Source: a virus. Taken from it: a DNA stretch of 42,174 nucleotides. Each line of letters begins with the position of its first letter. The first letter of the stretch is position 1. A model generated the notes under the pieces. It was not told the origin of the DNA, made no database searches, and saw nothing but the letters and a program-made list of their open reading frames with translations. A program made the translations under genes and the position numbers. This document shows, in pieces, positions 1 to 42,174 of the stretch. Where the stretch lies: the IMG/VR virus record IMGVR_UViG_3300029532_000009, positions 1-42,174 of that record; one strand, given 5' to 3'.

Positions 1-135
1 CGCCGTGCTGTAACGGCCGCTGGAACCCGCCGTGCTGTAACGGCCGCTGGAACCCGCCGTGCTGTAACGGCCGCTGGAACCCGCCGTGCTGTAATCGCCG
101 CTGGAACCCGCCGTGCTGTAACGGCCGCTGGAAAA
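1..135. repeat. 27-nt tandem repeat, 5 units (coding, part of the same array as 41948..42174)
   Basis: Units cgccgtgctgtaa(c/t)(g/c)gccgctggaacc at 1-27, 28-54, 55-81, 82-108 and 109-135 (the last is degenerate). The minus-strand reading is GSSG(R/D)YSTA. Confidence 0.95.
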
Positions 136-471
136 AGGTTCTTTGCCCTTTACCCGATTAAAAACAGCATTCACTGTAGCTTTTACCAGCCCTGCAAAAT
201 TCACCTCACCTTTCACCGTCAGCTCAGTGCAGGCCAGCTTACTGTCCTCTTCACTTTTATCCACGTTCCCGCCGCACTCGACTTCAAAAAAGCGCGGGCC
301 ATCCTTCAACGGGTAGTAGTGCAGCACATCCAGCGGGTTCTCGCAGGCGTGCATTCCGGCGGTGCAGCAGTCGGCTTTGTCCTCATGGTAGGTCTTGCCC
401 ACCTCATACTGCTTGCTACGGCACTGCATATTTTTGTCCATAGCTTTATAGGCAATAATTTTCTCGCTCAT
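1..471 (-). CDS. N-terminal part of a junction-spanning gene: Cys-rich phage domain followed by 9-aa tandem repeats (continues at 41714..42174)
   Basis: ATG at 471-469 lies 5 nt after GGAGG (rc of 476-480) and the frame is open to nt 1. Translation: MSEKIIAYKAMDKNMQCRSKQYEVGKTYHEDKADCCTAGMHACENPLDVLHYYPLKDGPRFFEVECGG...FSSGRYSTAGSSGDYSTA. From memory it resembles the DUF7666-type N-domain family of Firmicutes phages. It is absent from the ORF track because it runs off the edge. Confidence 0.8.
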   Translation of the reverse strand, partial: MSEKIIAYKAMDKNMQCRSKQYEVGKTYHEDKADCCTAGMHACENPLDVLHYYPLKDGPRFFEVECGGNVDKSEEDSKLACTELTVKGEVNFAGLVKATVNAVFNRVKGKEPFSSGRYSTAGSSGDYSTAGSSGRYSTAGSSGRYSTAGSSGRYSTA

Positions 472-481
472 GGTGTCCTCC

Positions 482-1246
482 TTACCCTCTTGCAATCGCT
501 TCTGAGTCGATCAGCCGCCCCGCCGGGGTGCAGGCACGGTCAAACAGGCTGGTCTGCCCGTTGGTCTGCTGGATCAGCATCACGGTGTTGGTGCTGGGCT
601 TCCAGCGCTGGATGTACTCCACCGCCTCGTCAAAGCGCTTGCGGGGGATGTTGCCCACGCTGTTCACCCGGAACCAGTCCTGCACATCGTGGTTGCACTC
701 GCTGTACACCTTGCTGCGCACGTGGTTGTCAATGTAAGCCGGGGTGTCCTCGCCGCCCAGCGCCCCAATGACGGCCCGGCTGATGGCCTTGCGCAGCACA
801 CGCTGCTGGTTGTAATCCACCGTCATGGTGTTCTCCAACGCGGTGAGCCGCTCTTCCTGTCGCTGGGTGCGGTTGTCCAGCATAAACAGCGCCTGCATCT
901 CCTTGCTGAGCTTGGGCATCATGTAGCTGCCCGTCTTGCGCAGGGCGGGCAGCACCTCGCTTGTCACCCAGCGCTTAAACCGCACCGCACTTTCCAGCTT
1001 GCTGCCAAAAATCAGGCTGTACAGGCCGGACTCGTTGATAATCGCAATCGGCTGCTTTCCGCCGGGGGTGTCCATTTCGTTCACCCCTCTGTCTTGCTCA
1101 TCAACATGGTCACGGATTGCCTTCTGGGGATTGCCGTAGCCCAGCGCCGCCGCCACGTCCTTGCCCACGAACCACGGCTCGCCGTTCTGGTCTACCGTGC
1201 GGATGTCCCCAAACTCGGGGCTTGTGAAAATTTGAATGTTTGCCAT
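482..1246 (-). CDS. Phage antirepressor, Bro-N domain plus ORF6C-type C-terminal domain
   Basis: 254-aa ORF. N-terminus has FGDIRTVDQNGEPWFVGKDVAAALGY...INESGLYSLIFGSKLESAVRFKRWVTSEVLP (Bro-N signature). C-terminus has TVDYNQQRVLRKAISRAV...FDEAVEYIQRW (ORF6C-like). Confidence 0.85.
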   Translation of the reverse strand: MANIQIFTSPEFGDIRTVDQNGEPWFVGKDVAAALGYGNPQKAIRDHVDEQDRGVNEMDTPGGKQPIAIINESGLYSLIFGSKLESAVRFKRWVTSEVLPALRKTGSYMMPKLSKEMQALFMLDNRTQRQEERLTALENTMTVDYNQQRVLRKAISRAVIGALGGEDTPAYIDNHVRSKVYSECNHDVQDWFRVNSVGNIPRKRFDEAVEYIQRWKPSTNTVMLIQQTNGQTSLFDRACTPAGRLIDSEAIARG

Positions 1247-1248
1247 GC

Positions 1249-1455
1249 TTAATTTTTTTCCTCCCTGATTTTAATAATGTCACTCACGGCGGCTTCCATT
1301 TTCTCGCGGATGCCGCGCGGCTTGCGCTGTCCGTTCAGGATCATCGAACAATAGCTCTTTGTCCATCCCAGATGAGCGGCAAGCTGTTCCAGCGTGACTT
1401 TGTTGTTGTGCATCCGGCCAATCAGACGGCCAGTCCACGGTTCGGGCTTAATCAT
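1249..1455 (-). CDS. Small HTH DNA-binding protein (XRE/Cro-like)
   Basis: 68 aa. VTLEQLAAHLGWTKSYCSMILNGQRKP is a typical helix-turn-helix. The stop abuts the antirepressor start. Confidence 0.6.
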   Translation of the reverse strand: MIKPEPWTGRLIGRMHNNKVTLEQLAAHLGWTKSYCSMILNGQRKPRGIREKMEAAVSDIIKIREEKN

Positions 1456-1645
1456 GGCTTGTCACCCATTTCAGAAGCATCGCCACAATCCAGATTGCGG
1501 TGGACACGCCGAAAGAGAACTCCCAACCGATGAGCCTGCAGATAAGCCACCAAAGGCCGGAAATGACGGCCCACGAAAAGCCAAAAGCAACGACAATGAG
1601 CGCAATCGATGCAAGCGCAAGCAAAAATGTTTCAAAATCAGGCAT
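1448..1645 (-). CDS. Small membrane protein (2 predicted TM helices)
   Basis: 65 aa, strongly hydrophobic (LLALASIALIVVAFGFSWAVISGLWWLICRLIGW). Its 8-nt overlap with the downstream gene suggests translational coupling. Confidence 0.55.
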   Translation of the reverse strand: MPDFETFLLALASIALIVVAFGFSWAVISGLWWLICRLIGWEFSFGVSTAIWIVAMLLKWVTSHD

Positions 1646-1659
1646 TTGCTTCCTCCTTT

Positions 1660-1881
1660 TTAAGTTGTATGGGTGCTGATGTTCAGTATTTTGCTGATGC
1701 TCTGCAAAATCCCGGGGGTCTCGATTTCTCCCGTCTTGACCTTGTGCAGATATGAACGGTCGAAATACCTACCCGTGTCCTCTTTGACCTGCTCAATCAA
1801 CCAATCATTACGCTTGTCCATTTGAATCAGTGCAATCTCGATTTGCTTGCCAAATTCACAAAGAGGCTTCTTTTCTGTCAT
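1660..1881 (-). CDS. Cro-like early regulator (putative)
   Basis: 73 aa with an RBS GGAGGTG upstream. It is the first gene of the leftward early operon, divergent from the CI-like repressor across an operator-rich spacer. Confidence 0.5.
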   Translation of the reverse strand: MTEKKPLCEFGKQIEIALIQMDKRNDWLIEQVKEDTGRYFDRSYLHKVKTGEIETPGILQSISKILNISTHTT

Positions 1882-1899
1882 TTTTTCACCTCCAAACTA

Positions 1900-2034
1900 T
1901 TGATTTTTACGCATAAGTGTAATATAATGAAATTGCTAGAAATCATGTATTACGCCATCGCGGTATGGTCTTAGTATAATACGCTTTCGCGTAAAATGCA
2001 AGGCTTTTTTAAGCGTTCGCGTAATTTCGGCGCA
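1900..2034. promoter_or_regulatory. Lysis/lysogeny switch: four 16-bp operators TTACGC-N4-GCGTAA and two face-to-face promoters
   Basis: Operator-like sites at 1907-1922 (ttacgcataagtgtaa), 1950-1965 (ttacgccatcgcggta), 1979-1994 (atacgctttcgcgtaa) and 2019-2034 (ttaagcgttcgcgtaa). Plus-strand promoter: TTGATT 1900-1905, N17, TATAAT 1923-1928. Minus-strand promoter: TTGCAT (rc of 1996-2001), N17, TATACT (rc of 1973-1978). An operator fills each 17-nt spacer. Confidence 0.6.
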
Positions 2035-2058
2035 ACTCACAATTTGAGGTCTGGAATT

Positions 2059-2421
2059 ATGGCAAACCTGTACAACAATATCGAAAACCTTTGCAAAAAG
2101 CGCGGGGTCAACGTGACAACGATGTGCAGAGATTCCGGTGCAAGTCGTGGCTCTTTATCCGATTTGAAGTCTGGTAGAAAGCAGACATTGAAGTATGAGA
2201 CGCTTGAAAAAATTGCAAATTTTTTTGAGATAAGCGTTGAATCTTTGGTTTCTGGCAATGAAAGCCAAAAAGAAAAGCTCAATACCTTAGATGGCATTGA
2301 GCTTGAAAAATTGTCACCAGCCCGCCGGGCGCTGCTGGAAGCGCTGGAGGGCATGGATGACGAAAACATTATGAAAATTGTTCGGATTGCTCAGGCAGTT
2401 AAAAAGGAGCTTCCAGAGTGA
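2059..2421 (+). CDS. CI-like repressor, XRE-family HTH
   Basis: ATG 2059 follows GAGG. MANLYNNIENLCKKRGVNVTTMCRDSGASRGSLSDLKSGRKQTLKYETLEKIANFFEISVESL is a canonical XRE HTH. Divergent from the early operon. Confidence 0.75.
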   Translation: MANLYNNIENLCKKRGVNVTTMCRDSGASRGSLSDLKSGRKQTLKYETLEKIANFFEISVESLVSGNESQKEKLNTLDGIELEKLSPARRALLEALEGMDDENIMKIVRIAQAVKKELPE

Positions 2422-2738
2422 GCGCACGTCTCAATAGAAAAGAACTTAAGATGTTGAAAGCCCTCAATCGGGAGTACCCCGGTGGGATCGAGCGGACAAA
2501 AGAACTGTTTCAAGACGCTACGGCGCTTGAAGAACTTGGCTTTGCAGAATCTTCTACAACAGGGTTTATGCAGTCCGGATTGCGAATCACAGAAGCCGGA
2601 AAGCAATTTTTGCGAGAACGCAACGCAAACCAGTTTTCCTCGCTGATGAAAATAGCAGGCGGCATCGTCACTTTGCTCCTGATTCCGGTGCTGGTAAATC
2701 TGATTTCTGATTATGTATTACCGGTACTTTTCAAATAG
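2418..2738 (+). CDS. Hypothetical protein with C-terminal TM helix, co-transcribed with the repressor
   Basis: GTG start overlaps the repressor stop, with AAGGAG upstream. The C-terminus IAGGIVTLLLIPVLVNLISDYVLPVLF is hydrophobic. Confidence 0.5.
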   Translation: MSARLNRKELKMLKALNREYPGGIERTKELFQDATALEELGFAESSTTGFMQSGLRITEAGKQFLRERNANQFSSLMKIAGGIVTLLLIPVLVNLISDYVLPVLFK

Positions 2739-2873
2739 GAACCACTCGGCCGCCCAGACAAAGCGATAGAAAATATCGTAAACGAAGAAGCGCCGGATCC
2801 GGTGCTGGTTTTTGGGCTTGTACCATTTTCCGTCCTCGTCTTGCTTCAAAATGTTCAGTTTACAAAACAGCAT
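2718..2873 (-). CDS. Small hypothetical protein (51 aa, aromatic-rich)
   Basis: ATG 2873 lies 5 nt after GGAGG. MLFCKLNILKQDEDGKWYKPKNQHRIRRFFVYDIFYRFVWAAEWFLFEKYR. Overlaps the stop of the upstream small gene. Confidence 0.4.
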   Translation of the reverse strand: MLFCKLNILKQDEDGKWYKPKNQHRIRRFFVYDIFYRFVWAAEWFLFEKYR

Positions 2874-3012
2874 AGAACCTCCGAATGACTTCTTGAAGTT
2901 GCTTTTCAGATAGCGAAAGAACCTCGCTGGCGGCAAGACGCACAAGTTTGTCGTGCGACTCTTTTTCTTCCAGTATATCATGTTTTGCAAACTTTGTGCT
3001 ATTTTCTTGCAC
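2860..3012 (-). CDS. Small hypothetical charged protein (about 50 aa)
   Basis: GTG 3012 lies 7 nt after AAGGAGG (the longer ORF reaches ATG 3078). (M)QENSTKFAKHDILEEKESHDKLVRLAASEVLSLSEKQLQEVIRRFYAVL. Confidence 0.4.
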   Translation of the reverse strand: MQENSTKFAKHDILEEKESHDKLVRLAASEVLSLSEKQLQEVIRRFYAVL

Positions 3013-3100
3013 TTTCTTTTCCTCCTTTGGCAAAGCTCTTTGATAATTTTGTTTTATGGCAGCTGGTTGGCTGCTCATTTTTGTTTATGAGGTGATTATC

Positions 3101-3838
3101 GTGAAAAGAAGAACGTTTCTCGCACTGGGTTTGACTGCGGCTTTGTCCATTCCTTTTGCCATGACGGCTTTTGCAGATGAGAGTCAGTACAAAGCGGGTC
3201 AAACAGTCGAGTTTTCCGGACAAACCGATTTTGACTATTATTATACTTATACCAACGATCAAACAAATTACAAGTGCTTTTCAGTCATCGAGAACGGCCA
3301 GCGTTGGTATGCGGCGGTCACTGAAAGTTGGTACGAATACTGCAAAAACGCATTCGCAAACCAGCCAGTTGCGTTTAATGGGAAATTCCAAAACGTTGCA
3401 GGAGATGGAGCCCCAGTTGTTCTGATCGAGAAGAGAATCCAAACGAACGAAAAAGGAGAAAAAACTACAACCGATTTACGTGACTGCATTTGGGCTGCAA
3501 ATCGTGGAACCTCCACAAGCCCGAATTTTAAGCTGTTCGACGAATTGTATAGTGCTGGAACGACTACTATTGCAGACGATAGCTCTTACATCAAGATCGA
3601 TTCAAACCCTCTCAATGCAAAAAGCGGTTCATTCTTTGAGTATATGTATCGGGATCCCGCAACAAGAAACATTAAGTTGATGAATGAACTGCTTGTTCTT
3701 CCTGATTGGGTTTATGAGGAAATGATGGCAACCAAAGCCATTGACGGCCGTCAAAAGGAGACTTTTGATAATGTCACGGTCACTTGGTCTTACTCTCCAA
3801 ATCAAGGGCTTGAAGTCGTGTACCGGCTCAATAAGTAA
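3101..3838 (+). CDS. Secreted protein with Sec signal peptide (lysogeny-island cargo)
   Basis: GTG 3101 follows GAGGTG. N-terminus VKRRTFLALGLTAALSIPFAMTAFA/DES. No family recognised. Lies in the low-GC region. Confidence 0.6.
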   Translation: MKRRTFLALGLTAALSIPFAMTAFADESQYKAGQTVEFSGQTDFDYYYTYTNDQTNYKCFSVIENGQRWYAAVTESWYEYCKNAFANQPVAFNGKFQNVAGDGAPVVLIEKRIQTNEKGEKTTTDLRDCIWAANRGTSTSPNFKLFDELYSAGTTTIADDSSYIKIDSNPLNAKSGSFFEYMYRDPATRNIKLMNELLVLPDWVYEEMMATKAIDGRQKETFDNVTVTWSYSPNQGLEVVYRLNK

Positions 3839-3895
3839 ATCTGTTTACAACCGCATTATACAACCGTGTGTTGTCGTAGTCAATGGGTTTGCCCA

Positions 3896-4120
3896 TCACT
3901 CTTTTTGATGGGTTGCATCGAGTTGTTGCATTTTTTGCAACAATTCCCCTGCTCCGGTCACTGCGCCGCCGGGCGTTTTGGCCGTCATATGTAATGCGTG
4001 CAGTGTATTGATCTTGCGGGCGGCGTACATGGTGGCAAGGGCTTGCTGCTCCGGAGTCATATCAACGTAGCAGGCAAGCGCGGCGCGGATGTGCGTGCAA
4101 AAGTGGCTCATCTTCTCCAT
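3896..4120 (-). CDS. Hypothetical protein (74 aa)
   Basis: ATG 4120 follows GGAGG. MEKMSHFCTHIRAALACYVDMTPEQQALATMYAARKINTLHALH... Confidence 0.45.
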   Translation of the reverse strand: MEKMSHFCTHIRAALACYVDMTPEQQALATMYAARKINTLHALHMTAKTPGGAVTGAGELLQKMQQLDATHQKE

Positions 4121-4326
4121 AGTCAATCCTCCCAAGGCTGTGGTGTGCGGTCGGTGCCGGTCAGGATGCTGGCGGGCATTCCGTCGATGATGGTCATTTC
4201 GGTTTCTTTACCATTTCTTTGCTCAAAATCCATTTTGTTTTCCCCTTTCTTTTGTGCACATTTATGTCTTATGTTCCAAATTCTACCATGCGCCGTTGGA
4301 AAACAAAATACGGATATTTTTTGTCG

Positions 4327-4360
4327 AATGGCGCAGATTTTTTCTGCGCCATTTTCTGTT
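4327..4360 (+). terminator. Terminator-like hairpin just upstream of the XRE-integrase operon
   Basis: 11-bp stem aatggcgcaga/tctgcgccatt with loop ttttt, followed by ttctgtt. Confidence 0.4.
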
Positions 4361-4391
4361 AAAAACACGTTGGTTTTACGGGGGCGAAAGT

Positions 4392-4979
4392 ATGAGTTAT
4401 TTTACGGCAACCCAGATTGGAAAAGCGCTTGCAAAGGCCAGGGTATCTGCCGGCCTGAGCCAAGTGGAGATCGCAAGGCTCATCGAGAAGGGTGAGAGGA
4501 CGGTACAGAGCTGGGAAAAAGGCTGCACCAGCCCGGACAGTGACGAGGTCATGGATTGGTGCACAGCATGTGGGGTGTCCCCCATCACCGTGTTTATGGA
4601 GATGCTGCACCCAGATCTGTATGCGGTTTCCGACAGCGAAAGGCTGGAAGATTCTGTAGATTGGGAGCTGCATCTGCTGATGAGGGCTCTGCCGCCCATC
4701 ACGAAGCGACTGCTGCTTTTCATTCTGAAGGGCCGACACGGCAGCAGTCCGACTGCGGTGATCTCCGAGATGGCCGCAAACCTGCACTGCCCACTCAACA
4801 ACCGGGTCAGCGTGTGCGGGACCATCATAGACCAGTATACCTATGCGCAGATTGCTGGCCTTGACCCATGCCCGGACGCTCCGCATCCTCCCATTGACGA
4901 CCTGAAAATCAACTACAAGGCCGGAAGGGCCGCTGCTGAAAATGGTGCATTCGGATATATCGGGCAGAAAAAGGAGTAA
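4392..4979 (+). CDS. XRE-family HTH protein upstream of the integrase
   Basis: ATG 4392. MSYFTATQIGKALAKARVSAGLSQVEIARLIEKGERTVQSWEKG is an HTH. The ~130-aa C-terminal domain is unassigned. The stop lies 3 nt before the integrase start. Confidence 0.65.
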   Translation: MSYFTATQIGKALAKARVSAGLSQVEIARLIEKGERTVQSWEKGCTSPDSDEVMDWCTACGVSPITVFMEMLHPDLYAVSDSERLEDSVDWELHLLMRALPPITKRLLLFILKGRHGSSPTAVISEMAANLHCPLNNRVSVCGTIIDQYTYAQIAGLDPCPDAPHPPIDDLKINYKAGRAAAENGAFGYIGQKKE

Positions 4980-4982
4980 GCC

Positions 4983-6116
4983 ATGAAATGCGTGAGACCA
5001 TGCTGCCGGAAGGAAATCCCGGATGGTGCTTCTTTTTGTCCGTGGTGCGGGAAGAAACAGCCGGAAGCCGCCCCGAAGCAAAGAAAAAAGCGCCGCCGTC
5101 CCAAGGGCAGCGGCAGCGTGTATAAACTGAGCGGGGAGCGGGCAAGACCGTATGTGGCGCTTACAGCCAAAAGGGATGTTCTGGGAACGTTTGAAACGGC
5201 AGGCGAAGCAGTACAAGCGCTGGACGCTTACAACGCCCAGAACACCCCCGCTGCGCTTCTGAAATGCACCTTTGCAGATGCCTATACCCAATGGAAATCG
5301 CAGCCCAAATTTGACAAGCTCAGCACGGACATGCAAAAGGGGTACGAGCTGGCCTATGCAAAGGCTGCGCCGCTATACGACCGACAATTGCGGGACTTGA
5401 AAGCGGCAGATTATCAACAAGTGATTGACCAGATGGTTGAAAAGGGACTTTCCCGCAGCTCCTGCGAAAAGCAGCGCACGCTTTTCAGCCAGATCTGCGA
5501 GTGGGCAATGGCGCAGGACATCATAAACAAAAATTACGCCATGCTGCTGCAGCTCCCGGCGGCTACAGGAAAAGCGGAGCGCACTCTGACTGCAGCCGAG
5601 ATAGAGCAGATCAGCATCTACCAGAATGACCCAAAATTCGGGCAGACGGCTCAGATCGCCATGGTTTTGCTGTACACCGGTATGCGCATTGATGAACTGC
5701 TCTCTATGCGCTGTGAGGACGTGCATCTGAAGGAGCACTATATGCAGGGCGGCGAAAAGACCGAAGCAGGCAAAAACCGCATTATCCCGATTCTTGAACC
5801 GATTTACAAGACGGTAGCTTTTTGGATGCTGAACAGCGGGTGCGAATGGCTGATACCATCCAAGACCGGCACAAAGCTGGACAAACGCAATGTGGCTACA
5901 AAATTCCGTGCCCTGATGCAGGAATGCCACATAGAGGGTGTGCATCCGCATACGCTGCGCCACACGGCCAGCAGCAAGATGGTGGAGTGCGGCCTGGAAA
6001 AGACCGCCGTGCAGGCCATCTTGGGCCACAAAAATTTCTCCACCACAGCAAACAAGTACGTCTCCCACAATGACCCGAATTATCTGTTGCAGGAAATGCG
6101 AAAGATGAAGTATTGA
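4983..6116 (+). CDS. int: Tyrosine integrase with N-terminal zinc-ribbon
   Basis: 377 aa with AAGGAG upstream. Catalytic signature YTGMRIDELLSM (R), HTLRHTASS (H-x-x-R) and LGHKNFSTTANKYV (H...Y). N-terminal motif CCRKEIPDGASFCPWCG. Confidence 0.9.
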   Translation: MKCVRPCCRKEIPDGASFCPWCGKKQPEAAPKQRKKRRRPKGSGSVYKLSGERARPYVALTAKRDVLGTFETAGEAVQALDAYNAQNTPAALLKCTFADAYTQWKSQPKFDKLSTDMQKGYELAYAKAAPLYDRQLRDLKAADYQQVIDQMVEKGLSRSSCEKQRTLFSQICEWAMAQDIINKNYAMLLQLPAATGKAERTLTAAEIEQISIYQNDPKFGQTAQIAMVLLYTGMRIDELLSMRCEDVHLKEHYMQGGEKTEAGKNRIIPILEPIYKTVAFWMLNSGCEWLIPSKTGTKLDKRNVATKFRALMQECHIEGVHPHTLRHTASSKMVECGLEKTAVQAILGHKNFSTTANKYVSHNDPNYLLQEMRKMKY

Positions 6117-6140
6117 TTTGTTAGATTGTTTGTTAGATTG
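6117..6140 (+). repeat. Tandem 12-nt direct repeat tttgttagattg x2 (candidate arm-type integrase binding sites)
   Basis: Two perfect copies at 6117-6128 and 6129-6140, immediately after the int stop and 90 nt from the attP core. Confidence 0.5.
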
Positions 6141-6185
6141 TCACGTTCATTCAGGAGATTTTAAGGAATTTCAAGCAAAAAGAAA

Positions 6186-6228
6186 AACGCACGGACGATT
6201 CGTTTTAATCGTTCGTGCGTTTATTTTT
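6186..6228 (+). terminator. Rho-independent terminator of the integrase operon
   Basis: 15-bp stem aacgcacggacgatt/aatcgttcgtgcgtt (one G:U pair), loop cgtttt, then tatttttgg. Confidence 0.85.
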
Positions 6229-6275
6229 GGAGCTGGTGACAGGAGTTGAACCTGCAACCCACTGATTACAAATCA
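6228..6275 (-). other. attP core: 3' portion of a tRNA-Thr(UGU) gene
   Basis: The minus strand reads gatTTTGTAAtcagtgggttgcaggttcaactcctgtcaccagctCCA. This gives anticodon loop TTTGTAA, a T arm gcagg/ttcaact/cctgt, the acceptor 3' strand and CCA. No 5' half (D arm, acceptor 5' strand) is present. Confidence 0.8.
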
Positions 6276-6389
6276 AATTTATTTTACGTTTTACCGTAAA
6301 TAATTATTTATCTGTTGGCTTTCCGTTAGACTATATATCCCATGCCCAAACGTTGAAGCCTATGTGAAAATAGCACACTCTATGTCTTT

Positions 6390-6740
6390 TTACAAGTCGC
6401 TTATCTTTCGCATTACGAGCTCATACTCTTTTGGGTACACCAGCTTTATTGCCTTCATGTGCTCGTCAAGCACCTGCATCAGACCGCCAAAAGGAACAGA
6501 GCTGGCAGCCGCCACAAAGTCGCTTTGCGGTTCCGTTGCCGTGGAGTACGCTGCCGCATAAGTCGCGGGTGGCAGTGCCTGGATCTGCGTTTCAGGTGCG
6601 TGTGTTTCTTCCAGCTCGTCCCGCACAGTACAAAGGGCGGCAAGCTTGTTGACGCTCTGCCAGCTGGTTTCCTCGCACTTGAGCTTGCGGATATGCTCGT
6701 TGATCTCGTCAATGTCCACGCCTGCTGCCCCCTTCCTCAT
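6390..6740 (-). CDS. Hypothetical protein (116 aa)
   Basis: ATG overlaps the upstream stop (ATGA). MRKGAAGVDIDEINEHIRKLKCEETSWQSVNKLAALCTVRDELEE... Confidence 0.5.
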   Translation of the reverse strand: MRKGAAGVDIDEINEHIRKLKCEETSWQSVNKLAALCTVRDELEETHAPETQIQALPPATYAAAYSTATEPQSDFVAAASSVPFGGLMQVLDEHMKAIKLVYPKEYELVMRKISDL

Positions 6741-7138
6741 GCGTTCCGCAAGATGTCAGCGGCCCGCTTGTATGCATCGCGCTCTGCGCCGGTGGCCTCC
6801 TGCATCATGTCCTCGATGTCAGAGATCATGCGCTCACGGCCATCCGTGCGGGAGTAATGCCCACGAACATAGTGACGGCCTCGGTTGGCATAGCTGCTGC
6901 CCCGGTTGTAACCGTTTCCGGCATCGTGGCCGAAAGTCCCACGCATGTCAGCAGCCCACTCGCCCGCACGACTGTACTCGCCGCCCTCACAGTAATCCTC
7001 GATGCGGTGGATGTCCAAAATGATATCCACAATCTCGCCGATCATCTCAACATCACCCGGGGAACGGTTCTTTTTGTCGGTCAGTTCCATGAGCTCGTCG
7101 CACATCTCATCCTTCAGGTGATTCAGTTTATCCAGCAT
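6737..7138 (-). CDS. Hypothetical protein with a central Gly/Arg/Tyr-rich segment (133 aa)
   Basis: AAAGGAG RBS upstream. ...GGEYSRAGEWAADMRGTFGHDAGNGYNRGSSYANRGRHYVRGHYSRTDGRE... flanked by acidic helices. Confidence 0.55.
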   Translation of the reverse strand: MLDKLNHLKDEMCDELMELTDKKNRSPGDVEMIGEIVDIILDIHRIEDYCEGGEYSRAGEWAADMRGTFGHDAGNGYNRGSSYANRGRHYVRGHYSRTDGRERMISDIEDMMQEATGAERDAYKRAADILRNA

Positions 7139-7154
7139 GGCTTTATCTCCTTTC

Positions 7155-7577
7155 TTATGCTACCCGCTCAACGATCAGATTGCTGTTTGCAATGCTGACT
7201 GCCTGCGTACTGGTATTTTTAACCGCCACGGTCACGCAGCAGCCGCGCGGCACCTCGATGAACGCGGCCACGAAAACGTTGAAGTAGTTTTCGACTGCAG
7301 CAGGTGTGACAATGGCGGTCGCGCTATTGAGTGCCTCACCGCCGACAGACAGCGCCACGGAAACGGGCCCCACGGTGCCGCCGGTGGGAATGGCGATATT
7401 TCCGCCAAAGCTCACCTTGAAGCGGGCTTTGCATTGATTGGTCAGACCGCGCAGGGTCACGAGGCCGCTGCCCTCACGGTGCATGATGCAGGCAGGGGCT
7501 TTCACCGCGGTCTCGGTCAGGGGAAGGTTTTCACCTGCCGCCACGCTGACGGTGTTAAAGTTGCTAAATTCAGCCAT
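7155..7577 (-). CDS. Beta-rich protein resembling by eye the C1q/TNF-like C-terminal domain of exosporium BclA-type proteins
   Basis: ATG 7577 follows AAAGGAG (the track ORF starts 18 nt upstream). MAEFSNFNTVSVAAGENLPLTETAVKAP...FKVSFGGNIAIPTGGTVGPVSVALSVGGEALNSAT...VAVKNTSTQAVSIANSNLIVERVA. Separate transcription unit after a terminator. Confidence 0.35.
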   Translation of the reverse strand: MAEFSNFNTVSVAAGENLPLTETAVKAPACIMHREGSGLVTLRGLTNQCKARFKVSFGGNIAIPTGGTVGPVSVALSVGGEALNSATAIVTPAAVENYFNVFVAAFIEVPRGCCVTVAVKNTSTQAVSIANSNLIVERVA

Positions 7578-7594
7578 TTTATCGGCTCCTTTCA

Positions 7595-7625
7595 TAATAA
7601 AAACGCCGGGACTGCTGCCCCGGCG
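7595..7625 (-). terminator. Rho-independent terminator after the 258-aa gene
   Basis: 7-bp GC stem cgccggg/cccggcg, followed on the minus strand by tttttattat. Confidence 0.7.
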
Positions 7626-7692
7626 CTCTGGTTTGCAAAATCAGCTCAGGGGCTGAACAGGCTACGAATTGTAGTCAGTTGCCGTTATTTGG

Positions 7693-8469
7693 TTAGGCGC
7701 AGCTGCCGCAGCCGCAACCGGTGCCGCAGTTACCGTACTGGTAAGGTGCAGGAACCGGGAATGCGGGCACGGGGCGCGGATTGTAGTAGGCCAGCTGACC
7801 GCTCATGTAGGCCTTGAGCGTTTCGTTCTGGGCTGCCTGAGATGCCGCAAGCTGTGCTGCGAACAGCTGCTGACCCTGCTCAGCGATCTTTGCGTCCTTT
7901 GCCTCGATGCGCTGTGCGGTCAGGGCGTCAAGGATGGCGCGGGCGTTCTGGTTCTGGTTGTCGATGATGTCCCGGGTGGTGTTCTGCACCGTGTTCCGGG
8001 TCTCGCAGGACTGGGTGGCCAAATTGTAGTTGACGCCCTGAATGGCAGAGCGGTTCTCGCAGCAACACTCCTGCTGCTGCATCTGCATGGCAAACAGCTG
8101 CTGCATGAACGCCGCCTGCTGGTTTGCGCGGCTGATCTCTGCGGACATAAAGCCGTTGTTCACGGTCTGCTGCACGCCGTTGACAAGCTGCGCCTGCTGG
8201 TAGAAGCCATCACACATGCCGTTGTTGATACCATCCATCTTGCGCTCGATGTTGGCAAAATCGGAGGTCAGGACGTAGCCGTCAACGACACCGGCACCGG
8301 TGTTGCCATTGCCTCCCCAGTTGCTGCCCCAGCCGCCGCAGAAGGCGAACAGGAACAGGATGATGATCCACCATGCGCCATCATTGCCAAAGCCAAAGCC
8401 GTTGCCACCATTGGTGTTTGCGGGCTGAACAGGCATGGTCAGAACCGCAGAATCGGAAGAAAGAGACAT
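7693..8469 (-). CDS. Membrane-anchored Q/N-rich coiled-coil protein with Cys-rich C-terminal tail
   Basis: 258 aa with AAAGGAG RBS. N-terminus GGNGFGFGNDGAWWIIILFLFAFCGGWGSNWGGNGN (TM helix with Gly-rich flanks). Long Q/N-rich middle with a CCC motif. C-terminus YQYGNCGTGCGCGSCA. Confidence 0.6.
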   Translation of the reverse strand: MSLSSDSAVLTMPVQPANTNGGNGFGFGNDGAWWIIILFLFAFCGGWGSNWGGNGNTGAGVVDGYVLTSDFANIERKMDGINNGMCDGFYQQAQLVNGVQQTVNNGFMSAEISRANQQAAFMQQLFAMQMQQQECCCENRSAIQGVNYNLATQSCETRNTVQNTTRDIIDNQNQNARAILDALTAQRIEAKDAKIAEQGQQLFAAQLAASQAAQNETLKAYMSGQLAYYNPRPVPAFPVPAPYQYGNCGTGCGCGSCA

Positions 8470-8532
8470 TTTTGTACTCCTTTCGTGTGTTTTGAATGAT
8501 TTTTATGCTTGAACCGTGGCCACGGTTACGAC

Positions 8533-8757
8533 TTAATGAAGAAACTGCTGAAACTGTTTCGCCATCGCCTGTAATTGGTTCAGCTGGTTTTGTGACATTT
8601 TGCCGGATTGCAGCAGCTTTTGCACTTCTGCTTTTGGGTCGCCTTGAAAGTTTGCACGGAACTGCTGGAACTGCTGCATCAGCTGACCAAACTGACCCAT
8701 AGGGCCGGACATGGCGGGCATACCGCCGCTCAGAACGTTAAAAAGAGGGTTTGACAT
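8533..8757 (-). CDS. Small Gln-rich protein (74 aa, 16 Q)
   Basis: GGAGG RBS. MSNPLFNVLSGGMPAMSGPMGQFGQLMQQFQQFRANFQGDPKAEVQKLLQSGKMSQNQLNQLQAMAKQFQQFLH. Confidence 0.55.
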   Translation of the reverse strand: MSNPLFNVLSGGMPAMSGPMGQFGQLMQQFQQFRANFQGDPKAEVQKLLQSGKMSQNQLNQLQAMAKQFQQFLH

Positions 8758-8759
8758 AA

Positions 8760-9209
8760 TTACTTGGCCTCCGTTTCAGGCTTTGTGGGCTCTTGCTTTT
8801 CCAGCGCCGCACAGCGGGCTGCCAGCGCGTTAAACTCTGCCCGGGTGACAAACTCCACGCCAGACTGCTGCGCCGTTTGTGGCGGCGTTTTTGCGGCTGT
8901 GGTGCGCTCCTTGTAGTCAAACACCCGGAGGGGAAGCGGCATACCGCTTGCATCGGTGCTTTTGATGTAAAACGCGCTGTTTTCGCTGTCCATCAGGAGC
9001 ACGCTGTTTCCTGCGGCAACCATGTATGCTTTTGCGCCCTCCTCGCCCTGCACCCAGATGATGGAGGGCGTAGCCTGTGCTGTCTGGGCTGTCGGCTGCT
9101 GCATCATGGGAGACTGATAGCCCACTCCCTGCCTGAGTTGAGTGAGGTTGTCCGGCATTGGCTGGCCGTAGTATGTCGGCATCTGATACGCATACGGATT
9201 GTAAGGCAT
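8760..9209 (-). CDS. Hypothetical protein with Tyr/Pro/Gln-rich N-terminus (149 aa)
   Basis: AAGGAGG RBS. MPYNPYAYQMPTYYGQPMPDNLTQLRQGVGYQSPMMQQP..., then a folded-looking domain IIWVQGEEGAKAYMVAAGNSVLLMDSENSAFYIKS. Confidence 0.55.
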   Translation of the reverse strand: MPYNPYAYQMPTYYGQPMPDNLTQLRQGVGYQSPMMQQPTAQTAQATPSIIWVQGEEGAKAYMVAAGNSVLLMDSENSAFYIKSTDASGMPLPLRVFDYKERTTAAKTPPQTAQQSGVEFVTRAEFNALAARCAALEKQEPTKPETEAK

Positions 9210-9212
9210 CGT

Positions 9213-9590
9213 TTACTCCTCCTTATACCAGTAGTAAATCGGGCATTCTGCGCCACTGTCCCAGCTGTCCCACCACTCGCCGTCGATCACAGTCAGGACG
9301 TGCCCGGAGCAGCCAAGCACATACACGCCGTGCGGGTACTCCCGGGCAAAATCTGCCACGGTGTAACAGGTGGTGCAGTCTGCCTCCACCAAACGGCGCT
9401 TAAACCCGCGCTTTTGAAGGTACGCGCCCCATGTGCGGTTTGCGCTAGGCATATCGCCGAGGGCAAATCCGGTCAGCGCCAATCCAATGTAGACCTGCTC
9501 CCAGCTCTGCCCTGTGGCAGCCGCTACAGCACGCACGGCGCAATCCCCGACGCTGCCCCCGTGGGGGTTGGGGCTGAACTTGATCCACAT
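9213..9590 (-). CDS. Putative papain-fold (Cys-His) protein
   Basis: ATG 9590 follows AAAGGAGG (the track ORF extends to 9710). GDCAVRAVAAATG ... GHVLTVIDGEWWDSWDSG has the spacing of a Cys/His/Asp triad. Confidence 0.35.
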   Translation of the reverse strand: MWIKFSPNPHGGSVGDCAVRAVAAATGQSWEQVYIGLALTGFALGDMPSANRTWGAYLQKRGFKRRLVEADCTTCYTVADFAREYPHGVYVLGCSGHVLTVIDGEWWDSWDSGAECPIYYWYKEE

Positions 9591-9695
9591 TGGCGCTTGC
9601 CTCCTTTGCGCCCAGTGTAGCAGATCCGCCCGGCGGGAGAGGCAACGAGCGACCAACGAAGGACAAAAATGCTCTATTTTGCCAAAAGAAAAAAA

Positions 9696-9757
9696 GTGCT
9701 CATTGAGCACAAAATTTTACAAATAGGCTTGACTTTTACGCTCAATGAGCGTATAAT
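9696..9757 (+). promoter_or_regulatory. Near-consensus sigma-70-type promoter with two 15-bp palindromic operators
   Basis: TTGACT 9729-9734, N17, TATAAT 9752-9757. Perfect palindromes gtgctcaTtgagcac (9696-9710) and acgctcaAtgagcgt (9738-9752, inside the spacer), with centres 42 bp apart. Confidence 0.7.
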
Positions 9758-9804
9758 AAAGACAGTGAAAGACACCAACACACAACAACATGGAGGTAAA
9801 AAAT

Positions 9805-10140
9805 ATGAAGATCCTTAACGCTGAAGAGTTCGCCGCAAAGGTCATGGAGAACGGCACCGAGGTGGAGCCTGACGAATACAAGACCATGGACTGGCAGCAG
9901 TGGGAGCCAGACGAAACCGTCTGGACGATTTACGCCCACATCGGCTGCGATGGTGAGGTTTTGCACTGCCGTGATCACGCAACGGATACGTTTACAGCAG
10001 ACATGCACTTGACCAATGAGCAGTCCGAAGCGCTCATGAGCGGCGAACTGGACGACATGGAGAAGGACGTCATCATCAGCGACATCTACCCCCAGTACGT
10101 CGAGACGCTCAAAGAGAACGAAGAGTGGATTGACCTGTAA
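9805..10140 (+). CDS. Acidic hypothetical protein (moron cargo, 111 aa)
   Basis: ATG 9805 follows GGAGGT. MKILNAEEFAAKVMENGTEVEPDEYKTMDWQQWEPDETVW... Has its own promoter and terminator. Confidence 0.6.
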   Translation: MKILNAEEFAAKVMENGTEVEPDEYKTMDWQQWEPDETVWTIYAHIGCDGEVLHCRDHATDTFTADMHLTNEQSEALMSGELDDMEKDVIISDIYPQYVETLKENEEWIDL

Positions 10141-10148
10141 ATAAAAAA

Positions 10149-10190
10149 ATCCCCTGCCGGATGCTCGCAACATCTGGCAGGGGATTTTGT
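10149..10190 (+). terminator. Rho-independent terminator
   Basis: 15-bp stem atcccctgccggatg/catctggcaggggat, then tttgtg. Confidence 0.85.
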
Positions 10191-10249
10191 GAAAGACGTA
10201 CCATGGAGGTACACGAACATATTATCATGCGAAAGAAAGGAAGTCAACC

Positions 10250-10567
10250 ATGTATAGCAAAGCAGAACTTTTTGACATGGCTGCCAAGCAGCCGAAAGAA
10301 GTTTTTCTCGGTAACGTCACCCTCAGCATCCCGGACGATTCCGATGGCTGCGCCGATCTGGACGCCGAGACCGCCAGCCTGTCCCATCTCTGGGACGTCT
10401 CCCGCATGAGCGTGCGGGAGATGGTGGTGGCATCCGGCATCAGCCAGACCGCCTTTGCAAAGGGTGCGGGCATCCCGCGCCGCACGGTGCAGGGGTGGTG
10501 TTTGGGCGAGCGCGACTGCCCGGAATACGTCCGCTTCCTGCTGGCCGAGCACTATGGGCTGATCTGA
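10250..10567 (+). CDS. Hypothetical protein with C-terminal HTH-like segment
   Basis: 105 aa. MSVREMVVASGISQTAFAKGAGIPRRTVQGWCLGERDCPEYVRFLLAE resembles a Cro/YdaS-type HTH. Confidence 0.5.
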   Translation: MYSKAELFDMAAKQPKEVFLGNVTLSIPDDSDGCADLDAETASLSHLWDVSRMSVREMVVASGISQTAFAKGAGIPRRTVQGWCLGERDCPEYVRFLLAEHYGLI

Positions 10568-10577
10568 GGAGAATGTT

Positions 10578-11282
10578 ATGGCAGAAGATTTGACTGGAAA
10601 GCATTTTGGAAAGTGGACGGTGCTTGCGCCGTCTGAAAAGCCGCACTACTACACATGCCAGTGTGAGTGCGGAGTGGTAAAAGACGTGTATGACAGCTCC
10701 CTGCGTCTTGGCAAAAGCCGAAGCTGTCTGTCTTGCGCGAATCGAGGGCAAAAGCCAGCCATGACGGAGACGGCTTTACGAAAGGCGAAGAAAAAAGAAG
10801 GACAGATTATTAACGGATGGAAAGTATTGGAAGTTTTGCCCGAAAAGAGGTCAGGCTGCTTTCTGTGCCGTGCTATTTGCCCGAAATGTGGGAAGGAAAC
10901 CGCCGTAAAGATCACAAGGCTTTCTCGAATCCAGCATTGCGCAGATTGCAACAGGGACATTGGAGAGAAAACCGGGGCAATTCACAGCACAGCTTACGCG
11001 GGTGGCTCTTCCCTTATGTCGATTCGCAAAAGGGTTGGAGGCCATATCAATAAAAATTCCACTTCTGGCGCAAATGGCGTGTGTAAAGACTGCCACGGTC
11101 GATGGCGTGCATATATCAATTTCCAACGCAAGCAATATCATCTCGGCAGCTATGACACGGTCGAGGAAGCCGTTGCGGCCCGCAAAGAGGCCGAAGAACT
11201 GATCTACGCCCCGTACCTTAAAGAACATGAAGGATGGGAAGAAGAACTTTCCAGCAGGCTTGAGGAATTGAAGAAAAAGTAA
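10578..11282 (+). CDS. AP2-domain DNA-binding protein with repeated N-terminal Cys4 modules
   Basis: GAGGAG RBS. Two G(K/W)W(T/K)VL...C.C.CG/CP.CG zinc-ribbon-like modules, then GVCKDCHGRWRAYINFQRKQYHLGSYDTVEEAVAARKEAE (AP2/integrase-type DNA-binding signature). Confidence 0.65.
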   Translation: MAEDLTGKHFGKWTVLAPSEKPHYYTCQCECGVVKDVYDSSLRLGKSRSCLSCANRGQKPAMTETALRKAKKKEGQIINGWKVLEVLPEKRSGCFLCRAICPKCGKETAVKITRLSRIQHCADCNRDIGEKTGAIHSTAYAGGSSLMSIRKRVGGHINKNSTSGANGVCKDCHGRWRAYINFQRKQYHLGSYDTVEEAVAARKEAEELIYAPYLKEHEGWEEELSSRLEELKKK

Positions 11283-11288
11283 AAAAAT

Positions 11289-11364
11289 CCCCCGATGCTC
11301 CAAACGGAACACCGGGGGTTGAAAAAAAGAGACCAGCGGGTAAACGTTCTTCCGCTGGTCTCTT
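11289..11364. terminator. Two hairpins between convergent transcription units
   Basis: cccccg/cggggg (11289-11318) flanked by A7. 13-bp stem aagagaccagcgg/ccgctggtctctt (11327-11364) preceded by A7, so both are followed by T runs on the minus strand. Confidence 0.65.
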
Positions 11365-11420
11365 GCATACATTCATGATGGATGTGTATGCGCTATCCAC
11401 CATCTCGTATGATTAGTATA

Positions 11421-11588
11421 TCACACATTCAGCATTTTTTCAATGCTTTTCAGCCGGTAGCCTATCGCCGTCCGGCTGTAATGTGTCTGTGCTGCAATGT
11501 CCGGCAGCGGAAGCCGCTCGACGTACCGCAGTAAGGCTATCTTACGGTCTACCCTCCCAAGCGGTGCGCTTTTGATGGCTGCGGTCAT
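11421..11588 (-). CDS. Small sigma-70 region-4/LuxR-like HTH protein (start uncertain)
   Basis: MTAAIKSAPLGRVDRKIALLRYVERLPLPDIAAQTHYSRTAIGYRLKSIEKMLNV. The frame is open upstream to 11711 but that part has non-protein-like composition. Confidence 0.45.
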   Translation of the reverse strand: MTAAIKSAPLGRVDRKIALLRYVERLPLPDIAAQTHYSRTAIGYRLKSIEKMLNV

Positions 11589-11598
11589 CTGCTGTCGG

Positions 11599-11805
11599 TC
11601 AAGCCCTTGCAGCGCAGGGGGCAGCACTACACGAGCCGCCGCCACAGGCAGCACCGAGCCAGAAGGGCTGCGGCAGCTGTCCGGCGTTGCGCACCATAGC
11701 GGTGACGACACCGAGACGGTTCACCATTTTGTTGACATCAACAAAATGGTTGCTGATGGCGTACAATTTCGGGCTGTGCCGAAAATGGTATGTAGTGCTG
11801 CTCAT
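11599..11805 (-). CDS. Hypothetical ORF overlapping the HTH ORF out of frame (possibly the N-terminal half of a split gene)
   Basis: ATG 11805 follows GGAGGA. MSSTTYHFRHSPKLYAISNHFVDVNKMVNRLGVVTAMVRNAGQLPQPF..., and the tail becomes Gly/Cys/Ala-rich. Confidence 0.3.
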   Translation of the reverse strand: MSSTTYHFRHSPKLYAISNHFVDVNKMVNRLGVVTAMVRNAGQLPQPFWLGAACGGGSCSAAPCAARA

Positions 11806-11916
11806 GGTCATTCCTCCTGCGTCACATCGTCCGGTGCATCAATCGCGCCGTCCTCAACGGAAATGGTGCGATTTCGTGAATGAAGCTCGTATGTAGTGCT
11901 TGTCCTGATACCATCC

Positions 11917-12183
11917 TTACTGCTGCTTGATGCAGCGATTGGTCATCTTGCCGTACACATCTTCGTACAGCTCCTGCTTATCGCCGTTGTAGGTGTACTC
12001 GGCATAGATGCCGTCACCGCTCACGGTGGTAGACAGTAGCGCCTTGTAGTTCTGGAGCGTCTTGCAAGCCCAGACCACAAAGACGTTTTCGAGGGTGATT
12101 TTGGTCTCGCGGTGCGCGTTGTACCACTCGACCAGTGCATTCTTGCACACGCTTTCGTATTCTGCCATGCCGGTAATAATCAT
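11917..12183 (-). CDS. Hypothetical protein (88 aa)
   Basis: AAGGAGG RBS. MIITGMAEYESVCKNALVEWYNAHRETKITLENVFVVWACKTLQNYKALLSTTVSGDGIYAEYTYNGDKQELYEDVY. Confidence 0.6.
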   Translation of the reverse strand: MIITGMAEYESVCKNALVEWYNAHRETKITLENVFVVWACKTLQNYKALLSTTVSGDGIYAEYTYNGDKQELYEDVYGKMTNRCIKQQ

Positions 12184-12197
12184 AGTATGTTTCCTCC

Positions 12198-12422
12198 TTA
12201 CAGTGTGATTTCCTCAGCGTCCGCCTTGTCTTCTGCGTCCAGTGCGTCATAGTACGCCCCTGCCAGAGTTTCCACCTCTGCGATGTCGTCCTCCGTCAGC
12301 AGTCCGTTGTCCAGATGGGTGTACGCCTTATCCAACCAGTATGCCACATCGCGTCCTGCTGCAATTTCCCGCTTGATGGAGCGCAGGGTCAAGTCATGGC
12401 GGGATTTGGATTTGATTGCCAT
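12198..12422 (-). CDS. Hypothetical acidic protein downstream of the fibre gene (74 aa)
   Basis: AAGGAGG RBS. MAIKSKSRHDLTLRSIKREIAAGRDVAYWLDKAYTHLDNGLLTEDDIAEVE... Confidence 0.55.
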   Translation of the reverse strand: MAIKSKSRHDLTLRSIKREIAAGRDVAYWLDKAYTHLDNGLLTEDDIAEVETLAGAYYDALDAEDKADAEEITL

Positions 12423-12434
12423 AGTCAGTCCTCC

Positions 12435-14372
12435 TTATGTGTTGGTCATTGATGCCACAGCATCCTCAAGGTCAGTGATGCGCTTGATGGGGTCTGCTCT
12501 GCCGGTCACCGTCACACTGTCTGCGTCGGTCAAGACTGTGTTCACGCCGGGGAGGGCGGGGATAGGCTGCGCTCCTGTGGCAGTGAAGGGGACAGGCGTA
12601 GCTAGCTTGTAGGCGATTTGCACCGGGGTTTTGGCGGCGTACTGGGCGGCGAGGTAGGATTTTAAGTCGTCAACGGTATCAAATCCGCATGTGTTTAAGC
12701 CAACGTTAATGTTTCTGTTTTCAGCGTATAGGGCGTTAGTGTTTGCTGTTTTTGTGCCGCTCCAATGGCTTGCCACTACCGTGCTAGTAGGCACGGATAC
12801 TGGCAGGGCTAAGTTGATTTCAAACAAATTATACTTATCTCGCTTGTATATCCTCTCCGTTCCCGTCAGCGTAAGTAGCGCCCGCGTCTCCTGCCCCTCT
12901 CCCGTCACTGCATCCACCGTACCGCCGTAGATGGTGCGGGGCAGAGTGATGGTGGCAGTTTGGCCGGTGTAGGGGGCGTAGGTGGTAGGGGCAGTGGTGC
13001 CAAGCGTGATTTGCAGATTGGTGCAAGTTCTCTCTCTGTTTTCGTCCAGTCCTGCGTACAATCGCACCGTCGCTATGTTTCCAGCTTTAAGAACCGTGCT
13101 GCTGCCACCGTTTGCACGAAGCGTTCCAATTTCCGCGCCAGTGCCATCATAAAAACGAACCTCTCTCAAGGTTCCGGTTGAGCACTCTCCAGAAAAATAT
13201 AGCTGCACGTTTCTGGGCAGAAGATTCACAGCGTCCATGTCGATTTTTGTTGTGATATTTGAATTGTACGTCTGCAAGGTGATTTTATCGAGGCTCCACA
13301 GGGTTTCCCCGCATCTTGTCACTGTCACACTGTCCCTGCCCTTAATCGGCCGGACATTGTCCGGGCTAGGTTCGGCGCTCCCTTCCTGCGTGGGCTCCCA
13401 GCTGGCAGTCACGCCCAGCGGATAATTTGCCACGGGGTAGCACTGCAACGGGTTGCCGGTCTCTTCCAGTGGCGGGCAGAGCATGTCCACGATGTGCTTG
13501 CTGCTCCAGGCGTCGGGCCCCACGGCGGTATCATCAATTTGTATGCCATCTTTGCCGTCTGCACCTGCCGGGCCGGGGTCGCCTTTAGGCCCCTGTGGCC
13601 CAGTGTCACCTTTTTCGCCCTGCGGCCCCTGCGCACCCTGCGGGCCGCGCTCGCCCTGAATGCCACGCGGCCCCTGTTCACCACGAGGGCCAGTCTCGCC
13701 CTGCGGGCCGGTGGCTCCGGTAGCACCAGTGGGGCCTTGAGGGCCTTGCTCACCCTGCGGGCCGATGGGGCCAGTGTCGCCCTTGTCGCCTTTCTCGCCT
13801 TTGAAGTTACCAGCGGCAATGCCGTCTTTCAGTTCCTGTAAGCTGTCAGCGGCCTTTTTCTGTGCGTCACCGGCAGCTTTCTCGCTGGCAGCGGCTTTTT
13901 GTGCGGCTGCTCCTGCCTGCTGCGCTGCAGTCTGCGCGTCGGTCTTGGCCTGCTCTGCGGCGGTGGCATCTTTGTGCACGGCATCCACCAGCTGCTGCCA
14001 CGCGGGCGAGTCCGGCTCCGGCTCTGTGCCGTCCTCTGTGCCGCTGTTGGCGCTGACGCGATATCGCAGGTCGGCGCTGGTCACGGTCTTTGTGCCGTCG
14101 CTGCCCTCAAAGGTAATGCAGCCGTTGCCGGGCTGTGCGGTAACGCTGGCGGGCACATCCACAGAGCCGTCCACCACCAGCGAGGATGCCGGGTCTTTGC
14201 CGCCCGGGACGTGCCAAAAGGCCCGGATGGTCAGGTCCTGCCACTCGCCGGATGCGGTGACAGCAAGTCGGTACACACCCCGGTTCTTGGTGTAGCCAAA
14301 GCGCACCAGCTGCTCATAGCCCGGCACTTTGACGACGCCATTGGATGCGAGAGATACGCTTAGCTCGATCAT
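12435..14372 (-). CDS. Tail fibre / receptor-binding protein with coiled coil and collagen-like triple-helix region
   Basis: 645 aa with AAGGAG RBS. Beta-rich N-domain, Ala/Gln/Lys-rich coiled coil, 28 consecutive G-X-Y triplets (aa 192-275), and a ~370-aa C-terminal domain. Confidence 0.75.
13548..13799 (-). repeat. Collagen-like G-X-Y repeat (28 triplets) inside the fibre gene
   Basis: [85 protein letters not shown]. Confidence 0.9.
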
Positions 14373-14375
14373 AAA

Positions 14376-14711
14376 TTACTCCTTGTTGATGGTAGGCTTC
14401 TTTTCTGCCAATGCCTTCTTCATCAGGCTCACGGCCTTTTCAATCACCGCGTCAAGCACTTCATCCGTGATGATAGGCTTCAGCCATGCAGGGCAGGCCG
14501 CACGCAGCGCGTCAAAGACCTGCTTCTTTTTCTTTGCGCCCTGGCCGCTGCCCATGATGCTGTCTTCGGCCTTGCACACGAGGTCATAGGCCAGATCTTT
14601 GACCAGCTGCTTATAGCCCATGCGGATAGCGCCGACCGCCAGAGCCACAAAGCCGACGATGATGAGAGCGATTGCGACGGGGGTGGGGATGAAATTAAGA
14701 ATTGCTGCCAT
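14376..14711 (-). CDS. Holin (LL-H-type by architecture)
   Basis: 111 aa. N-terminal TM helix FIPTPVAIALIIVGFVALAVGAI, charged C-terminal domain, adjacent to the endolysin. Confidence 0.55.
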   Translation of the reverse strand: MAAILNFIPTPVAIALIIVGFVALAVGAIRMGYKQLVKDLAYDLVCKAEDSIMGSGQGAKKKKQVFDALRAACPAWLKPIITDEVLDAVIEKAVSLMKKALAEKKPTINKE

Positions 14712-15084
14712 GTTTCGTTACTCCTTCTGTCAAATAGTTGTCAATGTCGGCCTTGCTTTTCTGCATGGCCTGAACGTTATTTCCGGTGAGCTGCGCTTCC
14801 AGCAAGGCACGCACGGCCTGCAGGGTCAGGCGGTTCACTTCGTCGATGTCTCCAAAGCGGCTCAAATCGCGGGAAAGTGCCGCTGTGTGCTGGGTATAGC
14901 CGGTTTCCAGTGCGCCAACGCGCCGGTCAAGGTCGTCAAGGCGCTTGTTTTGCGCCTCGTCCGGCGCTCCGGCCTTTTTGATGTACTTGTGGATGATTTC
15001 CAGCACCTTGTCCACCGTGATAGCGCCAGCGCACACGCTGCCAAGGATGCTAACCACCCACAAGATTGCCTGCTCTTTGGTCAT
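14695..15084 (-). CDS. Holin-like membrane protein (N-terminal TM helix plus coiled coil)
   Basis: 129 aa. AILWVVSILGSVCAGAITV, then a long helical region. ATGA overlap with the endolysin stop. Confidence 0.4.
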   Translation of the reverse strand: MTKEQAILWVVSILGSVCAGAITVDKVLEIIHKYIKKAGAPDEAQNKRLDDLDRRVGALETGYTQHTAALSRDLSRFGDIDEVNRLTLQAVRALLEAQLTGNNVQAMQKSKADIDNYLTEGVTKHGSNS

Positions 15085-15737
15085 GCACCCTCCCGGAGAC
15101 GGGTCAGGCCCTTCTTGCAGATGATGCTGGCATAGTCCTTGTAGGCAATGGACAGGTCAACATTGCCGGCAACGCCCGGAACGCTGCCGGAGCTGGTATG
15201 CTGCCACATCCCATAGGGGTATACCGTGGCGGGCTTCTGGCTACGGTAGGCCGCCAGCCACACATCATAGGGCTTGAGCGCCGCGCCGGTCATGTAAAGG
15301 TGCTTGTCTGCATAGCTCAGGTAGGTGTACAAGATAGAGTAAAATCCCCAGTCCTGCACCGTTTTCAGCTCGTAAGCGGTCAGGTCGGTCAGCACCTCTT
15401 TGCTAAGCTTCGCGGGCAACGCGTCCTCGACGTCCACAGCCACCGGCAGGCGCAGCGTCTTGCCGATCAGGGCGCTTTTCAGCAGGGCCAGCTCCTTGTC
15501 AGCTTCTGCTCGGCTGACGGCCTTGAAGTAGCCATACACGCCCACCGGGATGTCCAACCGAGTGCACTCTGCATAGTTGCGCTCAAAGGTCGGGTCAAGA
15601 TACGGCTTGCTTGCCTTGCCGTCTGCACTGTTGCCCATGGCCCGCAGCATCACACCGTCAATTTTGCCGCTGGCCTTGACCTTGTCCCAGTCGATGTTGC
15701 CCTGCCAGCGGGAAACGTCCATGATTGTTTTACTCAT
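15081..15737 (-). CDS. Endolysin, GH25 muramidase
   Basis: MDVSRWQGNIDWDKVKASGKIDGVMLRA...VGVYGY...DVE...W.WQHTSSGSVPGVAGNVDLS are classic GH25 motifs. Confidence 0.85.
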   Translation of the reverse strand: MSKTIMDVSRWQGNIDWDKVKASGKIDGVMLRAMGNSADGKASKPYLDPTFERNYAECTRLDIPVGVYGYFKAVSRAEADKELALLKSALIGKTLRLPVAVDVEDALPAKLSKEVLTDLTAYELKTVQDWGFYSILYTYLSYADKHLYMTGAALKPYDVWLAAYRSQKPATVYPYGMWQHTSSGSVPGVAGNVDLSIAYKDYASIICKKGLTRLREGA

Positions 15738-15902
15738 TTAAGCCTCCTTGTTCTTATTGCCAGTCTTGTCCTCCAGCAGCTCGATCAGCTCCTTGTACTC
15801 GGCCTCGGTGATGCGGCCAATGGCGTAGAACACGTCCAGCTTGTCCGCAAGGCCAGTGGTCTGGCCGCGCTCGATCAGGCGTTTACAGATACGATACAAC
15901 AT
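15738..15902 (-). CDS. XkdX-like small phage protein
   Basis: ATG 15902 follows AAGGAGG. MLYRICKRLIERGQTTGLADKLDVFYAIGRITEAEYKELIELLE matches the XkdX-family pattern. Confidence 0.6.
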   Translation of the reverse strand: MLYRICKRLIERGQTTGLADKLDVFYAIGRITEAEYKELIELLEDKTGNKNKEA

Positions 15903-15915
15903 AGTTTTTACCTCC

Positions 15916-17001
15916 TTATGTGGTTCTTGTGTCAGTGGTGGTGTCATCGGTCAGTCCCAGCTCCAGCAGGGCGACGCGGTACTCCTGATCTACCGCCAGG
16001 GCGTCCGTGTCCGCCTGCGCGGCCTGCGTCTCGGTCAGCAGCTCGGCCAGGGTGGGGTAGTGGTAGCCGGAGAATACAACCGATACAGTATTCAGCGTAT
16101 TGGTAAGGGTACATTCAAGCCTTTTTTTGTCGGCCGAAAATAATACTGTGACCGTGAGACTTCCCGCGCTAGAAATGTGAGCTTCATATGTCATACCAGG
16201 GGTAAGATTAAAATCAGTTTCGTTTATGCGGAGGTTAACGTAATCTACACCGTCCTGAACGTTAATTGTCTCAGTTTTTCTCCTCCCAATCGTTGTTTTT
16301 CCGCTCCACACCAGCCGCGCCTCCGACTTGACCGCCACACTGGCCGCGATGGTGTCATACAGCGTCTTGCCGCTGAGGGTGCCGTCCGGGGCGATGTCCA
16401 GATAGTCGCCCACCTTCACGCCGCCCAGCTGGTCTGCCGTAGCAGGCGGCAGGCTGTAAGGCGTGCCGAACTTGGCGTCGGCCTCGGACTTGGTGTACCT
16501 CTGAGCCAGGGCGTCGCCGGTCGCCTTTGCATCAGCCGGTGCGCCCGATACGGTCAGGGTCGTGTCAGTGGACACGATAGCCTTTGCGTCGGCGGCACTC
16601 TTTGCAGCTGCTTCCTCGCTGGCCTTTGCGGCAGATGCACTAGACGCGGCAGCAGTTTCACTGGACGCTGCTTCTTCGGCACTGGAAGCAGATTCCTCGG
16701 CTTTTGATGCCGAAATACCTGCCTGCTCTTGCGCTGCGCTTATGGCTTTTGCAGTGGCGTCTTTGACTGTCTGGGCTGCTGCTTCGGCCTGTGCTGTGGC
16801 AGTTGCCGCCGCGTTTGTTGCTGTTTCCGCACTCTGAACAGCTTCTTCCTGCCGCGCGATAACAGCCTCGCCATACTGCTTCACATACTCAAAGCCCTGT
16901 GCAAGGGCTTCCCGTACTTCCACGCCGCGTTCTGCATTGCGGACTTCGGAAATTGCTTCGTCAAATGTCTTATCCAATTTATCACCCCTTTGCGGATGCA
17001 T
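15916..17001 (-). CDS. Tail fibre/host-recognition protein with Ala/Ser/Glu-rich coiled coil
   Basis: 361 aa directly after Tal. Low-complexity AAATATAQAEAAAQ...SASSAEEAASSETAAASS region, then a beta-rich C-terminal domain. The start is ambiguous (ATG 17001 overlaps Tal; an alternative TTG lies near 16978). Confidence 0.65.
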   Translation of the reverse strand: MHPQRGDKLDKTFDEAISEVRNAERGVEVREALAQGFEYVKQYGEAVIARQEEAVQSAETATNAAATATAQAEAAAQTVKDATAKAISAAQEQAGISASKAEESASSAEEAASSETAAASSASAAKASEEAAAKSAADAKAIVSTDTTLTVSGAPADAKATGDALAQRYTKSEADAKFGTPYSLPPATADQLGGVKVGDYLDIAPDGTLSGKTLYDTIAASVAVKSEARLVWSGKTTIGRRKTETINVQDGVDYVNLRINETDFNLTPGMTYEAHISSAGSLTVTVLFSADKKRLECTLTNTLNTVSVVFSGYHYPTLAELLTETQAAQADTDALAVDQEYRVALLELGLTDDTTTDTRTT

Positions 17002-18655
17002 AGCCCTTCAGCGAGCGGCTCAGGTCATAGGCGTCACTGGCTTTTCGTGCGCTCAGGGCCTGCAAGTCGCTGACGCTGGAGAAATCAATGCCCAGCGTGA
17101 ATTCTTTTTTGTCCGGCGCGTCCAAAGGCTCCACAAGCTTAGAGCACAAAAGCCAGGTGTTCACCCCGTGCGGGTTGGAGTAGATGTGTGTCATCTTGCC
17201 AAAGCCAAGGCGGGCGATATCCACACCGGCATCCTTGAGGTCCACAGCCTTTACCGTGATTCCGTCAAGGTAACGCAAGTTTTTGGACAGCTCCGCGTTG
17301 GCGGCATCCAGAAGCGACTGCGTTGTGTTTTCGGTTCCGTCCTGCACAATGACCCGCGCGATGATGCCAAACAGCTTTTGCGCGGTGGCGTCGTTAGCGG
17401 TTGCCGTGATGGTGTTGGTTTTCTCCCACAAAAACCAACCGGATTTCTTTTTTCCGACGGCAATGACGCGGGTGACGATATCCTCTGCTTTGACGTAGCT
17501 GCTCAGGTCGAGCAGGTTTGTGCCGAATGCGATGGGCTGCCCGTTTTTCTCCTGCACTTCCCGGACGTAGTCCAGATACCGGGCCCCGTTTTCGTGCCGG
17601 ACGATCAGATACCCGCCGTATACATCCACAAGCTCATTTTGGATGACATCCCATGTAACGCCAAAATTTCGTCCATCGCCAAAGGTGTACCGTGGCGCAG
17701 AATCGTAACGGACAACGGAAGAATCCGTCAGGGCTGCACCGTTGAACAAGACGGCATAGCCGTCTCCCTGCTTTTCGATTTTCCAATTTTTCGAGACCGT
17801 GTCTTTGAGATCGTATTCCGTCTCAGGCGGAAGGGATTTTGAGTGCGTGGCGCATGTGATATCCGGCGTAACCGTTCTTTGCGTAGCTTCGTGCGTCTGG
17901 CCATCTCCGTCCAAGGGCAGGGCCACATTTACGCTCACGGAAAACAGGCCGTTTCCTGTGCGCCAGATATACCCGTTTATGGAAGAATCTGCATGCTTTT
18001 CATTCAGCGTCCATCTGTACGCAGATGGATCCGGGGCCGTGTCGTCATCCGAGAAGCCAGCTTCATATTGGCTCACAAGTTGAACGCCGGATGAGGTATA
18101 AAGTCCATATTCATACATATAATCGCCGTCACTGTCCGGAGTACCTGCCATGTAGTCTAGTTTCATCACGCAGTTATGCAGTTCTGGAACCACCACGCTG
18201 GTGCTCGGAAAGCCAACATTTCCACAGGTAAACGCCTTGTATGCGTCCACCATGCCGGTATGATTTTCCAGCAGGAACGAAAGAAATTGCTTGATCGTCA
18301 CGTCTTTGGCTGTATATGGCGCAACGGAGCTGTCGTTGAGGTAGGCCAGCTCTCCCTCGCAAAAGACTTTTTGACGCAGCATAAAATCCTGCTCATGGCT
18401 CATGGGCCTGCCCTCCCAGATGCGCACACCGTCTTGCTCTACGGACACGGTCGTGCGCATTTTTTGCAAAGCTGAGTGGGCCACATTGCCAAGCGGCAGG
18501 GTGAATTCCAAGCTGCCGGCCTTGCTCACCTCCCGTGTCAGAGTTGGACTGATGATCTTTTTTGTGTCCGTGTAGTCCGTTGGGTCGTAAATGCAGGTCT
18601 TTGTCTTCCACACGTCAACGCCGGTCTGGACGCCCGCATAAACTTTATAGCTCAT
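16982..18655 (-). CDS. Tal-type tail tip protein (prophage tail endopeptidase-like N-domain)
   Basis: 557 aa after Dit. N-terminus KTCIYDPTDYTDTKKIISPTLTREVSKAGSLEFTLPLGNVAHSALQKMRTTVSVEQDGVRIWEGRPMSHEQDF is typical of siphovirus Tal. Confidence 0.75.
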   Translation of the reverse strand: MSYKVYAGVQTGVDVWKTKTCIYDPTDYTDTKKIISPTLTREVSKAGSLEFTLPLGNVAHSALQKMRTTVSVEQDGVRIWEGRPMSHEQDFMLRQKVFCEGELAYLNDSSVAPYTAKDVTIKQFLSFLLENHTGMVDAYKAFTCGNVGFPSTSVVVPELHNCVMKLDYMAGTPDSDGDYMYEYGLYTSSGVQLVSQYEAGFSDDDTAPDPSAYRWTLNEKHADSSINGYIWRTGNGLFSVSVNVALPLDGDGQTHEATQRTVTPDITCATHSKSLPPETEYDLKDTVSKNWKIEKQGDGYAVLFNGAALTDSSVVRYDSAPRYTFGDGRNFGVTWDVIQNELVDVYGGYLIVRHENGARYLDYVREVQEKNGQPIAFGTNLLDLSSYVKAEDIVTRVIAVGKKKSGWFLWEKTNTITATANDATAQKLFGIIARVIVQDGTENTTQSLLDAANAELSKNLRYLDGITVKAVDLKDAGVDIARLGFGKMTHIYSNPHGVNTWLLCSKLVEPLDAPDKKEFTLGIDFSSVSDLQALSARKASDAYDLSRSLKGYASAKG

Positions 18656-19392
18656 AAGCTGCCCCCCAGATATCGGATGCTAATGCTGCAATCCGCAGAC
18701 GCCGCAAAGATGAGAGTACCTACAACGCCATCCGGCATATGCAAGCCCTCAATGTACTGCCACTCTGTAGACTTTGCAAGGATGCCAACCTCAAGGCCAT
18801 TGAGAGACACCGCAATGTCCGCAGCGTCCTCGCTGCGCTTGAAGTAGATGCCAGCCGCTCTTGGTGCACCGGTAACGGTTACGGTGATGTCCTCGTTGGC
18901 TTTGAGCTGGATATCCGTATAATCGCGGATGATCGCCGTATCAAATACAAGGTCATCCCACAGCCAGTCATCAGAGCCGTCGTATACACTGCGTTTGAAG
19001 GGGTCGCAAGTGCCTGTAATCGTAAACACACAGTATAATGCGTCCTTGCTGACGGACACCTCCCACAGGCCCTCCCAGTAAAAACTGGGGTCATTGTCGA
19101 ATTTACACTGGAGCCATTTCCCGTGGATGGCGTTTGCGATAGTGCTGTAGAGGTTCTCCCACTGCTTTTTCGGTGCAGTGCACTTGAGCTCCATGGTAAT
19201 GGTGCGCTTTTTGTAGTGTGGCCTGCCGTCCAAAGAACTGGTCAGGTTGAGCAGGGTATCAGACCCCGGCACCTGCACAAGGTAGTCATCTACCTCAGCA
19301 GGGCCGATTTTTGGGCTTCCGACCTTGAGATACAGCCCCCAGTCTTTCAGGGTGTGGAAGTTGCCAATTTGTGCGCCCAAAAGTTTGCCCAT
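18652..19392 (-). CDS. Distal tail protein (Dit)
   Basis: 246 aa immediately after the tape measure gene. GNFHTLKDWGLYLKVGSPKIGPAEVDDYLVQVPGSDTLLNLT is a phage-tail-family pattern. Confidence 0.75.
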   Translation of the reverse strand: MGKLLGAQIGNFHTLKDWGLYLKVGSPKIGPAEVDDYLVQVPGSDTLLNLTSSLDGRPHYKKRTITMELKCTAPKKQWENLYSTIANAIHGKWLQCKFDNDPSFYWEGLWEVSVSKDALYCVFTITGTCDPFKRSVYDGSDDWLWDDLVFDTAIIRDYTDIQLKANEDITVTVTGAPRAAGIYFKRSEDAADIAVSLNGLEVGILAKSTEWQYIEGLHMPDGVVGTLIFAASADCSISIRYLGGSL

Positions 19393-21983
19393 TACACACC
19401 CCTCGCTTTCCTCGTCACGGTCACACCGATGCGCGCGTCAACATTTTGTGCCATCCTGGGCGAAATAACACCCACCAGCTCGCCGGAATCCATGACCACC
19501 TGACCGGTGCCAATGGCAGGCAGATGCTCGTCCAGAAGCTCCTCGATGCGCTCCAGAATGCTGGTCTGCTTGTCTGCGTGGCTGCTCTGTCCGATCACTC
19601 GGTACTGCATCGCAGACCTCGTAGAAAACTCGCTCAGGCTGTCGTACACGCCCACATCGTCAAACGGGCTCTTGTAATTATTGACCGGGTCTTTGCTCTT
19701 TTTGTTTTTGGCCCACAGCGCAAGCCCGATGCCGCCAGCTACAGCACCCACAGCGCCAACGCCGAGAATGACGCCAAGGACTGGGTTTGCAGAGATGAAC
19801 GACACCACAGTGCCAAGCGCAGACGTGATGCCGCCAGCCATACCAGAAAAACCCTGCACAACGCTGCCAAGTGCGCCGCCAACGCCGCCAGAGCTCGCAA
19901 GCCCGCTCACGACCTTAGAGAAGGAATCAACTGCCGTCGTGGCGCTGTTTACGCCCGGCACAATGCCGTCTTTAAACAGGCTTTCCACCGCGGTAAATGC
20001 ACTTTTCAGACCACCGCCATAGTAAGATTCGTTCACGGCGGCAAGGGCGTTGTCAAACCACTTGGAAATCACTTCGCGCTGACCCTGCGACACCTCGCCC
20101 CAGATCAGCTTGGTAACATCGAGTGCAAGACTTGACCAGTCCTCGTTTTTGGCGTCACTTATGGTGCTTTTCAGCAGCCCGAAGATGCCCTTGTCGGATT
20201 CTCCGGAAGCGTCGCTGAGGTACTGGTCAATGCGGCTTTGGATTCCCTTGACGCTGTTGTCAATGGCGGTAGCCGTCTCGGTGACCTTATCCTGTATGCC
20301 ATCCACATAGGTTACGACCTTCTCGTAGGTCTCAGCCGCACCATTTACAATACGTTCGCCGGTTTCGGTCACAGTCTTTGTGACGTGCTCGCTGCCGTCG
20401 GCGTACTTTTCTGTAGCTTCCTGGATTTTCGTTGTGATGCCGTCAAAGGTCGTTTCTGCAACCTTGGTCAGGGTACCGGTCAGGGTCTTGGACATGTCAT
20501 CATAGACCTTGGTGGTCTTGGTAACGACGCCGTCCACAACGGTGTTTACCTTTTTGTAGGTGGTAACCACACCGTTGACCATTTCTTTGCCGGTCTCGGT
20601 GGTGGTCGTAGTTACGCGATCTTTGATTTTACCAGCAGAATCTTTGACTTTTTCCTGCAGGGTCTCCACGCTGGTGGTCACTGCACCCAGCGCGTTCATA
20701 GCGCTGGTGGTTACGGTGTTGGACACCGACGCAATGACCGTTTCAGTGGTGGACTTTTTACCTGTGGATTTTTTCTTGGTTGTGCCAGTAGGGCTTGTTA
20801 CGATGGAGCTGCCGGTTTCTCCGCTGGTTTTAGCTGGAACCCAGCCGTCATTTTCGTCCCAGACCATTCCATTATGGTTTTTGTCCCAGTTTTTTCTGCT
20901 TTCTTTTTGGATCTTCTTGCTCTCTTGGTCTGAATTGAATGCTTTTTGATAAACAGCATCCCAGTCACCGTGAAATATGCCGATTTCTCCACTTTTTAAA
21001 GCGTCAAAAACAGCTTTTAATCCAACAGCAGAGGATTTTGCCTTATCAATAACGTTGGAAAGTCCCGTTATTTCTCCGATAAGCCCGCTCCATCCGTCAA
21101 GTTTGTATGCGTCTTGGGCAGCCAAAACCATTTCATTCAGTTTGGTAATAACGCCGCCGAGTGCGCTTGTAAGGTCGCCGGTCATAAGGCCAGCCAGCTG
21201 ACTGACGTTATCCTTTAGGGTGGATACACGCCCATTCATGGTCTGGCTCTGGGTGTCCATGCTATTGTAGTAACGCCCACCCTCTTCGGAAGCTGCCTGT
21301 AAAGCCTGAGTCAGAAGGTCGTAACTGATGGTCATTTTCTGCACTTCTTCGGTGGACTTGCCTGTGTAATCCGCCAGAATGCCATATACGTTGATGCCGG
21401 CATAGGCAAACTGCTTGATGTCAACCGCAGTTGCCTTGCCGGTGTTGGCGATCTGCTGTAGGTTCTGCGCCATGCGGTTCAGCTCGTCGCTTCCGCCGCC
21501 TGTGGCAGCAACAGCATCACCCAATGCCATGATGGTTTTGCGGGCATATCCGGCGTTCTCGCCTGCGGAGATCAGATACTGGTTTGCGGACACGAGAGAA
21601 TCCACGTTGAAGGGCGTTTTTGCCGCATCCTCCTGAATGTTCTCCATGGCCTGCTGCGCCGCTTCCGCGCTGCCCAGCATATTGGTAAGGCCGGTGGTGT
21701 ACTTTTCTATTTGAGCATTATAAGAAATGCCCATCTCCACAAAGTTTTTTGCAAAACTTACCGCCTTTGTTCCGAGAGAGGTAAGCATATTTGCAAGGAT
21801 ATTGGCTTTTGCGCTGGCTGTTGCAAATTGGTTTGCCATACTTGCAACGCCGCCCCCGGCGGTGTTTGCGCTGCGGCTCAAAGAATTTGCTGCGCTTTGC
21901 GTCTCTTTTTTGGCAGTTTCGAGGTTCTGCTCATACTCGGAGGTATCAAGCCCCAAAGTAGCCATCAAATTAAAGATATTCAT
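19392..21983 (-). CDS. Tape measure protein
   Basis: 863 aa, the longest gene. Helical with Gly-rich hydrophobic segments near the C-terminus. Positioned after the G/GT chaperones. Confidence 0.9.
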   Translation of the reverse strand: MNIFNLMATLGLDTSEYEQNLETAKKETQSAANSLSRSANTAGGGVASMANQFATASAKANILANMLTSLGTKAVSFAKNFVEMGISYNAQIEKYTTGLTNMLGSAEAAQQAMENIQEDAAKTPFNVDSLVSANQYLISAGENAGYARKTIMALGDAVAATGGGSDELNRMAQNLQQIANTGKATAVDIKQFAYAGINVYGILADYTGKSTEEVQKMTISYDLLTQALQAASEEGGRYYNSMDTQSQTMNGRVSTLKDNVSQLAGLMTGDLTSALGGVITKLNEMVLAAQDAYKLDGWSGLIGEITGLSNVIDKAKSSAVGLKAVFDALKSGEIGIFHGDWDAVYQKAFNSDQESKKIQKESRKNWDKNHNGMVWDENDGWVPAKTSGETGSSIVTSPTGTTKKKSTGKKSTTETVIASVSNTVTTSAMNALGAVTTSVETLQEKVKDSAGKIKDRVTTTTTETGKEMVNGVVTTYKKVNTVVDGVVTKTTKVYDDMSKTLTGTLTKVAETTFDGITTKIQEATEKYADGSEHVTKTVTETGERIVNGAAETYEKVVTYVDGIQDKVTETATAIDNSVKGIQSRIDQYLSDASGESDKGIFGLLKSTISDAKNEDWSSLALDVTKLIWGEVSQGQREVISKWFDNALAAVNESYYGGGLKSAFTAVESLFKDGIVPGVNSATTAVDSFSKVVSGLASSGGVGGALGSVVQGFSGMAGGITSALGTVVSFISANPVLGVILGVGAVGAVAGGIGLALWAKNKKSKDPVNNYKSPFDDVGVYDSLSEFSTRSAMQYRVIGQSSHADKQTSILERIEELLDEHLPAIGTGQVVMDSGELVGVISPRMAQNVDARIGVTVTRKARGV

Positions 21984-22339
21984 GCATCACCACCTCCGTT
22001 CTGCCCTGCTGCTTTTCTGCTGTCTGCAAGGGTCTTTTCCCAGCACGCCTGCGCTTCTTCCAGCGTAGTCTCGTGCCTGCGCTCAGATAGCGGCTTGTCG
22101 TACTCTGCCATGATCTCGCTGAAGGGCTTCTCCACCGGCTGACCAAGAGATACAGCACAAAGATAGAGCATATCCGCCGTGTACAGCTGGTATGCTCTTG
22201 TGCGCTGCTGTTCCCGCATCTCGCTGATTACGAACCAGACGAAATACTTTAAGCCGTAGGCGCGGAGATGCTGGAGGTCGGCTCGGCAGACGTAGTGCCA
22301 AAACTCAGGCCGTTCAAGTCTGCCAGAGAGGACAAAAAA
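21980..22339 (-). CDS. T-extension of the tail assembly chaperone (reached by -1 frameshift from the G frame)
   Basis: The -1 frame is open from the slippery T TTT TTG (rc of 22333-22339) to the stop at 21980. The track shows only its ATG-initiated tail (21980..22219). Confidence 0.65.
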   Translation of the reverse strand, partial: FFVLSGRLERPEFWHYVCRADLQHLRAYGLKYFVWFVISEMREQQRTRAYQLYTADMLYLCAVSLGQPVEKPFSEIMAEYDKPLSERRHETTLEEAQACWEKTLADSRKAAGQNGGGDA

Positions 22340-22722
22340 TCCTGCACGTCTTTCTGCATCACGGACTTGGTAAGTGCAGTAAACGCCTTGGGCAGGGTGT
22401 CTTTTTCGCCCTCTTCCAGCGTGTACAGCTGGTGCAGGGCGTTCACGGTGCGCTCAGGGTCAAGTTTCATCAGAGGCTTGACAAAGTCCAGCGCAGCAAG
22501 CGCAAACTCTCTGGGGGTCAGCTTTTTCTTGCTGCCTTCACTGTTCTGCGGCTCTGCACCCAGCATCTTCAGGGCGTTTGTAACAATGGTCTCCCGGGCT
22601 GCCTTGGTCTCCGGGTTGTTCACGTTGTCCTTTGCGTCCATAACCATGCGCGTGATGCCGTCCACCGCATCATACAGCTTGGGCAGCGCTTCCACGGGGT
22701 CAAGATTGATGGTAAGGATCAT
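22249..22722 (-). CDS. Tail assembly chaperone (gpG-like)
   Basis: 157 aa, acidic, between the major tail protein and the tape measure gene. Confidence 0.75.
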   Translation of the reverse strand: MILTINLDPVEALPKLYDAVDGITRMVMDAKDNVNNPETKAARETIVTNALKMLGAEPQNSEGSKKKLTPREFALAALDFVKPLMKLDPERTVNALHQLYTLEEGEKDTLPKAFTALTKSVMQKDVQDFLSSLADLNGLSFGTTSAEPTSSISAPTA

Positions 22723-23283
22723 TTATTCTGCCTCCTTGACGTAGAACTCCATAGGCACCTTGCTGGTGTCGGTCATGTCGTAGTGACCCTTCAAGCTCAG
22801 GCTGATGTTGCCCTTTCCGTCCTTGGTGGTTTTCAGCTCGATGCCGCCATCGCTCACAGCCTTCATCAGCTTAACCGCGGCATAACCGCCGCCGATCAGG
22901 TTGCCATGCCACCAGATGTCCTGGAAGTCCTCGTCCTTGTAGTCTTCGCGCACGGTGATCTTGTTGGTTTCAACGTCCGCAGCGCCCAGCTCCAGCTTGA
23001 TGGTGTCGGCGCTCACGGTCATGCAGGTGGTGGACATACCGCAATCCCAGCTGGTGATGTGCTTGAGCTGGTAGGTGTTCTCGGGCACTTCGTCCAGATC
23101 CTCGCCCAGATCAATGGTGTTGGGCTTGCAGGAAATGGTGATGCCGCCGGAGGTCAGGCAGATAAGATCTTCTGCAGCAATGGGGGTTGTACCCGCCGGG
23201 TCAAACTTTTTGAGCAGCGCACCCGCCTGAAACTGAAGTTTTTTGAAAGCATCTGCCGAAATGGCGTGATACATTTTGTTCAT
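22723..23283 (-). CDS. Major tail protein
   Basis: 186 aa, beta-rich, AAAGGA RBS, in the canonical position upstream of the chaperones. Confidence 0.75.
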   Translation of the reverse strand: MNKMYHAISADAFKKLQFQAGALLKKFDPAGTTPIAAEDLICLTSGGITISCKPNTIDLGEDLDEVPENTYQLKHITSWDCGMSTTCMTVSADTIKLELGAADVETNKITVREDYKDEDFQDIWWHGNLIGGGYAAVKLMKAVSDGGIELKTTKDGKGNISLSLKGHYDMTDTSKVPMEFYVKEAE

Positions 23284-23296
23284 GCGTTATCCTTTC

Positions 23297-23674
23297 TCAC
23301 ACCACAAAGGATGTGACGTCAAAAGTAAGGTATGTGCACAGGTATTTTTCCGGTGGGTTGTCCATAGACTGCGCCCACGGGTTGCCTGCGCATAAAAGGA
23401 TCGCGCCGCCCTCGCACTCGATGGTAAGCCCATCGCCAAGGGCAGCGCGGATCTCATCTGTTTTGCGGATGATGGACAGCTTTCCGCCGTCCACCGGATA
23501 CCAAAGCCGCGCGTGGAAGGTGCTGCTCTCGTCAAATCCTTTGGGAATGACCGGCAGCACTGTGATATAGGGCAAGGAAGCGCCCTGCGGCACAAAATCC
23601 TCCGGGTACACAGGAATATCAAACAGCAAAAAAAAGCTGTTCAGCGCCGTTGTAATGGCTTCTGCTGTGCCCAT
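23297..23674 (-). CDS. Tail completion / head-tail joining protein (putative)
   Basis: ATG 23674 overlaps the upstream stop (TGATG). 125 aa. Call is by position only. Confidence 0.45.
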   Translation of the reverse strand: MGTAEAITTALNSFFLLFDIPVYPEDFVPQGASLPYITVLPVIPKGFDESSTFHARLWYPVDGGKLSIIRKTDEIRAALGDGLTIECEGGAILLCAGNPWAQSMDNPPEKYLCTYLTFDVTSFVV

Positions 23675-24045
23675 CAGGTCAACACCACCTTTTTGCACTG
23701 GACAACTGCAAGGTTCATCCCGCTTTCCGCCGGAGACAGCTTGTCTGCGCTGGCAGATGTGACCTCGAATACCTGCGCGTCCTCCAACCGCTTGATGCGG
23801 TCGAAGGGGGCGAGTTGAACGCCCTTGTCAACGTAGATCGAATAGGTGGAAGCGGTGCCCTGCTGCTCGGCCTGCTGTGCCTCAATGGTGGTGTCGTGGC
23901 GTTCTACGCCCTCGAATTCCAGCCCCGGCACCCATGTGGTGGTGGAGCCGAACAGCCCATCAGAAACGAGCTTTTTTTCCAGAAAGCAGAATTTCCGGCT
24001 GAAACCGTCCATGACGGTGTTCCGGACAAAGTCGTTGACTGCCAT
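23674..24045 (-). CDS. Head closure / head-tail adaptor (SPP1 gp16-like, putative)
   Basis: ATG 24045 follows GGAGG and overlaps the upstream stop (TAATG). 123 aa. Size and position are typical. Confidence 0.5.
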   Translation of the reverse strand: MAVNDFVRNTVMDGFSRKFCFLEKKLVSDGLFGSTTTWVPGLEFEGVERHDTTIEAQQAEQQGTASTYSIYVDKGVQLAPFDRIKRLEDAQVFEVTSASADKLSPAESGMNLAVVQCKKVVLT

Positions 24046-24455
24046 TACAGTTTCCTCCATTGGTTGATCTCCTTGCGGTACCGGGTCAGACCATCCGCAG
24101 GGAGTCCGTCGGATCCGGTCGCCATGGACCCGGACCACCCATTGAACGACTGCGACACATACACGCCACCGGCCGGGAGCGCCTTGTCGTATGCGTCGAT
24201 TTTTTCAGCCAGCGCCACAAAATCAGGCGGCACGCGCATAGGCTGTACCGTCCCGGTGAAGGTCTCGGCGGTCAGATCGCCGTCTCCGGCCATGTGCACG
24301 CCGTCATTGAAGATGGATCCGCACACGAGGAAATACTGCCCCGGCACTACCCCGGCGGGCACGGTGTCCGGCTCAAAGGCAAACTCGCCTGCAATGGGGT
24401 CGTCTGCCCGGTCAAAGAAATTGTGCGTGTAGGCGCACAGCTCAGGGACGGTCAT
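24045..24455 (-). CDS. Head-tail connector protein (putative)
   Basis: 136 aa directly after the major capsid gene, with GGGGGTG RBS. Confidence 0.5.
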   Translation of the reverse strand: MTVPELCAYTHNFFDRADDPIAGEFAFEPDTVPAGVVPGQYFLVCGSIFNDGVHMAGDGDLTAETFTGTVQPMRVPPDFVALAEKIDAYDKALPAGGVYVSQSFNGWSGSMATGSDGLPADGLTRYRKEINQWRKL

Positions 24456-24476
24456 GCAAAGTCACCCCCTTGCAGG

Positions 24477-25376
24477 TTAGACCGATTCACCCGGGGTAAT
24501 GGTCTCGACAGCGATACCGTCCAGATACTCAGCAAACAGGGTCACACCCATAATGGCGTAGCTCTCGGAGGTTGCGGTGCTGTAGTTTGCCTGAGTGTGG
24601 AAGCCGATGAGGTTGCTTGCCTCGCCTGCGGTCCGGTAGACCAGACCTGCGCGGGCAAACTCGCTATCCGCAGGATCCACATAGTACATGACGATGTTGT
24701 CTACCGGGGTGGCAATAACCTTTCCCTTCGCAATCTCACTGTCGGACAGCAGGAAGATGGTGTTGTAGCCCATGAAGTCCTTGATGTACTGGAAGCCGAA
24801 CTGGTTCTGCACGGTGATATTGGCATTGCCCAGATAGTCGTACACGTCCATCACGTTGACAAAGCCAACAACGCCGGTCACGGTGCGATGCATGGTCTTG
24901 AACTTGTTCTCGACCGCGCCCTTGGCATGTGCCAGCGCCATCTGGAAGGTCTTGGGAGTGCCCTTCAGGGTGCCGGTGTTCAGGAACTTGTAGAACTTAT
25001 CCGTTACCAGAGCGGTCAGGTCGTACAGGAACTCATCATCGGTCTTTTGCACGGCGAAATCGTAGCCGTAATTCTGGATCGCCTCAAGGGTGACAGACTT
25101 GCCGTACTTGTCGATGGTGATCTTGCCGTACTCCTTCTCCTTGACGGTGTACTTGCTGAGCGGAATCTCTTCGCCCTCGCCCACGGTGCCGCTCTGCAGG
25201 GTGCCCTGTGCATACTTGCTCTTGAGCACGGTGCCAGGCTGCATCCGGATAGGGCGCATGATGCCCAGAATGGTGCGCAGATGGTCCCAGTTGCGCTGGA
25301 AACGGGTCACAAAGTCGATTTCACGCGCGGCTACGGTGATATCGGTGGTCATGGTGATATTTTCTTTTGCTGCCAT
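24477..25376 (-). CDS. Major capsid protein (HK97 fold, no protease-processed delta domain; paired with a scaffold)
   Basis: 299 aa following the scaffold gene. High expression signals (AAAGGA RBS). Composition is typical of SPP1-like capsid proteins. Confidence 0.8.
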   Translation of the reverse strand: MAAKENITMTTDITVAAREIDFVTRFQRNWDHLRTILGIMRPIRMQPGTVLKSKYAQGTLQSGTVGEGEEIPLSKYTVKEKEYGKITIDKYGKSVTLEAIQNYGYDFAVQKTDDEFLYDLTALVTDKFYKFLNTGTLKGTPKTFQMALAHAKGAVENKFKTMHRTVTGVVGFVNVMDVYDYLGNANITVQNQFGFQYIKDFMGYNTIFLLSDSEIAKGKVIATPVDNIVMYYVDPADSEFARAGLVYRTAGEASNLIGFHTQANYSTATSESYAIMGVTLFAEYLDGIAVETITPGESV

Positions 25377-25379
25377 GTA

Positions 25380-25967
25380 TTAGTCCTTTCCGCCGCCTGT
25401 GAACAGGTCGGCATTTGCTGCAATGGCCGCCTGGCGTTCGCCAGCGTCCTTGATTGCAAAAATTTGCTCTTTGGTCATTTTGGAGCCGGTGTTGGTAGGC
25501 GGGGTGTCCACCTTTGCGCCGGTGGTCGTGGTCGTAGCCACAAAGTCGCCCCAGTCAGCTTTCAGGCTGTCGGTGTGCTTCTTGGCATCCTTGACCTCGC
25601 CCTTTTCGTCCAGCTCCAGCTTGTCAATGTCCTCGCCGGACAGCCGCACGACGCGGTCTGCGTACTTGTCCAGCACCCCGGCGGACTTCAGCAGCTCCCG
25701 GAACTTGGCTTCCTTGGCCGCGTGGGTGTCCTTCTTGGTCTGCTGGGCCTTGTAGTCGGTCAGCGCATTTTCAGCGGCCTGCTTGCCGCCGTTGGCCTCG
25801 TCCCGCTCTTTCTCGGCTTTGGCGAGGGCTGCGTTCTTCTCATCGAGCTGGTTCTGCAAAGTGTCCGTTTCCTCATGCAGCACGTCCAGAATTTTCTTGA
25901 GCTTGCCGCTGGTGTCGGTCGTTTCATCTTCCAGAATCGCCCGGAGAGTCTTGCGTTCGAGTGCCAT
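25380..25967 (-). CDS. Scaffolding protein
   Basis: 195 aa, highly charged coiled coil (LQNQLDEKNAALAKAEKERDEANG...), immediately upstream of the capsid gene. Confidence 0.75.
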   Translation of the reverse strand: MALERKTLRAILEDETTDTSGKLKKILDVLHEETDTLQNQLDEKNAALAKAEKERDEANGGKQAAENALTDYKAQQTKKDTHAAKEAKFRELLKSAGVLDKYADRVVRLSGEDIDKLELDEKGEVKDAKKHTDSLKADWGDFVATTTTTGAKVDTPPTNTGSKMTKEQIFAIKDAGERQAAIAANADLFTGGGKD

Positions 25968-26065
25968 GTGTTAGTCCTTTCTGCCCTTGCTCGGGCTGGC
26001 GTGCTCGCCATCGGATTTGTGAATTGCCTACGTTTTGTAGGCGGTTGCCGGACGTGCTGCCGGTG

Positions 26066-26142
26066 TGGTGCCGCTTGTGGGGCTTGAACCCACGGCCCCC
26101 GGATTAAAAGTCCGGTGCTCTCCCAGATTGAGCTAAAACGGC
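26066..26142 (-). tRNA. tRNA-Lys (anticodon UUU), CCA encoded
   Basis: Hand-folded cloverleaf: GCCGTTT TA GCTC AATCTGGGA GAGC A CCGGA CTTTTAA TCCGG GGGCC GTGGG TTCAAGC CCCAC AAGCGGC A CCA. Confidence 0.85.
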
Positions 26143-26188
26143 ATAAAAAAGCGGCTGACGCATTGCGCCAACCGCTGAGTATTCAGTT

Positions 26189-26419
26189 TTAGAGCGAAAA
26201 TTCACAGTCTGTGTCTGTAGGATAGTCCTGCGCTTCGGCCGGAACATAGACCAAAACAGAAATTTTGGCTTTACCCTCGCCGTATGCGTTATCACACATC
26301 TCCTGAAGCGCTTTACGTGCCTGAGCACCAGCCGAAAACAAATATTTGATTTTTTCGGCGTTTTCTTGTGCTTTTATAGCGGCTTGAAGCTGTTCGTTCC
26401 AAGTTTCGCTTTTGGCCAT
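26189..26419 (-). CDS. Hypothetical protein (76 aa)
   Basis: MAKSETWNEQLQAAIKAQENAEKIKYLFSAGAQARKALQEMCDNAYGEGK... Tightly follows the gp10-like gene. Confidence 0.5.
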   Translation of the reverse strand: MAKSETWNEQLQAAIKAQENAEKIKYLFSAGAQARKALQEMCDNAYGEGKAKISVLVYVPAEAQDYPTDTDCEFSL

Positions 26420-26421
26420 GC

Positions 26422-26874
26422 TTATACCTCCTTGTTCCCTTCTTCCACCGCGATCTCTCGCAGCTCGTCAATGTGATTCTCCACCGCCGGGCGCAGGAAC
26501 GGTCGGGCTTTCATACCCCGGGTAAAGTGCCACTTTCCGTTGAAGTCCTTCCAGACCCACGGCGTTTTTCGTCCGTTGCCCTTCTCGGCAAAGACGCCCG
26601 TGCCCAGCTCCACATACACGCTGTAAAACAGATTGCTGCCGATGGTCACGGTCTTTTTTGCGAGGTCGAGGGCGTAGGTCAGGCTCTGCTTGAGCGCACC
26701 GCCCACATAGCCCTGTATGCCTGTGCTTTCCTCCGTGCCAGTAGGCACAAGCAGCTGGGCGTAGTCCTGCACCTTCATGCCCCAGATGGTAAGCACCCGC
26801 TCCGCCCATGAATCCAGCGCCTCATGCAGCTGCGGGGTGTTGTCGGTGAATTTGATGTCGTAGTTGAAATTCAT
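26422..26874 (-). CDS. HK97 gp10-family protein (tail-completion type), displaced upstream of the scaffold gene
   Basis: ATG 26874 follows GGAG. ...GGALKQSLTYALDLAKKTVTIGSNLFYSVYVELGTG...KARPFLRPAVENH matches the gp10-family signature. Confidence 0.65.
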   Translation of the reverse strand: MNFNYDIKFTDNTPQLHEALDSWAERVLTIWGMKVQDYAQLLVPTGTEESTGIQGYVGGALKQSLTYALDLAKKTVTIGSNLFYSVYVELGTGVFAEKGNGRKTPWVWKDFNGKWHFTRGMKARPFLRPAVENHIDELREIAVEEGNKEV

Positions 26875-26890
26875 GCTATACTCCATGTAT

Positions 26891-26920
26891 AACAAAACCC
26901 CGCCCCGGTGTGGGGCAGGG
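26891..26920 (-). terminator. Rho-independent terminator after the KilAC antirepressor
   Basis: Stem ccccgcccc/ggggcaggg (one mismatch), followed on the minus strand by ttttgtt. Confidence 0.65.
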
Positions 26921-26932
26921 TCGGTGATTCAG

Positions 26933-27682
26933 TTACAGGTACAGCAGCCGGAACGTCTCACGGCCTTTGGGGGTGATGAGCGTCTGCACGCCGCTCCACT
27001 GGGTCTTGTCGTTCTTGGCTTCCTTGACCTCAAACAGGCCGTTGTTCTTGTCCTCACGGGGCAGCAACTTGCCTTTCTGGTCACGGTAAAGGAATTTCTT
27101 GTCCAGAAGCCACGCCACAAAGGCTTTTGGCTTGATGCCCAGCTCTTTGGCTGTCTCCCGGAAATTGGTCAACAGGTTGCGGTCAACCAGTTCGTCGAAG
27201 TATTCTGCCTTGGGCTGCATGATCTGCTTCTCCACGTTAAGCTGGCTATTCTGTGCGGTCAGCTCACAAATGCGGGCTTCCCGGTCTGCAAGGGTCTTGT
27301 TCGCCACAAGCAGCGCCTTTGCCATCAGCTCCTCCGGGGTGAGCTGCTCCTGCCCGGCGATGTACCCGCCGTTCTTGCGGATGGACGGCAGCACCTCGGA
27401 CGTGACCCACTTGCGGAACGGTTTGGCTTCCGGCTTGTCGCTGCGGAGAATGACGTTGTACAGGCCGCTCTCATTGATGATGTAGGTGGACTGCTTGCGA
27501 CCCATGCTGTCGATGACCTCGGTCTGACCGACCTCATCCTCATCCATGCGCTTGGCGGTGTCCGTGATGTGGGAAATGCCCAGCACCGTGCACACGTCCT
27601 TGAGAACAAACCACGGTTCGCCGTCCATCTCTACGGTGCGGACTTCGTTGGACTGGTAGTTGAAAATCTGAATATTAGACAT
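26933..27682 (-). CDS. Second antirepressor: Bro-N domain plus KilAC domain
   Basis: ATG 27682 (MSNIQIFNYQSNEVRTVEMDGEPWFVLKDVCTVLGI...INESGLYNVILRSDKPEAKPFRKWVTSEVLPSIRK). C-terminus PKAEYFDELVDRNLLTNFRETAKELGIKPKAFVAWLLDKKFLY is KilAC-like. Confidence 0.85.
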   Translation of the reverse strand: MSNIQIFNYQSNEVRTVEMDGEPWFVLKDVCTVLGISHITDTAKRMDEDEVGQTEVIDSMGRKQSTYIINESGLYNVILRSDKPEAKPFRKWVTSEVLPSIRKNGGYIAGQEQLTPEELMAKALLVANKTLADREARICELTAQNSQLNVEKQIMQPKAEYFDELVDRNLLTNFRETAKELGIKPKAFVAWLLDKKFLYRDQKGKLLPREDKNNGLFEVKEAKNDKTQWSGVQTLITPKGRETFRLLYL

Positions 27683-27965
27683 GAGAAATCTCCTTATTGC
27701 TTTCATCAATGATTGCGTTTACTTCTTTCTCCAGACCAGAGATGCTGCCGAACAGCGTGCACAGGATGGAATCATACATAGGCGCTTCATCCCACAGGCG
27801 GGAAACATCACGCTCGTTGCGTGGGCGGATCAGATCATCCGTCTTGTGGGTCTCCTCAAACCAGTTTGCAAAGATGTTCAACAGGTTGTGCATCGTCTGG
27901 AGCTCACCGGAAACCATGTCCAACTCAAACTCTGCGCTTGCGATTTTGCTTGTTTGCATCATCAT
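27675..27965 (-). CDS. Hypothetical protein (96 aa)
   Basis: GAGG RBS. MMMQTSKIASAEFELDMVSGELQTMHNLLNIFANWFEETHKTDDLIRPRNERD... Its stop overlaps the antirepressor start. Confidence 0.55.
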   Translation of the reverse strand: MMMQTSKIASAEFELDMVSGELQTMHNLLNIFANWFEETHKTDDLIRPRNERDVSRLWDEAPMYDSILCTLFGSISGLEKEVNAIIDESNKEISHV

Positions 27966-27980
27966 GACCTCACATTTTAC

Positions 27981-28009
27981 TTGACTTTTTCTTATAAATA
28001 AAATAAAAT
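27981..28009 (+). promoter_or_regulatory. Orphan plus-strand promoter TTGACT-N17-TAAAAT
   Basis: TTGACT 27981-27986 and TAAAAT 28004-28009 with an exact 17-nt AT-rich spacer. Bracketed by an 11-bp inverted repeat (27969-27979 / 28004-28014). Confidence 0.55.
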
Positions 28010-28051
28010 GTGAGTAAGAGGAGCTTTTTGAATACGGTTTCTCTGGCTTAC

Positions 28052-28090
28052 GAGTGGTTAGCTATGGCGAGTAGCTAACCACTCTTTTTT
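28052..28090 (+). terminator. Strong plus-strand rho-independent terminator about 40 nt after the orphan promoter
   Basis: Perfect 13-bp stem gagtggttagcta/tagctaaccactc, loop tggcgag, then tttttt. Confidence 0.8.
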
Positions 28091-28153
28091 GTACTGTTCG
28101 AACTTCTTGCGCTGTTCTTCACGGTTCAGCTTCTTGAAATCCTTGAACTTCAT
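28058..28153 (-). CDS. Tiny basic ORF (31 aa), uncertain
   Basis: ATG 28153 lies 6 nt after AAAGGAGG. MKFKDFKKLNREEQRKKFEQYKKEWLATRHS. Its 3' end runs through the terminator hairpin. Confidence 0.35.
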   Translation of the reverse strand: MKFKDFKKLNREEQRKKFEQYKKEWLATRHS

Positions 28154-28205
28154 GGGCGTCCTCCTTTCCGCCCCTCTTGCTCACAAGAATATTATAGCAC
28201 TAATA

Positions 28206-28295
28206 TTCGTGCAAGTATATTGACGTTTTGCACTAATTTTAGTCTTTTCTTTGGTTATTTTTGCACTTGTTTTCGTGCAAATTATCCTGTATACT
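28206..28295 (+). promoter_or_regulatory. Promoter/operator region of the twin-HTH operon
   Basis: TTGTTT 28267-28272, N17, TATACT 28290-28295. Duplicated motifs ttcgtgcaa (28206-28214, 28272-28280) and ttttgcact (28226-28234, 28259-28267). Confidence 0.5.
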
Positions 28296-28319
28296 AAAGA
28301 TGTAATAGGAGGTGAGCTT

Positions 28320-28535
28320 ATGCCGTTGAAGTTCAAAATAAATGTCCTTGATGCGTTGAAACAAGCCGGTTACAACACGTCGAGAATCCGTCAGGAAAAT
28401 CTGTTGAGCCAGTCAACCTTGCAAAAATTGCGTGATGGTGGGCAACTTTCGTGGTCGAACCTTGAAACAATTTGCAGGTTGCTTGAATGCCAGCCGGGGG
28501 ACATACTTGAATATATCCCGTTCGAAACAGAATGA
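28320..28535 (+). CDS. Small XRE-type HTH regulator (71 aa)
   Basis: ATG 28320 follows AGGAGGTG. MPLKFKINVLDALKQAGYNTSRIRQENLLSQSTLQKLRDGGQLSWSNLETICRLLECQPGDILEYIP. Confidence 0.7.
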   Translation: MPLKFKINVLDALKQAGYNTSRIRQENLLSQSTLQKLRDGGQLSWSNLETICRLLECQPGDILEYIPFETE

Positions 28536-28545
28536 GGTGTTAGAA

Positions 28546-28764
28546 ATGTCGATAAGCTATCACTTAAAGGCCTTGCTCGCAGACGCAAACATGACGCAAA
28601 AGGAACTTGCCGAAGTAACCGGGATTCGTCCCCCAACTATCTCGGCTCTTTGCCTTGGAACGGTCAAACAGCTCCCCATCGGGGTTCTTGAAAAAATTTG
28701 CACCGTTCTGAATTGCCAGCCCGGCGACATACTGGAATATGTGCCGGATAAATCCGAACAGTGA
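28546..28764 (+). CDS. Small XRE-type HTH regulator, paralogue of the previous gene (72 aa)
   Basis: ATG 28546 follows GAGGTG. MSISYHLKALLADANMTQKELAEVTGIRPPTISALCLGTVKQLPIGVLEKICTVLNCQPGDILEYVP. Confidence 0.7.
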   Translation: MSISYHLKALLADANMTQKELAEVTGIRPPTISALCLGTVKQLPIGVLEKICTVLNCQPGDILEYVPDKSEQ

Positions 28765-28771
28765 CCCTACA

Positions 28772-28800
28772 CCCTGCCGGGAGGCAGGGCTTTATTTTTA
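28772..28800 (+). terminator. Terminator between convergent HTH operon and MuF gene
   Basis: Stem ccctgcc/ggcaggg, loop ggga, then ctttattttta. Confidence 0.7.
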
Positions 28801-28807
28801 TACTCAA

Positions 28808-29842
28808 TCATTTTACCTTCTCCTTTTTCTTGCGCTCCCGCTCTTTCGCCCACCACATTTGTTCGGCTTCCGTGCCGCCCTTGGATTTATACCACTCGGT
28901 GTAATCCATGACGGGGGTGGTCTCTTTGGTCACATTGTCTCTCTGCATGGCGTTCTGCCTGGGATACTTGCCCAGAGCAGAGGACAGCACACAGCGGCAG
29001 TGGTAAACCATCTCCGGCGCTGCGTTGGGGTCTCCGGGGCGCTGAATCTCGTAGCCCATGACTTTGAACGGCTCGTCAAGCTCTGCCGTCTGCTGGTCAA
29101 GCAGGCGGTGCATTTCACGGGTGCGGTAGTCGTGGGTGGAGTTCCACCGCTTTTTGACCTCGATGCCCAAAGCCTGGGCGTTGCGCATTTGCTGCAATGC
29201 CCCGGCGTTCTGAGCGCCTGTGAGCGCCGTGATGGCGTTGTTCATGGCCCAGTGGATCTCTGTGTCTGCCATGCCGTTTACGGCCTGCACGGCGATGTCG
29301 TGGACGCTCTTGCCCTGCACGATGCCTTGCATGACGTAGCGGTTGAACACCCGGGCGTCATAGGTGCGGTTGCTCTCGCTCTTGATGCGCTTGTTTGGCA
29401 CCAGCTTGGGGTTTTCCTTCAGCAGCAGCTTGACTGCTTCGGTATTGTACAGGGTCAGCCCGAACGTCACGCCTGCGGCCTGTTCCAGCTCGTAGAAGGT
29501 CCAGTTTGCGCCAAAGGAAAAGATGTTGTATTGCTCGTCCCGGGCCAGCTTGTAGGCCGTCTCTTGGGCTTTGGTGCAGGTCTGGGTGATGCCGTCCAGC
29601 TTTGCCCGCATCAAATCGGACTGAAAGACCTGATTTTGCAGCCAGATGCGGTAATCCTCTTCGGTGATCTCGCCTGCATCCAGCTGCGCCCGCTTGCGCT
29701 CGTCCAACGCTCGGTACTTTCCAAGAAACTCGGTGAGCTGCTCGGTCATTTCCCGGCGGGCTGTGCCGTATACCCGCAAAATGCGGCGGCGCAGGCGGTT
29801 CAGCTGCCGGGTGGTGATGCGGTCAAGATCTGTTTTCTTCAT
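28808..29842 (-). CDS. Minor head protein, Mu F / SPP1 gp7 family
   Basis: 344 aa after the portal region. RWNSTHDYRTREMHRLLDQQTAELDEPF...RPGDPNAAPEMVYHCRCV is the Mu-F signature. Confidence 0.8.
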   Translation of the reverse strand: MKKTDLDRITTRQLNRLRRRILRVYGTARREMTEQLTEFLGKYRALDERKRAQLDAGEITEEDYRIWLQNQVFQSDLMRAKLDGITQTCTKAQETAYKLARDEQYNIFSFGANWTFYELEQAAGVTFGLTLYNTEAVKLLLKENPKLVPNKRIKSESNRTYDARVFNRYVMQGIVQGKSVHDIAVQAVNGMADTEIHWAMNNAITALTGAQNAGALQQMRNAQALGIEVKKRWNSTHDYRTREMHRLLDQQTAELDEPFKVMGYEIQRPGDPNAAPEMVYHCRCVLSSALGKYPRQNAMQRDNVTKETTPVMDYTEWYKSKGGTEAEQMWWAKERERKKKEKVK

Positions 29843-30626
29843 GGCTGTTCAGATACTCCACAATAGCACGCTCCCGGGCGGACAGTTCCCATTTTGTGGC
29901 CGCAGCCCTTTCAGCCGCAGCCCTTTCAGCCGCAGCCCTTTCAGCCGCAGCACAATCAGACAGCAGCAGACCTGAACCAAAAATCGTTTTCCCCGTGGAG
30001 CGTTGTGAATCCAGCGCATAAATTGGAGCGCAGTCCTTTTTATGAATTTTGAAATCCACACCGTAATGGCTGTATCGTTGTAGCATTGCAGCCGTTACAA
30101 TATTATCCGGGTATGTATACTTTGGCAGCTGTACTGTTTTGGTGCGTCTAAGGCGTTCTACCTCATCGTTTACCAGCTTCGTAAGGCGAGGTTCTGTTTG
30201 CGCTATGATGTCCCCGCCGTAGCTGGTCACAAAACTTGTTCTGACGATTGCACCGTTTTCGTACTCGATACTACAGTCGCAAATGATATGGTTCATCCGC
30301 ATATTATTTGCTCTTCCAGAAAACGCTGTCAAAGATGGAGCGAATAGGAAGAACGGAATGCCACGATCGAGATAGAACCCGCAGATTCGGGACAGGATTG
30401 AAAACGGTGGGTTGTCCAGAACAACGGCACCCTCCGGGTAGTCGAAATTCTCATAATCGCCGCCGGGATAAAATGGACGCACAATTTTGGCCGGGTCGAT
30501 GCCGTACTCCTTGCAGGCCCAGTCCCGGATAACAGCGTATACGCTAGGCGGTGTATAGCAGTCGTCAGTAGTCTTTTTCGGCTTGAACTTCTCCACGAAC
30601 TCTTCATAGGTTTCATTCGCTGCCAT
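29823..30626 (-). CDS. Putative N6-adenine DNA methyltransferase (DNPPF motif) with C-terminal AAAER repeats
   Basis: ATG 30626 overlaps the portal stop region. DDCYTPPSVYAVIRDW...VVLDNPPFSILSRI (motif IV (D/N)PP(F/Y)). C-terminus has AAAERAAAERAAAERAAA. Confidence 0.55.
   Translation of the reverse strand: MAANETYEEFVEKFKPKKTTDDCYTPPSVYAVIRDWACKEYGIDPAKIVRPFYPGGDYENFDYPEGAVVLDNPPFSILSRICGFYLDRGIPFFLFAPSLTAFSGRANNMRMNHIICDCSIEYENGAIVRTSFVTSYGGDIIAQTEPRLTKLVNDEVERLRRTKTVQLPKYTYPDNIVTAAMLQRYSHYGVDFKIHKKDCAPIYALDSQRSTGKTIFGSGLLLSDCAAAERAAAERAAAERAAATKWELSARERAIVEYLNSHEENRS
29899..29952. repeat. 15-nt tandem repeat gccgcagccctttca x3 plus a partial copy
   Basis: Perfect copies at 29899-29913, 29914-29928 and 29929-29943, with a partial copy to 29952. 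Encodes (AAAER)n on the minus strand. Confidence 0.9.
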
Positions 30627-32001
30627 TGTTTTCCTCCTCCTCGTCCACGGTCTCCCGCTCTGCACTCTCAGCCATCAGCGCCGCCCGAGCCTTTTCCTTT
30701 TGCTCCGGGGTCAGGTTTGGCAGTAGGTCAATGGCCATGTCCTGCCCAATGATCGCCGCCTCGGAGATTACTGTGCTGACCTGCTCTGCGGTGTTTACGA
30801 TCCGGCTCCGGTTGAATGTCGGCGTTGCGCTGCCAAAGCCAGCCAGCGCACAGATCTGACGAACAAAAGGTTTGATCTGAGCCTCGAAGTCGTCTGCGTT
30901 CTGGTTCATGGGTTCATAGGCTGCATCCAGATGATCGTTGGTGCTGTTTGCGCTGACACAATGCACGTCCAGACCGCCGAAATCCTCATAGACCCGGGTG
31001 TGCAGCAGCTCTAGCAGGGTCTGCCGGGCAGTCACCGGCACTTCGCTGGTGTATGGGGTGATCTTGCCGCCCTCGCTGGTGTCCGCACCGGCGATGTGGT
31101 AGAGGTTCAGCTTCGCAAGGAACTCCTGCAGTTCATCATCGGTCATTCCGTTGAAGTTTTCGCACAGCCAGTAAATCTGTGCGCAATCCTGCAAGTCGCT
31201 GCAGAAGCCGGACGTCACCAGATCGGTGTTGTCGATGTAGGCTTTCAGGCCTACGAGGGTGCTTTGATGCAGGTCGGATCCCCACAGCGGTACCACAGGC
31301 AGAGTGCTGTAGTTTTCCCCCTCCACGCTTTCCAGCCCGCCGCCGGGGGTGGAGACGGTCACGCTCTTGTATGCCTGCTTCGGGGCCGTCTCCTGCATAG
31401 TGCTGCCGATCCTGCTTTCCGTGTACTCGGTGTAACCGTCCTCTTCGTACAGGACATAGTGCATATCCGTGTCAGGATTCAGCCGCCAGAACCGCACCCC
31501 GGCCCGCATGGAGCCGGAGGTCTCATCGTACAGGGGCGCAAACTCGGTCAGCTTGAACACCACCAGATGGTCGTTGTTCCAGAAGCCAAAGCTCTCACCG
31601 TGGATTAGGGCAAAGTATCCGGCTTTCTGGATCTGCTCGTCAAATTCAGCCCCCAGTTTTTCTTTGTCCACGTCCTTATCCGCAAAGGTAACACCGTTGC
31701 CCAGAGAGTAGGTGGCACGCTGCTTGTTGAGCCGCCGGAACAGATTGCTCTTGACCATATCGGGCCGGGGAACATCCTGCCGTGTGTTCTTGGAAAGGCG
31801 TTTCAGCATAAAGGCGTAGGCTTGCGAAAAGCGCTCCGCGCCCGGGTTTTTCTGGGCGTCGTACAGGTCGGCGTCCAGCGCCATCCTGTAAGGGCCGGAA
31901 GCACAGTGCTGCTGCACGAACCGCCGGACAAAATCAGCCTGTTCCCCGGCGGCTTGCGCCTGCTGAAAGGTCTGGAATGTGTATACAGTGCTCAAAATCA
32001 A
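30613..32001 (-). CDS. Portal protein (SPP1 gp6-like)
   Basis: About 460 aa immediately after TerL. The start is a TTG (32001 or, with better spacing to GAGGGA, 31995). Confidence 0.85.
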   Translation of the reverse strand: MILSTVYTFQTFQQAQAAGEQADFVRRFVQQHCASGPYRMALDADLYDAQKNPGAERFSQAYAFMLKRLSKNTRQDVPRPDMVKSNLFRRLNKQRATYSLGNGVTFADKDVDKEKLGAEFDEQIQKAGYFALIHGESFGFWNNDHLVVFKLTEFAPLYDETSGSMRAGVRFWRLNPDTDMHYVLYEEDGYTEYTESRIGSTMQETAPKQAYKSVTVSTPGGGLESVEGENYSTLPVVPLWGSDLHQSTLVGLKAYIDNTDLVTSGFCSDLQDCAQIYWLCENFNGMTDDELQEFLAKLNLYHIAGADTSEGGKITPYTSEVPVTARQTLLELLHTRVYEDFGGLDVHCVSANSTNDHLDAAYEPMNQNADDFEAQIKPFVRQICALAGFGSATPTFNRSRIVNTAEQVSTVISEAAIIGQDMAIDLLPNLTPEQKEKARAALMAESAERETVDEEEENNGSE

Positions 32002-33245
32002 TCCCTCAGTTTCACAAGGCGCTTCGTGCGCACAAAATATCGGATGGCGTCCATGCAGTGGTCGTTGACCTTCAGCACGGCGTCATCTTTATCTGGGTCC
32101 CAAGCATATACGCCGAACTCTTCCAGCGTGTGCTTGCAGTCTTTGCAGATCTTCAGCCGCCCGGTCTGCAGCATGGTCTGTACGTCCAGAATACCGCTCA
32201 GAACGTCGTTGTTTGCCGGGTTCTGGGTAAAGCCATTCTTGCGCAGTTCCGTAATCAGGGGCAGGGCAGAGGGGTCCACGATGACCCGCTCCGGCTTCAG
32301 GCCGTCCAGCCACGCTTTGAGATCTGTGACGTACTCGCCCACGGTCTTTTGCCGCTTCTGCTCTCGCCCGCTGTAGTAATACTCCCTGGTGACGATCCAG
32401 CAGTCTGCATCGGCCTGTTTTTGGAGCAGCAGGAACACCGTTGCGTTCTGGGTGCCGAAGTCGCACGCCACATAGGCGCTCTTCGGGGACAGCTCGGGCA
32501 GCACGTCAATGACGTGTTTTTTGGGGTCGAACATGTCATATACAAGTCCCTCTGCCACCGTCCACAGGCCCAGAATGTAGCGCTGGTAGAAAACGCCGCT
32601 GTACTGGCTGCGGTATCTGGCCTTGATTTCCTCGGAGAGCGACAAGTTGTCGTCCATCGTAAAGTGGAGGTACATCATCTTGCGGGAACGGCATTTCCGC
32701 ACCCACTCAAGATAAAACCAATGCTGTGGGCTGCCCGGGTTGCAGTTGAACCAGAATTTTGACCCGGTGACGGAGCAGCGGGCAGTGGCCTGATTGACAA
32801 AGCTCTGCGGCATCAGCGCCACCTCGTCAAAGAATGCCCCAGCCAGCGTGATGCCCTGGATCAGGTCTTGGCTGCTCTCGTCTTTGCCGCCGAAAAAGTA
32901 AAACTCGTTGGATTTGCCGCCTTTGCTGACGGTCATGAAATTTTCTGCCCGATGCTCTTTGACATTGTAGCCACGGGCTGCAAGCTGCTGCTTGAGCGTG
33001 CCAAGCACGTTTCGCCGGAAGCTGGCAATGGTCTTGCCGCACATGGCAAACTGCTGGCCGCTGTAGCAGGTCATGGCCCACTGGACAAAAGAAAAGCTCA
33101 TGGCAAAGGTCTTGCCCGAGCGGATAGCGCCATCGGCAATGATGCCGTTGTAGCCGCTGTATGCGCTCTGCGGTGTCCACCAGCTAAGAACCTGTTTCTG
33201 CCGCTGGCTGAGGGCTTTCCAGCGAAAGCCGTTACTTTTCCGCAT
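31998..33245 (-). CDS. terL: Terminase large subunit
   Basis: ATG 33245 (MRKSNGFRWKALSQRQKQVLSWW...). Walker A GAIRSGKT. About 415 aa. Confidence 0.9.
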   Translation of the reverse strand: MRKSNGFRWKALSQRQKQVLSWWTPQSAYSGYNGIIADGAIRSGKTFAMSFSFVQWAMTCYSGQQFAMCGKTIASFRRNVLGTLKQQLAARGYNVKEHRAENFMTVSKGGKSNEFYFFGGKDESSQDLIQGITLAGAFFDEVALMPQSFVNQATARCSVTGSKFWFNCNPGSPQHWFYLEWVRKCRSRKMMYLHFTMDDNLSLSEEIKARYRSQYSGVFYQRYILGLWTVAEGLVYDMFDPKKHVIDVLPELSPKSAYVACDFGTQNATVFLLLQKQADADCWIVTREYYYSGREQKRQKTVGEYVTDLKAWLDGLKPERVIVDPSALPLITELRKNGFTQNPANNDVLSGILDVQTMLQTGRLKICKDCKHTLEEFGVYAWDPDKDDAVLKVNDHCMDAIRYFVRTKRLVKLRD

Positions 33246-33726
33246 TGTCGTCCTCTTCCTTTGGCAGAAGATCCACATCGTCAGGCGGGCTGAGGTCTGC
33301 GGCGGCATTCAGGGCCTCCACAAGGCCATCGTCCGGGACTTCTATGCTATTCTGGTCTCCCAGCATGGCAAACTTGTCCACGATGGTGCCAAACGCCGTT
33401 GACAGCTGCGGCAGTGTTGCTTCCGCGATCTTGTCCGGGTCGGCCATCGCTTTCAGGTACAGCCCGAGAAGCTCTTGTGCTTCTCCTTGCTTGCTCTCCA
33501 TGTAAGAAAGCATGTCCTTCGAGTTTTCCCGTTTTTTTTGTGCACACAAGCGCGCACTCTCCGGGTCTTCCTTTACGACTTTCTTAACGGTCGCGTCCGA
33601 AACGTCATTCAGCTTTGCGGCTGCACGGTAGCTTTGGAGCTGCACATAGTCCGCAACGATCTTCTTTTTTTGCTTATCTGTCAGCCGCCGTGCGCCCACC
33701 GCCACCACCTCTCTAAACTCATACAA
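33232..33726 (-). CDS. terS: Terminase small subunit
   Basis: 164 aa upstream of and overlapping TerL. N-terminal HTH (LTDKQKKKIVADYVQLQSYRAAAKLNDVSDATVKKVV) and an acidic tail. A GTG start about 24 nt downstream is possible. Confidence 0.7.
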   Translation of the reverse strand: MYEFREVVAVGARRLTDKQKKKIVADYVQLQSYRAAAKLNDVSDATVKKVVKEDPESARLCAQKKRENSKDMLSYMESKQGEAQELLGLYLKAMADPDKIAEATLPQLSTAFGTIVDKFAMLGDQNSIEVPDDGLVEALNAAADLSPPDDVDLLPKEEDDNAEK

Positions 33727-33769
33727 AAGAAAAACCGCCCGGAAACCCGAACGGTCAAAATATCGAATG

Positions 33770-33843
33770 TGCCGCTTGCAGGAATCGAACCCGCTACCCC
33801 CGGATTAAAAGTCCGGTGCTCTGCCAGACTGAGCTAAAGCGGC
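33770..33843 (-). tRNA. tRNA-Lys (anticodon UUU), no encoded CCA
   Basis: GCCGCTT TA GCTC AGTCTGGCA GAGC A CCGGA CTTTTAA TCCGG GGGTA GCGGG TTCGATT CCTGC AAGCGGC A. The anticodon arm is identical to the copy at 26066..26142. Confidence 0.85.
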
Positions 33844-33919
33844 ATAAGAAAAACCAGCTTTGCTGCATGGAGCTCATCATGCAAAAAGCTGGTTTTTAAT
33901 CGTATTGTATCAGCAGCGG

Positions 33920-34147
33920 TTAATCCGCACGGATAGCAGGCCGTGCTCCTTGGATACAGCCACGGCCTCCGATCTCTGCCCGAGGCTCGCGTTTTGTGTG
34001 GTCTGCACGGAAACCGAAACACCGCGCATAGCGCACAAAGTGGCTTTCTTTGTTGCTGATCGGTAAGGCCGAGAGGATAAGGCCAGCGCCGAGACGCGTC
34101 AAAAATTTTGCCATGTCGCAAATCAGTTCTTTCAAGCGCTCAAACAT
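33920..34147 (-). CDS. Small ORF inside the tRNA block (uncertain)
   Basis: ATG 34147 lies 6 nt after GGAGAGGAGG. MFERLKELICDMAKFLTRLGAGLILSALPISNKE... The C-terminal half is Arg/Gly-rich and may not be coding. Hairpins lie on both sides (34169-34187; 33850-33898). Confidence 0.3.
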   Translation of the reverse strand: MFERLKELICDMAKFLTRLGAGLILSALPISNKESHFVRYARCFGFRADHTKREPRAEIGGRGCIQGARPAIRAD

Positions 34148-34199
34148 TTGTATGCCTCCTCTCCAAAAGTGTCCACTGCGGACACTCTAAAATCACGCT

Positions 34200-34335
34200 A
34201 GCCGCCAGCTGGATTTGAACCAGCACCCACGGAACGGATGTGCGCAGTGGCTGGCTGTGCAGTGATGTTCCCGTGGTGTCACCAACGTTGTCCCGCCTTA
34301 AATGGGCGGCGCTCTTCCAGTTGAGCTATGACGGC
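34200..34335 (-). ncRNA. 136-nt non-canonical tRNA-like gene (Lys-like anticodon loop with A33, about 68-nt insertion in the variable region)
   Basis: GCCGTCA TA GCTC AACTGGAA GAGC G CCGCC CATTTAA GGCGG [68 nt] GCTGG TTCAAAT CCAGC TGGCGGC T. The insertion contains a ~10-bp helix, CCACGGGAAC...GTTCCGTGG. Confidence 0.55.
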
Positions 34336-34459
34336 ATATAAGCAGCGCCCCGCATTCAGTTACGTTGGACAAGCGTCAAACGGTGGAGCGCCGCTGCATC
34401 TGGAACTTTCGCCGCCAGATGCCCGGCTATCTGCGCAGCCCCCTCACAGGGTACGCAGC

Positions 34460-34537
34460 TGGCATTCCCGGCAGGGACCGAGCCTGCAGCCTCTGGTTTT
34501 GGAGACCAGCGCTCTACCAATTTTGAGCTACGGGAAT
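34460..34537 (-). tRNA. tRNA-Trp (anticodon CCA), CCA encoded
   Basis: ATTCCCG TA GCTC AAAATTGGTA GAGC G CTGGT CTCCAAA ACCAG AGGCT GCAGG CTCGGTC CCTGC CGGGAAT G CCA. The A1:U72 pair and G73 are as in bacterial tRNA-Trp. The T loop is atypical (C54, G58). Confidence 0.8.
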
Positions 34538-34544
34538 ATAAAAA

Positions 34545-34613
34545 GCCGCCCTTGGAATCGAACCAGCCGTGTCTACGCACACGCGCCGCGCTCCAAATTG
34601 CGCTCAGGCGGCC
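34545..34613 (-). ncRNA. Degenerate tRNA-like element (about 68 nt)
   Basis: Good acceptor stem (GCCGCCT/GGGCGGC), canonical D arm (GCGC AATTTGGA GCGC) and T loop TTCGATT. The T stem has a bulge, and the anticodon region folds only as CGTGT/ACACG with a 6-nt loop. Confidence 0.4.
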
Positions 34614-34649
34614 ATATAAAAACAGCTCCGGTTCTCCGCCGGGGCTGTT
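34614..34649 (-). terminator. Rho-independent terminator inside the tRNA block
   Basis: 11-bp stem aacagctccgg/ccggggctgtt (one G:U pair). On the minus strand it is followed by TTTTTATAT. Confidence 0.6.
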
Positions 34650-34765
34650 GGTTGGCGCACATCCTGTCAGGAAAGCTACACCTTGGCAAGGATTCTAAGG
34701 CCTTTTCTTGGCACGGGAGGTTGCACGTGCGGCCTTGCGGGTTGTCTAGTCCATGCGCCATACGG

Positions 34766-34836
34766 TGCGATACGGCGGAATCGAACCGCCTCCTGTCTCT
34801 CATGAGCGGCAGCCTGCCTTTGTGTCAGTGTATCGC
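34766..34836 (-). ncRNA. Degenerate tRNA-like element (71 nt) containing CAT
   Basis: Perfect acceptor stem GCGATAC/GTATCGC and T arm GGCGG TTCGATT CCGCC. The D stem is only CTG/CAG. I could not fold an anticodon stem around ...GCTCATGAG... Confidence 0.4.
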
Positions 34837-35033
34837 ATAGAAGCAGCCCGCGAAACGGTGAAGGGGAGCGGGGCAAAGCATGAAACCCGCCGGGAAGGCC
34901 GTTCCGGAGACTGCGTGCATCGGTTTGCCTTTTCGGCTTTGCCGATGGTACCATGATAAGCCTTGAGCCGATTAGAAGTAAATCCCAAGGCATGTAAAAA
35001 TAAACCGCAGTTTTGTTGTGTAAAATGTACAAA

Positions 35034-35531
35034 TCACCCGAGATTCAGTTCCGTGGTGATCTCAGCCAGCTGCTCAAGTCCGTCAGAAACCGCCTGAGAG
35101 ACCTGGCACGGCTTTGAATAGCCCACGATCCGGGCAATTTCTGCCTGCCTTTTTCCTTCCACAAAATACAGGATCAGGCAGCGGCTGCGCTTGATGGACG
35201 CCGGGTCTGCATGGAGCATGTAGGCCACTTCAATGGCTTTCTTCTGCATCTCGGCATACTGGCATTTCAGCTCGTGCAGATGCTGCTCGGCATCCATGGC
35301 GGCGTCGCTGTTCCGGCCTACCTTGTCGCTGGTTCCGGAGCGGCCGGGTGCGCCGGAAGTCCCGGATGTGGTTGAGGTGGCTGCGTTTTTCAGACTTGAG
35401 ATGCGTTCCTGCTGCTGGCGAATCAGCGCCCGCATTTTCGGCAGGCGCTCGAACCAGTCCCGCAGCTCTTTCACATTGCTGGCTTCGCCCGGCTTGGGTG
35501 CATCACTCTCAGGTATCCATGTGATGGTCAT
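35034..35531 (-). CDS. Late-gene regulator candidate, sigma-70 region-4-like HTH
   Basis: ATG 35531 follows AAAGGAG. Coiled-coil N-half. C-terminus SIKRSRCLILYFVEGKRQAEIARIVGYSKPCQVSQAVSDGLEQL. It is the last gene before the tRNA block and terminase. Confidence 0.55.
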   Translation of the reverse strand: MTITWIPESDAPKPGEASNVKELRDWFERLPKMRALIRQQQERISSLKNAATSTTSGTSGAPGRSGTSDKVGRNSDAAMDAEQHLHELKCQYAEMQKKAIEVAYMLHADPASIKRSRCLILYFVEGKRQAEIARIVGYSKPCQVSQAVSDGLEQLAEITTELNLG

Positions 35532-35808
35532 TATTACTCCTTTCTTCAAAATCGCAACAATATTCGGGCGGATTTATGTATCCTTCGTCTTTGTCACCGC
35601 TCTGGCAGATATAGTGATATCCGGATTCTGACGCCCCAAATTTTTGCTTTAAGAATACGCACCGGTCGCAAAGGCAAGGTTTGTTTCGATTGAGCCCCCG
35701 CTTGAAATATTCAATTGGGTTGCCATCGCTAAGAACAAACCAGATAAAAAGCCCTGCAAGTGTTGCCATGAACAGCGTGCTTGCAACTTCAAATAGCATA
35801 TCAAGCAT
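35509..35808 (-). CDS. Membrane-anchored Cys-rich small protein
   Basis: ATG 35808 follows GGAGG. TM helix ASTLFMATLAGLFIWFVL, then CLCDRCVFLK...YICQSGD...YCCDF. Confidence 0.5.
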   Translation of the reverse strand: MLDMLFEVASTLFMATLAGLFIWFVLSDGNPIEYFKRGLNRNKPCLCDRCVFLKQKFGASESGYHYICQSGDKDEGYINPPEYCCDFEERSNNDHHMDT

Positions 35809-35809
35809 T

Positions 35810-36181
35810 TTACTCCTCCATTTTTTCGATCTCAATTTCCACCCGGGGGTTCTTCCGATCAAGATCCACCCGGCTGCCATCGTGGGCGGCGACGATCTTG
35901 CTGTTGTCGTCCTCCAGCACGCGGGCTTTAACCAGAATGTCCGTTGTAGCCTCGATGAGGTTTGCCAGATCGACCCGGCGGGCGGTTTTCATGTAGTACA
36001 CGCACCTCACGTTCACACGGGCAGAGATTGGGCTACGTGGCCTTTTGATTTGTCGCAGGCAGTCCGTCTCATAATCCACATAAACCTTGCTGGGGGCCAC
36101 GAATGGGGTCCCGGAGCGTGTGCGGAGAATGCGTGCGGAATTTTTCTTGGTGCGTGGGTCGCCGTAGAGGGTCAGCTTCAT
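35810..36181 (-). CDS. rusA: RusA-family Holliday junction resolvase
   Basis: ATG 36181 (ATGA overlap). MKLTLYGDPRTKKNSARI...DLANLIEATTDILVKARVLEDDNSKIV is the RusA pattern. Confidence 0.75.
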   Translation of the reverse strand: MKLTLYGDPRTKKNSARILRTRSGTPFVAPSKVYVDYETDCLRQIKRPRSPISARVNVRCVYYMKTARRVDLANLIEATTDILVKARVLEDDNSKIVAAHDGSRVDLDRKNPRVEIEIEKMEE

Positions 36182-36738
36182 CTGCCTTCCTCCACATAGT
36201 ACCAGCTTTGGGGCGGGCGTTCGATTCCGAATGCTTCTCCCCGGCAAATTAGCTTTTCCGCGTCCCATCTGCGGCAGGTGCAACAGTCTCCGCGATGCGT
36301 ACAGGGTTGTATCGCCCAGAAATCTTTAAGCTTTACTGGCTTATCATAAATTTTCAGGTCAGAAATGTGCCAGCCGTATCCGTCACCGCCCTTGAGATAC
36401 TTTTTAGCCTGCGTTTCGGTCAAGCAAGCCGCTTGAAGCAGTGCATCTGCCGGTTTATACCACCCGTCCAATGTCAAAATGTTTATGTCCATCATCGTTC
36501 CGATGTGGACGAGCTTGTCGATTTTTTCACAGGTGAACTGGCCAATTACTCTGCCGTCCATTTTCTGCACGCCCGCCTTGGGCAATTTCATGACCAAGCC
36601 ATCGTGACCGGTGCAGTAGATGTACGCCTTGAACGGTGTTTCCAGTGTCGGGCGATTCTTGCGCACCTCCACGGTTTTCATCCCGCTCCAAATCAGCTTG
36701 CACCAGTTGGGCCGAATGCTCAAAAGGACTGCTTTCAT
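36178..36738 (-). CDS. ASCH-domain protein
   Basis: MKAVLLSIRPNWCKLIWSGMKTVEVRKNRP is the ASCH/PUA-like N-terminal signature. Cys-rich C-terminal extension. Confidence 0.65.
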   Translation of the reverse strand: MKAVLLSIRPNWCKLIWSGMKTVEVRKNRPTLETPFKAYIYCTGHDGLVMKLPKAGVQKMDGRVIGQFTCEKIDKLVHIGTMMDINILTLDGWYKPADALLQAACLTETQAKKYLKGGDGYGWHISDLKIYDKPVKLKDFWAIQPCTHRGDCCTCRRWDAEKLICRGEAFGIERPPQSWYYVEEGR

Positions 36739-36774
36739 AGTTTCCCTCCAATCAGGTCGTCACGGTTTTCATTT

Positions 36775-37418
36775 TTACCCCCACTGTTTAGCCATTGCTT
36801 TTGCAATGCCTGGAAAAGTTTTGCTACGTTCTTTTGAGTGGCCGCGTCCCATCCAATGATTCTTTTCTCGCAATTTTGGTGGCAACGTCGTCATGTAGTC
36901 GTACACGTTGTCAGTTTCCTCAAGGATAGGAAGATTTTTAATCCACAGGCAAGTTTTCTTTTGCTCCGGGTGTCCAAACTGCCAAGGATTGATAATCTGA
37001 TCCGGCTTTCGGTATAGCGTAGACATCACGCACACAGGATTTTCAACCGCTATATGCGGGACATCCGCTTCAATAAATTTCATAAAGAATGCAGCAGCTT
37101 CATAGCGTAAGCTGAGTGGTTTTTTCCCCTCCGTGAACCACCGCGCACCAGAAACAGCTAGGTGTGTGCAAGGCGGGTGTGCAATGAGCAAGTCCCACTT
37201 GCCAACGTCATGCGTTACGCCGTCCATCGTCACGACTTGCCCCCCCCCTCCAGAGCCTTGAGCGCATCTCCGAGAATATGCCATTCAGGATGCCCGCCGG
37301 ACGGCTCCTGAATGTCGCAGGAGTAGGCTTCGTGACCCTTGGCGCGGAACGCCTTGCACACTTCCTGCGATTCCTCGCAGGCAATCAGCACTTTCACCGT
37401 TTTCTTCCTCCCATCCAT
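36775..37418 (-). pseudogene. C5-cytosine-methyltransferase-like gene split by a frameshift in a G9 (plus-strand C9) tract
   Basis: ORF 37230..37418 (probable GTG start 37397; VKVLIACEESQEVCKAFRAKGHEAYSCDI...) and ORF 36775..37284 (...WDLLIAHPPCTHLAVSGARWF...AVENPV...RSKTFPGIAKAMAKQW) overlap at C9 37240-37248. One extra G, or a -1 slip, joins them. Confidence 0.7.
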
Positions 37419-37582
37419 CCTTCTTTGTTGAAATCGTTACGGCTGATGCGCTCCGCGGCGTGCTGGGCGTTGGTGCAGATCAATTCTGCCTTGTGCTGCG
37501 TTCTCCACTCTGCAAAGCGCGGGCAGGTGTCGTGGCAGGCCGTGTGCCGCTCCGGGCAGTCCTTACATGTCGGGTTCGTCAT
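37394..37582 (-). CDS. Small Cys/His-rich protein (62 aa)
   Basis: ATG 37582 follows GGAGG. MTNPTCKDCPERHTACHDTCPRFAEWRTQHKAEL... Confidence 0.5.
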   Translation of the reverse strand: MTNPTCKDCPERHTACHDTCPRFAEWRTQHKAELICTNAQHAAERISRNDFNKEGWMGGRKR

Positions 37583-37732
37583 GGGGATTCGACCTCCATT
37601 CTTTTTGCCTGAATATCCGTATACTCTGGGTAGTGGTCGCCCGCCATCTGGCAGGCCCTGAATTCTGCCGCCTGCGGACTGGATGCCGTCATGCGGTAGG
37701 TGAGTGCTGCATCTCCAACCGGGCCACTGCAC

Positions 37733-38512
37733 TCAAGGATCACTTTGTATCGGGGCATTCTCTTCCTCCTTTTTTCGCTTCTCGAGCCACTTCATGGTGC
37801 GGTCCGGTGCGTCCCTCATGAAATCCCTGGCCTTTTCGGCTTCCTCCGGCGGGCGGGAAACGTACCGCACCGGGTTGCGCTGGAACGCAGGGGCTTTTTG
37901 CCGCTCCTTGTCCCGCGAGATCCAGCAGGATGCAGCTGCCTTCCAGCTCTTCATGGGGTTCTTACCCACCTTCCACCCGTTGGACGTGTAGAAGTCCATG
38001 AACCGCTGCGCCTGCTCATCTGAGCCGCCCTTCTCGGCAAAATACGCCTTGACCTCCACATCATCCGGCGGATGGAAACGGTTCGATTTTGCTTGGGAGG
38101 GTGTAGTAGACGCGTCAGCGTCTCCATCTCTCTCTAATACGTCAGTATTAGATTTGTACTTTGTACTTTGTACTTTGTACTTTGGTGCCCCATGGGTTTC
38201 GTTGGGTTTCTCAGAAAACCCATGGGTTTCGTTGGGTTCTTTTGGCTTTTTCGGTCTACCGCCTTTACTGCCGTTCGTGTGCTGCGCGTCAATTTTGCGT
38301 TTATACGTTTTAATATTTTCGTTCATGAACGGGCGTAGTGCTTCAAATGCCATGCGTTCGATGGGTTGCATCTCTTCCGGCTCCCGATTCAGCTCCACAT
38401 ACTGCCGCATCTGGGTGACAACGTTTTTGTACTGTTCCGGCGGGAGGATATCCAGAATGACGAACTTGTCAAACGGAATCATCAAAGCCTTTGGCCTTAC
38501 TTCCTCTTCCAT
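37733..38512 (-). CDS. Replication organiser/initiator-like protein
   Basis: 259 aa after SSB. C-terminal half FHPPDDVEVKAYFAEKGGSDEQAQRFMDFYTSNGWKVGKNPMKSWKAAASCWISR is a motif I associate with phage replication/DnaD-like proteins. Contains iteron-like DNA repeats. Confidence 0.5.
   Translation of the reverse strand: MEEEVRPKALMIPFDKFVILDILPPEQYKNVVTQMRQYVELNREPEEMQPIERMAFEALRPFMNENIKTYKRKIDAQHTNGSKGGRPKKPKEPNETHGFSEKPNETHGAPKYKVQSTKYKSNTDVLERDGDADASTTPSQAKSNRFHPPDDVEVKAYFAEKGGSDEQAQRFMDFYTSNGWKVGKNPMKSWKAAASCWISRDKERQKAPAFQRNPVRYVSRPPEEAEKARDFMRDAPDRTMKWLEKRKKEEENAPIQSDP
38153..38240. repeat. Iteron-like repeats inside the replication gene (candidate origin)
   Basis: tttgtac x4 (38153-38180). 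20-nt direct repeat cccatgggtttcgttgggtt at 38189-38208 and 38219-38238. GGGTT(T)C motifs at 38194, 38204, 38224 and 38234. Confidence 0.55.
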
Positions 38513-38572
38513 GCTCCACCTCCTTCCTTTTGAGCGCCCGTAACGTCAGATAGCACATCGCTTTGCCAGTTA

Positions 38573-39046
38573 TCAGAACGACAGGTCGCCGTCGTCGGTG
38601 ATCTCGGCAAAGTCGTCCGGCTCGCCCTGCGCGTAACCGGCCTGCGGTGCGCTGTGAGAGGCGTTTGCCTGCTGTGCATAACTTTGCGTCTGCTGCTCAA
38701 AACTCCGTGCAGCGGACTTCCCCGCCGCCTTTGCGCCCGCAAAGCTCACATTGTTCGCAACGACCTCGAAAGCGGTACGGTTGTTGCCGTTCTTGTCCTG
38801 ATACTGGCGGGTCTGGATGCTGCCGTCGATGGCAATCAGGCTGCCCTTCTGGAAATACTTGCAGACGAACTCGGCAGTCTGCCGCCATGCGACAATGTCA
38901 ATAAAATCGGCCTTGCGCTCCTCTCCCTGGCGGACATAGCTGCGGTCGCAGGCGATACGGAAACGGCACACGCTGGTGCCCTGCGTGGTGGTCTTGAGTT
39001 CCGGGTCCGCCACAAGGCGGCCAATGATGGCTACAACGTTAAGCAT
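38573..39046 (-). CDS. ssb: Single-stranded DNA-binding protein
   Basis: MLNVVAIIGRLVADPELKTTTQGTSVCRFRIA...FIDIVAWRQTAE is an OB-fold signature. Acidic tail DDGDLSF. Confidence 0.9.
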   Translation of the reverse strand: MLNVVAIIGRLVADPELKTTTQGTSVCRFRIACDRSYVRQGEERKADFIDIVAWRQTAEFVCKYFQKGSLIAIDGSIQTRQYQDKNGNNRTAFEVVANNVSFAGAKAAGKSAARSFEQQTQSYAQQANASHSAPQAGYAQGEPDDFAEITDDGDLSF

Positions 39047-39049
39047 GCA

Positions 39050-39700
39050 TCAATCCTCCATCGGGGCTTCGTAAGATTCACAGTCAACATTTGCACCCAT
39101 GAGGACCTCCGGGCACTCCGCACGAGCAAAATAAGCGGCTGCGCGATACTTGAGCATCATCTCGGTCATCTTGGGCCAGAAGCTGTTGGGCTTGTCCCAC
39201 CACCCGGAATCCTTTGCCATTTTGACTGTGACCTTCGGCCCCTCGATTTTCTCACCGGTGACCTTGTCCACACCGATCAGGCGGCATCCCCAGTTGTCCT
39301 TGCCTTCCTCGCCCTCCATGCGGTAGCGGGTGCGACCGGCAAACTGTCCGGAATTATCAATCAGGGCTTTGCAGCTCTTGCCGCTCCAGGACGGATTACC
39401 CCGCACGACATACAGATTCTGCATGACGAAGGTCGGGTCCATGCCCATTCTGGCCGCCATGTTGCAGGCAACGGCACAGGCAGCGACGTTGCCTTTATAG
39501 CTCTGCGGAACCATGCCGTCCGGAAGCTGAGCGTATGCTTTTCCCATGCTGCAAGCAAGCTTCCAACTGCTGATTGCAGCGCTCGCGTTGAAGTTCTGAA
39601 TAGTGGTTTCTTCTGAAATTGCCTGGGGGATAGCATTTTCATGCACCTGCGCAGGCTGTTGCTGTTCGACAATGATTGGTTTGGCAGCGGTATCAGGCAT
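39050..39700 (-). CDS. recT: RecT-family single-strand annealing protein
   Basis: ATG 39700 overlaps the upstream stop (ATGCCTGA). MGMDPTFVMQNLYVVRGNPSWSGKSCKALIDNSG...FWPKMTEMMLKYRAAAYFARAECPEVLMG. Confidence 0.7.
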   Translation of the reverse strand: MPDTAAKPIIVEQQQPAQVHENAIPQAISEETTIQNFNASAAISSWKLACSMGKAYAQLPDGMVPQSYKGNVAACAVACNMAARMGMDPTFVMQNLYVVRGNPSWSGKSCKALIDNSGQFAGRTRYRMEGEEGKDNWGCRLIGVDKVTGEKIEGPKVTVKMAKDSGWWDKPNSFWPKMTEMMLKYRAAAYFARAECPEVLMGANVDCESYEAPMED

Positions 39701-40337
39701 GGTGGATTTCCTCCTCTGTGAATTTGATTTGAATGATATTTGCAAAGCGCTTGATCGCATCCAGATCCGACTTTGTGCAGTGAAAAACAATTTTGCGGTC
39801 GCGCGGCTCTTCGTGCTCGGTAAAGCTCATAAATTCGCCGTCATTGTATTCGTCAGGGTCAAAGTCGAACTTTTCCATGGGGTCTTTGAAGGACACAGAC
39901 GGCTTTACAAGGTTTATCACATTCGGATTCTGCTGGGGCCCCTTGTAGTTGTCTGGCAAGCCATTGATGACTGCCTCATGCAGCAGGGTACGGTACTCAT
40001 TCCCGTAACAAAAATCAATGCTTTCGTACGGTTCAGGCATGACCTCCGCGCCGCCCGCTGCGTGGATGATGTCAATATCGCACATCATCCTTCCGACCAT
40101 CCTGTAAATGTTGTCAATTACGGCTCGGCTGAAAGTATCGTCCATGTACCCTTTTTCGGCGAACGTCGTGAAAAAGGACACTGCGTGGTTGATCTCGCTT
40201 GCGAGGTCATTTCCGGCATTGATGAGCCGGAACGTCATGTGCTGCGGGCCGACATAGTAGTAAATACCCTCGGCCTTGTTGGAAAGGTCTTTGACGCGTT
40301 CCCTCTTGGTCATACGCTTCATGCGTTCTTTCTGCAT
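39693..40337 (-). CDS. Hypothetical protein (214 aa), translationally coupled to RecT
   Basis: No recognisable motif. Occupies the position where an exonuclease partner is usually encoded. Confidence 0.5.
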   Translation of the reverse strand: MQKERMKRMTKRERVKDLSNKAEGIYYYVGPQHMTFRLINAGNDLASEINHAVSFFTTFAEKGYMDDTFSRAVIDNIYRMVGRMMCDIDIIHAAGGAEVMPEPYESIDFCYGNEYRTLLHEAVINGLPDNYKGPQQNPNVINLVKPSVSFKDPMEKFDFDPDEYNDGEFMSFTEHEEPRDRKIVFHCTKSDLDAIKRFANIIQIKFTEEEIHHA

Positions 40338-40343
40338 AAATAT

Positions 40344-40538
40344 TCACCTCGAATAGATCAGGTTGCCCAGGGCGTCCTTGACGTCGATCTGGCTGTATTC
40401 GCCGGTCTGGATCTGCTCATCTGCCCAGTGCTGGGCGTCCACGCTGGCCTTGACCGGCTCGCCCTCAAAGCATTGCACGTCAATGCTGCAGTGCTCTTTG
40501 CGGTGTCCGTAGCAATAGTAAAATGCCACGTCATGCAT
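40344..40538 (-). CDS. Hypothetical protein (64 aa)
   Basis: AGGAGG RBS. MHDVAFYYCYGHRKEHCSIDVQCFEGEPVKASVDAQHWADEQIQTGEYSQIDV... Confidence 0.5.
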   Translation of the reverse strand: MHDVAFYYCYGHRKEHCSIDVQCFEGEPVKASVDAQHWADEQIQTGEYSQIDVKDALGNLIYSR

Positions 40539-40718
40539 TGTAAAAACCTCCTGTTTGTGATATCTTTGTGGTGATGGAGGTCTGGAACCCCGTCACCTTG
40601 TGGTCTGTCCGTGCTGGAACACACTGGCAGGCTGCTTCTTTTTGCGCTTGCGGCGCTGCGGCAGGCTGTCCACCTCACTTCTGGGAATGCGTTCCCGCCG
40701 GATGGTGTACTTGACGTG

Positions 40719-40882
40719 TCAGCTTCCGTCGTGCAGCCAGTGGCTCACTGCACTGGCGAAGCTGCCGGAGCTGGAATACCCCAGCCGTCGGGCGCACATT
40801 GCCGCCGTGCCGGATGCTACCAGATCTCCGGTCTTGGCATCCCAGACGGTGTACCACATGACATGGTGGACAGTGTCAGGCA
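40719..40882 (-). CDS. Hypothetical protein (54 aa)
   Basis: ATG 40882 follows GGAGG. MPDTVHHVMWYTVWDAKTGDLVASGTAAMCARRLGYSSSGSFASAVSHWLHDGS. The longer track ORF (to 41063) overlaps the previous gene. Confidence 0.45.
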
Positions 40883-41085
40883 TACGTGACCTCCCCGGAC
40901 TCCTCTTGCAGCATCTCCAGCACGTTGTCCATTTCTTCGGCGCACATCTCCCAGACGTTTGCCCGTGCGGAGTATCCGGCCCGGACAACAATGTCATCTG
41001 AGGCTTCGGCTTCTCGCCTGCAGCGTTCGGCAAGCCGCGTGTAGGATTTGACTTTGCCCTCAACGTACTCTTTGGCCGTCATCAT
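40876..41085 (-). CDS. Hypothetical protein (69 aa)
   Basis: MMTAKEYVEGKVKSYTRLAERCRREAEASDDIVVRAGYSARANVWEMCAEEMDNVLEMLQEE, helical. Confidence 0.5.
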   Translation of the reverse strand: MMTAKEYVEGKVKSYTRLAERCRREAEASDDIVVRAGYSARANVWEMCAEEMDNVLEMLQEESGEVTYA

Positions 41086-41366
41086 GCCCCACGCTCCTGA
41101 TTCTCCGGGTATTCCGGGTTGCGGGCGTGGGCACGGTTGATCTTGCCGTACTTGCGCCGCTTTGCGGCTCTCTCCCTGTCCTCTGCGGCAAAGCCCAGAC
41201 GAGCCAGCAGAACAGCGGCCAAAATCAGCGCCAGCGACACCGCAAACAGCGTGCCGGAGATGTATCCAGTGGTCTGCGCGGTGCCCTCTGCGCCCATAGC
41301 TGTGCCCATTCCAACGCCGCCAAAAACGACAGCCAACCAGTAGTAAGTAGTAGATTTGAGTTTCAT
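41082..41366 (-). CDS. Membrane protein (2 TM helices)
   Basis: ATG 41366 follows AAAGGAGG. MKLKSTTYYWLAVVFGGVGMGTAMGAEGTAQTTGYISGTLFAVSLALILAAVLLARL... Confidence 0.55.
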   Translation of the reverse strand: MKLKSTTYYWLAVVFGGVGMGTAMGAEGTAQTTGYISGTLFAVSLALILAAVLLARLGFAAEDRERAAKRRKYGKINRAHARNPEYPENQERGA

Positions 41367-41599
41367 TCTTTCGGATCCTCCTTTGTATAAACCTTTTCGA
41401 GCTTGTAAAAATCCTTCACCCACGCCATAAATCCGGCACGGGAGATCAGCGGAGCCGCACTCTTGGTGTCAATGGATGGCACCGCCCATGCCGGGAAGCT
41501 GCCAGCCTGAATCATACCGGTAAAGATCGGCTCGCTCACTGAAATGTTGTTATCACGCATGATCTGGCAGCACTCTGCGATTCCCATGCTCGGCTTCAT
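41363..41599 (-). CDS. Excisionase-like HTH protein (putative)
   Basis: AAGGAGGTG RBS. IAECCQIMRDNNISVSEPIFTGMIQAGSFPAWAVP...APLISRAGFMAWVKDF resembles the Xis/MerR-type HTH_17 layout. Confidence 0.4.
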   Translation of the reverse strand: MKPSMGIAECCQIMRDNNISVSEPIFTGMIQAGSFPAWAVPSIDTKSAAPLISRAGFMAWVKDFYKLEKVYTKEDPKE

Positions 41600-41717
41600 T
41601 ATCGTCCACCTCCTTTTTTGTTCTCAGCTGCCGTTTCAGCCGGATATGCTCCAACCGCTCCGGCTGCCTTGCATCCCAGTGCTGTTCAAGCCAACGCTTG
41701 TTGTAGTGCTTCTTCAC
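41553..41717 (-). CDS. Small basic ORF (54 aa), uncertain
   Basis: GTG 41717 overlaps the stop of the repeat gene (GTGA). VKKHYNKRWLEQHWDARQPERLEHIRLKRQLRTKKEV... Overlaps the next gene by 47 nt. Too short for the ORF track. Confidence 0.3.
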   Translation of the reverse strand: MKKHYNKRWLEQHWDARQPERLEHIRLKRQLRTKKEVDDNEAEHGNRRVLPDHA

Positions 41718-42174
41718 GGTGCAGCCTCCACAAACTCGCCGTTTTTGAGGGTATAGTAAACGCTTTCTTTGATGGCAGAACCGTCTACGCGGGACATTTT
41801 GGCGCAGATCATGTGACCGTCATCATCGTACTCGGTCAGCACCAGATAGCAGCCCAGTGCGCCGCACGCCTTACCGCAAGCACCGTTTACAACGGCAATG
41901 CTATCTTTTCCGTCTGCTTTTGCGTTGCAATAAGCCCCAGTGGCTGCCGCCGTGCTGTAATCGCCGCTGGAACCCGCCGTGCTGTAATCGCCGCTGGAGC
42001 CCGCCGTGCTGTAATCGCCGCTGGAACCCGCCGTGCTGGAATAGCCGCTGGAACCCGCCGTGCTGTAATCGCCGCTGGAACCCGCCGTGCTGGAATAGCC
42101 GCTGGAACCCGCCGTGCTGTAACGGCCGCTGGAACCCGCCGTGCTGTAACGGCCGCTGGAACCCGCCGTGCTGT
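41714..42174 (-). CDS. C-terminal part of the junction-spanning repeat protein
   Basis: The frame is open from the window end to TGA at 41714-41716. Repeats GSSG(D/R)YSTA / GSSGYSSTA, then AATGAYCNAKADGKDSIAVVNGACGKACGALGCYLVLTEYDDDGHMICAKMSRVDGSAIKESVYYTLKNGEFVEAAP. Not in the ORF track. Confidence 0.8.
   Translation of the reverse strand, partial: STAGSSGRYSTAGSSGRYSTAGSSGYSSTAGSSGDYSTAGSSGYSSTAGSSGDYSTAGSSGDYSTAGSSGDYSTAAATGAYCNAKADGKDSIAVVNGACGKACGALGCYLVLTEYDDDGHMICAKMSRVDGSAIKESVYYTLKNGEFVEAAP
41948..42174. repeat. 27-nt tandem repeat, 8 full units plus 11 nt
   Basis: Units start at 41948, 41975, 42002, 42029, 42056, 42083, 42110 and 42137, with a partial unit from 42164. There are three sequence variants (..gtaatcgcc.., ..ggaatagcc.., ..gtaacggcc..). 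Confidence 0.95.

Follow-up and report, generated by a model that had tools for sequence, protein, structure and literature searches.

The two tRNA-Lys(UUU) genes of a temperate gut phage as probable alleles of a tRNA family that switches amino-acid identity in fixed genomic slots

The question of why phages carry tRNA genes is more than 50 years old, and the main answers given to it have been codon supply and counter-defence. The codon-compensating type of phage tRNA is reportedly treated in a 2007 study by Bailly-Bechet et al. In the classical view, which is summarised in PMC10264068, phage tRNAs match codons that are common in the phage and rare in its host. [quoted passage not shown] The AriB site reads U36AAUC|A41, and it is at positions 39 and 41 that the tRNA-Lys of T5 departs from its E. 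coli counterpart (PMC12409363).

A further process to which the present locus can be compared is the remolding of tRNA genes, in which the amino-acid identity of a gene is changed. Saks et al. are said to have described in 1998 the recruitment of an E. coli tRNA from Arg to Thr by point mutation. Alloacceptor anticodon shifts are known from eukaryotic genomes (PMC3923123) and from metazoan mitochondria (PMC4783518), and our literature search brought up no report of such shifts in phages. That phages have tRNAs is in itself well known. As far as that search shows, population-level switching of tRNA identity in a fixed slot, and a tRNA-like RNA with a giant arm, both of which were encountered at this locus, are undescribed variants.

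The window, by which we mean the whole analysed stretch of 42,174 nucleotides, is a temperate siphovirus-type genome. Its minus strand carries, in this order, genes for a putative small terminase, the large terminase, an SPP1-type portal, a protein of unknown function (PHROG 21498) and a Mu-F-like minor head protein. These are followed by a variable island with an Ant/Bro antirepressor, a gp10-like gene, a small variable ORF, a tRNA-Lys gene in what we term slot S, and the genes for the scaffold and the major head protein. A second tRNA-Lys gene lies in slot T, in a tRNA array upstream of the terminase genes. The two genes are as follows:

26066..26142, minus strand: tRNA-Lys(UUU) of slot S; called by ARAGORN, 70.3 bits with the Rfam tRNA model, cloverleaf as the minimum-free-energy fold; CCA end, A73, anticodon loop CUUUUAA
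33770..33843, minus strand: tRNA-Lys(UUU) of slot T; called by ARAGORN (33769-33843), 70.4 bits with the Rfam tRNA model, cloverleaf as the minimum-free-energy fold; CCA not encoded, A73

The gathering score of the Rfam tRNA model is 29. Both genes have the canonical form of a bacterial elongator tRNA, with stems of 7, 4, 5 and 5 bp, a 7-nt anticodon loop with U33 and A37 and the UUC motif in the T loop. Both share the loop CUUUUAA, and each has the lysine identity elements U34, U35, U36 and A73. An earlier, sequence-only reading of this DNA had proposed two canonical tRNA-Lys(UUU) cloverleaves, the first with an encoded CCA and the second without, and had placed one of them in the head-morphogenesis region, 98 nt before the scaffold gene, the ATG of which is at 25967; on all these points it was right.

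The two Lys genes are identical at 63 of 74 positions (85%). They have in common a segment of 26 nt, which on the plus strand reads cccccggattaaaagtccggtgctct, and differ in the D loop, the variable region, the T arm and position 5 of the acceptor stem, in agreement with the shared segment and the divergent D loop, T arm and acceptor stem that had been pointed out before. The shared anticodon arm is not distinctive: when a genome collection was scanned for tRNAs with the same 23-nt D-stem and anticodon arm, 73 of the 75 among the matches listed were chromosomal tRNA-Lys(UUU) genes, from unrelated phyla of bacteria and archaea. With a tRNA-Thr ('Thr1') of the sister phage L069 the slot-S Lys gene shares 91% identity, against 85% with the slot-T Lys gene of its own genome.

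All non-Trp tRNAs of this phage family share the acceptor stem GCCG(C/U)UU / A(A/G)GCGGC together with A73, whatever their anticodon, and their D, anticodon and T arms come in a few types each, which are combined like modules. A few chimeras have a crossover within a loop that leaves a single mismatch (in the T stem, GCGGG/CCCAC; in the anticodon stem, CCCGG/CCGGA), and these show recombination inside the tRNA gene. Pairing in the stems is kept at 1193 of 1218 positions in 58 distinct family sequences. The identity between the host tRNA-Thr and the individual phage tRNAs is no more than 61-69%, and the latter are thus not fresh copies of host genes. Because one acceptor stem is common to the family and the arms have been recombined as modules, we interpret the two Lys genes of the window as paralogues within a phage-specific, anticodon-shifting tRNA family. 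They had previously been suggested to be anciently diverged paralogues or independent acquisitions; the paralogy is retained here, but a slot-S Lys gene that stands nearer to the Thr gene of a sister phage than to its own partner agrees with neither the ancient divergence nor the separate origins.

The surroundings of slot S, in the direction of its transcription, comprise the following features:

26143..26176, minus strand: terminator-like site of intrinsic-terminator form (hairpin of 12 bp, then a U tract), ending 2 nt before the tRNA; sequence conserved in most of 81 family members
25968..26065, minus strand: spacer from the tRNA to the scaffold ATG, without a terminator and with the ribosome-binding site GAAAGGA; 73-98 nt and conserved across the family
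25380..25967, minus strand: head scaffolding protein gene (Pfam Phage_scaffold)
24477-25376, minus strand: major head protein gene (PHROG major head protein), following the scaffold gene

A relative of the window's scaffold protein is found in at least 225 IMG/VR contigs, with 90-99% identity in the best 80, and the window together with the loci fetched for these best 80 makes up our family sample of 81 genomes. A tRNA was found 73-98 nt upstream of the scaffold ATG, between conserved flanks, in 81 of 81, and in most of these loci it begins 2 nt after the U tract of the hairpin. What had been taken for an unusual place for a tRNA is hence the regular place in this family, with an occupant that switches between Lys, Thr and Met: the sample has about 32 Lys(UUU), about 38 Thr(UGU), 10 Met(CAU) and a single 'Ala'(UGC). 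A second sample of about 190 loci, which was fetched by way of the conserved upstream hairpin and contains some redundancy, gave 94 Thr, 67 Lys, 28 Met, 2 'Ala' (both from one contig) and 1 Trp; all their anticodon loops are canonical and are limited to CUUUUAA, UUUGUAA, CUUGUAA and CUCAUAA. The variable ORF upstream of the slot is shuffled independently of the type of tRNA.

The presence of a tRNA in every genome while its identity varies would be expected if the gene served as punctuation, that is, if the slot-S tRNA were mainly an RNase P / RNase Z cleavage signal dividing an upstream accessory transcript, which would keep the 3' hairpin, from the plentiful scaffold-capsid mRNA, with any tRNA being good enough for the purpose. 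The layout agrees with this, in that the tRNA follows a conserved hairpin of terminator form at a distance of 2 nt, no terminator precedes the scaffold ATG and a promoter scan predicted no sigma-70-like promoter at slot S. (A -35/-10 pair read by hand inside the hairpin was rejected as a promoter, as its transcription start would fall within the tRNA.) However, a mere cleavage signal does not account for the narrow anticodon repertoire with its uniformly canonical loops, nor for the covariation of position 32 and the discriminator base with the anticodon, which argues for selection on decoding and charging and not on shape alone. Moreover, more distant relatives with the same head-gene order, namely Dulem virus 35 and Flavonifractor phage Chenonceau, have no tRNAs. 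We consider punctuation as the reason for the slot to be quite improbable.

The distance between one identity and another is small in these genes. The anticodon stem CCGGA/UCCGG is common to the Lys and the 'Thr1' alleles, and in this shared arm C32 always accompanies UUU and U32 accompanies UGU. The Lys allele of L076 and the Thr allele of L069 differ at 3 nt, at positions 26 (A/G), 32 (C/U) and 35 (U/G), and as Thr alleles with A26 also exist the difference between Lys and Thr comes down to positions 32 and 35. The body of the slot-T Lys gene likewise carries a UGU anticodon in L001. The Lys, Thr and Met alleles all have A73, and the single Trp allele on the family body, found in a more distant relative (L459), combines the CCA anticodon with G73. 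AlaRS reads the acceptor stem and needs a G3:U70 pair. The 'tRNA-Ala(UGC)' of L045 was for this reason rejected as a real alanine tRNA: it has C3-G70 in place of G3:U70 and differs by 1 nt (U36C) from the Thr allele of L003, and is hence a Thr allele with a changed anticodon.

According to published identity rules, lysine identity rests on the anticodon and A73, methionine identity on the anticodon, threonine identity on the anticodon and acceptor base pairs with a minor part for position 73, and bacterial tryptophan identity on CCA and G73 (PMC9976931). Since the observed switches fit these rules, they should suit the synthetases of the host; the CAU alleles may be Met or Ile2. The switches are also frequent, in that a neighbour-joining tree of the adjacent 1.48 kb of the 81 genomes requires at least 21 of them, as compared to 33 on average, and never fewer than 26, when the labels are shuffled, and phages that are 0.13% apart in this stretch carry different tRNA identities. 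As in tRNA remolding, syntenic genes change their amino-acid identity by anticodon substitution on a conserved body, and a Lys allele resembles a Thr allele more closely than it does a second Lys gene. Unlike the known cases, the change is here a standing polymorphism in one phage population, with the said number of switches among 81 genomes, crossovers inside the gene contribute to it, and the discriminator base changes in parallel.

Slot T belongs to an array that comprises, in the window, the following elements in addition to its Lys gene:

33733..33756, minus strand: terminator-like hairpin between the slot-T tRNA, which it closely follows, and the putative small terminase ORF (33232-33726), which lies downstream
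33849..33897, minus strand: long hairpin with a U run, read from the sequence, directly upstream of the slot-T tRNA
33920..34147, minus strand: variable ORF of 75 aa within the array, with AAA for 4 of 4 lysines; present in a minority of relatives
34200..34335, minus strand: aberrant tRNA-like RNA; 46 bits with the Rfam tRNA model, cloverleaf fold, not called by ARAGORN
34460-34537, minus strand: tRNA-Trp(CCA); ARAGORN and Rfam, G73, CCA end; near-constant array member, present in 66 loci
34545..34613, minus strand: weak candidate for a degenerate tRNA-like relic; acceptor-like stem read by eye, T-loop motif from a motif match and by eye
34766..34838, minus strand: weak candidate for a degenerate tRNA-like relic; T arm and acceptor stem perfect, D arm lacking; tRNA-Sec model at 21 bits, E 0.34
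34953..35024, minus strand: two sigma-70-like promoter matches upstream of the array; consensus matches only

Across the family the array shows a regular order upstream of the terminase genes, with a near-constant Trp, then either the aberrant element or a canonical tRNA termed 'Thr3', and then optionally Lys, Thr or Met. Among 66 complete arrays there are 17 different tRNA complements. The combination of Lys with Lys is found in 2 of the 66, which are the window and its closest relative, and Met with Met and Thr with Thr occur as well; the suggestion that a duplication of exactly this isoacceptor has a special meaning is therefore abandoned. The occupants of slots S and T are most simply seen as alleles of a swappable tRNA family, of which Lys in both slots would be one rare assortment. 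The array region has 4 sigma-70-like sites where 1.0 would be expected. As for the lesser elements of the array, the 75-aa ORF had no match in Pfam or PADLOC, a match of 33849..33897 to a miRNA family proved spurious, being the long hairpin itself, and the relic at 34545..34613 matched no tRNA model and has a minimum-free-energy fold that is not a cloverleaf and is no better than those of shuffled sequences (z -0.5). The tRNA-Trp(CCA) and the fourth, aberrant tRNA-like gene, which lie on the same strand as the Lys genes, had been overlooked in the sequence-only reading.

The aberrant element has a UUU triplet in an anticodon loop, CAUUUAA, with A33, which is invariant in every copy examined, and its variable region is extended to 68 nt that form two hairpins. 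Its acceptor stem and D arm are those of the 'Thr3' tRNA, by which it is replaced in other genomes. It was detected in more than 114 viral contigs with two types of insert, of 68 nt and of 82-87 nt, which have common ends, and compensatory changes are seen in its T stem and its anticodon stem. The element is thus predicted to be a conserved structured non-coding RNA. A search of the phage and of 10 kb of host DNA for sequences that the extra arm might target as an antisense RNA brought up nothing beyond matches of 10-12 nt, at the level of chance. Known tRNA-linked non-coding RNAs include the tRNA-miRNA chimeras of murine gammaherpesvirus 68 and the stable RNAs in the tRNA cluster of phage T4. 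The likeness to such RNAs and scaffolds, which applies here to 34200-34335 only, lies in a tRNA-shaped body with an extra structured hairpin domain within a tRNA array; unlike in these, the extra domain is placed inside the variable region and not 3' of the tRNA, and the anticodon loop is conserved with A33.

The host of the phage could be approached through its integration site, which is marked in the window by two features:

4983-6116, plus strand: tyrosine integrase gene
6228..6275, minus strand: attP core, adjoining the integrase gene and corresponding to the 3' 48 nt of the host tRNA-Thr(UGU)

Two metagenomic contigs (L286 and L287), whose integrase protein is identical to that of the window, contain the phage in integrated form, with a junction at which a complete tRNA-Thr(UGU) is followed by bacterial housekeeping genes. 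The other junction of the prophage abuts a second prophage and yielded no further host genes, and the long IMG/VR contigs with the integrase were discarded as a source of host flanks, as they proved to hold collinear phage sequence instead. The FtsX encoded in the host flank is identical to a protein named 'FtsX [Faecalibacterium duncaniae]', and the endolysin of the window is 67% identical to that of Faecalibacterium phage FP_Lugh; on these two grounds we identify the host as F. duncaniae or a close relative. A nucleotide search against cultured phages returned fragment matches only.

Integration into a host tRNA gene, tRNA-Thr(UGU), by a phage many of whose relatives carry a tRNA-Thr(UGU) of their own is reminiscent of tRNA-dependent lysogeny, in which a phage tRNA compensates for a host tRNA gene destroyed by integration, a mechanism that is known for the tRNA-Lys-TTT of a mycobacteriophage (PMC10865867). 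The likeness to the actinobacteriophage case extends to the temperate lifestyle, the tyrosine integrase, the host tRNA as target and the possession of phage tRNAs, which in the published case include tRNA-Lys-TTT (PMC10865867). In contrast to that case, attP here holds 48 nt of the 3' half of the tRNA, and an intact tRNA-Thr(UGU) stands at the junction in L286 and L287, so that integration rebuilds the host tRNA. In addition, the tRNAs of the window are of other isotypes: it carries Lys, Lys, Trp and the aberrant element, and no canonical tRNA-Thr(UGU). The same integrase (94-99% identical) also occurs together with Lys, Thr and 'Ala' slot alleles. With an intact host tRNA after integration, and no canonical tRNA-Thr(UGU) in the window, two defining features of tRNA-dependent lysogeny are lacking; we regard it as very improbable in general, and for the Lys genes as largely refuted.

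The flanking genes also allow the codon use of the phage to be compared with that of its host, on the basis of 7 host genes from one contig (2,964 codons, GC3 0.84) and 37 phage ORFs (8,553 codons, GC3 0.67). Measured against this seven-gene sample, AAA heads the 61 codons by phage excess, with 30.6 per 1000 in the phage and 11.8 in the host, a 2.6x difference, and accounts for 43% as against 25% of the Lys codons (Fisher p = 8e-5 for AAA versus AAG). The codon ACA is third by excess, at 12.2 per 1000 as against 0.3 in the host (16% versus 1% of Thr codons), and second of 61 by ratio, being 23-fold more frequent in the phage; ATA (2.9 versus 0.3 per 1000) is fifth by ratio, and TGG, which is a single codon for its amino acid, is ninth by excess (14.5 versus 7.1 per 1000). 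The chance of AAA and ACA jointly ranking this high is about 0.001. The frequencies of the slot alleles (Thr 94, Lys 67, Met 28) follow the order of relative shortage. The carried anticodons match the largest unmet demand, with the exception of GCA, which is the second codon by phage excess. The AAA/AAG comparison of phage and host was a check named beforehand, and with AAA as the top excess its outcome favours what had been offered as the mundane alternative, namely the support of AAA codons in low-GC islands. Of this proposal the preference is upheld and is strongest where GC3 is low, since AAA accounts for 64% of Lys codons in the low-GC3 phage ORFs but drops to 29%, about as in the host, in those that are host-like; a confinement to the islands is not upheld, as the excess is genome-wide.

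These figures, together with the canonical form of the two genes, the conserved stem pairing and the change of identity elements along with the anticodon, argue for the Lys genes being functional elongator tRNAs that supply the decoding of host-rare codons, a reading we favour while considering the case for it evenly balanced. The route by which they would do so is proposed as follows. Both genes lie on the late-gene strand and, going by their position, would share the transcription of the packaging and head genes or shortly precede it; the slot-S gene has no terminator of its own before the scaffold-capsid genes that begin 98 nt further on. The transcripts would be cut by RNase P and the 3' processing enzymes of the host, and the tRNAs would be charged by the host LysRS through the UUU anticodon and A73, as the published identity rules suggest. 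The phage tRNA-Lys would then help to read AAA, which among all codons is the one most in excess in the phage. In both conserved slots the identity would be switched by mutation of the anticodon loop and by recombination inside the tRNA gene, between the alleles Lys(UUU), Thr(UGU), Met or Ile2(CAU) and, rarely, Trp(CCA), all of which, save CAU acting as Met (ATG), would read codons that the host underuses.

Several observations are not readily accommodated by codon supply. The family has no functional tRNA for GCA, though this may reflect a limit of evolutionary access and not a contradiction, because GCA cannot be served by a change of anticodon when AlaRS reads the acceptor stem (G3:U70). 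In the most highly expressed genes beside the slot the codons in question are scarce, with 1 AAA against 19 AAG and no ACA in the major head protein and 6 AAA against 20 AAG in the scaffold protein. Across the 81 genomes the use of AAA, ACA and ATA does not differ between carriers and non-carriers (the AAA fraction, for instance, is 0.381 in Lys carriers and 0.397 in non-carriers), such that the carried identity does not follow its cognate codon. The very fast turnover of identity, at 21 or more switches, is likewise not predicted by simple codon supply. With codon-compensating phage tRNAs the system has in common that the anticodons UUU, UGU and CCA read the codons that are first, third and ninth of 61 by excess; it differs from them in having single tRNAs in fixed slots inside a late operon with no tRNA island, and in that the identity is swapped between near-identical phages without a change in codon use.

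The speed of the turnover, and its independence of both flanks and of codon use, would be understandable if the phage tRNAs replaced or decoyed host tRNAs cut by an immune nuclease (PARIS AriB-like, PrrC/RloC-like or VapC-like), with the switching reflecting strain-specific nuclease specificities. Such a role would be in keeping with the near-constant tRNA-Trp, which synonymous-codon bias cannot explain, and with the two commonest slot alleles, Lys and Thr, being the same isoacceptors, Lys(UUU) and Thr(UGU), as the prime AriB targets in the T5/PARIS system. At the positions of the AriB site the host tRNA-Thr, the sole host tRNA compared, reads UAAUCA, and the phage tRNAs depart from it in the anticodon stem at position 41 (UAAUCC in Lys and Thr1, A41C) or position 39 (UAACCA in Thr2, U39C), much as the T5 copies do. 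However, differences at 39 and 41 are expected for any unrelated tRNA body. The loops of Thr1 and Thr2 are identical to that of the host tRNA-Thr and thus have none of the loop mutations used as a criterion in PMC10264068, the anticodon arm of the phage Lys is the generic cellular tRNA-Lys arm with a fully canonical loop, the family includes Met(CAU), which is no AriB substrate, and it has no Asn allele. The AriB specificity was, moreover, measured in E. coli and not in a Firmicute. A literature search brought up no paper that connects Faecalibacterium with a tRNA-targeting nuclease, and PADLOC reported nothing in 10 accessory phage ORFs. The phage analysed here is temperate, has a Firmicute host and carries 2-4 tRNAs, whereas T5 is a lytic phage with a much larger tRNA set. 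We regard counter-defence as a possible, though on present evidence unlikely, explanation of the slots.

A bolder form of the same idea would have the slots as diversification hotspots, in which a backbone private to the phage population is continually re-assigned to Lys, Thr, Met or Ile, or Trp through mutations of the anticodon loop and the discriminator base and through intragenic crossovers, under fluctuating selection by PARIS-like, strain-specific, tRNA-cleaving defences of Faecalibacterium, with the A33 tRNA-like RNA acting as a non-cleavable decoy or inhibitor; in this full form we think it rather improbable. The candidate roles of decoding, counter-defence, punctuation and lysogeny are not mutually exclusive.

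With a fixed slot, interchangeable identities on one backbone and otherwise near-identical genomes, this abundant human-gut phage family amounts to a natural experiment on the old question of why phages carry tRNAs. Swaps of the Lys, Thr and Met alleles in one lysogen could measure what the identity of a tRNA is worth to the phage, and how far that worth depends on the codon usage or the defences of the host. The tRNA-like RNA with the giant variable arm, which more than 100 gut phage contigs share, is an uncharacterised non-coding RNA in its own right and merits separate study. In the family as a whole, a change of tRNA identity that is otherwise inferred mainly between eukaryotic or mitochondrial genomes can be observed as a standing polymorphism.

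The tRNA array upstream of the terminase genes, which also holds the second of the two tRNA-Lys(UUU) genes of this phage (slot T), contains a conserved cloverleaf RNA of aberrant form, followed on its upstream side by a tRNA-Trp and two weak tRNA-like remnants:

34200-34335, (-) strand: conserved tRNA-like RNA with a cloverleaf fold
34460-34537, (-) strand: tRNA-Trp(CCA) with a G73 discriminator
34545-34613, (-) strand: degenerate tRNA-like relic, weak
34766-34838, (-) strand: degenerate tRNA-like relic, weak

The tRNA-like RNA, which we found in more than 114 IMG/VR contigs, is characterized by an invariant anticodon loop, CAUUUAA, in which A33 replaces U33, and in the window by a variable region of 68 nt that forms two hairpins. 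Its inserts fall into two types, of 68 nt and of 82-87 nt respectively, and its stems show compensatory changes among contigs. The tRNA-Trp(CCA), which goes unremarked in the earlier note, is the near-constant member of the array across the phage family and occurs with at least three body types. Both relics, placed upstream of the tRNA-Trp, retain an acceptor-like stem and a GTTCGATTC T-loop motif, which weakly suggests earlier turnover of tRNA genes within the array.

Unusual alleles were also recovered at slot S, the conserved tRNA position just upstream of the scaffold gene. In one relative (L459, IMGVR_UViG_3300010275_000242) the acceptor stem is that of the family, but the anticodon is CCA and the discriminator is G73; this allele is a tRNA with the family body converted to tryptophan identity. 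One further contig (IMGVR_UViG_3300030319_000005; L045 and L460) carries a "tRNA-Ala(UGC)" that derives from the Thr allele by one base change (U36C). Without the G3:U70 pair, this variant probably either mis-decodes or represents an evolutionary dead end.

Each tRNA-Lys gene of the window is immediately preceded by a small variable ORF:

26189-26419, (-) strand: ORF upstream of the slot-S tRNA-Lys
33920-34147, (-) strand: ORF upstream of the slot-T tRNA-Lys

Although both use only AAA for lysine (7 AAA and 0 AAG, with a low GC3 of 0.43, in the former; 4 AAA and 0 AAG, with a low GC3 of 0.55, in the latter), upstream-ORF type and tRNA identity are not linked across the family.

Further features of the window are:

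about 26900-28800 and 29823-30665: accessory islands within the head-morphogenesis module
26933-27709: Ant/Bro antirepressor
12435-14372, (-) strand: 645-aa protein with collagen triple-helix repeats
4983-6116, (+) strand: integrase, adjoining attP
6228-6275, (-) strand: attP, the 3' 48 nt of tRNA-Thr(UGU)

Besides the antirepressor, the islands include two opposite-strand HTH genes, small ORFs and a gene assigned to PHROG 21498. Whereas more than 90% of relatives have the flanking head genes, only about 5-20% carry the island genes. The gene for the collagen-repeat protein lies downstream of the lysis genes, and its product probably serves as a tail fibre or in surface display. At attP a strong hairpin terminator follows the tRNA-Thr(UGU) fragment, and at the junction of integrated copies with Faecalibacterium duncaniae DNA the tRNA-Thr(UGU) is intact (11246-11320 of the prophage-bearing contig L286). 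In a single 72-kb contig (L293, 10852-20351) the other prophage end is bordered by a gene with a SocA_Panacea domain and by another prophage, unrelated to the first, an arrangement suggesting that prophages lie in tandem at or near the same locus.

Follow-up and report, generated by a model that had tools for sequence, protein, structure and literature searches.

The locus examined here lies in a 42,174-nt stretch of viral DNA (the window), where about 2.6 kb separates a MuF-like head gene from the scaffold gene, and it raises the question of whether this interval is one accessory island splitting the head module, as a sequence-only reading had proposed. The features listed in that reading are all present, at or near where it had placed them, and part of the interval is indeed low in GC (0.40-0.46 at 27,600-28,600 vs about 0.56 in the flanks). 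The source is a gut (Faecalibacterium-type) temperate phage that carries two swappable cargo slots, VR1 and VR2, inside its head-gene operon, the late genes being on the minus strand. The slots are framed and filled as follows.

28808-29842, minus strand: MuF-like head morphogenesis gene, upstream flank of VR1 (PF04233, 55 bits; phrog_2468)
26422-26874, minus strand: HK97-gp10-family neck/tail-completion gene, 150 aa (PF04883, TIGR01725), dividing the two slots
26189-26419, minus strand: o76, 76 aa, sole VR2 cargo in this phage (76-aa and 105-aa forms in relatives)
26150-26176, minus strand: hairpin with U-run, -20.9 kcal/mol, ending 7 nt before the tRNA; kept in relatives
26066-26142, minus strand: tRNA-Lys(UUU), gene anticodon ttt, at a fixed backbone tRNA position
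25380-25967, minus strand: scaffold gene, downstream flank (PF06810, 42.7 bits)

The gp10 gene matches both PF04883 (22.9 bits, cutoff 21.4) and TIGR01725 (32.6, cutoff 30.8); its true start is the ATG at 26874, and independent assemblies also call a 150-aa product. When the MuF-scaffold interval was compared across 128 distinct relatives, a gene of this family lay between MuF and scaffold in every one (128/128; 84-99% amino acid identity), and the distant Flavonifractor phage Chenonceau, whose layout matches that of the window, also has a gp10-like gene there. A tRNA (Lys, Thr or Met) is found about 75 nt upstream of scaffold, behind a conserved hairpin, in 58/58 relatives checked. Judged from these comparisons, the backbone includes the gp10-like gene, the site of the tRNA and the hairpin that precedes it; gp10, earlier described as displaced, departs from the textbook order of genes but has a fixed place in this lineage.

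Among the same 128 relatives, VR1 (MuF to gp10) ranges from -26 to 2,079 bp and VR2 (gp10 to scaffold) from 193 to 1,783 bp; VR1 is empty in L083 and L042, where MuF abuts gp10 directly. Homology breakpoints against the relatives fall at about 28826, 26873, about 26420 and 26190. Since gp10, tRNA and hairpin are constant across relatives, the interval resolves into two independently varying cargo slots, with an autonomous cassette in the window's VR1 (about 26,875-28,826) and the 76-aa gene only in its VR2. This gene, o76, is a member of a real family of >100 clusters, with no match in Pfam, PHROG, PADLOC or PDB. Comparison with related phages thus preserves one half of the original proposal, namely a regulator/antirepressor module that varies, and does so separately from elements that do not. 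The other half, in which the whole 2.6 kb (the XRE genes, o31, o96, Ant, gp10, o76 and the tRNA) was acquired together and is gained or lost as a unit, has next to no chance of being right: all of these genes do lie between MuF and scaffold, in a partly low-GC region, but the reading is refuted by the constancy of gp10, tRNA and hairpin, by the independent contents of VR1 and VR2, and by L111, which has gp10 (99%) and o76 (100%) without the Ant cassette.

A late-strand terminator-like hairpin is present in VR2 of 128/129 genomes and in VR1 of 36/112 genomes without the cassette. Whether late transcripts read through or start anew is therefore a real question, as had been pointed out, but one that is lineage-wide and not specific to this phage. 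We also note that the strong minus-strand hairpin abutting the tRNA (26176-26150) is a fourth one, missed earlier.

The cassette comprises a small, divergently transcribed XRE repressor, a 31-aa peptide (o31), a 94-96-aa protein (o96) coupled to a Bro-N+KilAC protein (Ant), and a terminator. It occupies VR1 in 16 of the 128 relatives, is carried by about 60 further IMG/VR contigs, and is also found in VR2, near the integrase, and upstream of TerL in L239. In the unrelated, cultured Faecalibacterium phage Aster it lies next to the integrase; in FP_Brigit a homologous Ant gene lies between portal and MuF, which is also inside the head module. The PHROG 130 Ant proteins of these phages (FP_Brigit gp33, Aster orf26) share the domain architecture of the window's protein, at 72-80% nucleotide identity. 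The o31/o96 leader is lacking in FP_Brigit; Aster shares the window's leader and differs in its 77-aa partner protein and in the site by the integrase. There are four repressor/operator types, each with its own palindromic operators over both promoters, and regulators and Ant N-terminal alleles reassort freely. The presence or absence of the cassette, its mobility and its modular reassortment are therefore matters of observation, and the suggestion that regulator and antirepressor form a self-contained accessory module, with its own divergent predicted promoters, operators and terminators, holds well. Some sister cassettes carry RHH regulators in place of XRE-HTH, and neighbouring slots of relatives carry conflict genes, for example an Acb2/Tad1-hairpin protein.

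The regulatory half of the window's cassette contains the following features.

28195-28295, between the divergent genes: control region with operators and predicted promoters Pant and Pxre
28320-28535, plus strand: XRE1, type-A cassette repressor, 71 aa (HTH_26, 45.9 bits)
28546-28764, plus strand: XRE2, type-B cassette repressor, 72 aa, second gene of the regulator operon (HTH_26, 81.9 bits)
28772-28800, plus strand: intrinsic terminator of the XRE operon, convergent with MuF (hairpin 28772-28789, -15.3 kcal/mol)

The operators have the form GCAC-N8-GTGC, with O1 at 28197-28212, O3 at 28263-28278 and a half-site, O2, near 28228-28243, at 33-bp spacing. Both promoters are sequence predictions: Pant, on the minus strand, has a -10 TATAAT at 28196-28191 with an extended TG, and Pxre, on the plus strand, has a -10 TATACT at 28290-28295 and a -35 TTGTTT at 28267-28272. 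At the Pant site relatives have a near-consensus TTGACx-N17-TATAAT; in the window the -35 of Pant is poor, and a consensus scan did not pick the promoter up. XRE1 and the window's intergenic region travel together in L077 and L192, and XRE1 is, on sequence grounds, the cognate regulator of the adjacent operators. Repressor binding and promoter activity are what we infer from this layout: XRE1, transcribed away from the late genes, would bind the three operators, shut the facing Pant and limit its own promoter. With Pant shut, o31-o96-Ant would be silent in the lysogen; entry into a repressor-free cell, or late read-through from MuF, would allow its transcription. The terminator at 28772-28800 has no U-tract toward the late-gene direction.

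The second regulator, XRE2, shares 99% identity with the protein that is the only regulator in L014 and L165-type cassettes. The two XRE genes had been called paralogous, which fits their C-terminal 30 aa (60% identity), the only part that aligns; the HTH parts have diverged. The cognate type-B operator, TACG-N5-CGTA, is absent throughout the 42,174 nt of the window, and the exact TACG-N6-CGTA palindromes at 1980 and 6285 may be candidate XRE2 targets in cis. Tandem repressors occur in this window and one other contig only. That rarity, the missing cognate operator, and a junction exactly at the type-B RBS, as expected if two cassette types recombined in the shared C-terminal block, would suit an origin of the second repressor, and perhaps of cassette parts too, as neutral recombination debris without function. 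We consider this the strongest of the alternatives, yet somewhat unlikely: XRE2 is intact, with its RBS preserved and the terminator of the operon after it, and is 99% identical to single copies that look functional. We prefer to regard XRE2 as a second repressor of another specificity class, which would silence matching cassettes of related superinfecting phages.

On the opposite strand, the leader of the o31-o96-Ant transcript has the features below.

28170-28185, minus strand: predicted extreme 5' end of the mRNA, 5' arm of a long-range helix (duplex computation)
28058-28153, minus strand: o31, 31-aa basic micro-protein or leader ORF, with an AGGAGG RBS, enclosed by the long-range helix
28052-28090, plus strand: 14-bp hairpin over the o31 stop codon, T-run on the plus strand only (28052-28084, -23.4 kcal/mol)
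27981-28009, plus strand: promoter-like TTGACT-17-TAAAAT, antisense to the operon (10/12 consensus matches)
27969-28024, minus strand: 3' arm of the long-range helix (28024-28009) and SD hairpin (28014-27996 with 27987-27969), by predicted folding

The mRNA 5' end copies the o96 SD region (UGUGAG...), and the long-range duplex has a computed energy of -25.1 kcal/mol, vs -12.8±2.5 in 200 shuffles. The helix occurs at the same position in four sequence variants with compensatory changes (-25 to -30 kcal/mol, reached by 0/200 shuffles), is kept in Aster too, and in RNAalifold includes pairs changed on both sides. The enclosed o31 is conserved at 87-100% or 77-100% amino acid identity, depending on the comparison, and type-B93 leaders have a 33-aa analogue with the same motif. 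The SD-sequestering hairpin is found in five unrelated sequence versions with the same structure in o96-family leaders, so that conservation of RNA structure, like the operators themselves, is directly seen; of 30 genes in the window, o96 has the SD that is least likely to be unpaired (probability 0.002). The hairpin's anti-SD arm shares 6 nt with the 3' arm of the long-range helix, and in the full-length fold the SD hairpin coexists with most of the long-range helix, the 'on' state being 4.7 kcal/mol less stable. In our model, the conserved leader structure hides the o96 RBS and competes with the long-range 5' helix, and the direction tentatively proposed for the switch is as follows: the default hairpin would bury the o96 RBS, adding a translational gate on o96 and the coupled Bro-N/KilAC protein, and the mRNA 5' end, by mimicking that RBS, could displace the hairpin through the long-range helix that encloses the 31-codon mini-ORF.

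Three hairpins had been proposed as terminators bounding sub-units of the interval. All three exist, but the one at 28052-28090 works on the plus strand, antisense to o31-o96-Ant: because its T-run is on that strand only, it would terminate antisense transcripts, and it does not mark an edge of the o31-o96-Ant operon. Type-B93 leaders keep this hairpin structure with a different sequence. Together with the promoter-like element at 27981-28009 it predicts a possible antisense RNA of about 75 nt (about 28016-28090), possibly sar-like, and this convergent RNA may tip the balance back to 'off'. The motif TTGAC[AT]-17-TAAAAT is kept in all class-I leader variants, although its -10 lies inside a hairpin arm and its conservation may therefore be structural.

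The leader opens onto the two larger proteins of the cassette and their terminator.

27675-27965, minus strand: o96, helical protein of 94-96 aa, orphan family; likely true start the third ATG, 27959, giving 94 aa
26933-27682, minus strand: Ant-type effector, 249 aa, Bro-N N-terminal and KilAC (ANT) C-terminal domains; true start ATG 27682
26896-26922, minus strand: cassette terminator directly upstream of the gp10 RBS (-22.8 kcal/mol)

Homologues of o96 are also 94 aa long; 1.84 billion proteins contain only 21 representatives of the family, and an AF2 model gives a helical hairpin (pLDDT 70). The end of o96 and the start of Ant share 8 nt, a sign of translational coupling, and o96 is always coupled to an effector, be it Bro-N+KilAC, Bro-N+ORF6C-like, Rha+KilAC or an unrelated 224-aa protein with a weak homing-endonuclease match. 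The window's effector has strong Bro-N (92 bits) and ANT (84 bits) matches and falls in PHROG_130, anti-repressor Ant (E=1.5e-82); across relatives its N-terminal domain is mosaic (39-99% identity) and its C-terminal domain constant (95-100%). The term antirepressor is here a family annotation, and on this assignment the target that the protein would inactivate is a repressor of the CI type, encoded by the phage itself or by co-resident prophages. The CI-like protein of the window (1996-2421) has Pfam matches to HTH families only, with no peptidase domain found in Pfam.

Bro-N and Rha are DNA-binding modules, and other modes of action could apply. Another reading, to which we give perhaps a small share of the probability, makes the cassette a prophage-encoded defence, exclusion or toxin-type module, with Bro-N/KilAC as a growth-arresting (KilA-like) effector, the coupled o96 as its neutraliser or chaperone, and the XRE repressor and RNA switch holding the module silent until a competitor phage infects. 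The very tight, multilayer repression would suggest a harmful product, and the constant pairing of o96 with effectors of several kinds and the conflict genes in neighbouring slots of relatives count in favour of this reading; however, Ant, o96 and o31 are without a matching PADLOC model, antirepressor is the annotation given to the closest PHROGs, and the topology matches that of P22 immI. Less probable again is that Bro-N/KilAC serves the phage's own lytic programme as a DNA-binding transcription factor (a late or early-lytic co-regulator) and not as a repressor antagonist. Its DNA-binding domain and an orientation shared with the late genes, so that read-through would express it late, would be compatible with this, but 87% of close relatives go through the same life cycle without the gene, the gene occurs at several different genomic positions, and the early region of the window already has a paralogous Bro-N protein.

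To place the cassette among known systems, we turn to the reading that we favour, that of an antirepressor module. In P22, mnt, arc, sar and ant make up the ant moron, an insert in the late operon that is variable and has expression of its own; this immI region separates the head/ejection genes from the tailspike gene (PMC2629481; PMC11016777). Like immI, the cassette is an independently regulated antirepressor-type operon within a late structural operon, highly variable among phages with syntenic morphogenetic genes; its effector is co-oriented with the late genes and its maintenance repressor divergent, with overlapping operators and promoters, and late transcription must cross it before arriving at a structural gene further downstream that is essential. 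P22 has an established small convergent antisense RNA, for which the cassette offers no more than a possible counterpart. However, the two systems share no protein homology: XRE-HTH regulators stand here in place of Mnt/Arc, and the effector is Bro-N+KilAC, in place of P22_AR. In the window's cassette there is no RHH Arc/Mnt and no Arc equivalent, and the P22_AR_N score (21 bits) stays below the cutoff of 30.7. The cassette further differs in its o31 micro-ORF, its o96 partner and its SD-sequestering leader with a competing 5' helix, in its Gram-positive-type gut anaerobe host, in its site (MuF/neck as opposed to ejection proteins/tailspike), and in its four repressor specificities, two of them stacked in this phage.

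Post-transcriptional control of antirepressor synthesis is also a feature of P1/P7 immI (c4 antisense RNA, icd, ant), in which RNA pairing near the RBS of an upstream small ORF controls the coupled ant gene. The cassette resembles it in the predicted use of RNA pairing at an upstream ORF's RBS; the inhibitory pairing here would be mainly an intramolecular cis hairpin, with an antisense RNA only predicted, and the two share neither sequence nor protein homology.

A moron, in the sense of Hendrix and Juhala, is an autonomous transcription unit inserted between adjacent phage genes. The cassette agrees with this description in that MuF and gp10 are adjacent in some relatives, that it has its own predicted promoters and terminator, and that the GC content of its control region is deviant. 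Most other VR1 cargo (DUF4417, Zn-ribbon protein), in contrast, is packed in the late operon without signals of its own, so that the slot takes morons and plain operon passengers alike. We think it probable, overall, that the interval combines a backbone of MuF, gp10-like gene, hairpin, tRNA and scaffold with two independent cargo slots, and that the VR1 cassette is an autonomous, mobile, P22-ant-moron-like element. By analogy, it is best read as a Firmicute counterpart of the P22 ant moron, to which an RNA switch on translation would have been added.

The head genes of the window lie on the minus strand, and the 2.84-kb gap between the MuF and scaffold genes holds every element that a sequence-only reading had listed there. 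Comparison with relatives revised three gene starts: Ant, the Bro-N+KilAC protein, starts at ATG 27682 (MSNIQIF..., 249 aa), the HK97-gp10-family neck gene (gp10) at ATG 26874 (MNFNYD..., 150 aa), and o96, an ORF of 94-96 aa, probably at its third ATG, 27959.

Genes of the head operon
33308-31998, minus: TerL
32001-30613, minus: portal
between portal and MuF, minus: 280-aa protein (phrog_21498, function not assigned; AAAER repeated three times at 29898-29951)
29842-28808, minus: MuF
28,826 to 26,875 (approximate): cassette, with XRE1 and XRE2 (plus) facing o31, o96 and Ant (minus)
26874-26422, minus: gp10
25967-25380, minus: scaffold
25376-24477, minus: major capsid

Scaffold and MuF queries returned 160 related IMG/VR loci (90-99% amino acid identity), 128 of which are distinct over the MuF-scaffold interval. 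All 128 carry gp10 between MuF and scaffold (84-99% amino acid identity), a tRNA ends ~75 nt upstream of scaffold in each of the 58 relatives examined, and the hairpin preceding this tRNA is kept among relatives. The intervals on either side of gp10 vary independently across the 128, from -26 to 2,079 bp for that between MuF and gp10 (VR1) and from 193 to 1,783 bp for that between gp10 and scaffold (VR2). Nucleotide homology between the window and its relatives ends at ~28826 and is back at 26873, then ends near 26420 and is back at 26190; a break at 26190 in H1 (MT839403) is only apparent, as the H1 contig ends there. VR1 is empty in two relatives (L083 and L042), where gp10 directly adjoins MuF, and where it has the common "208-bp" length, a 77-aa zinc-ribbon gene is packed into the operon. 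In Chenonceau, a cultured, distant Flavonifractor phage, the order is MuF, a small ORF, Neck1 (gp10-like), eight small genes that include a "transcriptional regulator" and an "Arc-like repressor", scaffold and capsid. Because gp10, the tRNA and the hairpin are constant while VR1 and VR2 vary, the backbone reads MuF-VR1-gp10-VR2-hairpin-tRNA-scaffold, and the proposal that about 2.6 kb form a single island does not hold.

It follows that the gp10 gene previously described as displaced is a fixed feature of the lineage. Its family matches exceed the curated cutoffs by narrow margins (TIGR01725, 32.6 versus 30.8; PF04883, 22.9 versus 21.4; phrog_5, Neck1/tail completion, 7e-14), and the gene lies away from the head-tail joining cluster that follows the major capsid gene, the family's usual place; its position between MuF and scaffold is invariant in the 128 relatives and Chenonceau.

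The slots themselves hold a range of cargo. Among 129 genomes, VR1 carries DUF4417 in 69 and a Zn-ribbon protein in 39. VR2 cargo comprises a Phage_VG64-like lipoprotein (25 genomes), a DUF7201-like coiled coil (20), an Acb2/Tad1-hairpin-domain protein (19; PF24729, 42 bits) and a 224-aa protein (13). Cargo of VR1 and VR2 is seen, for example, at L018:6030-6653 and L022:7594-7809, respectively. To judge from these gene contents, VR1 and VR2 sample phage-host conflict genes. VR2 of the window holds a 76-aa ORF (o76) alone, from a family of over 100 clusters whose proteins come as 76-aa or 105-aa forms; one member is named from an F. prausnitzii MAG. The portal-MuF interval (29823-30665, minus) is a third variable slot, in which the 280-aa protein is swapped for ORFs of 42-71 aa in some relatives (L245, L248).

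What is accessory in VR1 of the window is the cassette, found at the same place in 16 of the 128 relatives and in ~60 further contigs recovered by an o96-based scan. The suggestion of a self-contained control module thus stands for this insert, an autonomous unit of regulator and antirepressor-type genes, and falls for gp10, the hairpin and the tRNA, which are backbone rather than cargo. At the sequence level, the cassette shows the hallmarks of a moron: its own predicted promoter and terminator, flanking genes that are adjacent in relatives, and deviant composition, with a GC content of 0.40-0.46 confined to 27,600-28,600, the regulatory region and small genes. Neither direct nor inverted repeats were found at its flanks, ruling out transposon-like insertion, and sequence comparison points to movement through recombination at gene boundaries. 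Inside the cassette, the 5' coding ends of o31, a 31-aa basic ORF (MKFK...), and XRE1 (MPLKFK...) are inverted copies of one 15-nt stretch on opposite strands (28143-28157 versus 28322-28336, 87% match).

The components of the cassette reassort extensively. Every copy carries a divergent HTH regulator of 71-93 aa belonging to one of four unrelated types, A-D, each with its own promoter/operator block, and these types are shuffled freely against the N-terminal alleles of Ant, which are 39-99% identical; its KilAC half is 95-100% identical or else swapped for a C-terminus like that of the window's Bro-N/ORF6C protein. Members of the o96 family are further paired with the 224-aa protein in VR2 and, in another genome region, with a Rha+KilAC protein under weak ribbon-helix-helix regulators, where four loci have an integrase gene within ~5.5 kb. 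In L239 the cassette lies upstream of TerL (~5428-7400). Several genomes (L192/L194; contigs 3300045988_014213, _010923, _026143, _027496 and _014251) contain two o96-type modules with different effectors: Bro-N/KilAC, Rha/KilAC or the 224-aa protein, which has a weak homing-endonuclease match. The cultured Faecalibacterium phage Aster has an XRE gene, o31, a 77-aa partner and Ant adjoining its integrase, and in FP_Brigit a homologous Ant lies between portal and MuF.

In the type A arrangement of the window, the HTH gene is divergent, and GCAC-N8-GTGC palindromes adjoin the predicted -10 of the o31-o96-Ant promoter (Pant) and cover the predicted -35 of the XRE promoter. The predicted operator O1 (28197-28212) abuts the extended -10 TGCTATAAT (28199-28191), and O3 (28263-28278) covers the XRE -35. 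Operator type tracks regulator type; Pant in types B-D is a near-consensus TTGACx-N17-TATAAT, and the architecture is otherwise the same. SOS control was ruled out, as Cheo/LexA boxes (GAAC-N4-GTTC) are rarer than chance and none lies near the promoters.

Predicted operators by regulator type
Type A: GCAC-N8-GTGC, two full sites and a half-site, 33 bp apart
Type B: TACG-N5-CGTA, three sites
Type D: AAAC-N6-GTTT, two sites

A type A regulator followed in tandem by one of type B was found only in the window and one other contig (L164/L174). The second gene, XRE2, is 99% identical to the single regulator of type B cassettes and keeps the type B RBS, but has lost the type B promoter/operator block; it shares only the C-terminal 30 residues with XRE1, and the recombination joint maps there. 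XRE2 has no evident cis target, since no TACG-N5-CGTA occurs in the whole 42 kb, with the caveat that exact TACG-N6-CGTA palindromes, one spacer base longer, are present at 1980-1993, just upstream of the start codon of the CI-like gene, and at 6285-6298. XRE2 may act in trans, on the type B cassettes that related phages carry, or may be a relic. That it is a CI paralogue acting on immC was ruled out, there being no similarity to CI.

In front of each o96-family gene, a hairpin buries the site of translation initiation, and the sequence of this hairpin differs by cassette class. For o96 of the window, the predicted unpaired probability of the Shine-Dalgarno (SD) sequence is 0.002, the next lowest among 30 genes being 0.17.

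Arms of the o96-family leader hairpin in its class variants
CUCACAUUUUA / UAAAAUGUGAG
ACCUCCAUUUUA / UAAAAUGUGAGGU
ACCUCUUA / UAAGAGGU
CCUCAAAUGUUU / AAACAUUUUUGAGG
UACCUUUA / UAAAGGUA
Aster leader: hairpin over the start codon

A segment overlapping the anti-SD also pairs with the extreme 5' end of the predicted mRNA, directly after the Pant -10. This long-range duplex has an energy of -25 to -30 kcal/mol, compared with shuffle means of -12 to -17, and none of 200 shuffles reached the observed value. Four sequence variants place the helix identically, their arms differing through compensatory changes, and RNAalifold likewise reports pairs changed on both sides. When applied to the 23 leaders, MAFFT/RNAalifold aligns the 5' arm wrongly across leader types, so that covariation statistics computed by column underrate the helix; duplex energy against shuffles was used instead. 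In the window, 28185-28170 pairs with 28024-28009, enclosing o31 and its stop-codon hairpin, and CUCACA (28014-28009) is common to the long helix and the SD hairpin. In the minimum free energy structure (-69.4 kcal/mol), the SD hairpin and most of the long helix are both present, and forcing the full helix costs 4.7 kcal/mol. Class-II leaders follow the same three-element logic at a shorter scale, with minimum free energy structures in either state. The o31 peptide is conserved even where its DNA has diverged, and Aster (8733-9200) shares Pant, the 5' arm, o31 and the long-range helix with the window, a 77-aa helical protein replacing o96.

All class-I variants keep, on the opposite strand, a promoter-like TTGAC[AT]-17-TAAAAT site and a terminator. 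In the window these are TTGACT-17-TAAAAT at 27981-28009 and the plus-strand terminator at 28052-28090, predicting an antisense RNA of ~75 nt (28016-28090) that spans part of the 3' arm of the long helix. The hairpin at 28052-28084 cannot terminate the o31-o96-Ant transcript because its T-run is on the plus strand. Covariance models from Rfam 15 run over 25900-28900 found tRNA only, with nothing else at E<=1 except a chance match overlapping the tRNA.

Ant matches PF02498 (Bro-N; 92.3 bits, cutoff 25.6), PF03374 (ANT/KilAC; 84 bits, cutoff 25.3) and phrog_130 (E=1.5e-82, residues 1-256). The first Bro-N protein of the window (Bro-N+ORF6C, 482-1246, minus) has only the Bro-N domain in common with it (47% identity); its gene is downstream of three small ORFs in an operon divergent from the CI-like gene. 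The o96 family has 21 representatives among 1.84 billion proteins. AlphaFold models of o96 (pLDDT 70, pTM 0.36) and o76 (pLDDT 64) are both below use for fold searches, and a PDB sequence search gave nothing meaningful for Ant, o96 or o76.

The "ant moron" of P22-like phages is inserted in the late operon, where it varies between phages and is expressed independently. It comprises a maintenance repressor transcribed divergently, an antirepressor gene that points the same way as the late genes and an antisense RNA, and lies upstream of an essential structural gene dependent on read-through (PMC2629481; PMC11016777). Our analysis of its topology indicates that the window cassette is most likely an analogue of this ant moron. 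Like P22 immI, it is an insert in a late structural operon that varies between phages whose morphogenetic genes are in synteny, and many alternative cargos take its slot in relatives. Its divergent HTH gene and putative operators at the predicted ant promoter would fit a maintenance repressor of the P22 kind. P22 sar is a small antisense RNA from a convergent promoter in the operon, and the predicted ~75-nt RNA could be its counterpart. However, there is no Arc-like (ribbon-helix-helix) second repressor co-transcribed upstream of ant: o31 and o96 have neither RHH nor HTH matches in Pfam, PHROGs or NCBIfam. Moreover, Ant scores 21 bits against P22_AR_N (cutoff 30.7) and does not match P22_AR_C, making the likeness to P22 Ant one of analogy and not of family membership.

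The cassette is of a known kind, a moron-type secondary immunity or antirepressor module within a late operon. Three features go beyond what is described: the reassorting repressor/operator classes with a stacked orphan repressor, the structurally conserved SD-sequestering leader with its mini-ORF, and the orphan partner protein o96. We infer that XRE1 would keep Pant off in lysogens, so that o31-o96-Ant would be transcribed on infection of non-immune cells or through read-through of the late transcript; the leader would then add a threshold at the level of translation, for o96 as well as for the Bro-N/KilAC protein coupled to it, and the latter would antagonise CI-type repressors. The window's CI-like protein (141 aa, 1996-2421, plus) matches only HTH families in Pfam, with no peptidase match, which, with the lack of LexA boxes, fits induction through an antirepressor.

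A broader joint reading can be offered only tentatively. The leader (a 5'-terminal SD mimic, mini-ORF, anti-SD, SD and possibly a sar-like antisense RNA) could represent a new class of translational riboregulator gating antirepressor-type effectors of gut Oscillospiraceae phages, XRE2 could be a weapon that silences antirepressor cassettes of rival close relatives, and the four repressor/operator classes could be immunity groups in an arms race inside the head operon. Less probable than the antirepressor reading is a toxin or exclusion module in which o96 would neutralise a KilA-like effector; PADLOC defence models gave no match for Ant, o96, XRE1, o76, gp10 or the 280-aa protein and only generic HTH matches for XRE2 (E 5e-4 to 1e-2).

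The question of whether late transcription reads through terminators or restarts was a valid one, but it concerns the backbone and not this insert in particular: late-strand terminator-like hairpins occur in VR2 of 128 of 129 genomes and in VR1 of 36 of 112 non-carriers. In the window, a strong minus-strand hairpin with a U-run (26176-26150) lies only 7 nt before the tRNA, so that expression of the tRNA and scaffold-capsid genes must depend on read-through or processing. No sigma-70-type restart promoter was predicted on the late strand between 29,800 and 24,000, and the sequences downstream of the terminators, searched for a late-promoter motif in common, share only tRNA similarity. One candidate for a late regulator is a weak sigma-70 region-4-like protein whose gene (35034-35549, minus) is upstream of the tRNA/terminase region.

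The window has two tRNA-Lys(ttt) genes, a tRNA-Trp and a fourth tRNA at 34200-34335 (minus), which scores 46 bits with Rfam, was missed by ARAGORN and is 136 nt long, implying an insertion of ~60 nt. Both tRNA-Lys genes are directly preceded, a few nt before the mature 5' end, by a strong U-run hairpin (26150-26176 and 33844-33897, minus), an arrangement that is odd for a terminator and suggests read-through or processing. The identity of the tRNA upstream of scaffold differs among near-identical backbones, being Lys(ttt) in 21, Thr(tgt) in 30 and Met(cat) in 7 of 58 (L004-L083). Identities of 87-90% between some Thr alleles and the Lys gene suggest that the anticodon has switched, and these tRNAs possibly serve as a supply against tRNA-targeting defences.

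A scan of GTDB representative genomes gave no o96 relative and a single MuF relative, in a Clostridiales MAG; the Faecalibacterium-type host is accordingly assigned from a source name (F. prausnitzii MAG) and from nucleotide similarity to Faecalibacterium phages. In human gut viromes the lineage is very frequent (IMG/VR has hundreds of nearly identical backbones), and its hosts, Faecalibacterium-type anaerobes, are key commensals in which prophage induction is poorly understood. Since the CI-like repressor matches HTH families alone and no peptidase domain, a repressor-controlled antirepressor-type cassette is a plausible route for induction and prophage cross-talk. By comparison of genomes, the head operon has two cargo hot spots, and probably three or four, whose contents (antirepressor-type cassettes, an Acb2/Tad1-like protein, lipoproteins, DUF4417 and variable tRNAs) make them convenient for mining conflict genes. 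The conserved leader RNA offers a concrete, mutable structure for studying translational control in organisms that are hard to handle, and because cultured Aster has the same leader, experiments are feasible in a usable model.

Follow-up and report, generated by a model that had tools for sequence, protein, structure and literature searches.

A phage tRNA-like RNA with a folded variable-region domain and no U33: a possible decoy for tRNA-cutting nucleases

Introduction

Systems that cleave tRNAs, including PARIS, OLD, PrrC, retron effectors, Schlafen-like nucleases and Cas12a3/Cas13, are now regarded as a major branch of bacterial immunity, and the known phage answers to them are replacement tRNAs and tRNA repair enzymes. 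Phage tRNAs that evade tRNA-targeting defences include the tRNA-Lys, tRNA-Thr and tRNA-Asn of T5, which act against AriB of PARIS, and a tRNA-Thr that acts against P2-OLD; a pure decoy role for such tRNAs has been suggested only and is undemonstrated (PMC12409363, PMC11464382, PMC12445682, PMC10264068). The virus sequence analyzed here (42,174 nucleotides, hereafter the window) carries on its minus strand a 136-nt tRNA-like gene, the long tRNA (34200..34335(-)), whose anticodon is that of a lysine tRNA, whose position 33 is not U and whose variable region holds a long insert. A literature search found no published description of this RNA architecture. The question raised by this locus is therefore what such an RNA is for, and whether it decodes, awaits processing, is decaying, carries an independent RNA domain or imitates a tRNA for another purpose.

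Results and discussion

The long tRNA has a complete tRNA body

An Rfam search, which had been proposed in a reading of this DNA made from its letters alone (the sequence-only reading), matched the tRNA model RF00005 (gathering score 29) to exactly 34200..34335(-) with 46.0 bits (E 8.5e-7 for the whole window). The alignment covers model positions 1-71 with a single long insertion in the variable region, and a homologue in L001 scored 49.8 bits. ARAGORN, also proposed in that reading, left the long tRNA of the window uncalled and called an insert-less copy of it (L126) a plain tRNA-Lys(UUU). Since no call is made, the long tRNA may be unannotated or mislabelled in many genomes.

The acceptor stem is formed by GCCGUCA (34329..34335(-)) and UGGCGGC (34201-34207); it has 7 bp and had been described as perfect, but pair 5:68 is a U.G wobble. 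Direct reading of the sequence confirmed the D arm (GCUC-AACUGGAA-GAGC, 34311..34326(-), with A14, A15 and G18G19), the T arm (GCUGG-UUCAAAU-CCAGC, 34208..34224(-)) and the anticodon arm with its 5-bp stem (CCGCC-CAUUUAA-GGCGG, 34293..34309(-)) as previously described. The core nucleotides G46 and U48 lie directly 3' of the insert (34225..34226(-)), the discriminator base is a directly read U (34200(-)), and CCA is not encoded at the 3' end in the window sequence. The minimum free energy (MFE) fold gave the cloverleaf together with an insert helix (-53.9 kcal/mol, z = -2.15), and RNAalifold returned the same cloverleaf. Shifted anticodon registers, giving a UUA ochre suppressor or CAU, were rejected after a hand check because the shifted stems are unpaired.

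Covariation across a family of gut phage elements

More than 170 copies, 110 of them distinct, were collected from gut phage contigs and Faecalibacterium prophages, and at least 118 IMG/VR contigs contain an exact match to the 20-mer across its anticodon arm. The element is common among phages of Faecalibacterium, an important commensal of the human gut. A search of INPHARED for isolated phages returned only two fragmentary, unannotated gut contigs. Two candidates from Streptomyces and Solirubrobacterales (L123 and L124) have no tRNA body and were discarded as chance 20-mer matches.

Across 69 non-redundant copies, the proposed structure has 92.4% of its cells paired, versus 29-45% in slid registers, and compensatory double changes occur at 16 pairs. 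The four tRNA stems are 99.7-100% paired. Pairing reaches 99.8% of cells in the acceptor stem, with CG/UA and AU/GC exchanges at 6:67 and 7:66, 100% in the D stem, with one CG-to-UA exchange, and 99.7% in the T stem, where 31 copies each have UA or CG at 51:63 and 6 have UG. The anticodon stem is also 100% paired, and its one compensatory variant, CAGCC/GGCUG, retains the CAUUUAA loop. The T-loop nucleotides G53, U54, U55 and C56 are invariant, as are the tertiary-core bases across the 69 sequences. The D loop is shorter by 3 nt in the clades with insert types D-G, and the discriminator is U in 57, A in 42, G in 2 and C in 1 of 102 distinct copies.

These data bear on the suggestion, made from the sequence alone, that the locus is a decaying tRNA pseudogene, and on a related reading in which it is a neutral insertion hitch-hiking in a successful phage lineage. 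The TerL proteins of the phages are at least 95% identical and part of the conservation is recent common descent; the element is dispensable, and a few copies have stem mismatches, deletions or a damaged T loop. Against this stand the repeated compensatory changes in three tRNA stems (acceptor, D and T) and in helix P1 of the insert, a single one in the anticodon stem that leaves the CAUUUAA loop unaltered, the invariant core, and the reappearance of the same architecture with unrelated inserts and in a second phage lineage with other neighbours. This covariation already largely refutes the pseudogene reading, which we regard as extremely unlikely. Relatives, in which the sequence-only reading had advised looking for covariation, clearly conserve both the insert and its compensatory pairs. 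Judged from the alignment, the conservation is neither chance nor decay, and the element is under selection.

The variable-region insert is a conserved folded domain

As the sequence-only reading had estimated, about 68 nt separate the anticodon stem from the T stem; the exact count is 68 (RNA positions 44-111). The variable region of relatives measures 53-87 nt, with one 13-nt deletion derivative, and the 68-nt length is common to unrelated insert types. The order in the sequence is G44 and A45, the insert, then G46 and U48. An A15-U48 pair and a C13-G22-G46 triple are possible, which places the insert exactly at the junction of nt 45 and 46, where class II tRNAs have theirs.

The insert adjoins the 3' strand of the anticodon stem. 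G44 and a conserved 15-nt linker, ACAACGUUGGUGACA, occupy 34277..34292(-) and include UGGU at 34281-34284. Across 69 sequences most linker positions are invariant or nearly so, several of them strictly, and linker G7:C15 covaries with A7:U15 (GC in 51, AU in 17 and GU in 1). A 3-bp mini-hairpin within the linker was rejected, as pair 8:14 is broken in 19 of the 69 sequences, and only 7:15 was retained. RNAalifold offered an alternative in which G46 and U48 pair with linker A14-C15, competing for C15.

The linker is followed by the 5' strand of helix P1, CCACGGGA (34269..34276(-)), which pairs with UUCCGUGG (34227-34234). A helix of about 10 bp had been noted in the insert; the helix is real, its conserved part being 8 bp with one G.U included, and the extra AAC/GUU pairs occur in the window and a few relatives only. 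P1 was also predicted independently by RNAalifold. It is maintained with five unrelated sequences among the insert types, with pairings such as CCACA/UGUGG, CAUC/GAUG, CACGAGA/UUUCGUG and CGCAAGAG/CUCUUGUG. Inside P1 lies the P2 hairpin, UGCACAG-CCAGCCA-CUGCGCA (34241..34261(-), apical loop 34248-34254), and the MFE folds of all insert types contain an apical hairpin with a loop of 7-9 nt.

The P2 loop probably pairs with the linker in a pseudoknot, for which the putative partners are UGGU at 34281-34284 and GCCA at 34248-34251 on the minus strand. The loop 4-mer covaries with the linker (ACCA-UGGU, AUCA-UGAU, GUC-GAC), and pairing in the pseudoknot register reaches 97.8%, including GC/AU and UA/CG exchanges, versus 4-79% in slid registers, this covariation coming from few independent evolutionary events. 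By the conservation of P1, the near-invariance of the linker, the pseudoknot register and the common 68-nt length, the insert is judged to be a selected structure.

Class II tRNAs (Leu, Ser, bacterial Tyr and Sec) resemble the long tRNA in carrying an extra arm between nt 45 and 46 of a normal cloverleaf, and the core that they share with it (U8, A14, A15-U48, G18G19 and T54-Psi55-C56) is kept. Their arms, however, are single stem-loops of about 10-25 nt that start right after nt 45, whereas the 68-87 nt of long tRNAs comprise a 15-nt linker, a helix of 8 bp, internal loops, another hairpin and probably a pseudoknot. In addition, the anticodons of long tRNAs (Lys, Asn and Ser-GCU) are mostly not those of class II, and U33 is absent. 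With its linker, two helices and UUU, the RNA in the window has neither the simple arm nor the Leu, Ser, Tyr or Sec anticodon of class II, and its variable region is also outside the class I range of 4-5 nt. The earlier statement that no standard tRNA class has this architecture is borne out.

The sequence-only reading had also held that the insert is neither a group I intron nor a canonical tRNA intron, which agrees with an Rfam search of 33600-34900 at E up to 10, where no intron, ribozyme or insert family was found, and with the location of the insert in the variable region, the introns of tRNAs usually being found in the anticodon loop. The same result weakens its suggestion of a processed precursor, from which about 64 nt between A45 and G46 would be excised and the ends rejoined to yield a class I tRNA of 72 nt whose variable loop has 4 nt. 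Exact removal would indeed leave G44-A45-G46-U48, a normal variable loop, and L126 is a natural copy with a short variable region. L126, however, resembles a deletion between GGCGGG repeats within a type B insert. Moreover, A33 would persist after splicing, 68 nt is far under the size of a group I intron, and we know of no bacterial enzyme system that splices a tRNA at variable-region position 45-46. The insert was found in no other tRNA body and is therefore not mobile, which also speaks against a precursor. When mobility of the insert was tested by sequence scans, the type A-C linker with non-G43 gave 57 matches, all in unrelated coding DNA, and a scan with non-G42 returned nothing beyond the same tRNA in its CAGCC/GGCUG form. 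Excision from a precursor is accordingly regarded as very improbable.

The anticodon loop lacks U33 throughout the family

The anticodon loop in the window is CAUUUAA, with A33 at 34303 and the anticodon UUU at 34300-34302 on the minus strand, exactly as had been read from the sequence. Other members have the loops GA-GUU-AA or UC-GCU-AA besides CA-UUU-AA, and in one clade the anticodon arm is 1 nt shorter and carries a 6-nt loop, (U/G)UUGCA. No family member with U33 was found across the viral and metagenome collections, and IMG/VR contains no version of the CAUUUAA loop with U33, C33 or G33. Across metagenomes, a scan for 7-nt loops in which position 33 is not A recovered a single lineage only, with C33 and the anticodon GCU. 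The loop (U/G)UUGCA lies outside the pattern of loops from ANN-decoding tRNAs and as such counts against a decoy.

The long tRNA consequently lacks a hallmark of decoding, the U33 U-turn in a 7-nt anticodon loop. As the T loop, the D loop and the tertiary core are intact, the defect is restricted to the anticodon loop. L126 has the same A33 loop without the insert, and the role of the A33 body therefore needs no insert. Replacement of U33 reportedly did not fully abolish ribosome function in vitro in older substitution work on tRNA-Phe, and A33 alone is therefore no proof of non-decoding.

The long tRNA could accordingly be a tRNA-Lys that is charged by LysRS, reads AAA/AAG and replaces depleted host tRNA-Lys while resisting nucleases, which we consider rather unlikely; its resistance would come from A33, the stem sequence G39-G40-C41 and the bulky arm, which would make the RNA uncleavable, a view that strikes us as similarly doubtful. 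Replacement of this kind is how the tRNA-Lys of T5 counters PARIS, and published phage tRNAs do act by replacement (PMC12409363, PMC12445682). All that a tRNA needs for its processing, its L-shape and its binding to elongation factor is intact, UUU, A37 and A38 are shared with the canonical tRNA-Lys of the phage, the insert occupies the position of the class II extra arm, which the ribosome tolerates, and the ARAGORN call for the insert-less copy points the same way. In most carriers no other tRNA-Lys lies within 2.5 kb. A selected decoder would, however, be expected to retain the U-turn, whereas no member has U33 and one clade has a 6-nt loop. The discriminator varies between U, A and G, whereas A73 is an identity element for LysRS. 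Two canonical tRNA-Lys(UUU) genes, called by ARAGORN, are already present elsewhere in the window. To our knowledge no class II arm comes near 68-87 nt, and the pseudoknotted arm of the long tRNA is about three times as long as the longest. If the long tRNA decodes all the same, it would be without precedent as a natural tRNA that combines A33 with a 68-nt arm.

The absence of U33 from all members, the 6-nt-loop clade, the variable discriminator and the ordinary tRNA-Lys(UUU) genes in the same genome together favour a decoy over a nuclease-resistant decoder, although both fit the data.

A possible decoy for anticodon-arm nucleases

Since U33 is never present and a domain of about 68 bases is added, the long tRNA would most likely be an imitation of a lysine tRNA that blocks a host tRNA-cutting defence. 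More specifically, it may be a non-decoding tRNA mimic serving as bait for, or inhibitor of, a host anticodon-arm nuclease of the PARIS AriB, OLD or PrrC type, a reading that we put forward tentatively and with somewhat less than even confidence. The non-decoding state, the binding of a nuclease and the role of the insert are inferred by us from sequence; that the RNA mimics a host tRNA and that the host has a matching nuclease are assumptions.

In the proposed mechanism, the L-shaped scaffold (acceptor, D and T arms and core) is kept and would presumably secure tRNA-like processing and stabilization. The anticodon loop would copy that of a real ANN-decoding tRNA (Lys-UUU; Asn-GUU and Ser-GCU in relatives) with U33 replaced or missing, and the RNA would compete for a host factor that reads the anticodon stem-loop of such tRNAs, most likely an anti-phage anticodon-arm nuclease of the PARIS-AriB, OLD, PrrC or RloC kind. 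Target specificity would be set by the anticodon loop, and the extra domain would strengthen binding or prevent cleavage. Lacking U33, the RNA would be excluded from the ribosome or would have an uncleavable loop.

The targets of PARIS AriB are Lys(UUU), Thr(UGU) and Asn(GUU), and the enzyme recognizes U36-A-A-U and cuts between 40 and 41 (PMC12409363); P2-OLD cleaves the anticodon stem at 28|29 and after nt 40 (PMC12445682). Like the nuclease-evading phage tRNAs, long tRNAs are phage-borne accessory genes with altered anticodon stem-loops relative to canonical tRNAs, and their UUU and GUU loops, together with the Thr-UGU of a sister cassette, match the AriB targets. The published evading tRNAs, in contrast, are normal-sized, have U33, decode and replace a depleted host tRNA, and none of them has an inserted domain or lacks U33.

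It is conceivable, though doubtful, that long tRNAs form a class of programmable tRNA decoys with swappable loops (Lys, Asn, Ser or other) and a pseudoknotted domain that traps or blocks the nuclease, of which the RNA described here would be the first member. If the decoy reading is true, nuclease inhibition by RNA mimicry would be a third phage strategy beside replacement and repair, and the long tRNA a rare anti-defence factor made of RNA rather than protein. The family also shows that a tRNA variable region can accommodate a folded domain of about 70-90 nt, and its natural non-U33 anticodon loops could be useful for tRNA engineering and RNA scaffolds.

Other RNAs combine tRNA-like modules with further structure. 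tmRNA and viral tRNA-like structures (TLS) resemble the long tRNA in joining a tRNA-shaped module to pseudoknotted RNA and in mimicking tRNA for something other than ordinary decoding. However, tmRNA has a tag ORF and no anticodon arm, whereas the anticodon arm of the long tRNA is complete; ARAGORN found no tmRNA in the window, and the best Rfam match of the long tRNA is tRNA. TLS are the 3' ends of RNA virus genomes, whereas the long tRNA is a stand-alone gene of a DNA phage with a complete cloverleaf. YrlA (bacterial Y RNA-like) and T4 'species 1/2' are stable non-coding RNAs of about 100-140 nt that have tRNA-like modules and adjoin tRNA genes; some are phage-encoded, and such roles as have been assigned to them are regulatory. 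YrlA has a Ro-binding helix in place of the anticodon arm; the long tRNA keeps this arm and has its addition in the variable region. No sequence or Rfam match links the long tRNA to YrlA or T4 'species 1/2'.

Genomic slot and neighbouring elements

The genome carrying the element is that of a temperate phage, a Faecalibacterium-type gut siphovirus. The long tRNA lies at the start of the late/packaging module, with a late regulator upstream and HNH/terminase downstream, and this slot is constant in two different phage lineages, the second of which has the same RNA architecture and different neighbouring genes. Among 80 phages with TerL at least 95% identical, 32 contain the element and 35 with a complete flank lack it. 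The long tRNA is therefore an accessory cassette whose presence is polymorphic among near-identical phages, a distribution like that of counter-defence genes. In sister phages, the same or a neighbouring slot is occupied by an ordinary tRNA-Thr(UGU), Lys(UUU) or Met(CAU).

This setting is relevant to another explanation, in which the tRNA body is a scaffold for RNase P/Z processing and stability and carries a functional RNA domain unrelated to tRNA-targeting defence; this we think unlikely. The active part would be linker-P1-P2, which might, for example, act as a sponge for a protein, serve as an aptamer or regulate the late/packaging operon downstream of it; this is no more probable. The linker is the most conserved part outside the tRNA body, the architecture of the insert is constant across lineages, as is the slot between late regulator and HNH/terminase, and the surrounding array includes, besides a structured spacer, two further tRNA-like RNAs that are not canonical. 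Such a scaffold would, however, leave unexplained why a tRNA loop is copied exactly apart from U33 and switches between Lys-, Asn- and Ser-like forms, and the insert has no Rfam family match. Moreover, the element is absent from about half of near-identical phages and is therefore not essential for late gene expression.

Clustering of neighbouring ORFs across insert types, in a search for a dedicated protein partner, showed synteny only, and PHROGs annotation of 20 ORFs gave no RNA ligase, kinase, aaRS or nucleotidyltransferase. That no protein partner travels with the RNA is an observation counting against a decoy.

The structured spacer, 127 nt between tRNA-Trp and the long tRNA (34336..34462(-)), has an MFE of -58.2 kcal/mol (z = -3.0), and none of 200 shuffles folds as well. 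This spacer travels with the slot; in the locus L187 it lies ahead of a canonical tRNA-Thr(UGU). A hammerhead ribozyme in the spacer of L001 (CUGACGAG...GAAA) was rejected as chance, as the window has CUGUGAG there and Rfam gives no ribozyme. Just downstream of the long tRNA, the hairpin AGUGUCC-GCAG-UGGACACUUUU (34165..34186(-)), left unflagged by a scan for consensus terminators, may act in RNA processing or as a weak terminator. The alternative downstream cassette of L001 has a clearer terminator hairpin.

Structure and genomic setting of the long tRNA

The window spans the complete genome of a temperate phage of siphovirus type, with genes for an integrase, repressor, anti-repressor, tape-measure protein, tail fibre, portal and large terminase. 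The long tRNA (34200-34335, minus strand) is one element of an RNA array flanked on one side by a late regulator (35034-35549) and on the other by the packaging genes, with promoter-like sites at ~34950-35025 and a strong terminator at 33733-33756. In order on the minus strand, the array comprises a tRNA-like RNA (~34766-34837), a second tRNA-like RNA (34544-34613), tRNA-Trp, a 127-nt structured spacer, the long tRNA, a 75-codon ORF and tRNA-Lys.

The 5' part of the long tRNA reads GCCGUCA UA GCUC AACUGGAA GAGC G CCGCC CAUUUAA GGCGG; 68 nt follow the anticodon stem, and then GCUGG UUCAAAU CCAGC UGGCGGC U. The sequence-only reading had described a cloverleaf, a CAUUUAA loop with A at position 33 and a ~68-nt insertion in the variable region, all of which were borne out by direct reading and by Rfam. 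It had also called for tRNA-finder and RNA-family searches: the Rfam tRNA model gave 46.0 bits at exactly 34200-34335 (-), with a gathering score of 29, matching over its entire length with a single long insertion, in the variable region, and ARAGORN made no call for this gene in the window. The acceptor stem, described as perfect, has its 7 bp but includes one U.G wobble at 5:68, and the insert helix, put at ~10 bp, exists with a conserved portion of 8 bp (CCACGGGA/UUCCGUGG). The minimum free energy fold is the cloverleaf plus an insert-internal helix (-53.9 kcal/mol, z = -2.15).

ARAGORN called three ordinary tRNAs on the minus strand, namely Lys(UUU) at 26066-26142, Lys(UUU) at 33769-33843 and Trp(CCA) at 34460-34537, so the genome carries two normal Lys tRNAs as well as the A33 mimic. 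The first of these Lys genes (70.3 bits) sits amid structural genes, distant from the array.

Conservation and covariation of the family

The same 136-nt gene, in identical gene order, is present in the human faecal phage contig MT839005 (L001), where the T stem carries a compensatory change. The anticodon-arm 20-mer was found in at least 118 IMG/VR contigs, two Faecalibacterium MAGs and one bin labelled Oxalobacter. In total, 173 long-tRNA copies were gathered, 110 of them distinct, and 69 non-redundant copies were aligned with MAFFT. In this alignment, the proposed structure is paired in 92.4% of cells, versus 29-45% with slid partners, and double-sided changes occur at 16 pairs (179 cells), in the insert helix as well as the stems; the sequence-only reading had proposed such a covariation check. 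Pairing stands at 99.7-100% in all four cloverleaf stems (acceptor, D, anticodon, T), with exchanges including CG/UA, AU/GC and UA/CG, and RNAalifold independently recovered the cloverleaf and the insert helix. The elbow-forming D-loop/T-loop bases, U8 and A14 are invariant; the discriminator base varies across 102 distinct copies (U 57, A 42, G 2, C 1). Because the stems covary and the elbow and core bases are invariant, the decaying pseudogene listed by the sequence-only reading is contradicted and is the least probable of the explanations considered. The long tRNA is a widespread family under selection.

Architecture of the insert

The insertion point falls precisely between A45 and G46, with G46 and U48 directly 3' of the insert, and A15 is free to pair with U48. 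Class II tRNAs bear their extra arm at this same site, between nt 45 and 46. The best-conserved non-tRNA segment in the alignment is a 15-nt linker, ACAACGUUGGUGACA (UCAACAUUGAUGAUA in other clades). The sequence of helix P1 is wholly different between insert types, with pairing retained: CCACGGGA/UUCCGUGG in type A, to which the window is similar, CCACA/UGUGG in type B, CAUC/GAUG in type C, CGCAAGAG/CUCUUGUG in type D and CACGAGA/UUUCGUG in type E. An apical hairpin, P2, with a loop of 7-9 nt is found in every type. The unrelated types A, D and E are each exactly 68 nt long, and type B measures 82-87 nt.

A pseudoknot probably joins four linker bases to four in the P2 loop (UGGU:ACCA in types A-C, UGAU:AUCA in types E-G; GAC:GUC in type D). 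This register is 97.8% paired versus 4-79% in slid registers, with exchanges GC 55/AU 12 and UA 64/CG 2; since these reflect few independent evolutionary events, we regard the pseudoknot as supported, not proven. Within the linker, G7:C15 covaries with A7:U15 (51/17, one G.U, zero unpaired). RNAalifold proposes an alternative in which linker A14-C15 pairs with G46-U48, mutually exclusive with the 7:15 pair.

Two insert variants may serve as natural structure-function mutants. In loci L056 and L201 (a type A variant), the 3' junction changes from CACAUCCAUU to GUGAUGUU, merging P1 and the 5' junction into a single long perfect helix, and in locus L061 the P2 hairpin is 15 nt shorter, so that the RNA measures 121 nt. 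A Faecalibacterium MAG (L126; CAKSXW010000001.1, ~7882-7960) has a version of this A33 tRNA without the insert, labelled tRNA-Lys(UUU) by ARAGORN, with a 13-nt variable region (GGGACGUGUGGGU) and an HNH endonuclease gene directly downstream. This copy seems to derive from a type B insert by deletion between GGCGGG repeats, and it proves that the body can occur on its own.

Anticodon loops lacking U33

With the same stem and loop C-N-UUUAA, no U33, C33 or G33 version was found in IMG/VR, and the compensatory stem variant CAGCC/GGCUG keeps the loop CAUUUAA. Linker-anchored scans with the loop unconstrained recovered other loops on the same body and insert: GAGUUAA (A33, anticodon GUU, Asn type; L199 and L206), UCGCUAA (C33, anticodon GCU, Ser AGY type; five contigs of one lineage) and CCGC-U(U/G)UUGCA-GGCGG, an arm 1 nt shorter with a 6-nt loop or a 4-bp stem (15 loci). 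In a metagenome scan for 7-nt loops with non-A33, the sole true match was the UCGCUAA lineage, the remaining 20 matches being unrelated GC-rich DNA. The collection scans found no loop ending other than in A38 and no 7-nt loop without U36. All 7-nt loops therefore fit N32-(A or C)33-NNU36-A37-A38 and are copies of ANN-decoder loops (Lys, Asn, Ser-AGY) minus the U-turn uridine. The defect is limited to the anticodon loop, with the remainder of the tRNA intact.

The UCGCUAA lineage (L389, L391, L393, L394 and L397) also shows a T loop UGCAAGU (G55), a G1.U72 pair and an A31.G39 mismatch; it may represent either a gene in decay or a functional form that has diverged further.

Distribution as an exchangeable cassette

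Among the best 80 of 544 TerL relatives in IMG/VR (at least 95% identical), the long tRNA is present in 32 and absent in 35 with a complete flank. In L187 and L191, a canonical tRNA-Thr(UGU) occupies its slot, preceded in L187 by the same spacer and identical to the long tRNA over its first 25 nt, and the slot 493 nt downstream of the long tRNA is filled variously by Lys(UUU), Met(CAU) or Thr(UGU). With this patchy presence and these tRNA swaps, the long tRNA behaves as an accessory, exchangeable cassette. In a second phage lineage with other neighbour genes, it again lies between a sigma-like late regulator and HNH/terminase genes. No accompanying RNA-modifying or RNA-repair enzyme was found among 20 ORFs searched against PHROGs.

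Comparison with known RNAs and possible function

The long tRNA passes the Rfam tRNA test and departs from decoding tRNAs in two respects, U33 and the size of the variable region. Its insertion point is that of class II tRNAs, but the arm form and the identities differ. A tmRNA was rejected, as neither the ARAGORN nor the Rfam searches support it, and no Rfam family other than tRNA was found. An intron-containing tRNA was likewise rejected, with no intron family match in Rfam, and removal of the insert by splicing is very unlikely. In the literature searched, neither a tRNA bearing an insert of this kind nor a phage tRNA lacking U33 was described. The long tRNA is a real, abundant and structurally unprecedented tRNA-derived phage RNA.

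The PARIS nuclease AriB cleaves tRNA-Lys(UUU), Thr(UGU) and Asn(GUU) between nt 40 and 41, recognizing U36-A-A-U plus the D loop, and T5 phage variants of tRNA-Lys, Thr and Asn neutralise PARIS (PMC12409363). For P2-OLD, the cuts in the anticodon stem fall at 28|29 and 3' of nt 40, and a phage tRNA-Thr(UGU) resists this enzyme (PMC12445682). The cassettes of the family (Lys-UUU, Thr-UGU, Asn-GUU-like loop) overlap closely with the AriB target set, and the insert emerges beside the 3' strand of the anticodon stem, in the region cut by AriB and P2-OLD. Published phage counter-defence tRNAs resemble the long tRNA in identity and genomic behaviour but are all normal-sized decoders.

We tentatively favour a tRNA mimic that, without U33, would be non-decoding and would act as bait or inhibitor of an anticodon-arm nuclease, each functional step being one that we infer. 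This preference draws on the nuclease-target overlap, the insert position near the cut sites and the systematic loss of U33, as well as on the clade with a 6-nt loop, on the variability of the discriminator and on the presence of ordinary tRNA-Lys genes in this genome. A nuclease-resistant decoding tRNA is a distinctly less probable alternative, and a tRNA scaffold carrying some unrelated functional domain ranks about level with it. The function of the long tRNA, a non-decoding mimic or otherwise, is directly testable by experiment.

Neighbouring elements of the array

In the non-canonical tRNA-like gene at 34766-34837 (-), the 7-bp acceptor (GCGAUAC/GUAUCGC) and the T arm (GGCGG-UUCGAUU-CCGCC) are both perfect and the ACC(G/A) end is encoded, but the D/anticodon region, with CUCAUGA in it, is odd; Rfam gave just 21 bits, to tRNA-Sec, and sister phages hold at least three allelic forms (GCGAUAC.., GCGAGGUU.., GCGAGAU..). 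The second non-canonical tRNA-like gene, at 34544-34613 (-), combines an acceptor GCCGCCU/GGGCGGC and a normal D arm with a 6-nt 'anticodon' loop, which has 9 nt in the L001 allele, and with conserved mismatches in its T stem (GCUGG/CCAAG), and occurs in most phages of the TerL group, including those without the long tRNA. The conserved 127-nt spacer between tRNA-Trp and the long tRNA (34336-34462, -), found also 5' of the L187 tRNA-Thr(UGU), is predicted to form three strong hairpins (-58.2 kcal/mol, z = -3.0, equalled by 0/200 shuffles) and could be a small RNA in its own right or else a promoter/leader.

The 75-codon ORF (33920-34147, -), between the long tRNA and the downstream tRNA-Lys, has a strong ribosome-binding site (GGAGAGGAGG) 7 nt before its ATG and no PHROG match was found for it; it occurs only with the cassette variant in which the discriminator U is followed by AGCGUGAUUUUAGAGUGUCC. 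In L072 and L117, a CUA-anticodon tRNA, labelled 'tRNA-Pyl' by ARAGORN, takes the place of tRNA-Trp(CCA) some 198 nt upstream of the long tRNA; it could be an amber suppressor, a hint of TAG recoding among some phages of the group. Upstream of tRNA-Trp in L032, L144 and L158 lies an odd tRNA with an encoded ACCA end (ARAGORN 'tRNA-???(attg)'), whose anticodon 'stem' is a direct repeat AGCAGC and whose 8-nt loop, CCAUUGAA, includes CAUUGAA, again with A in the place of U33.
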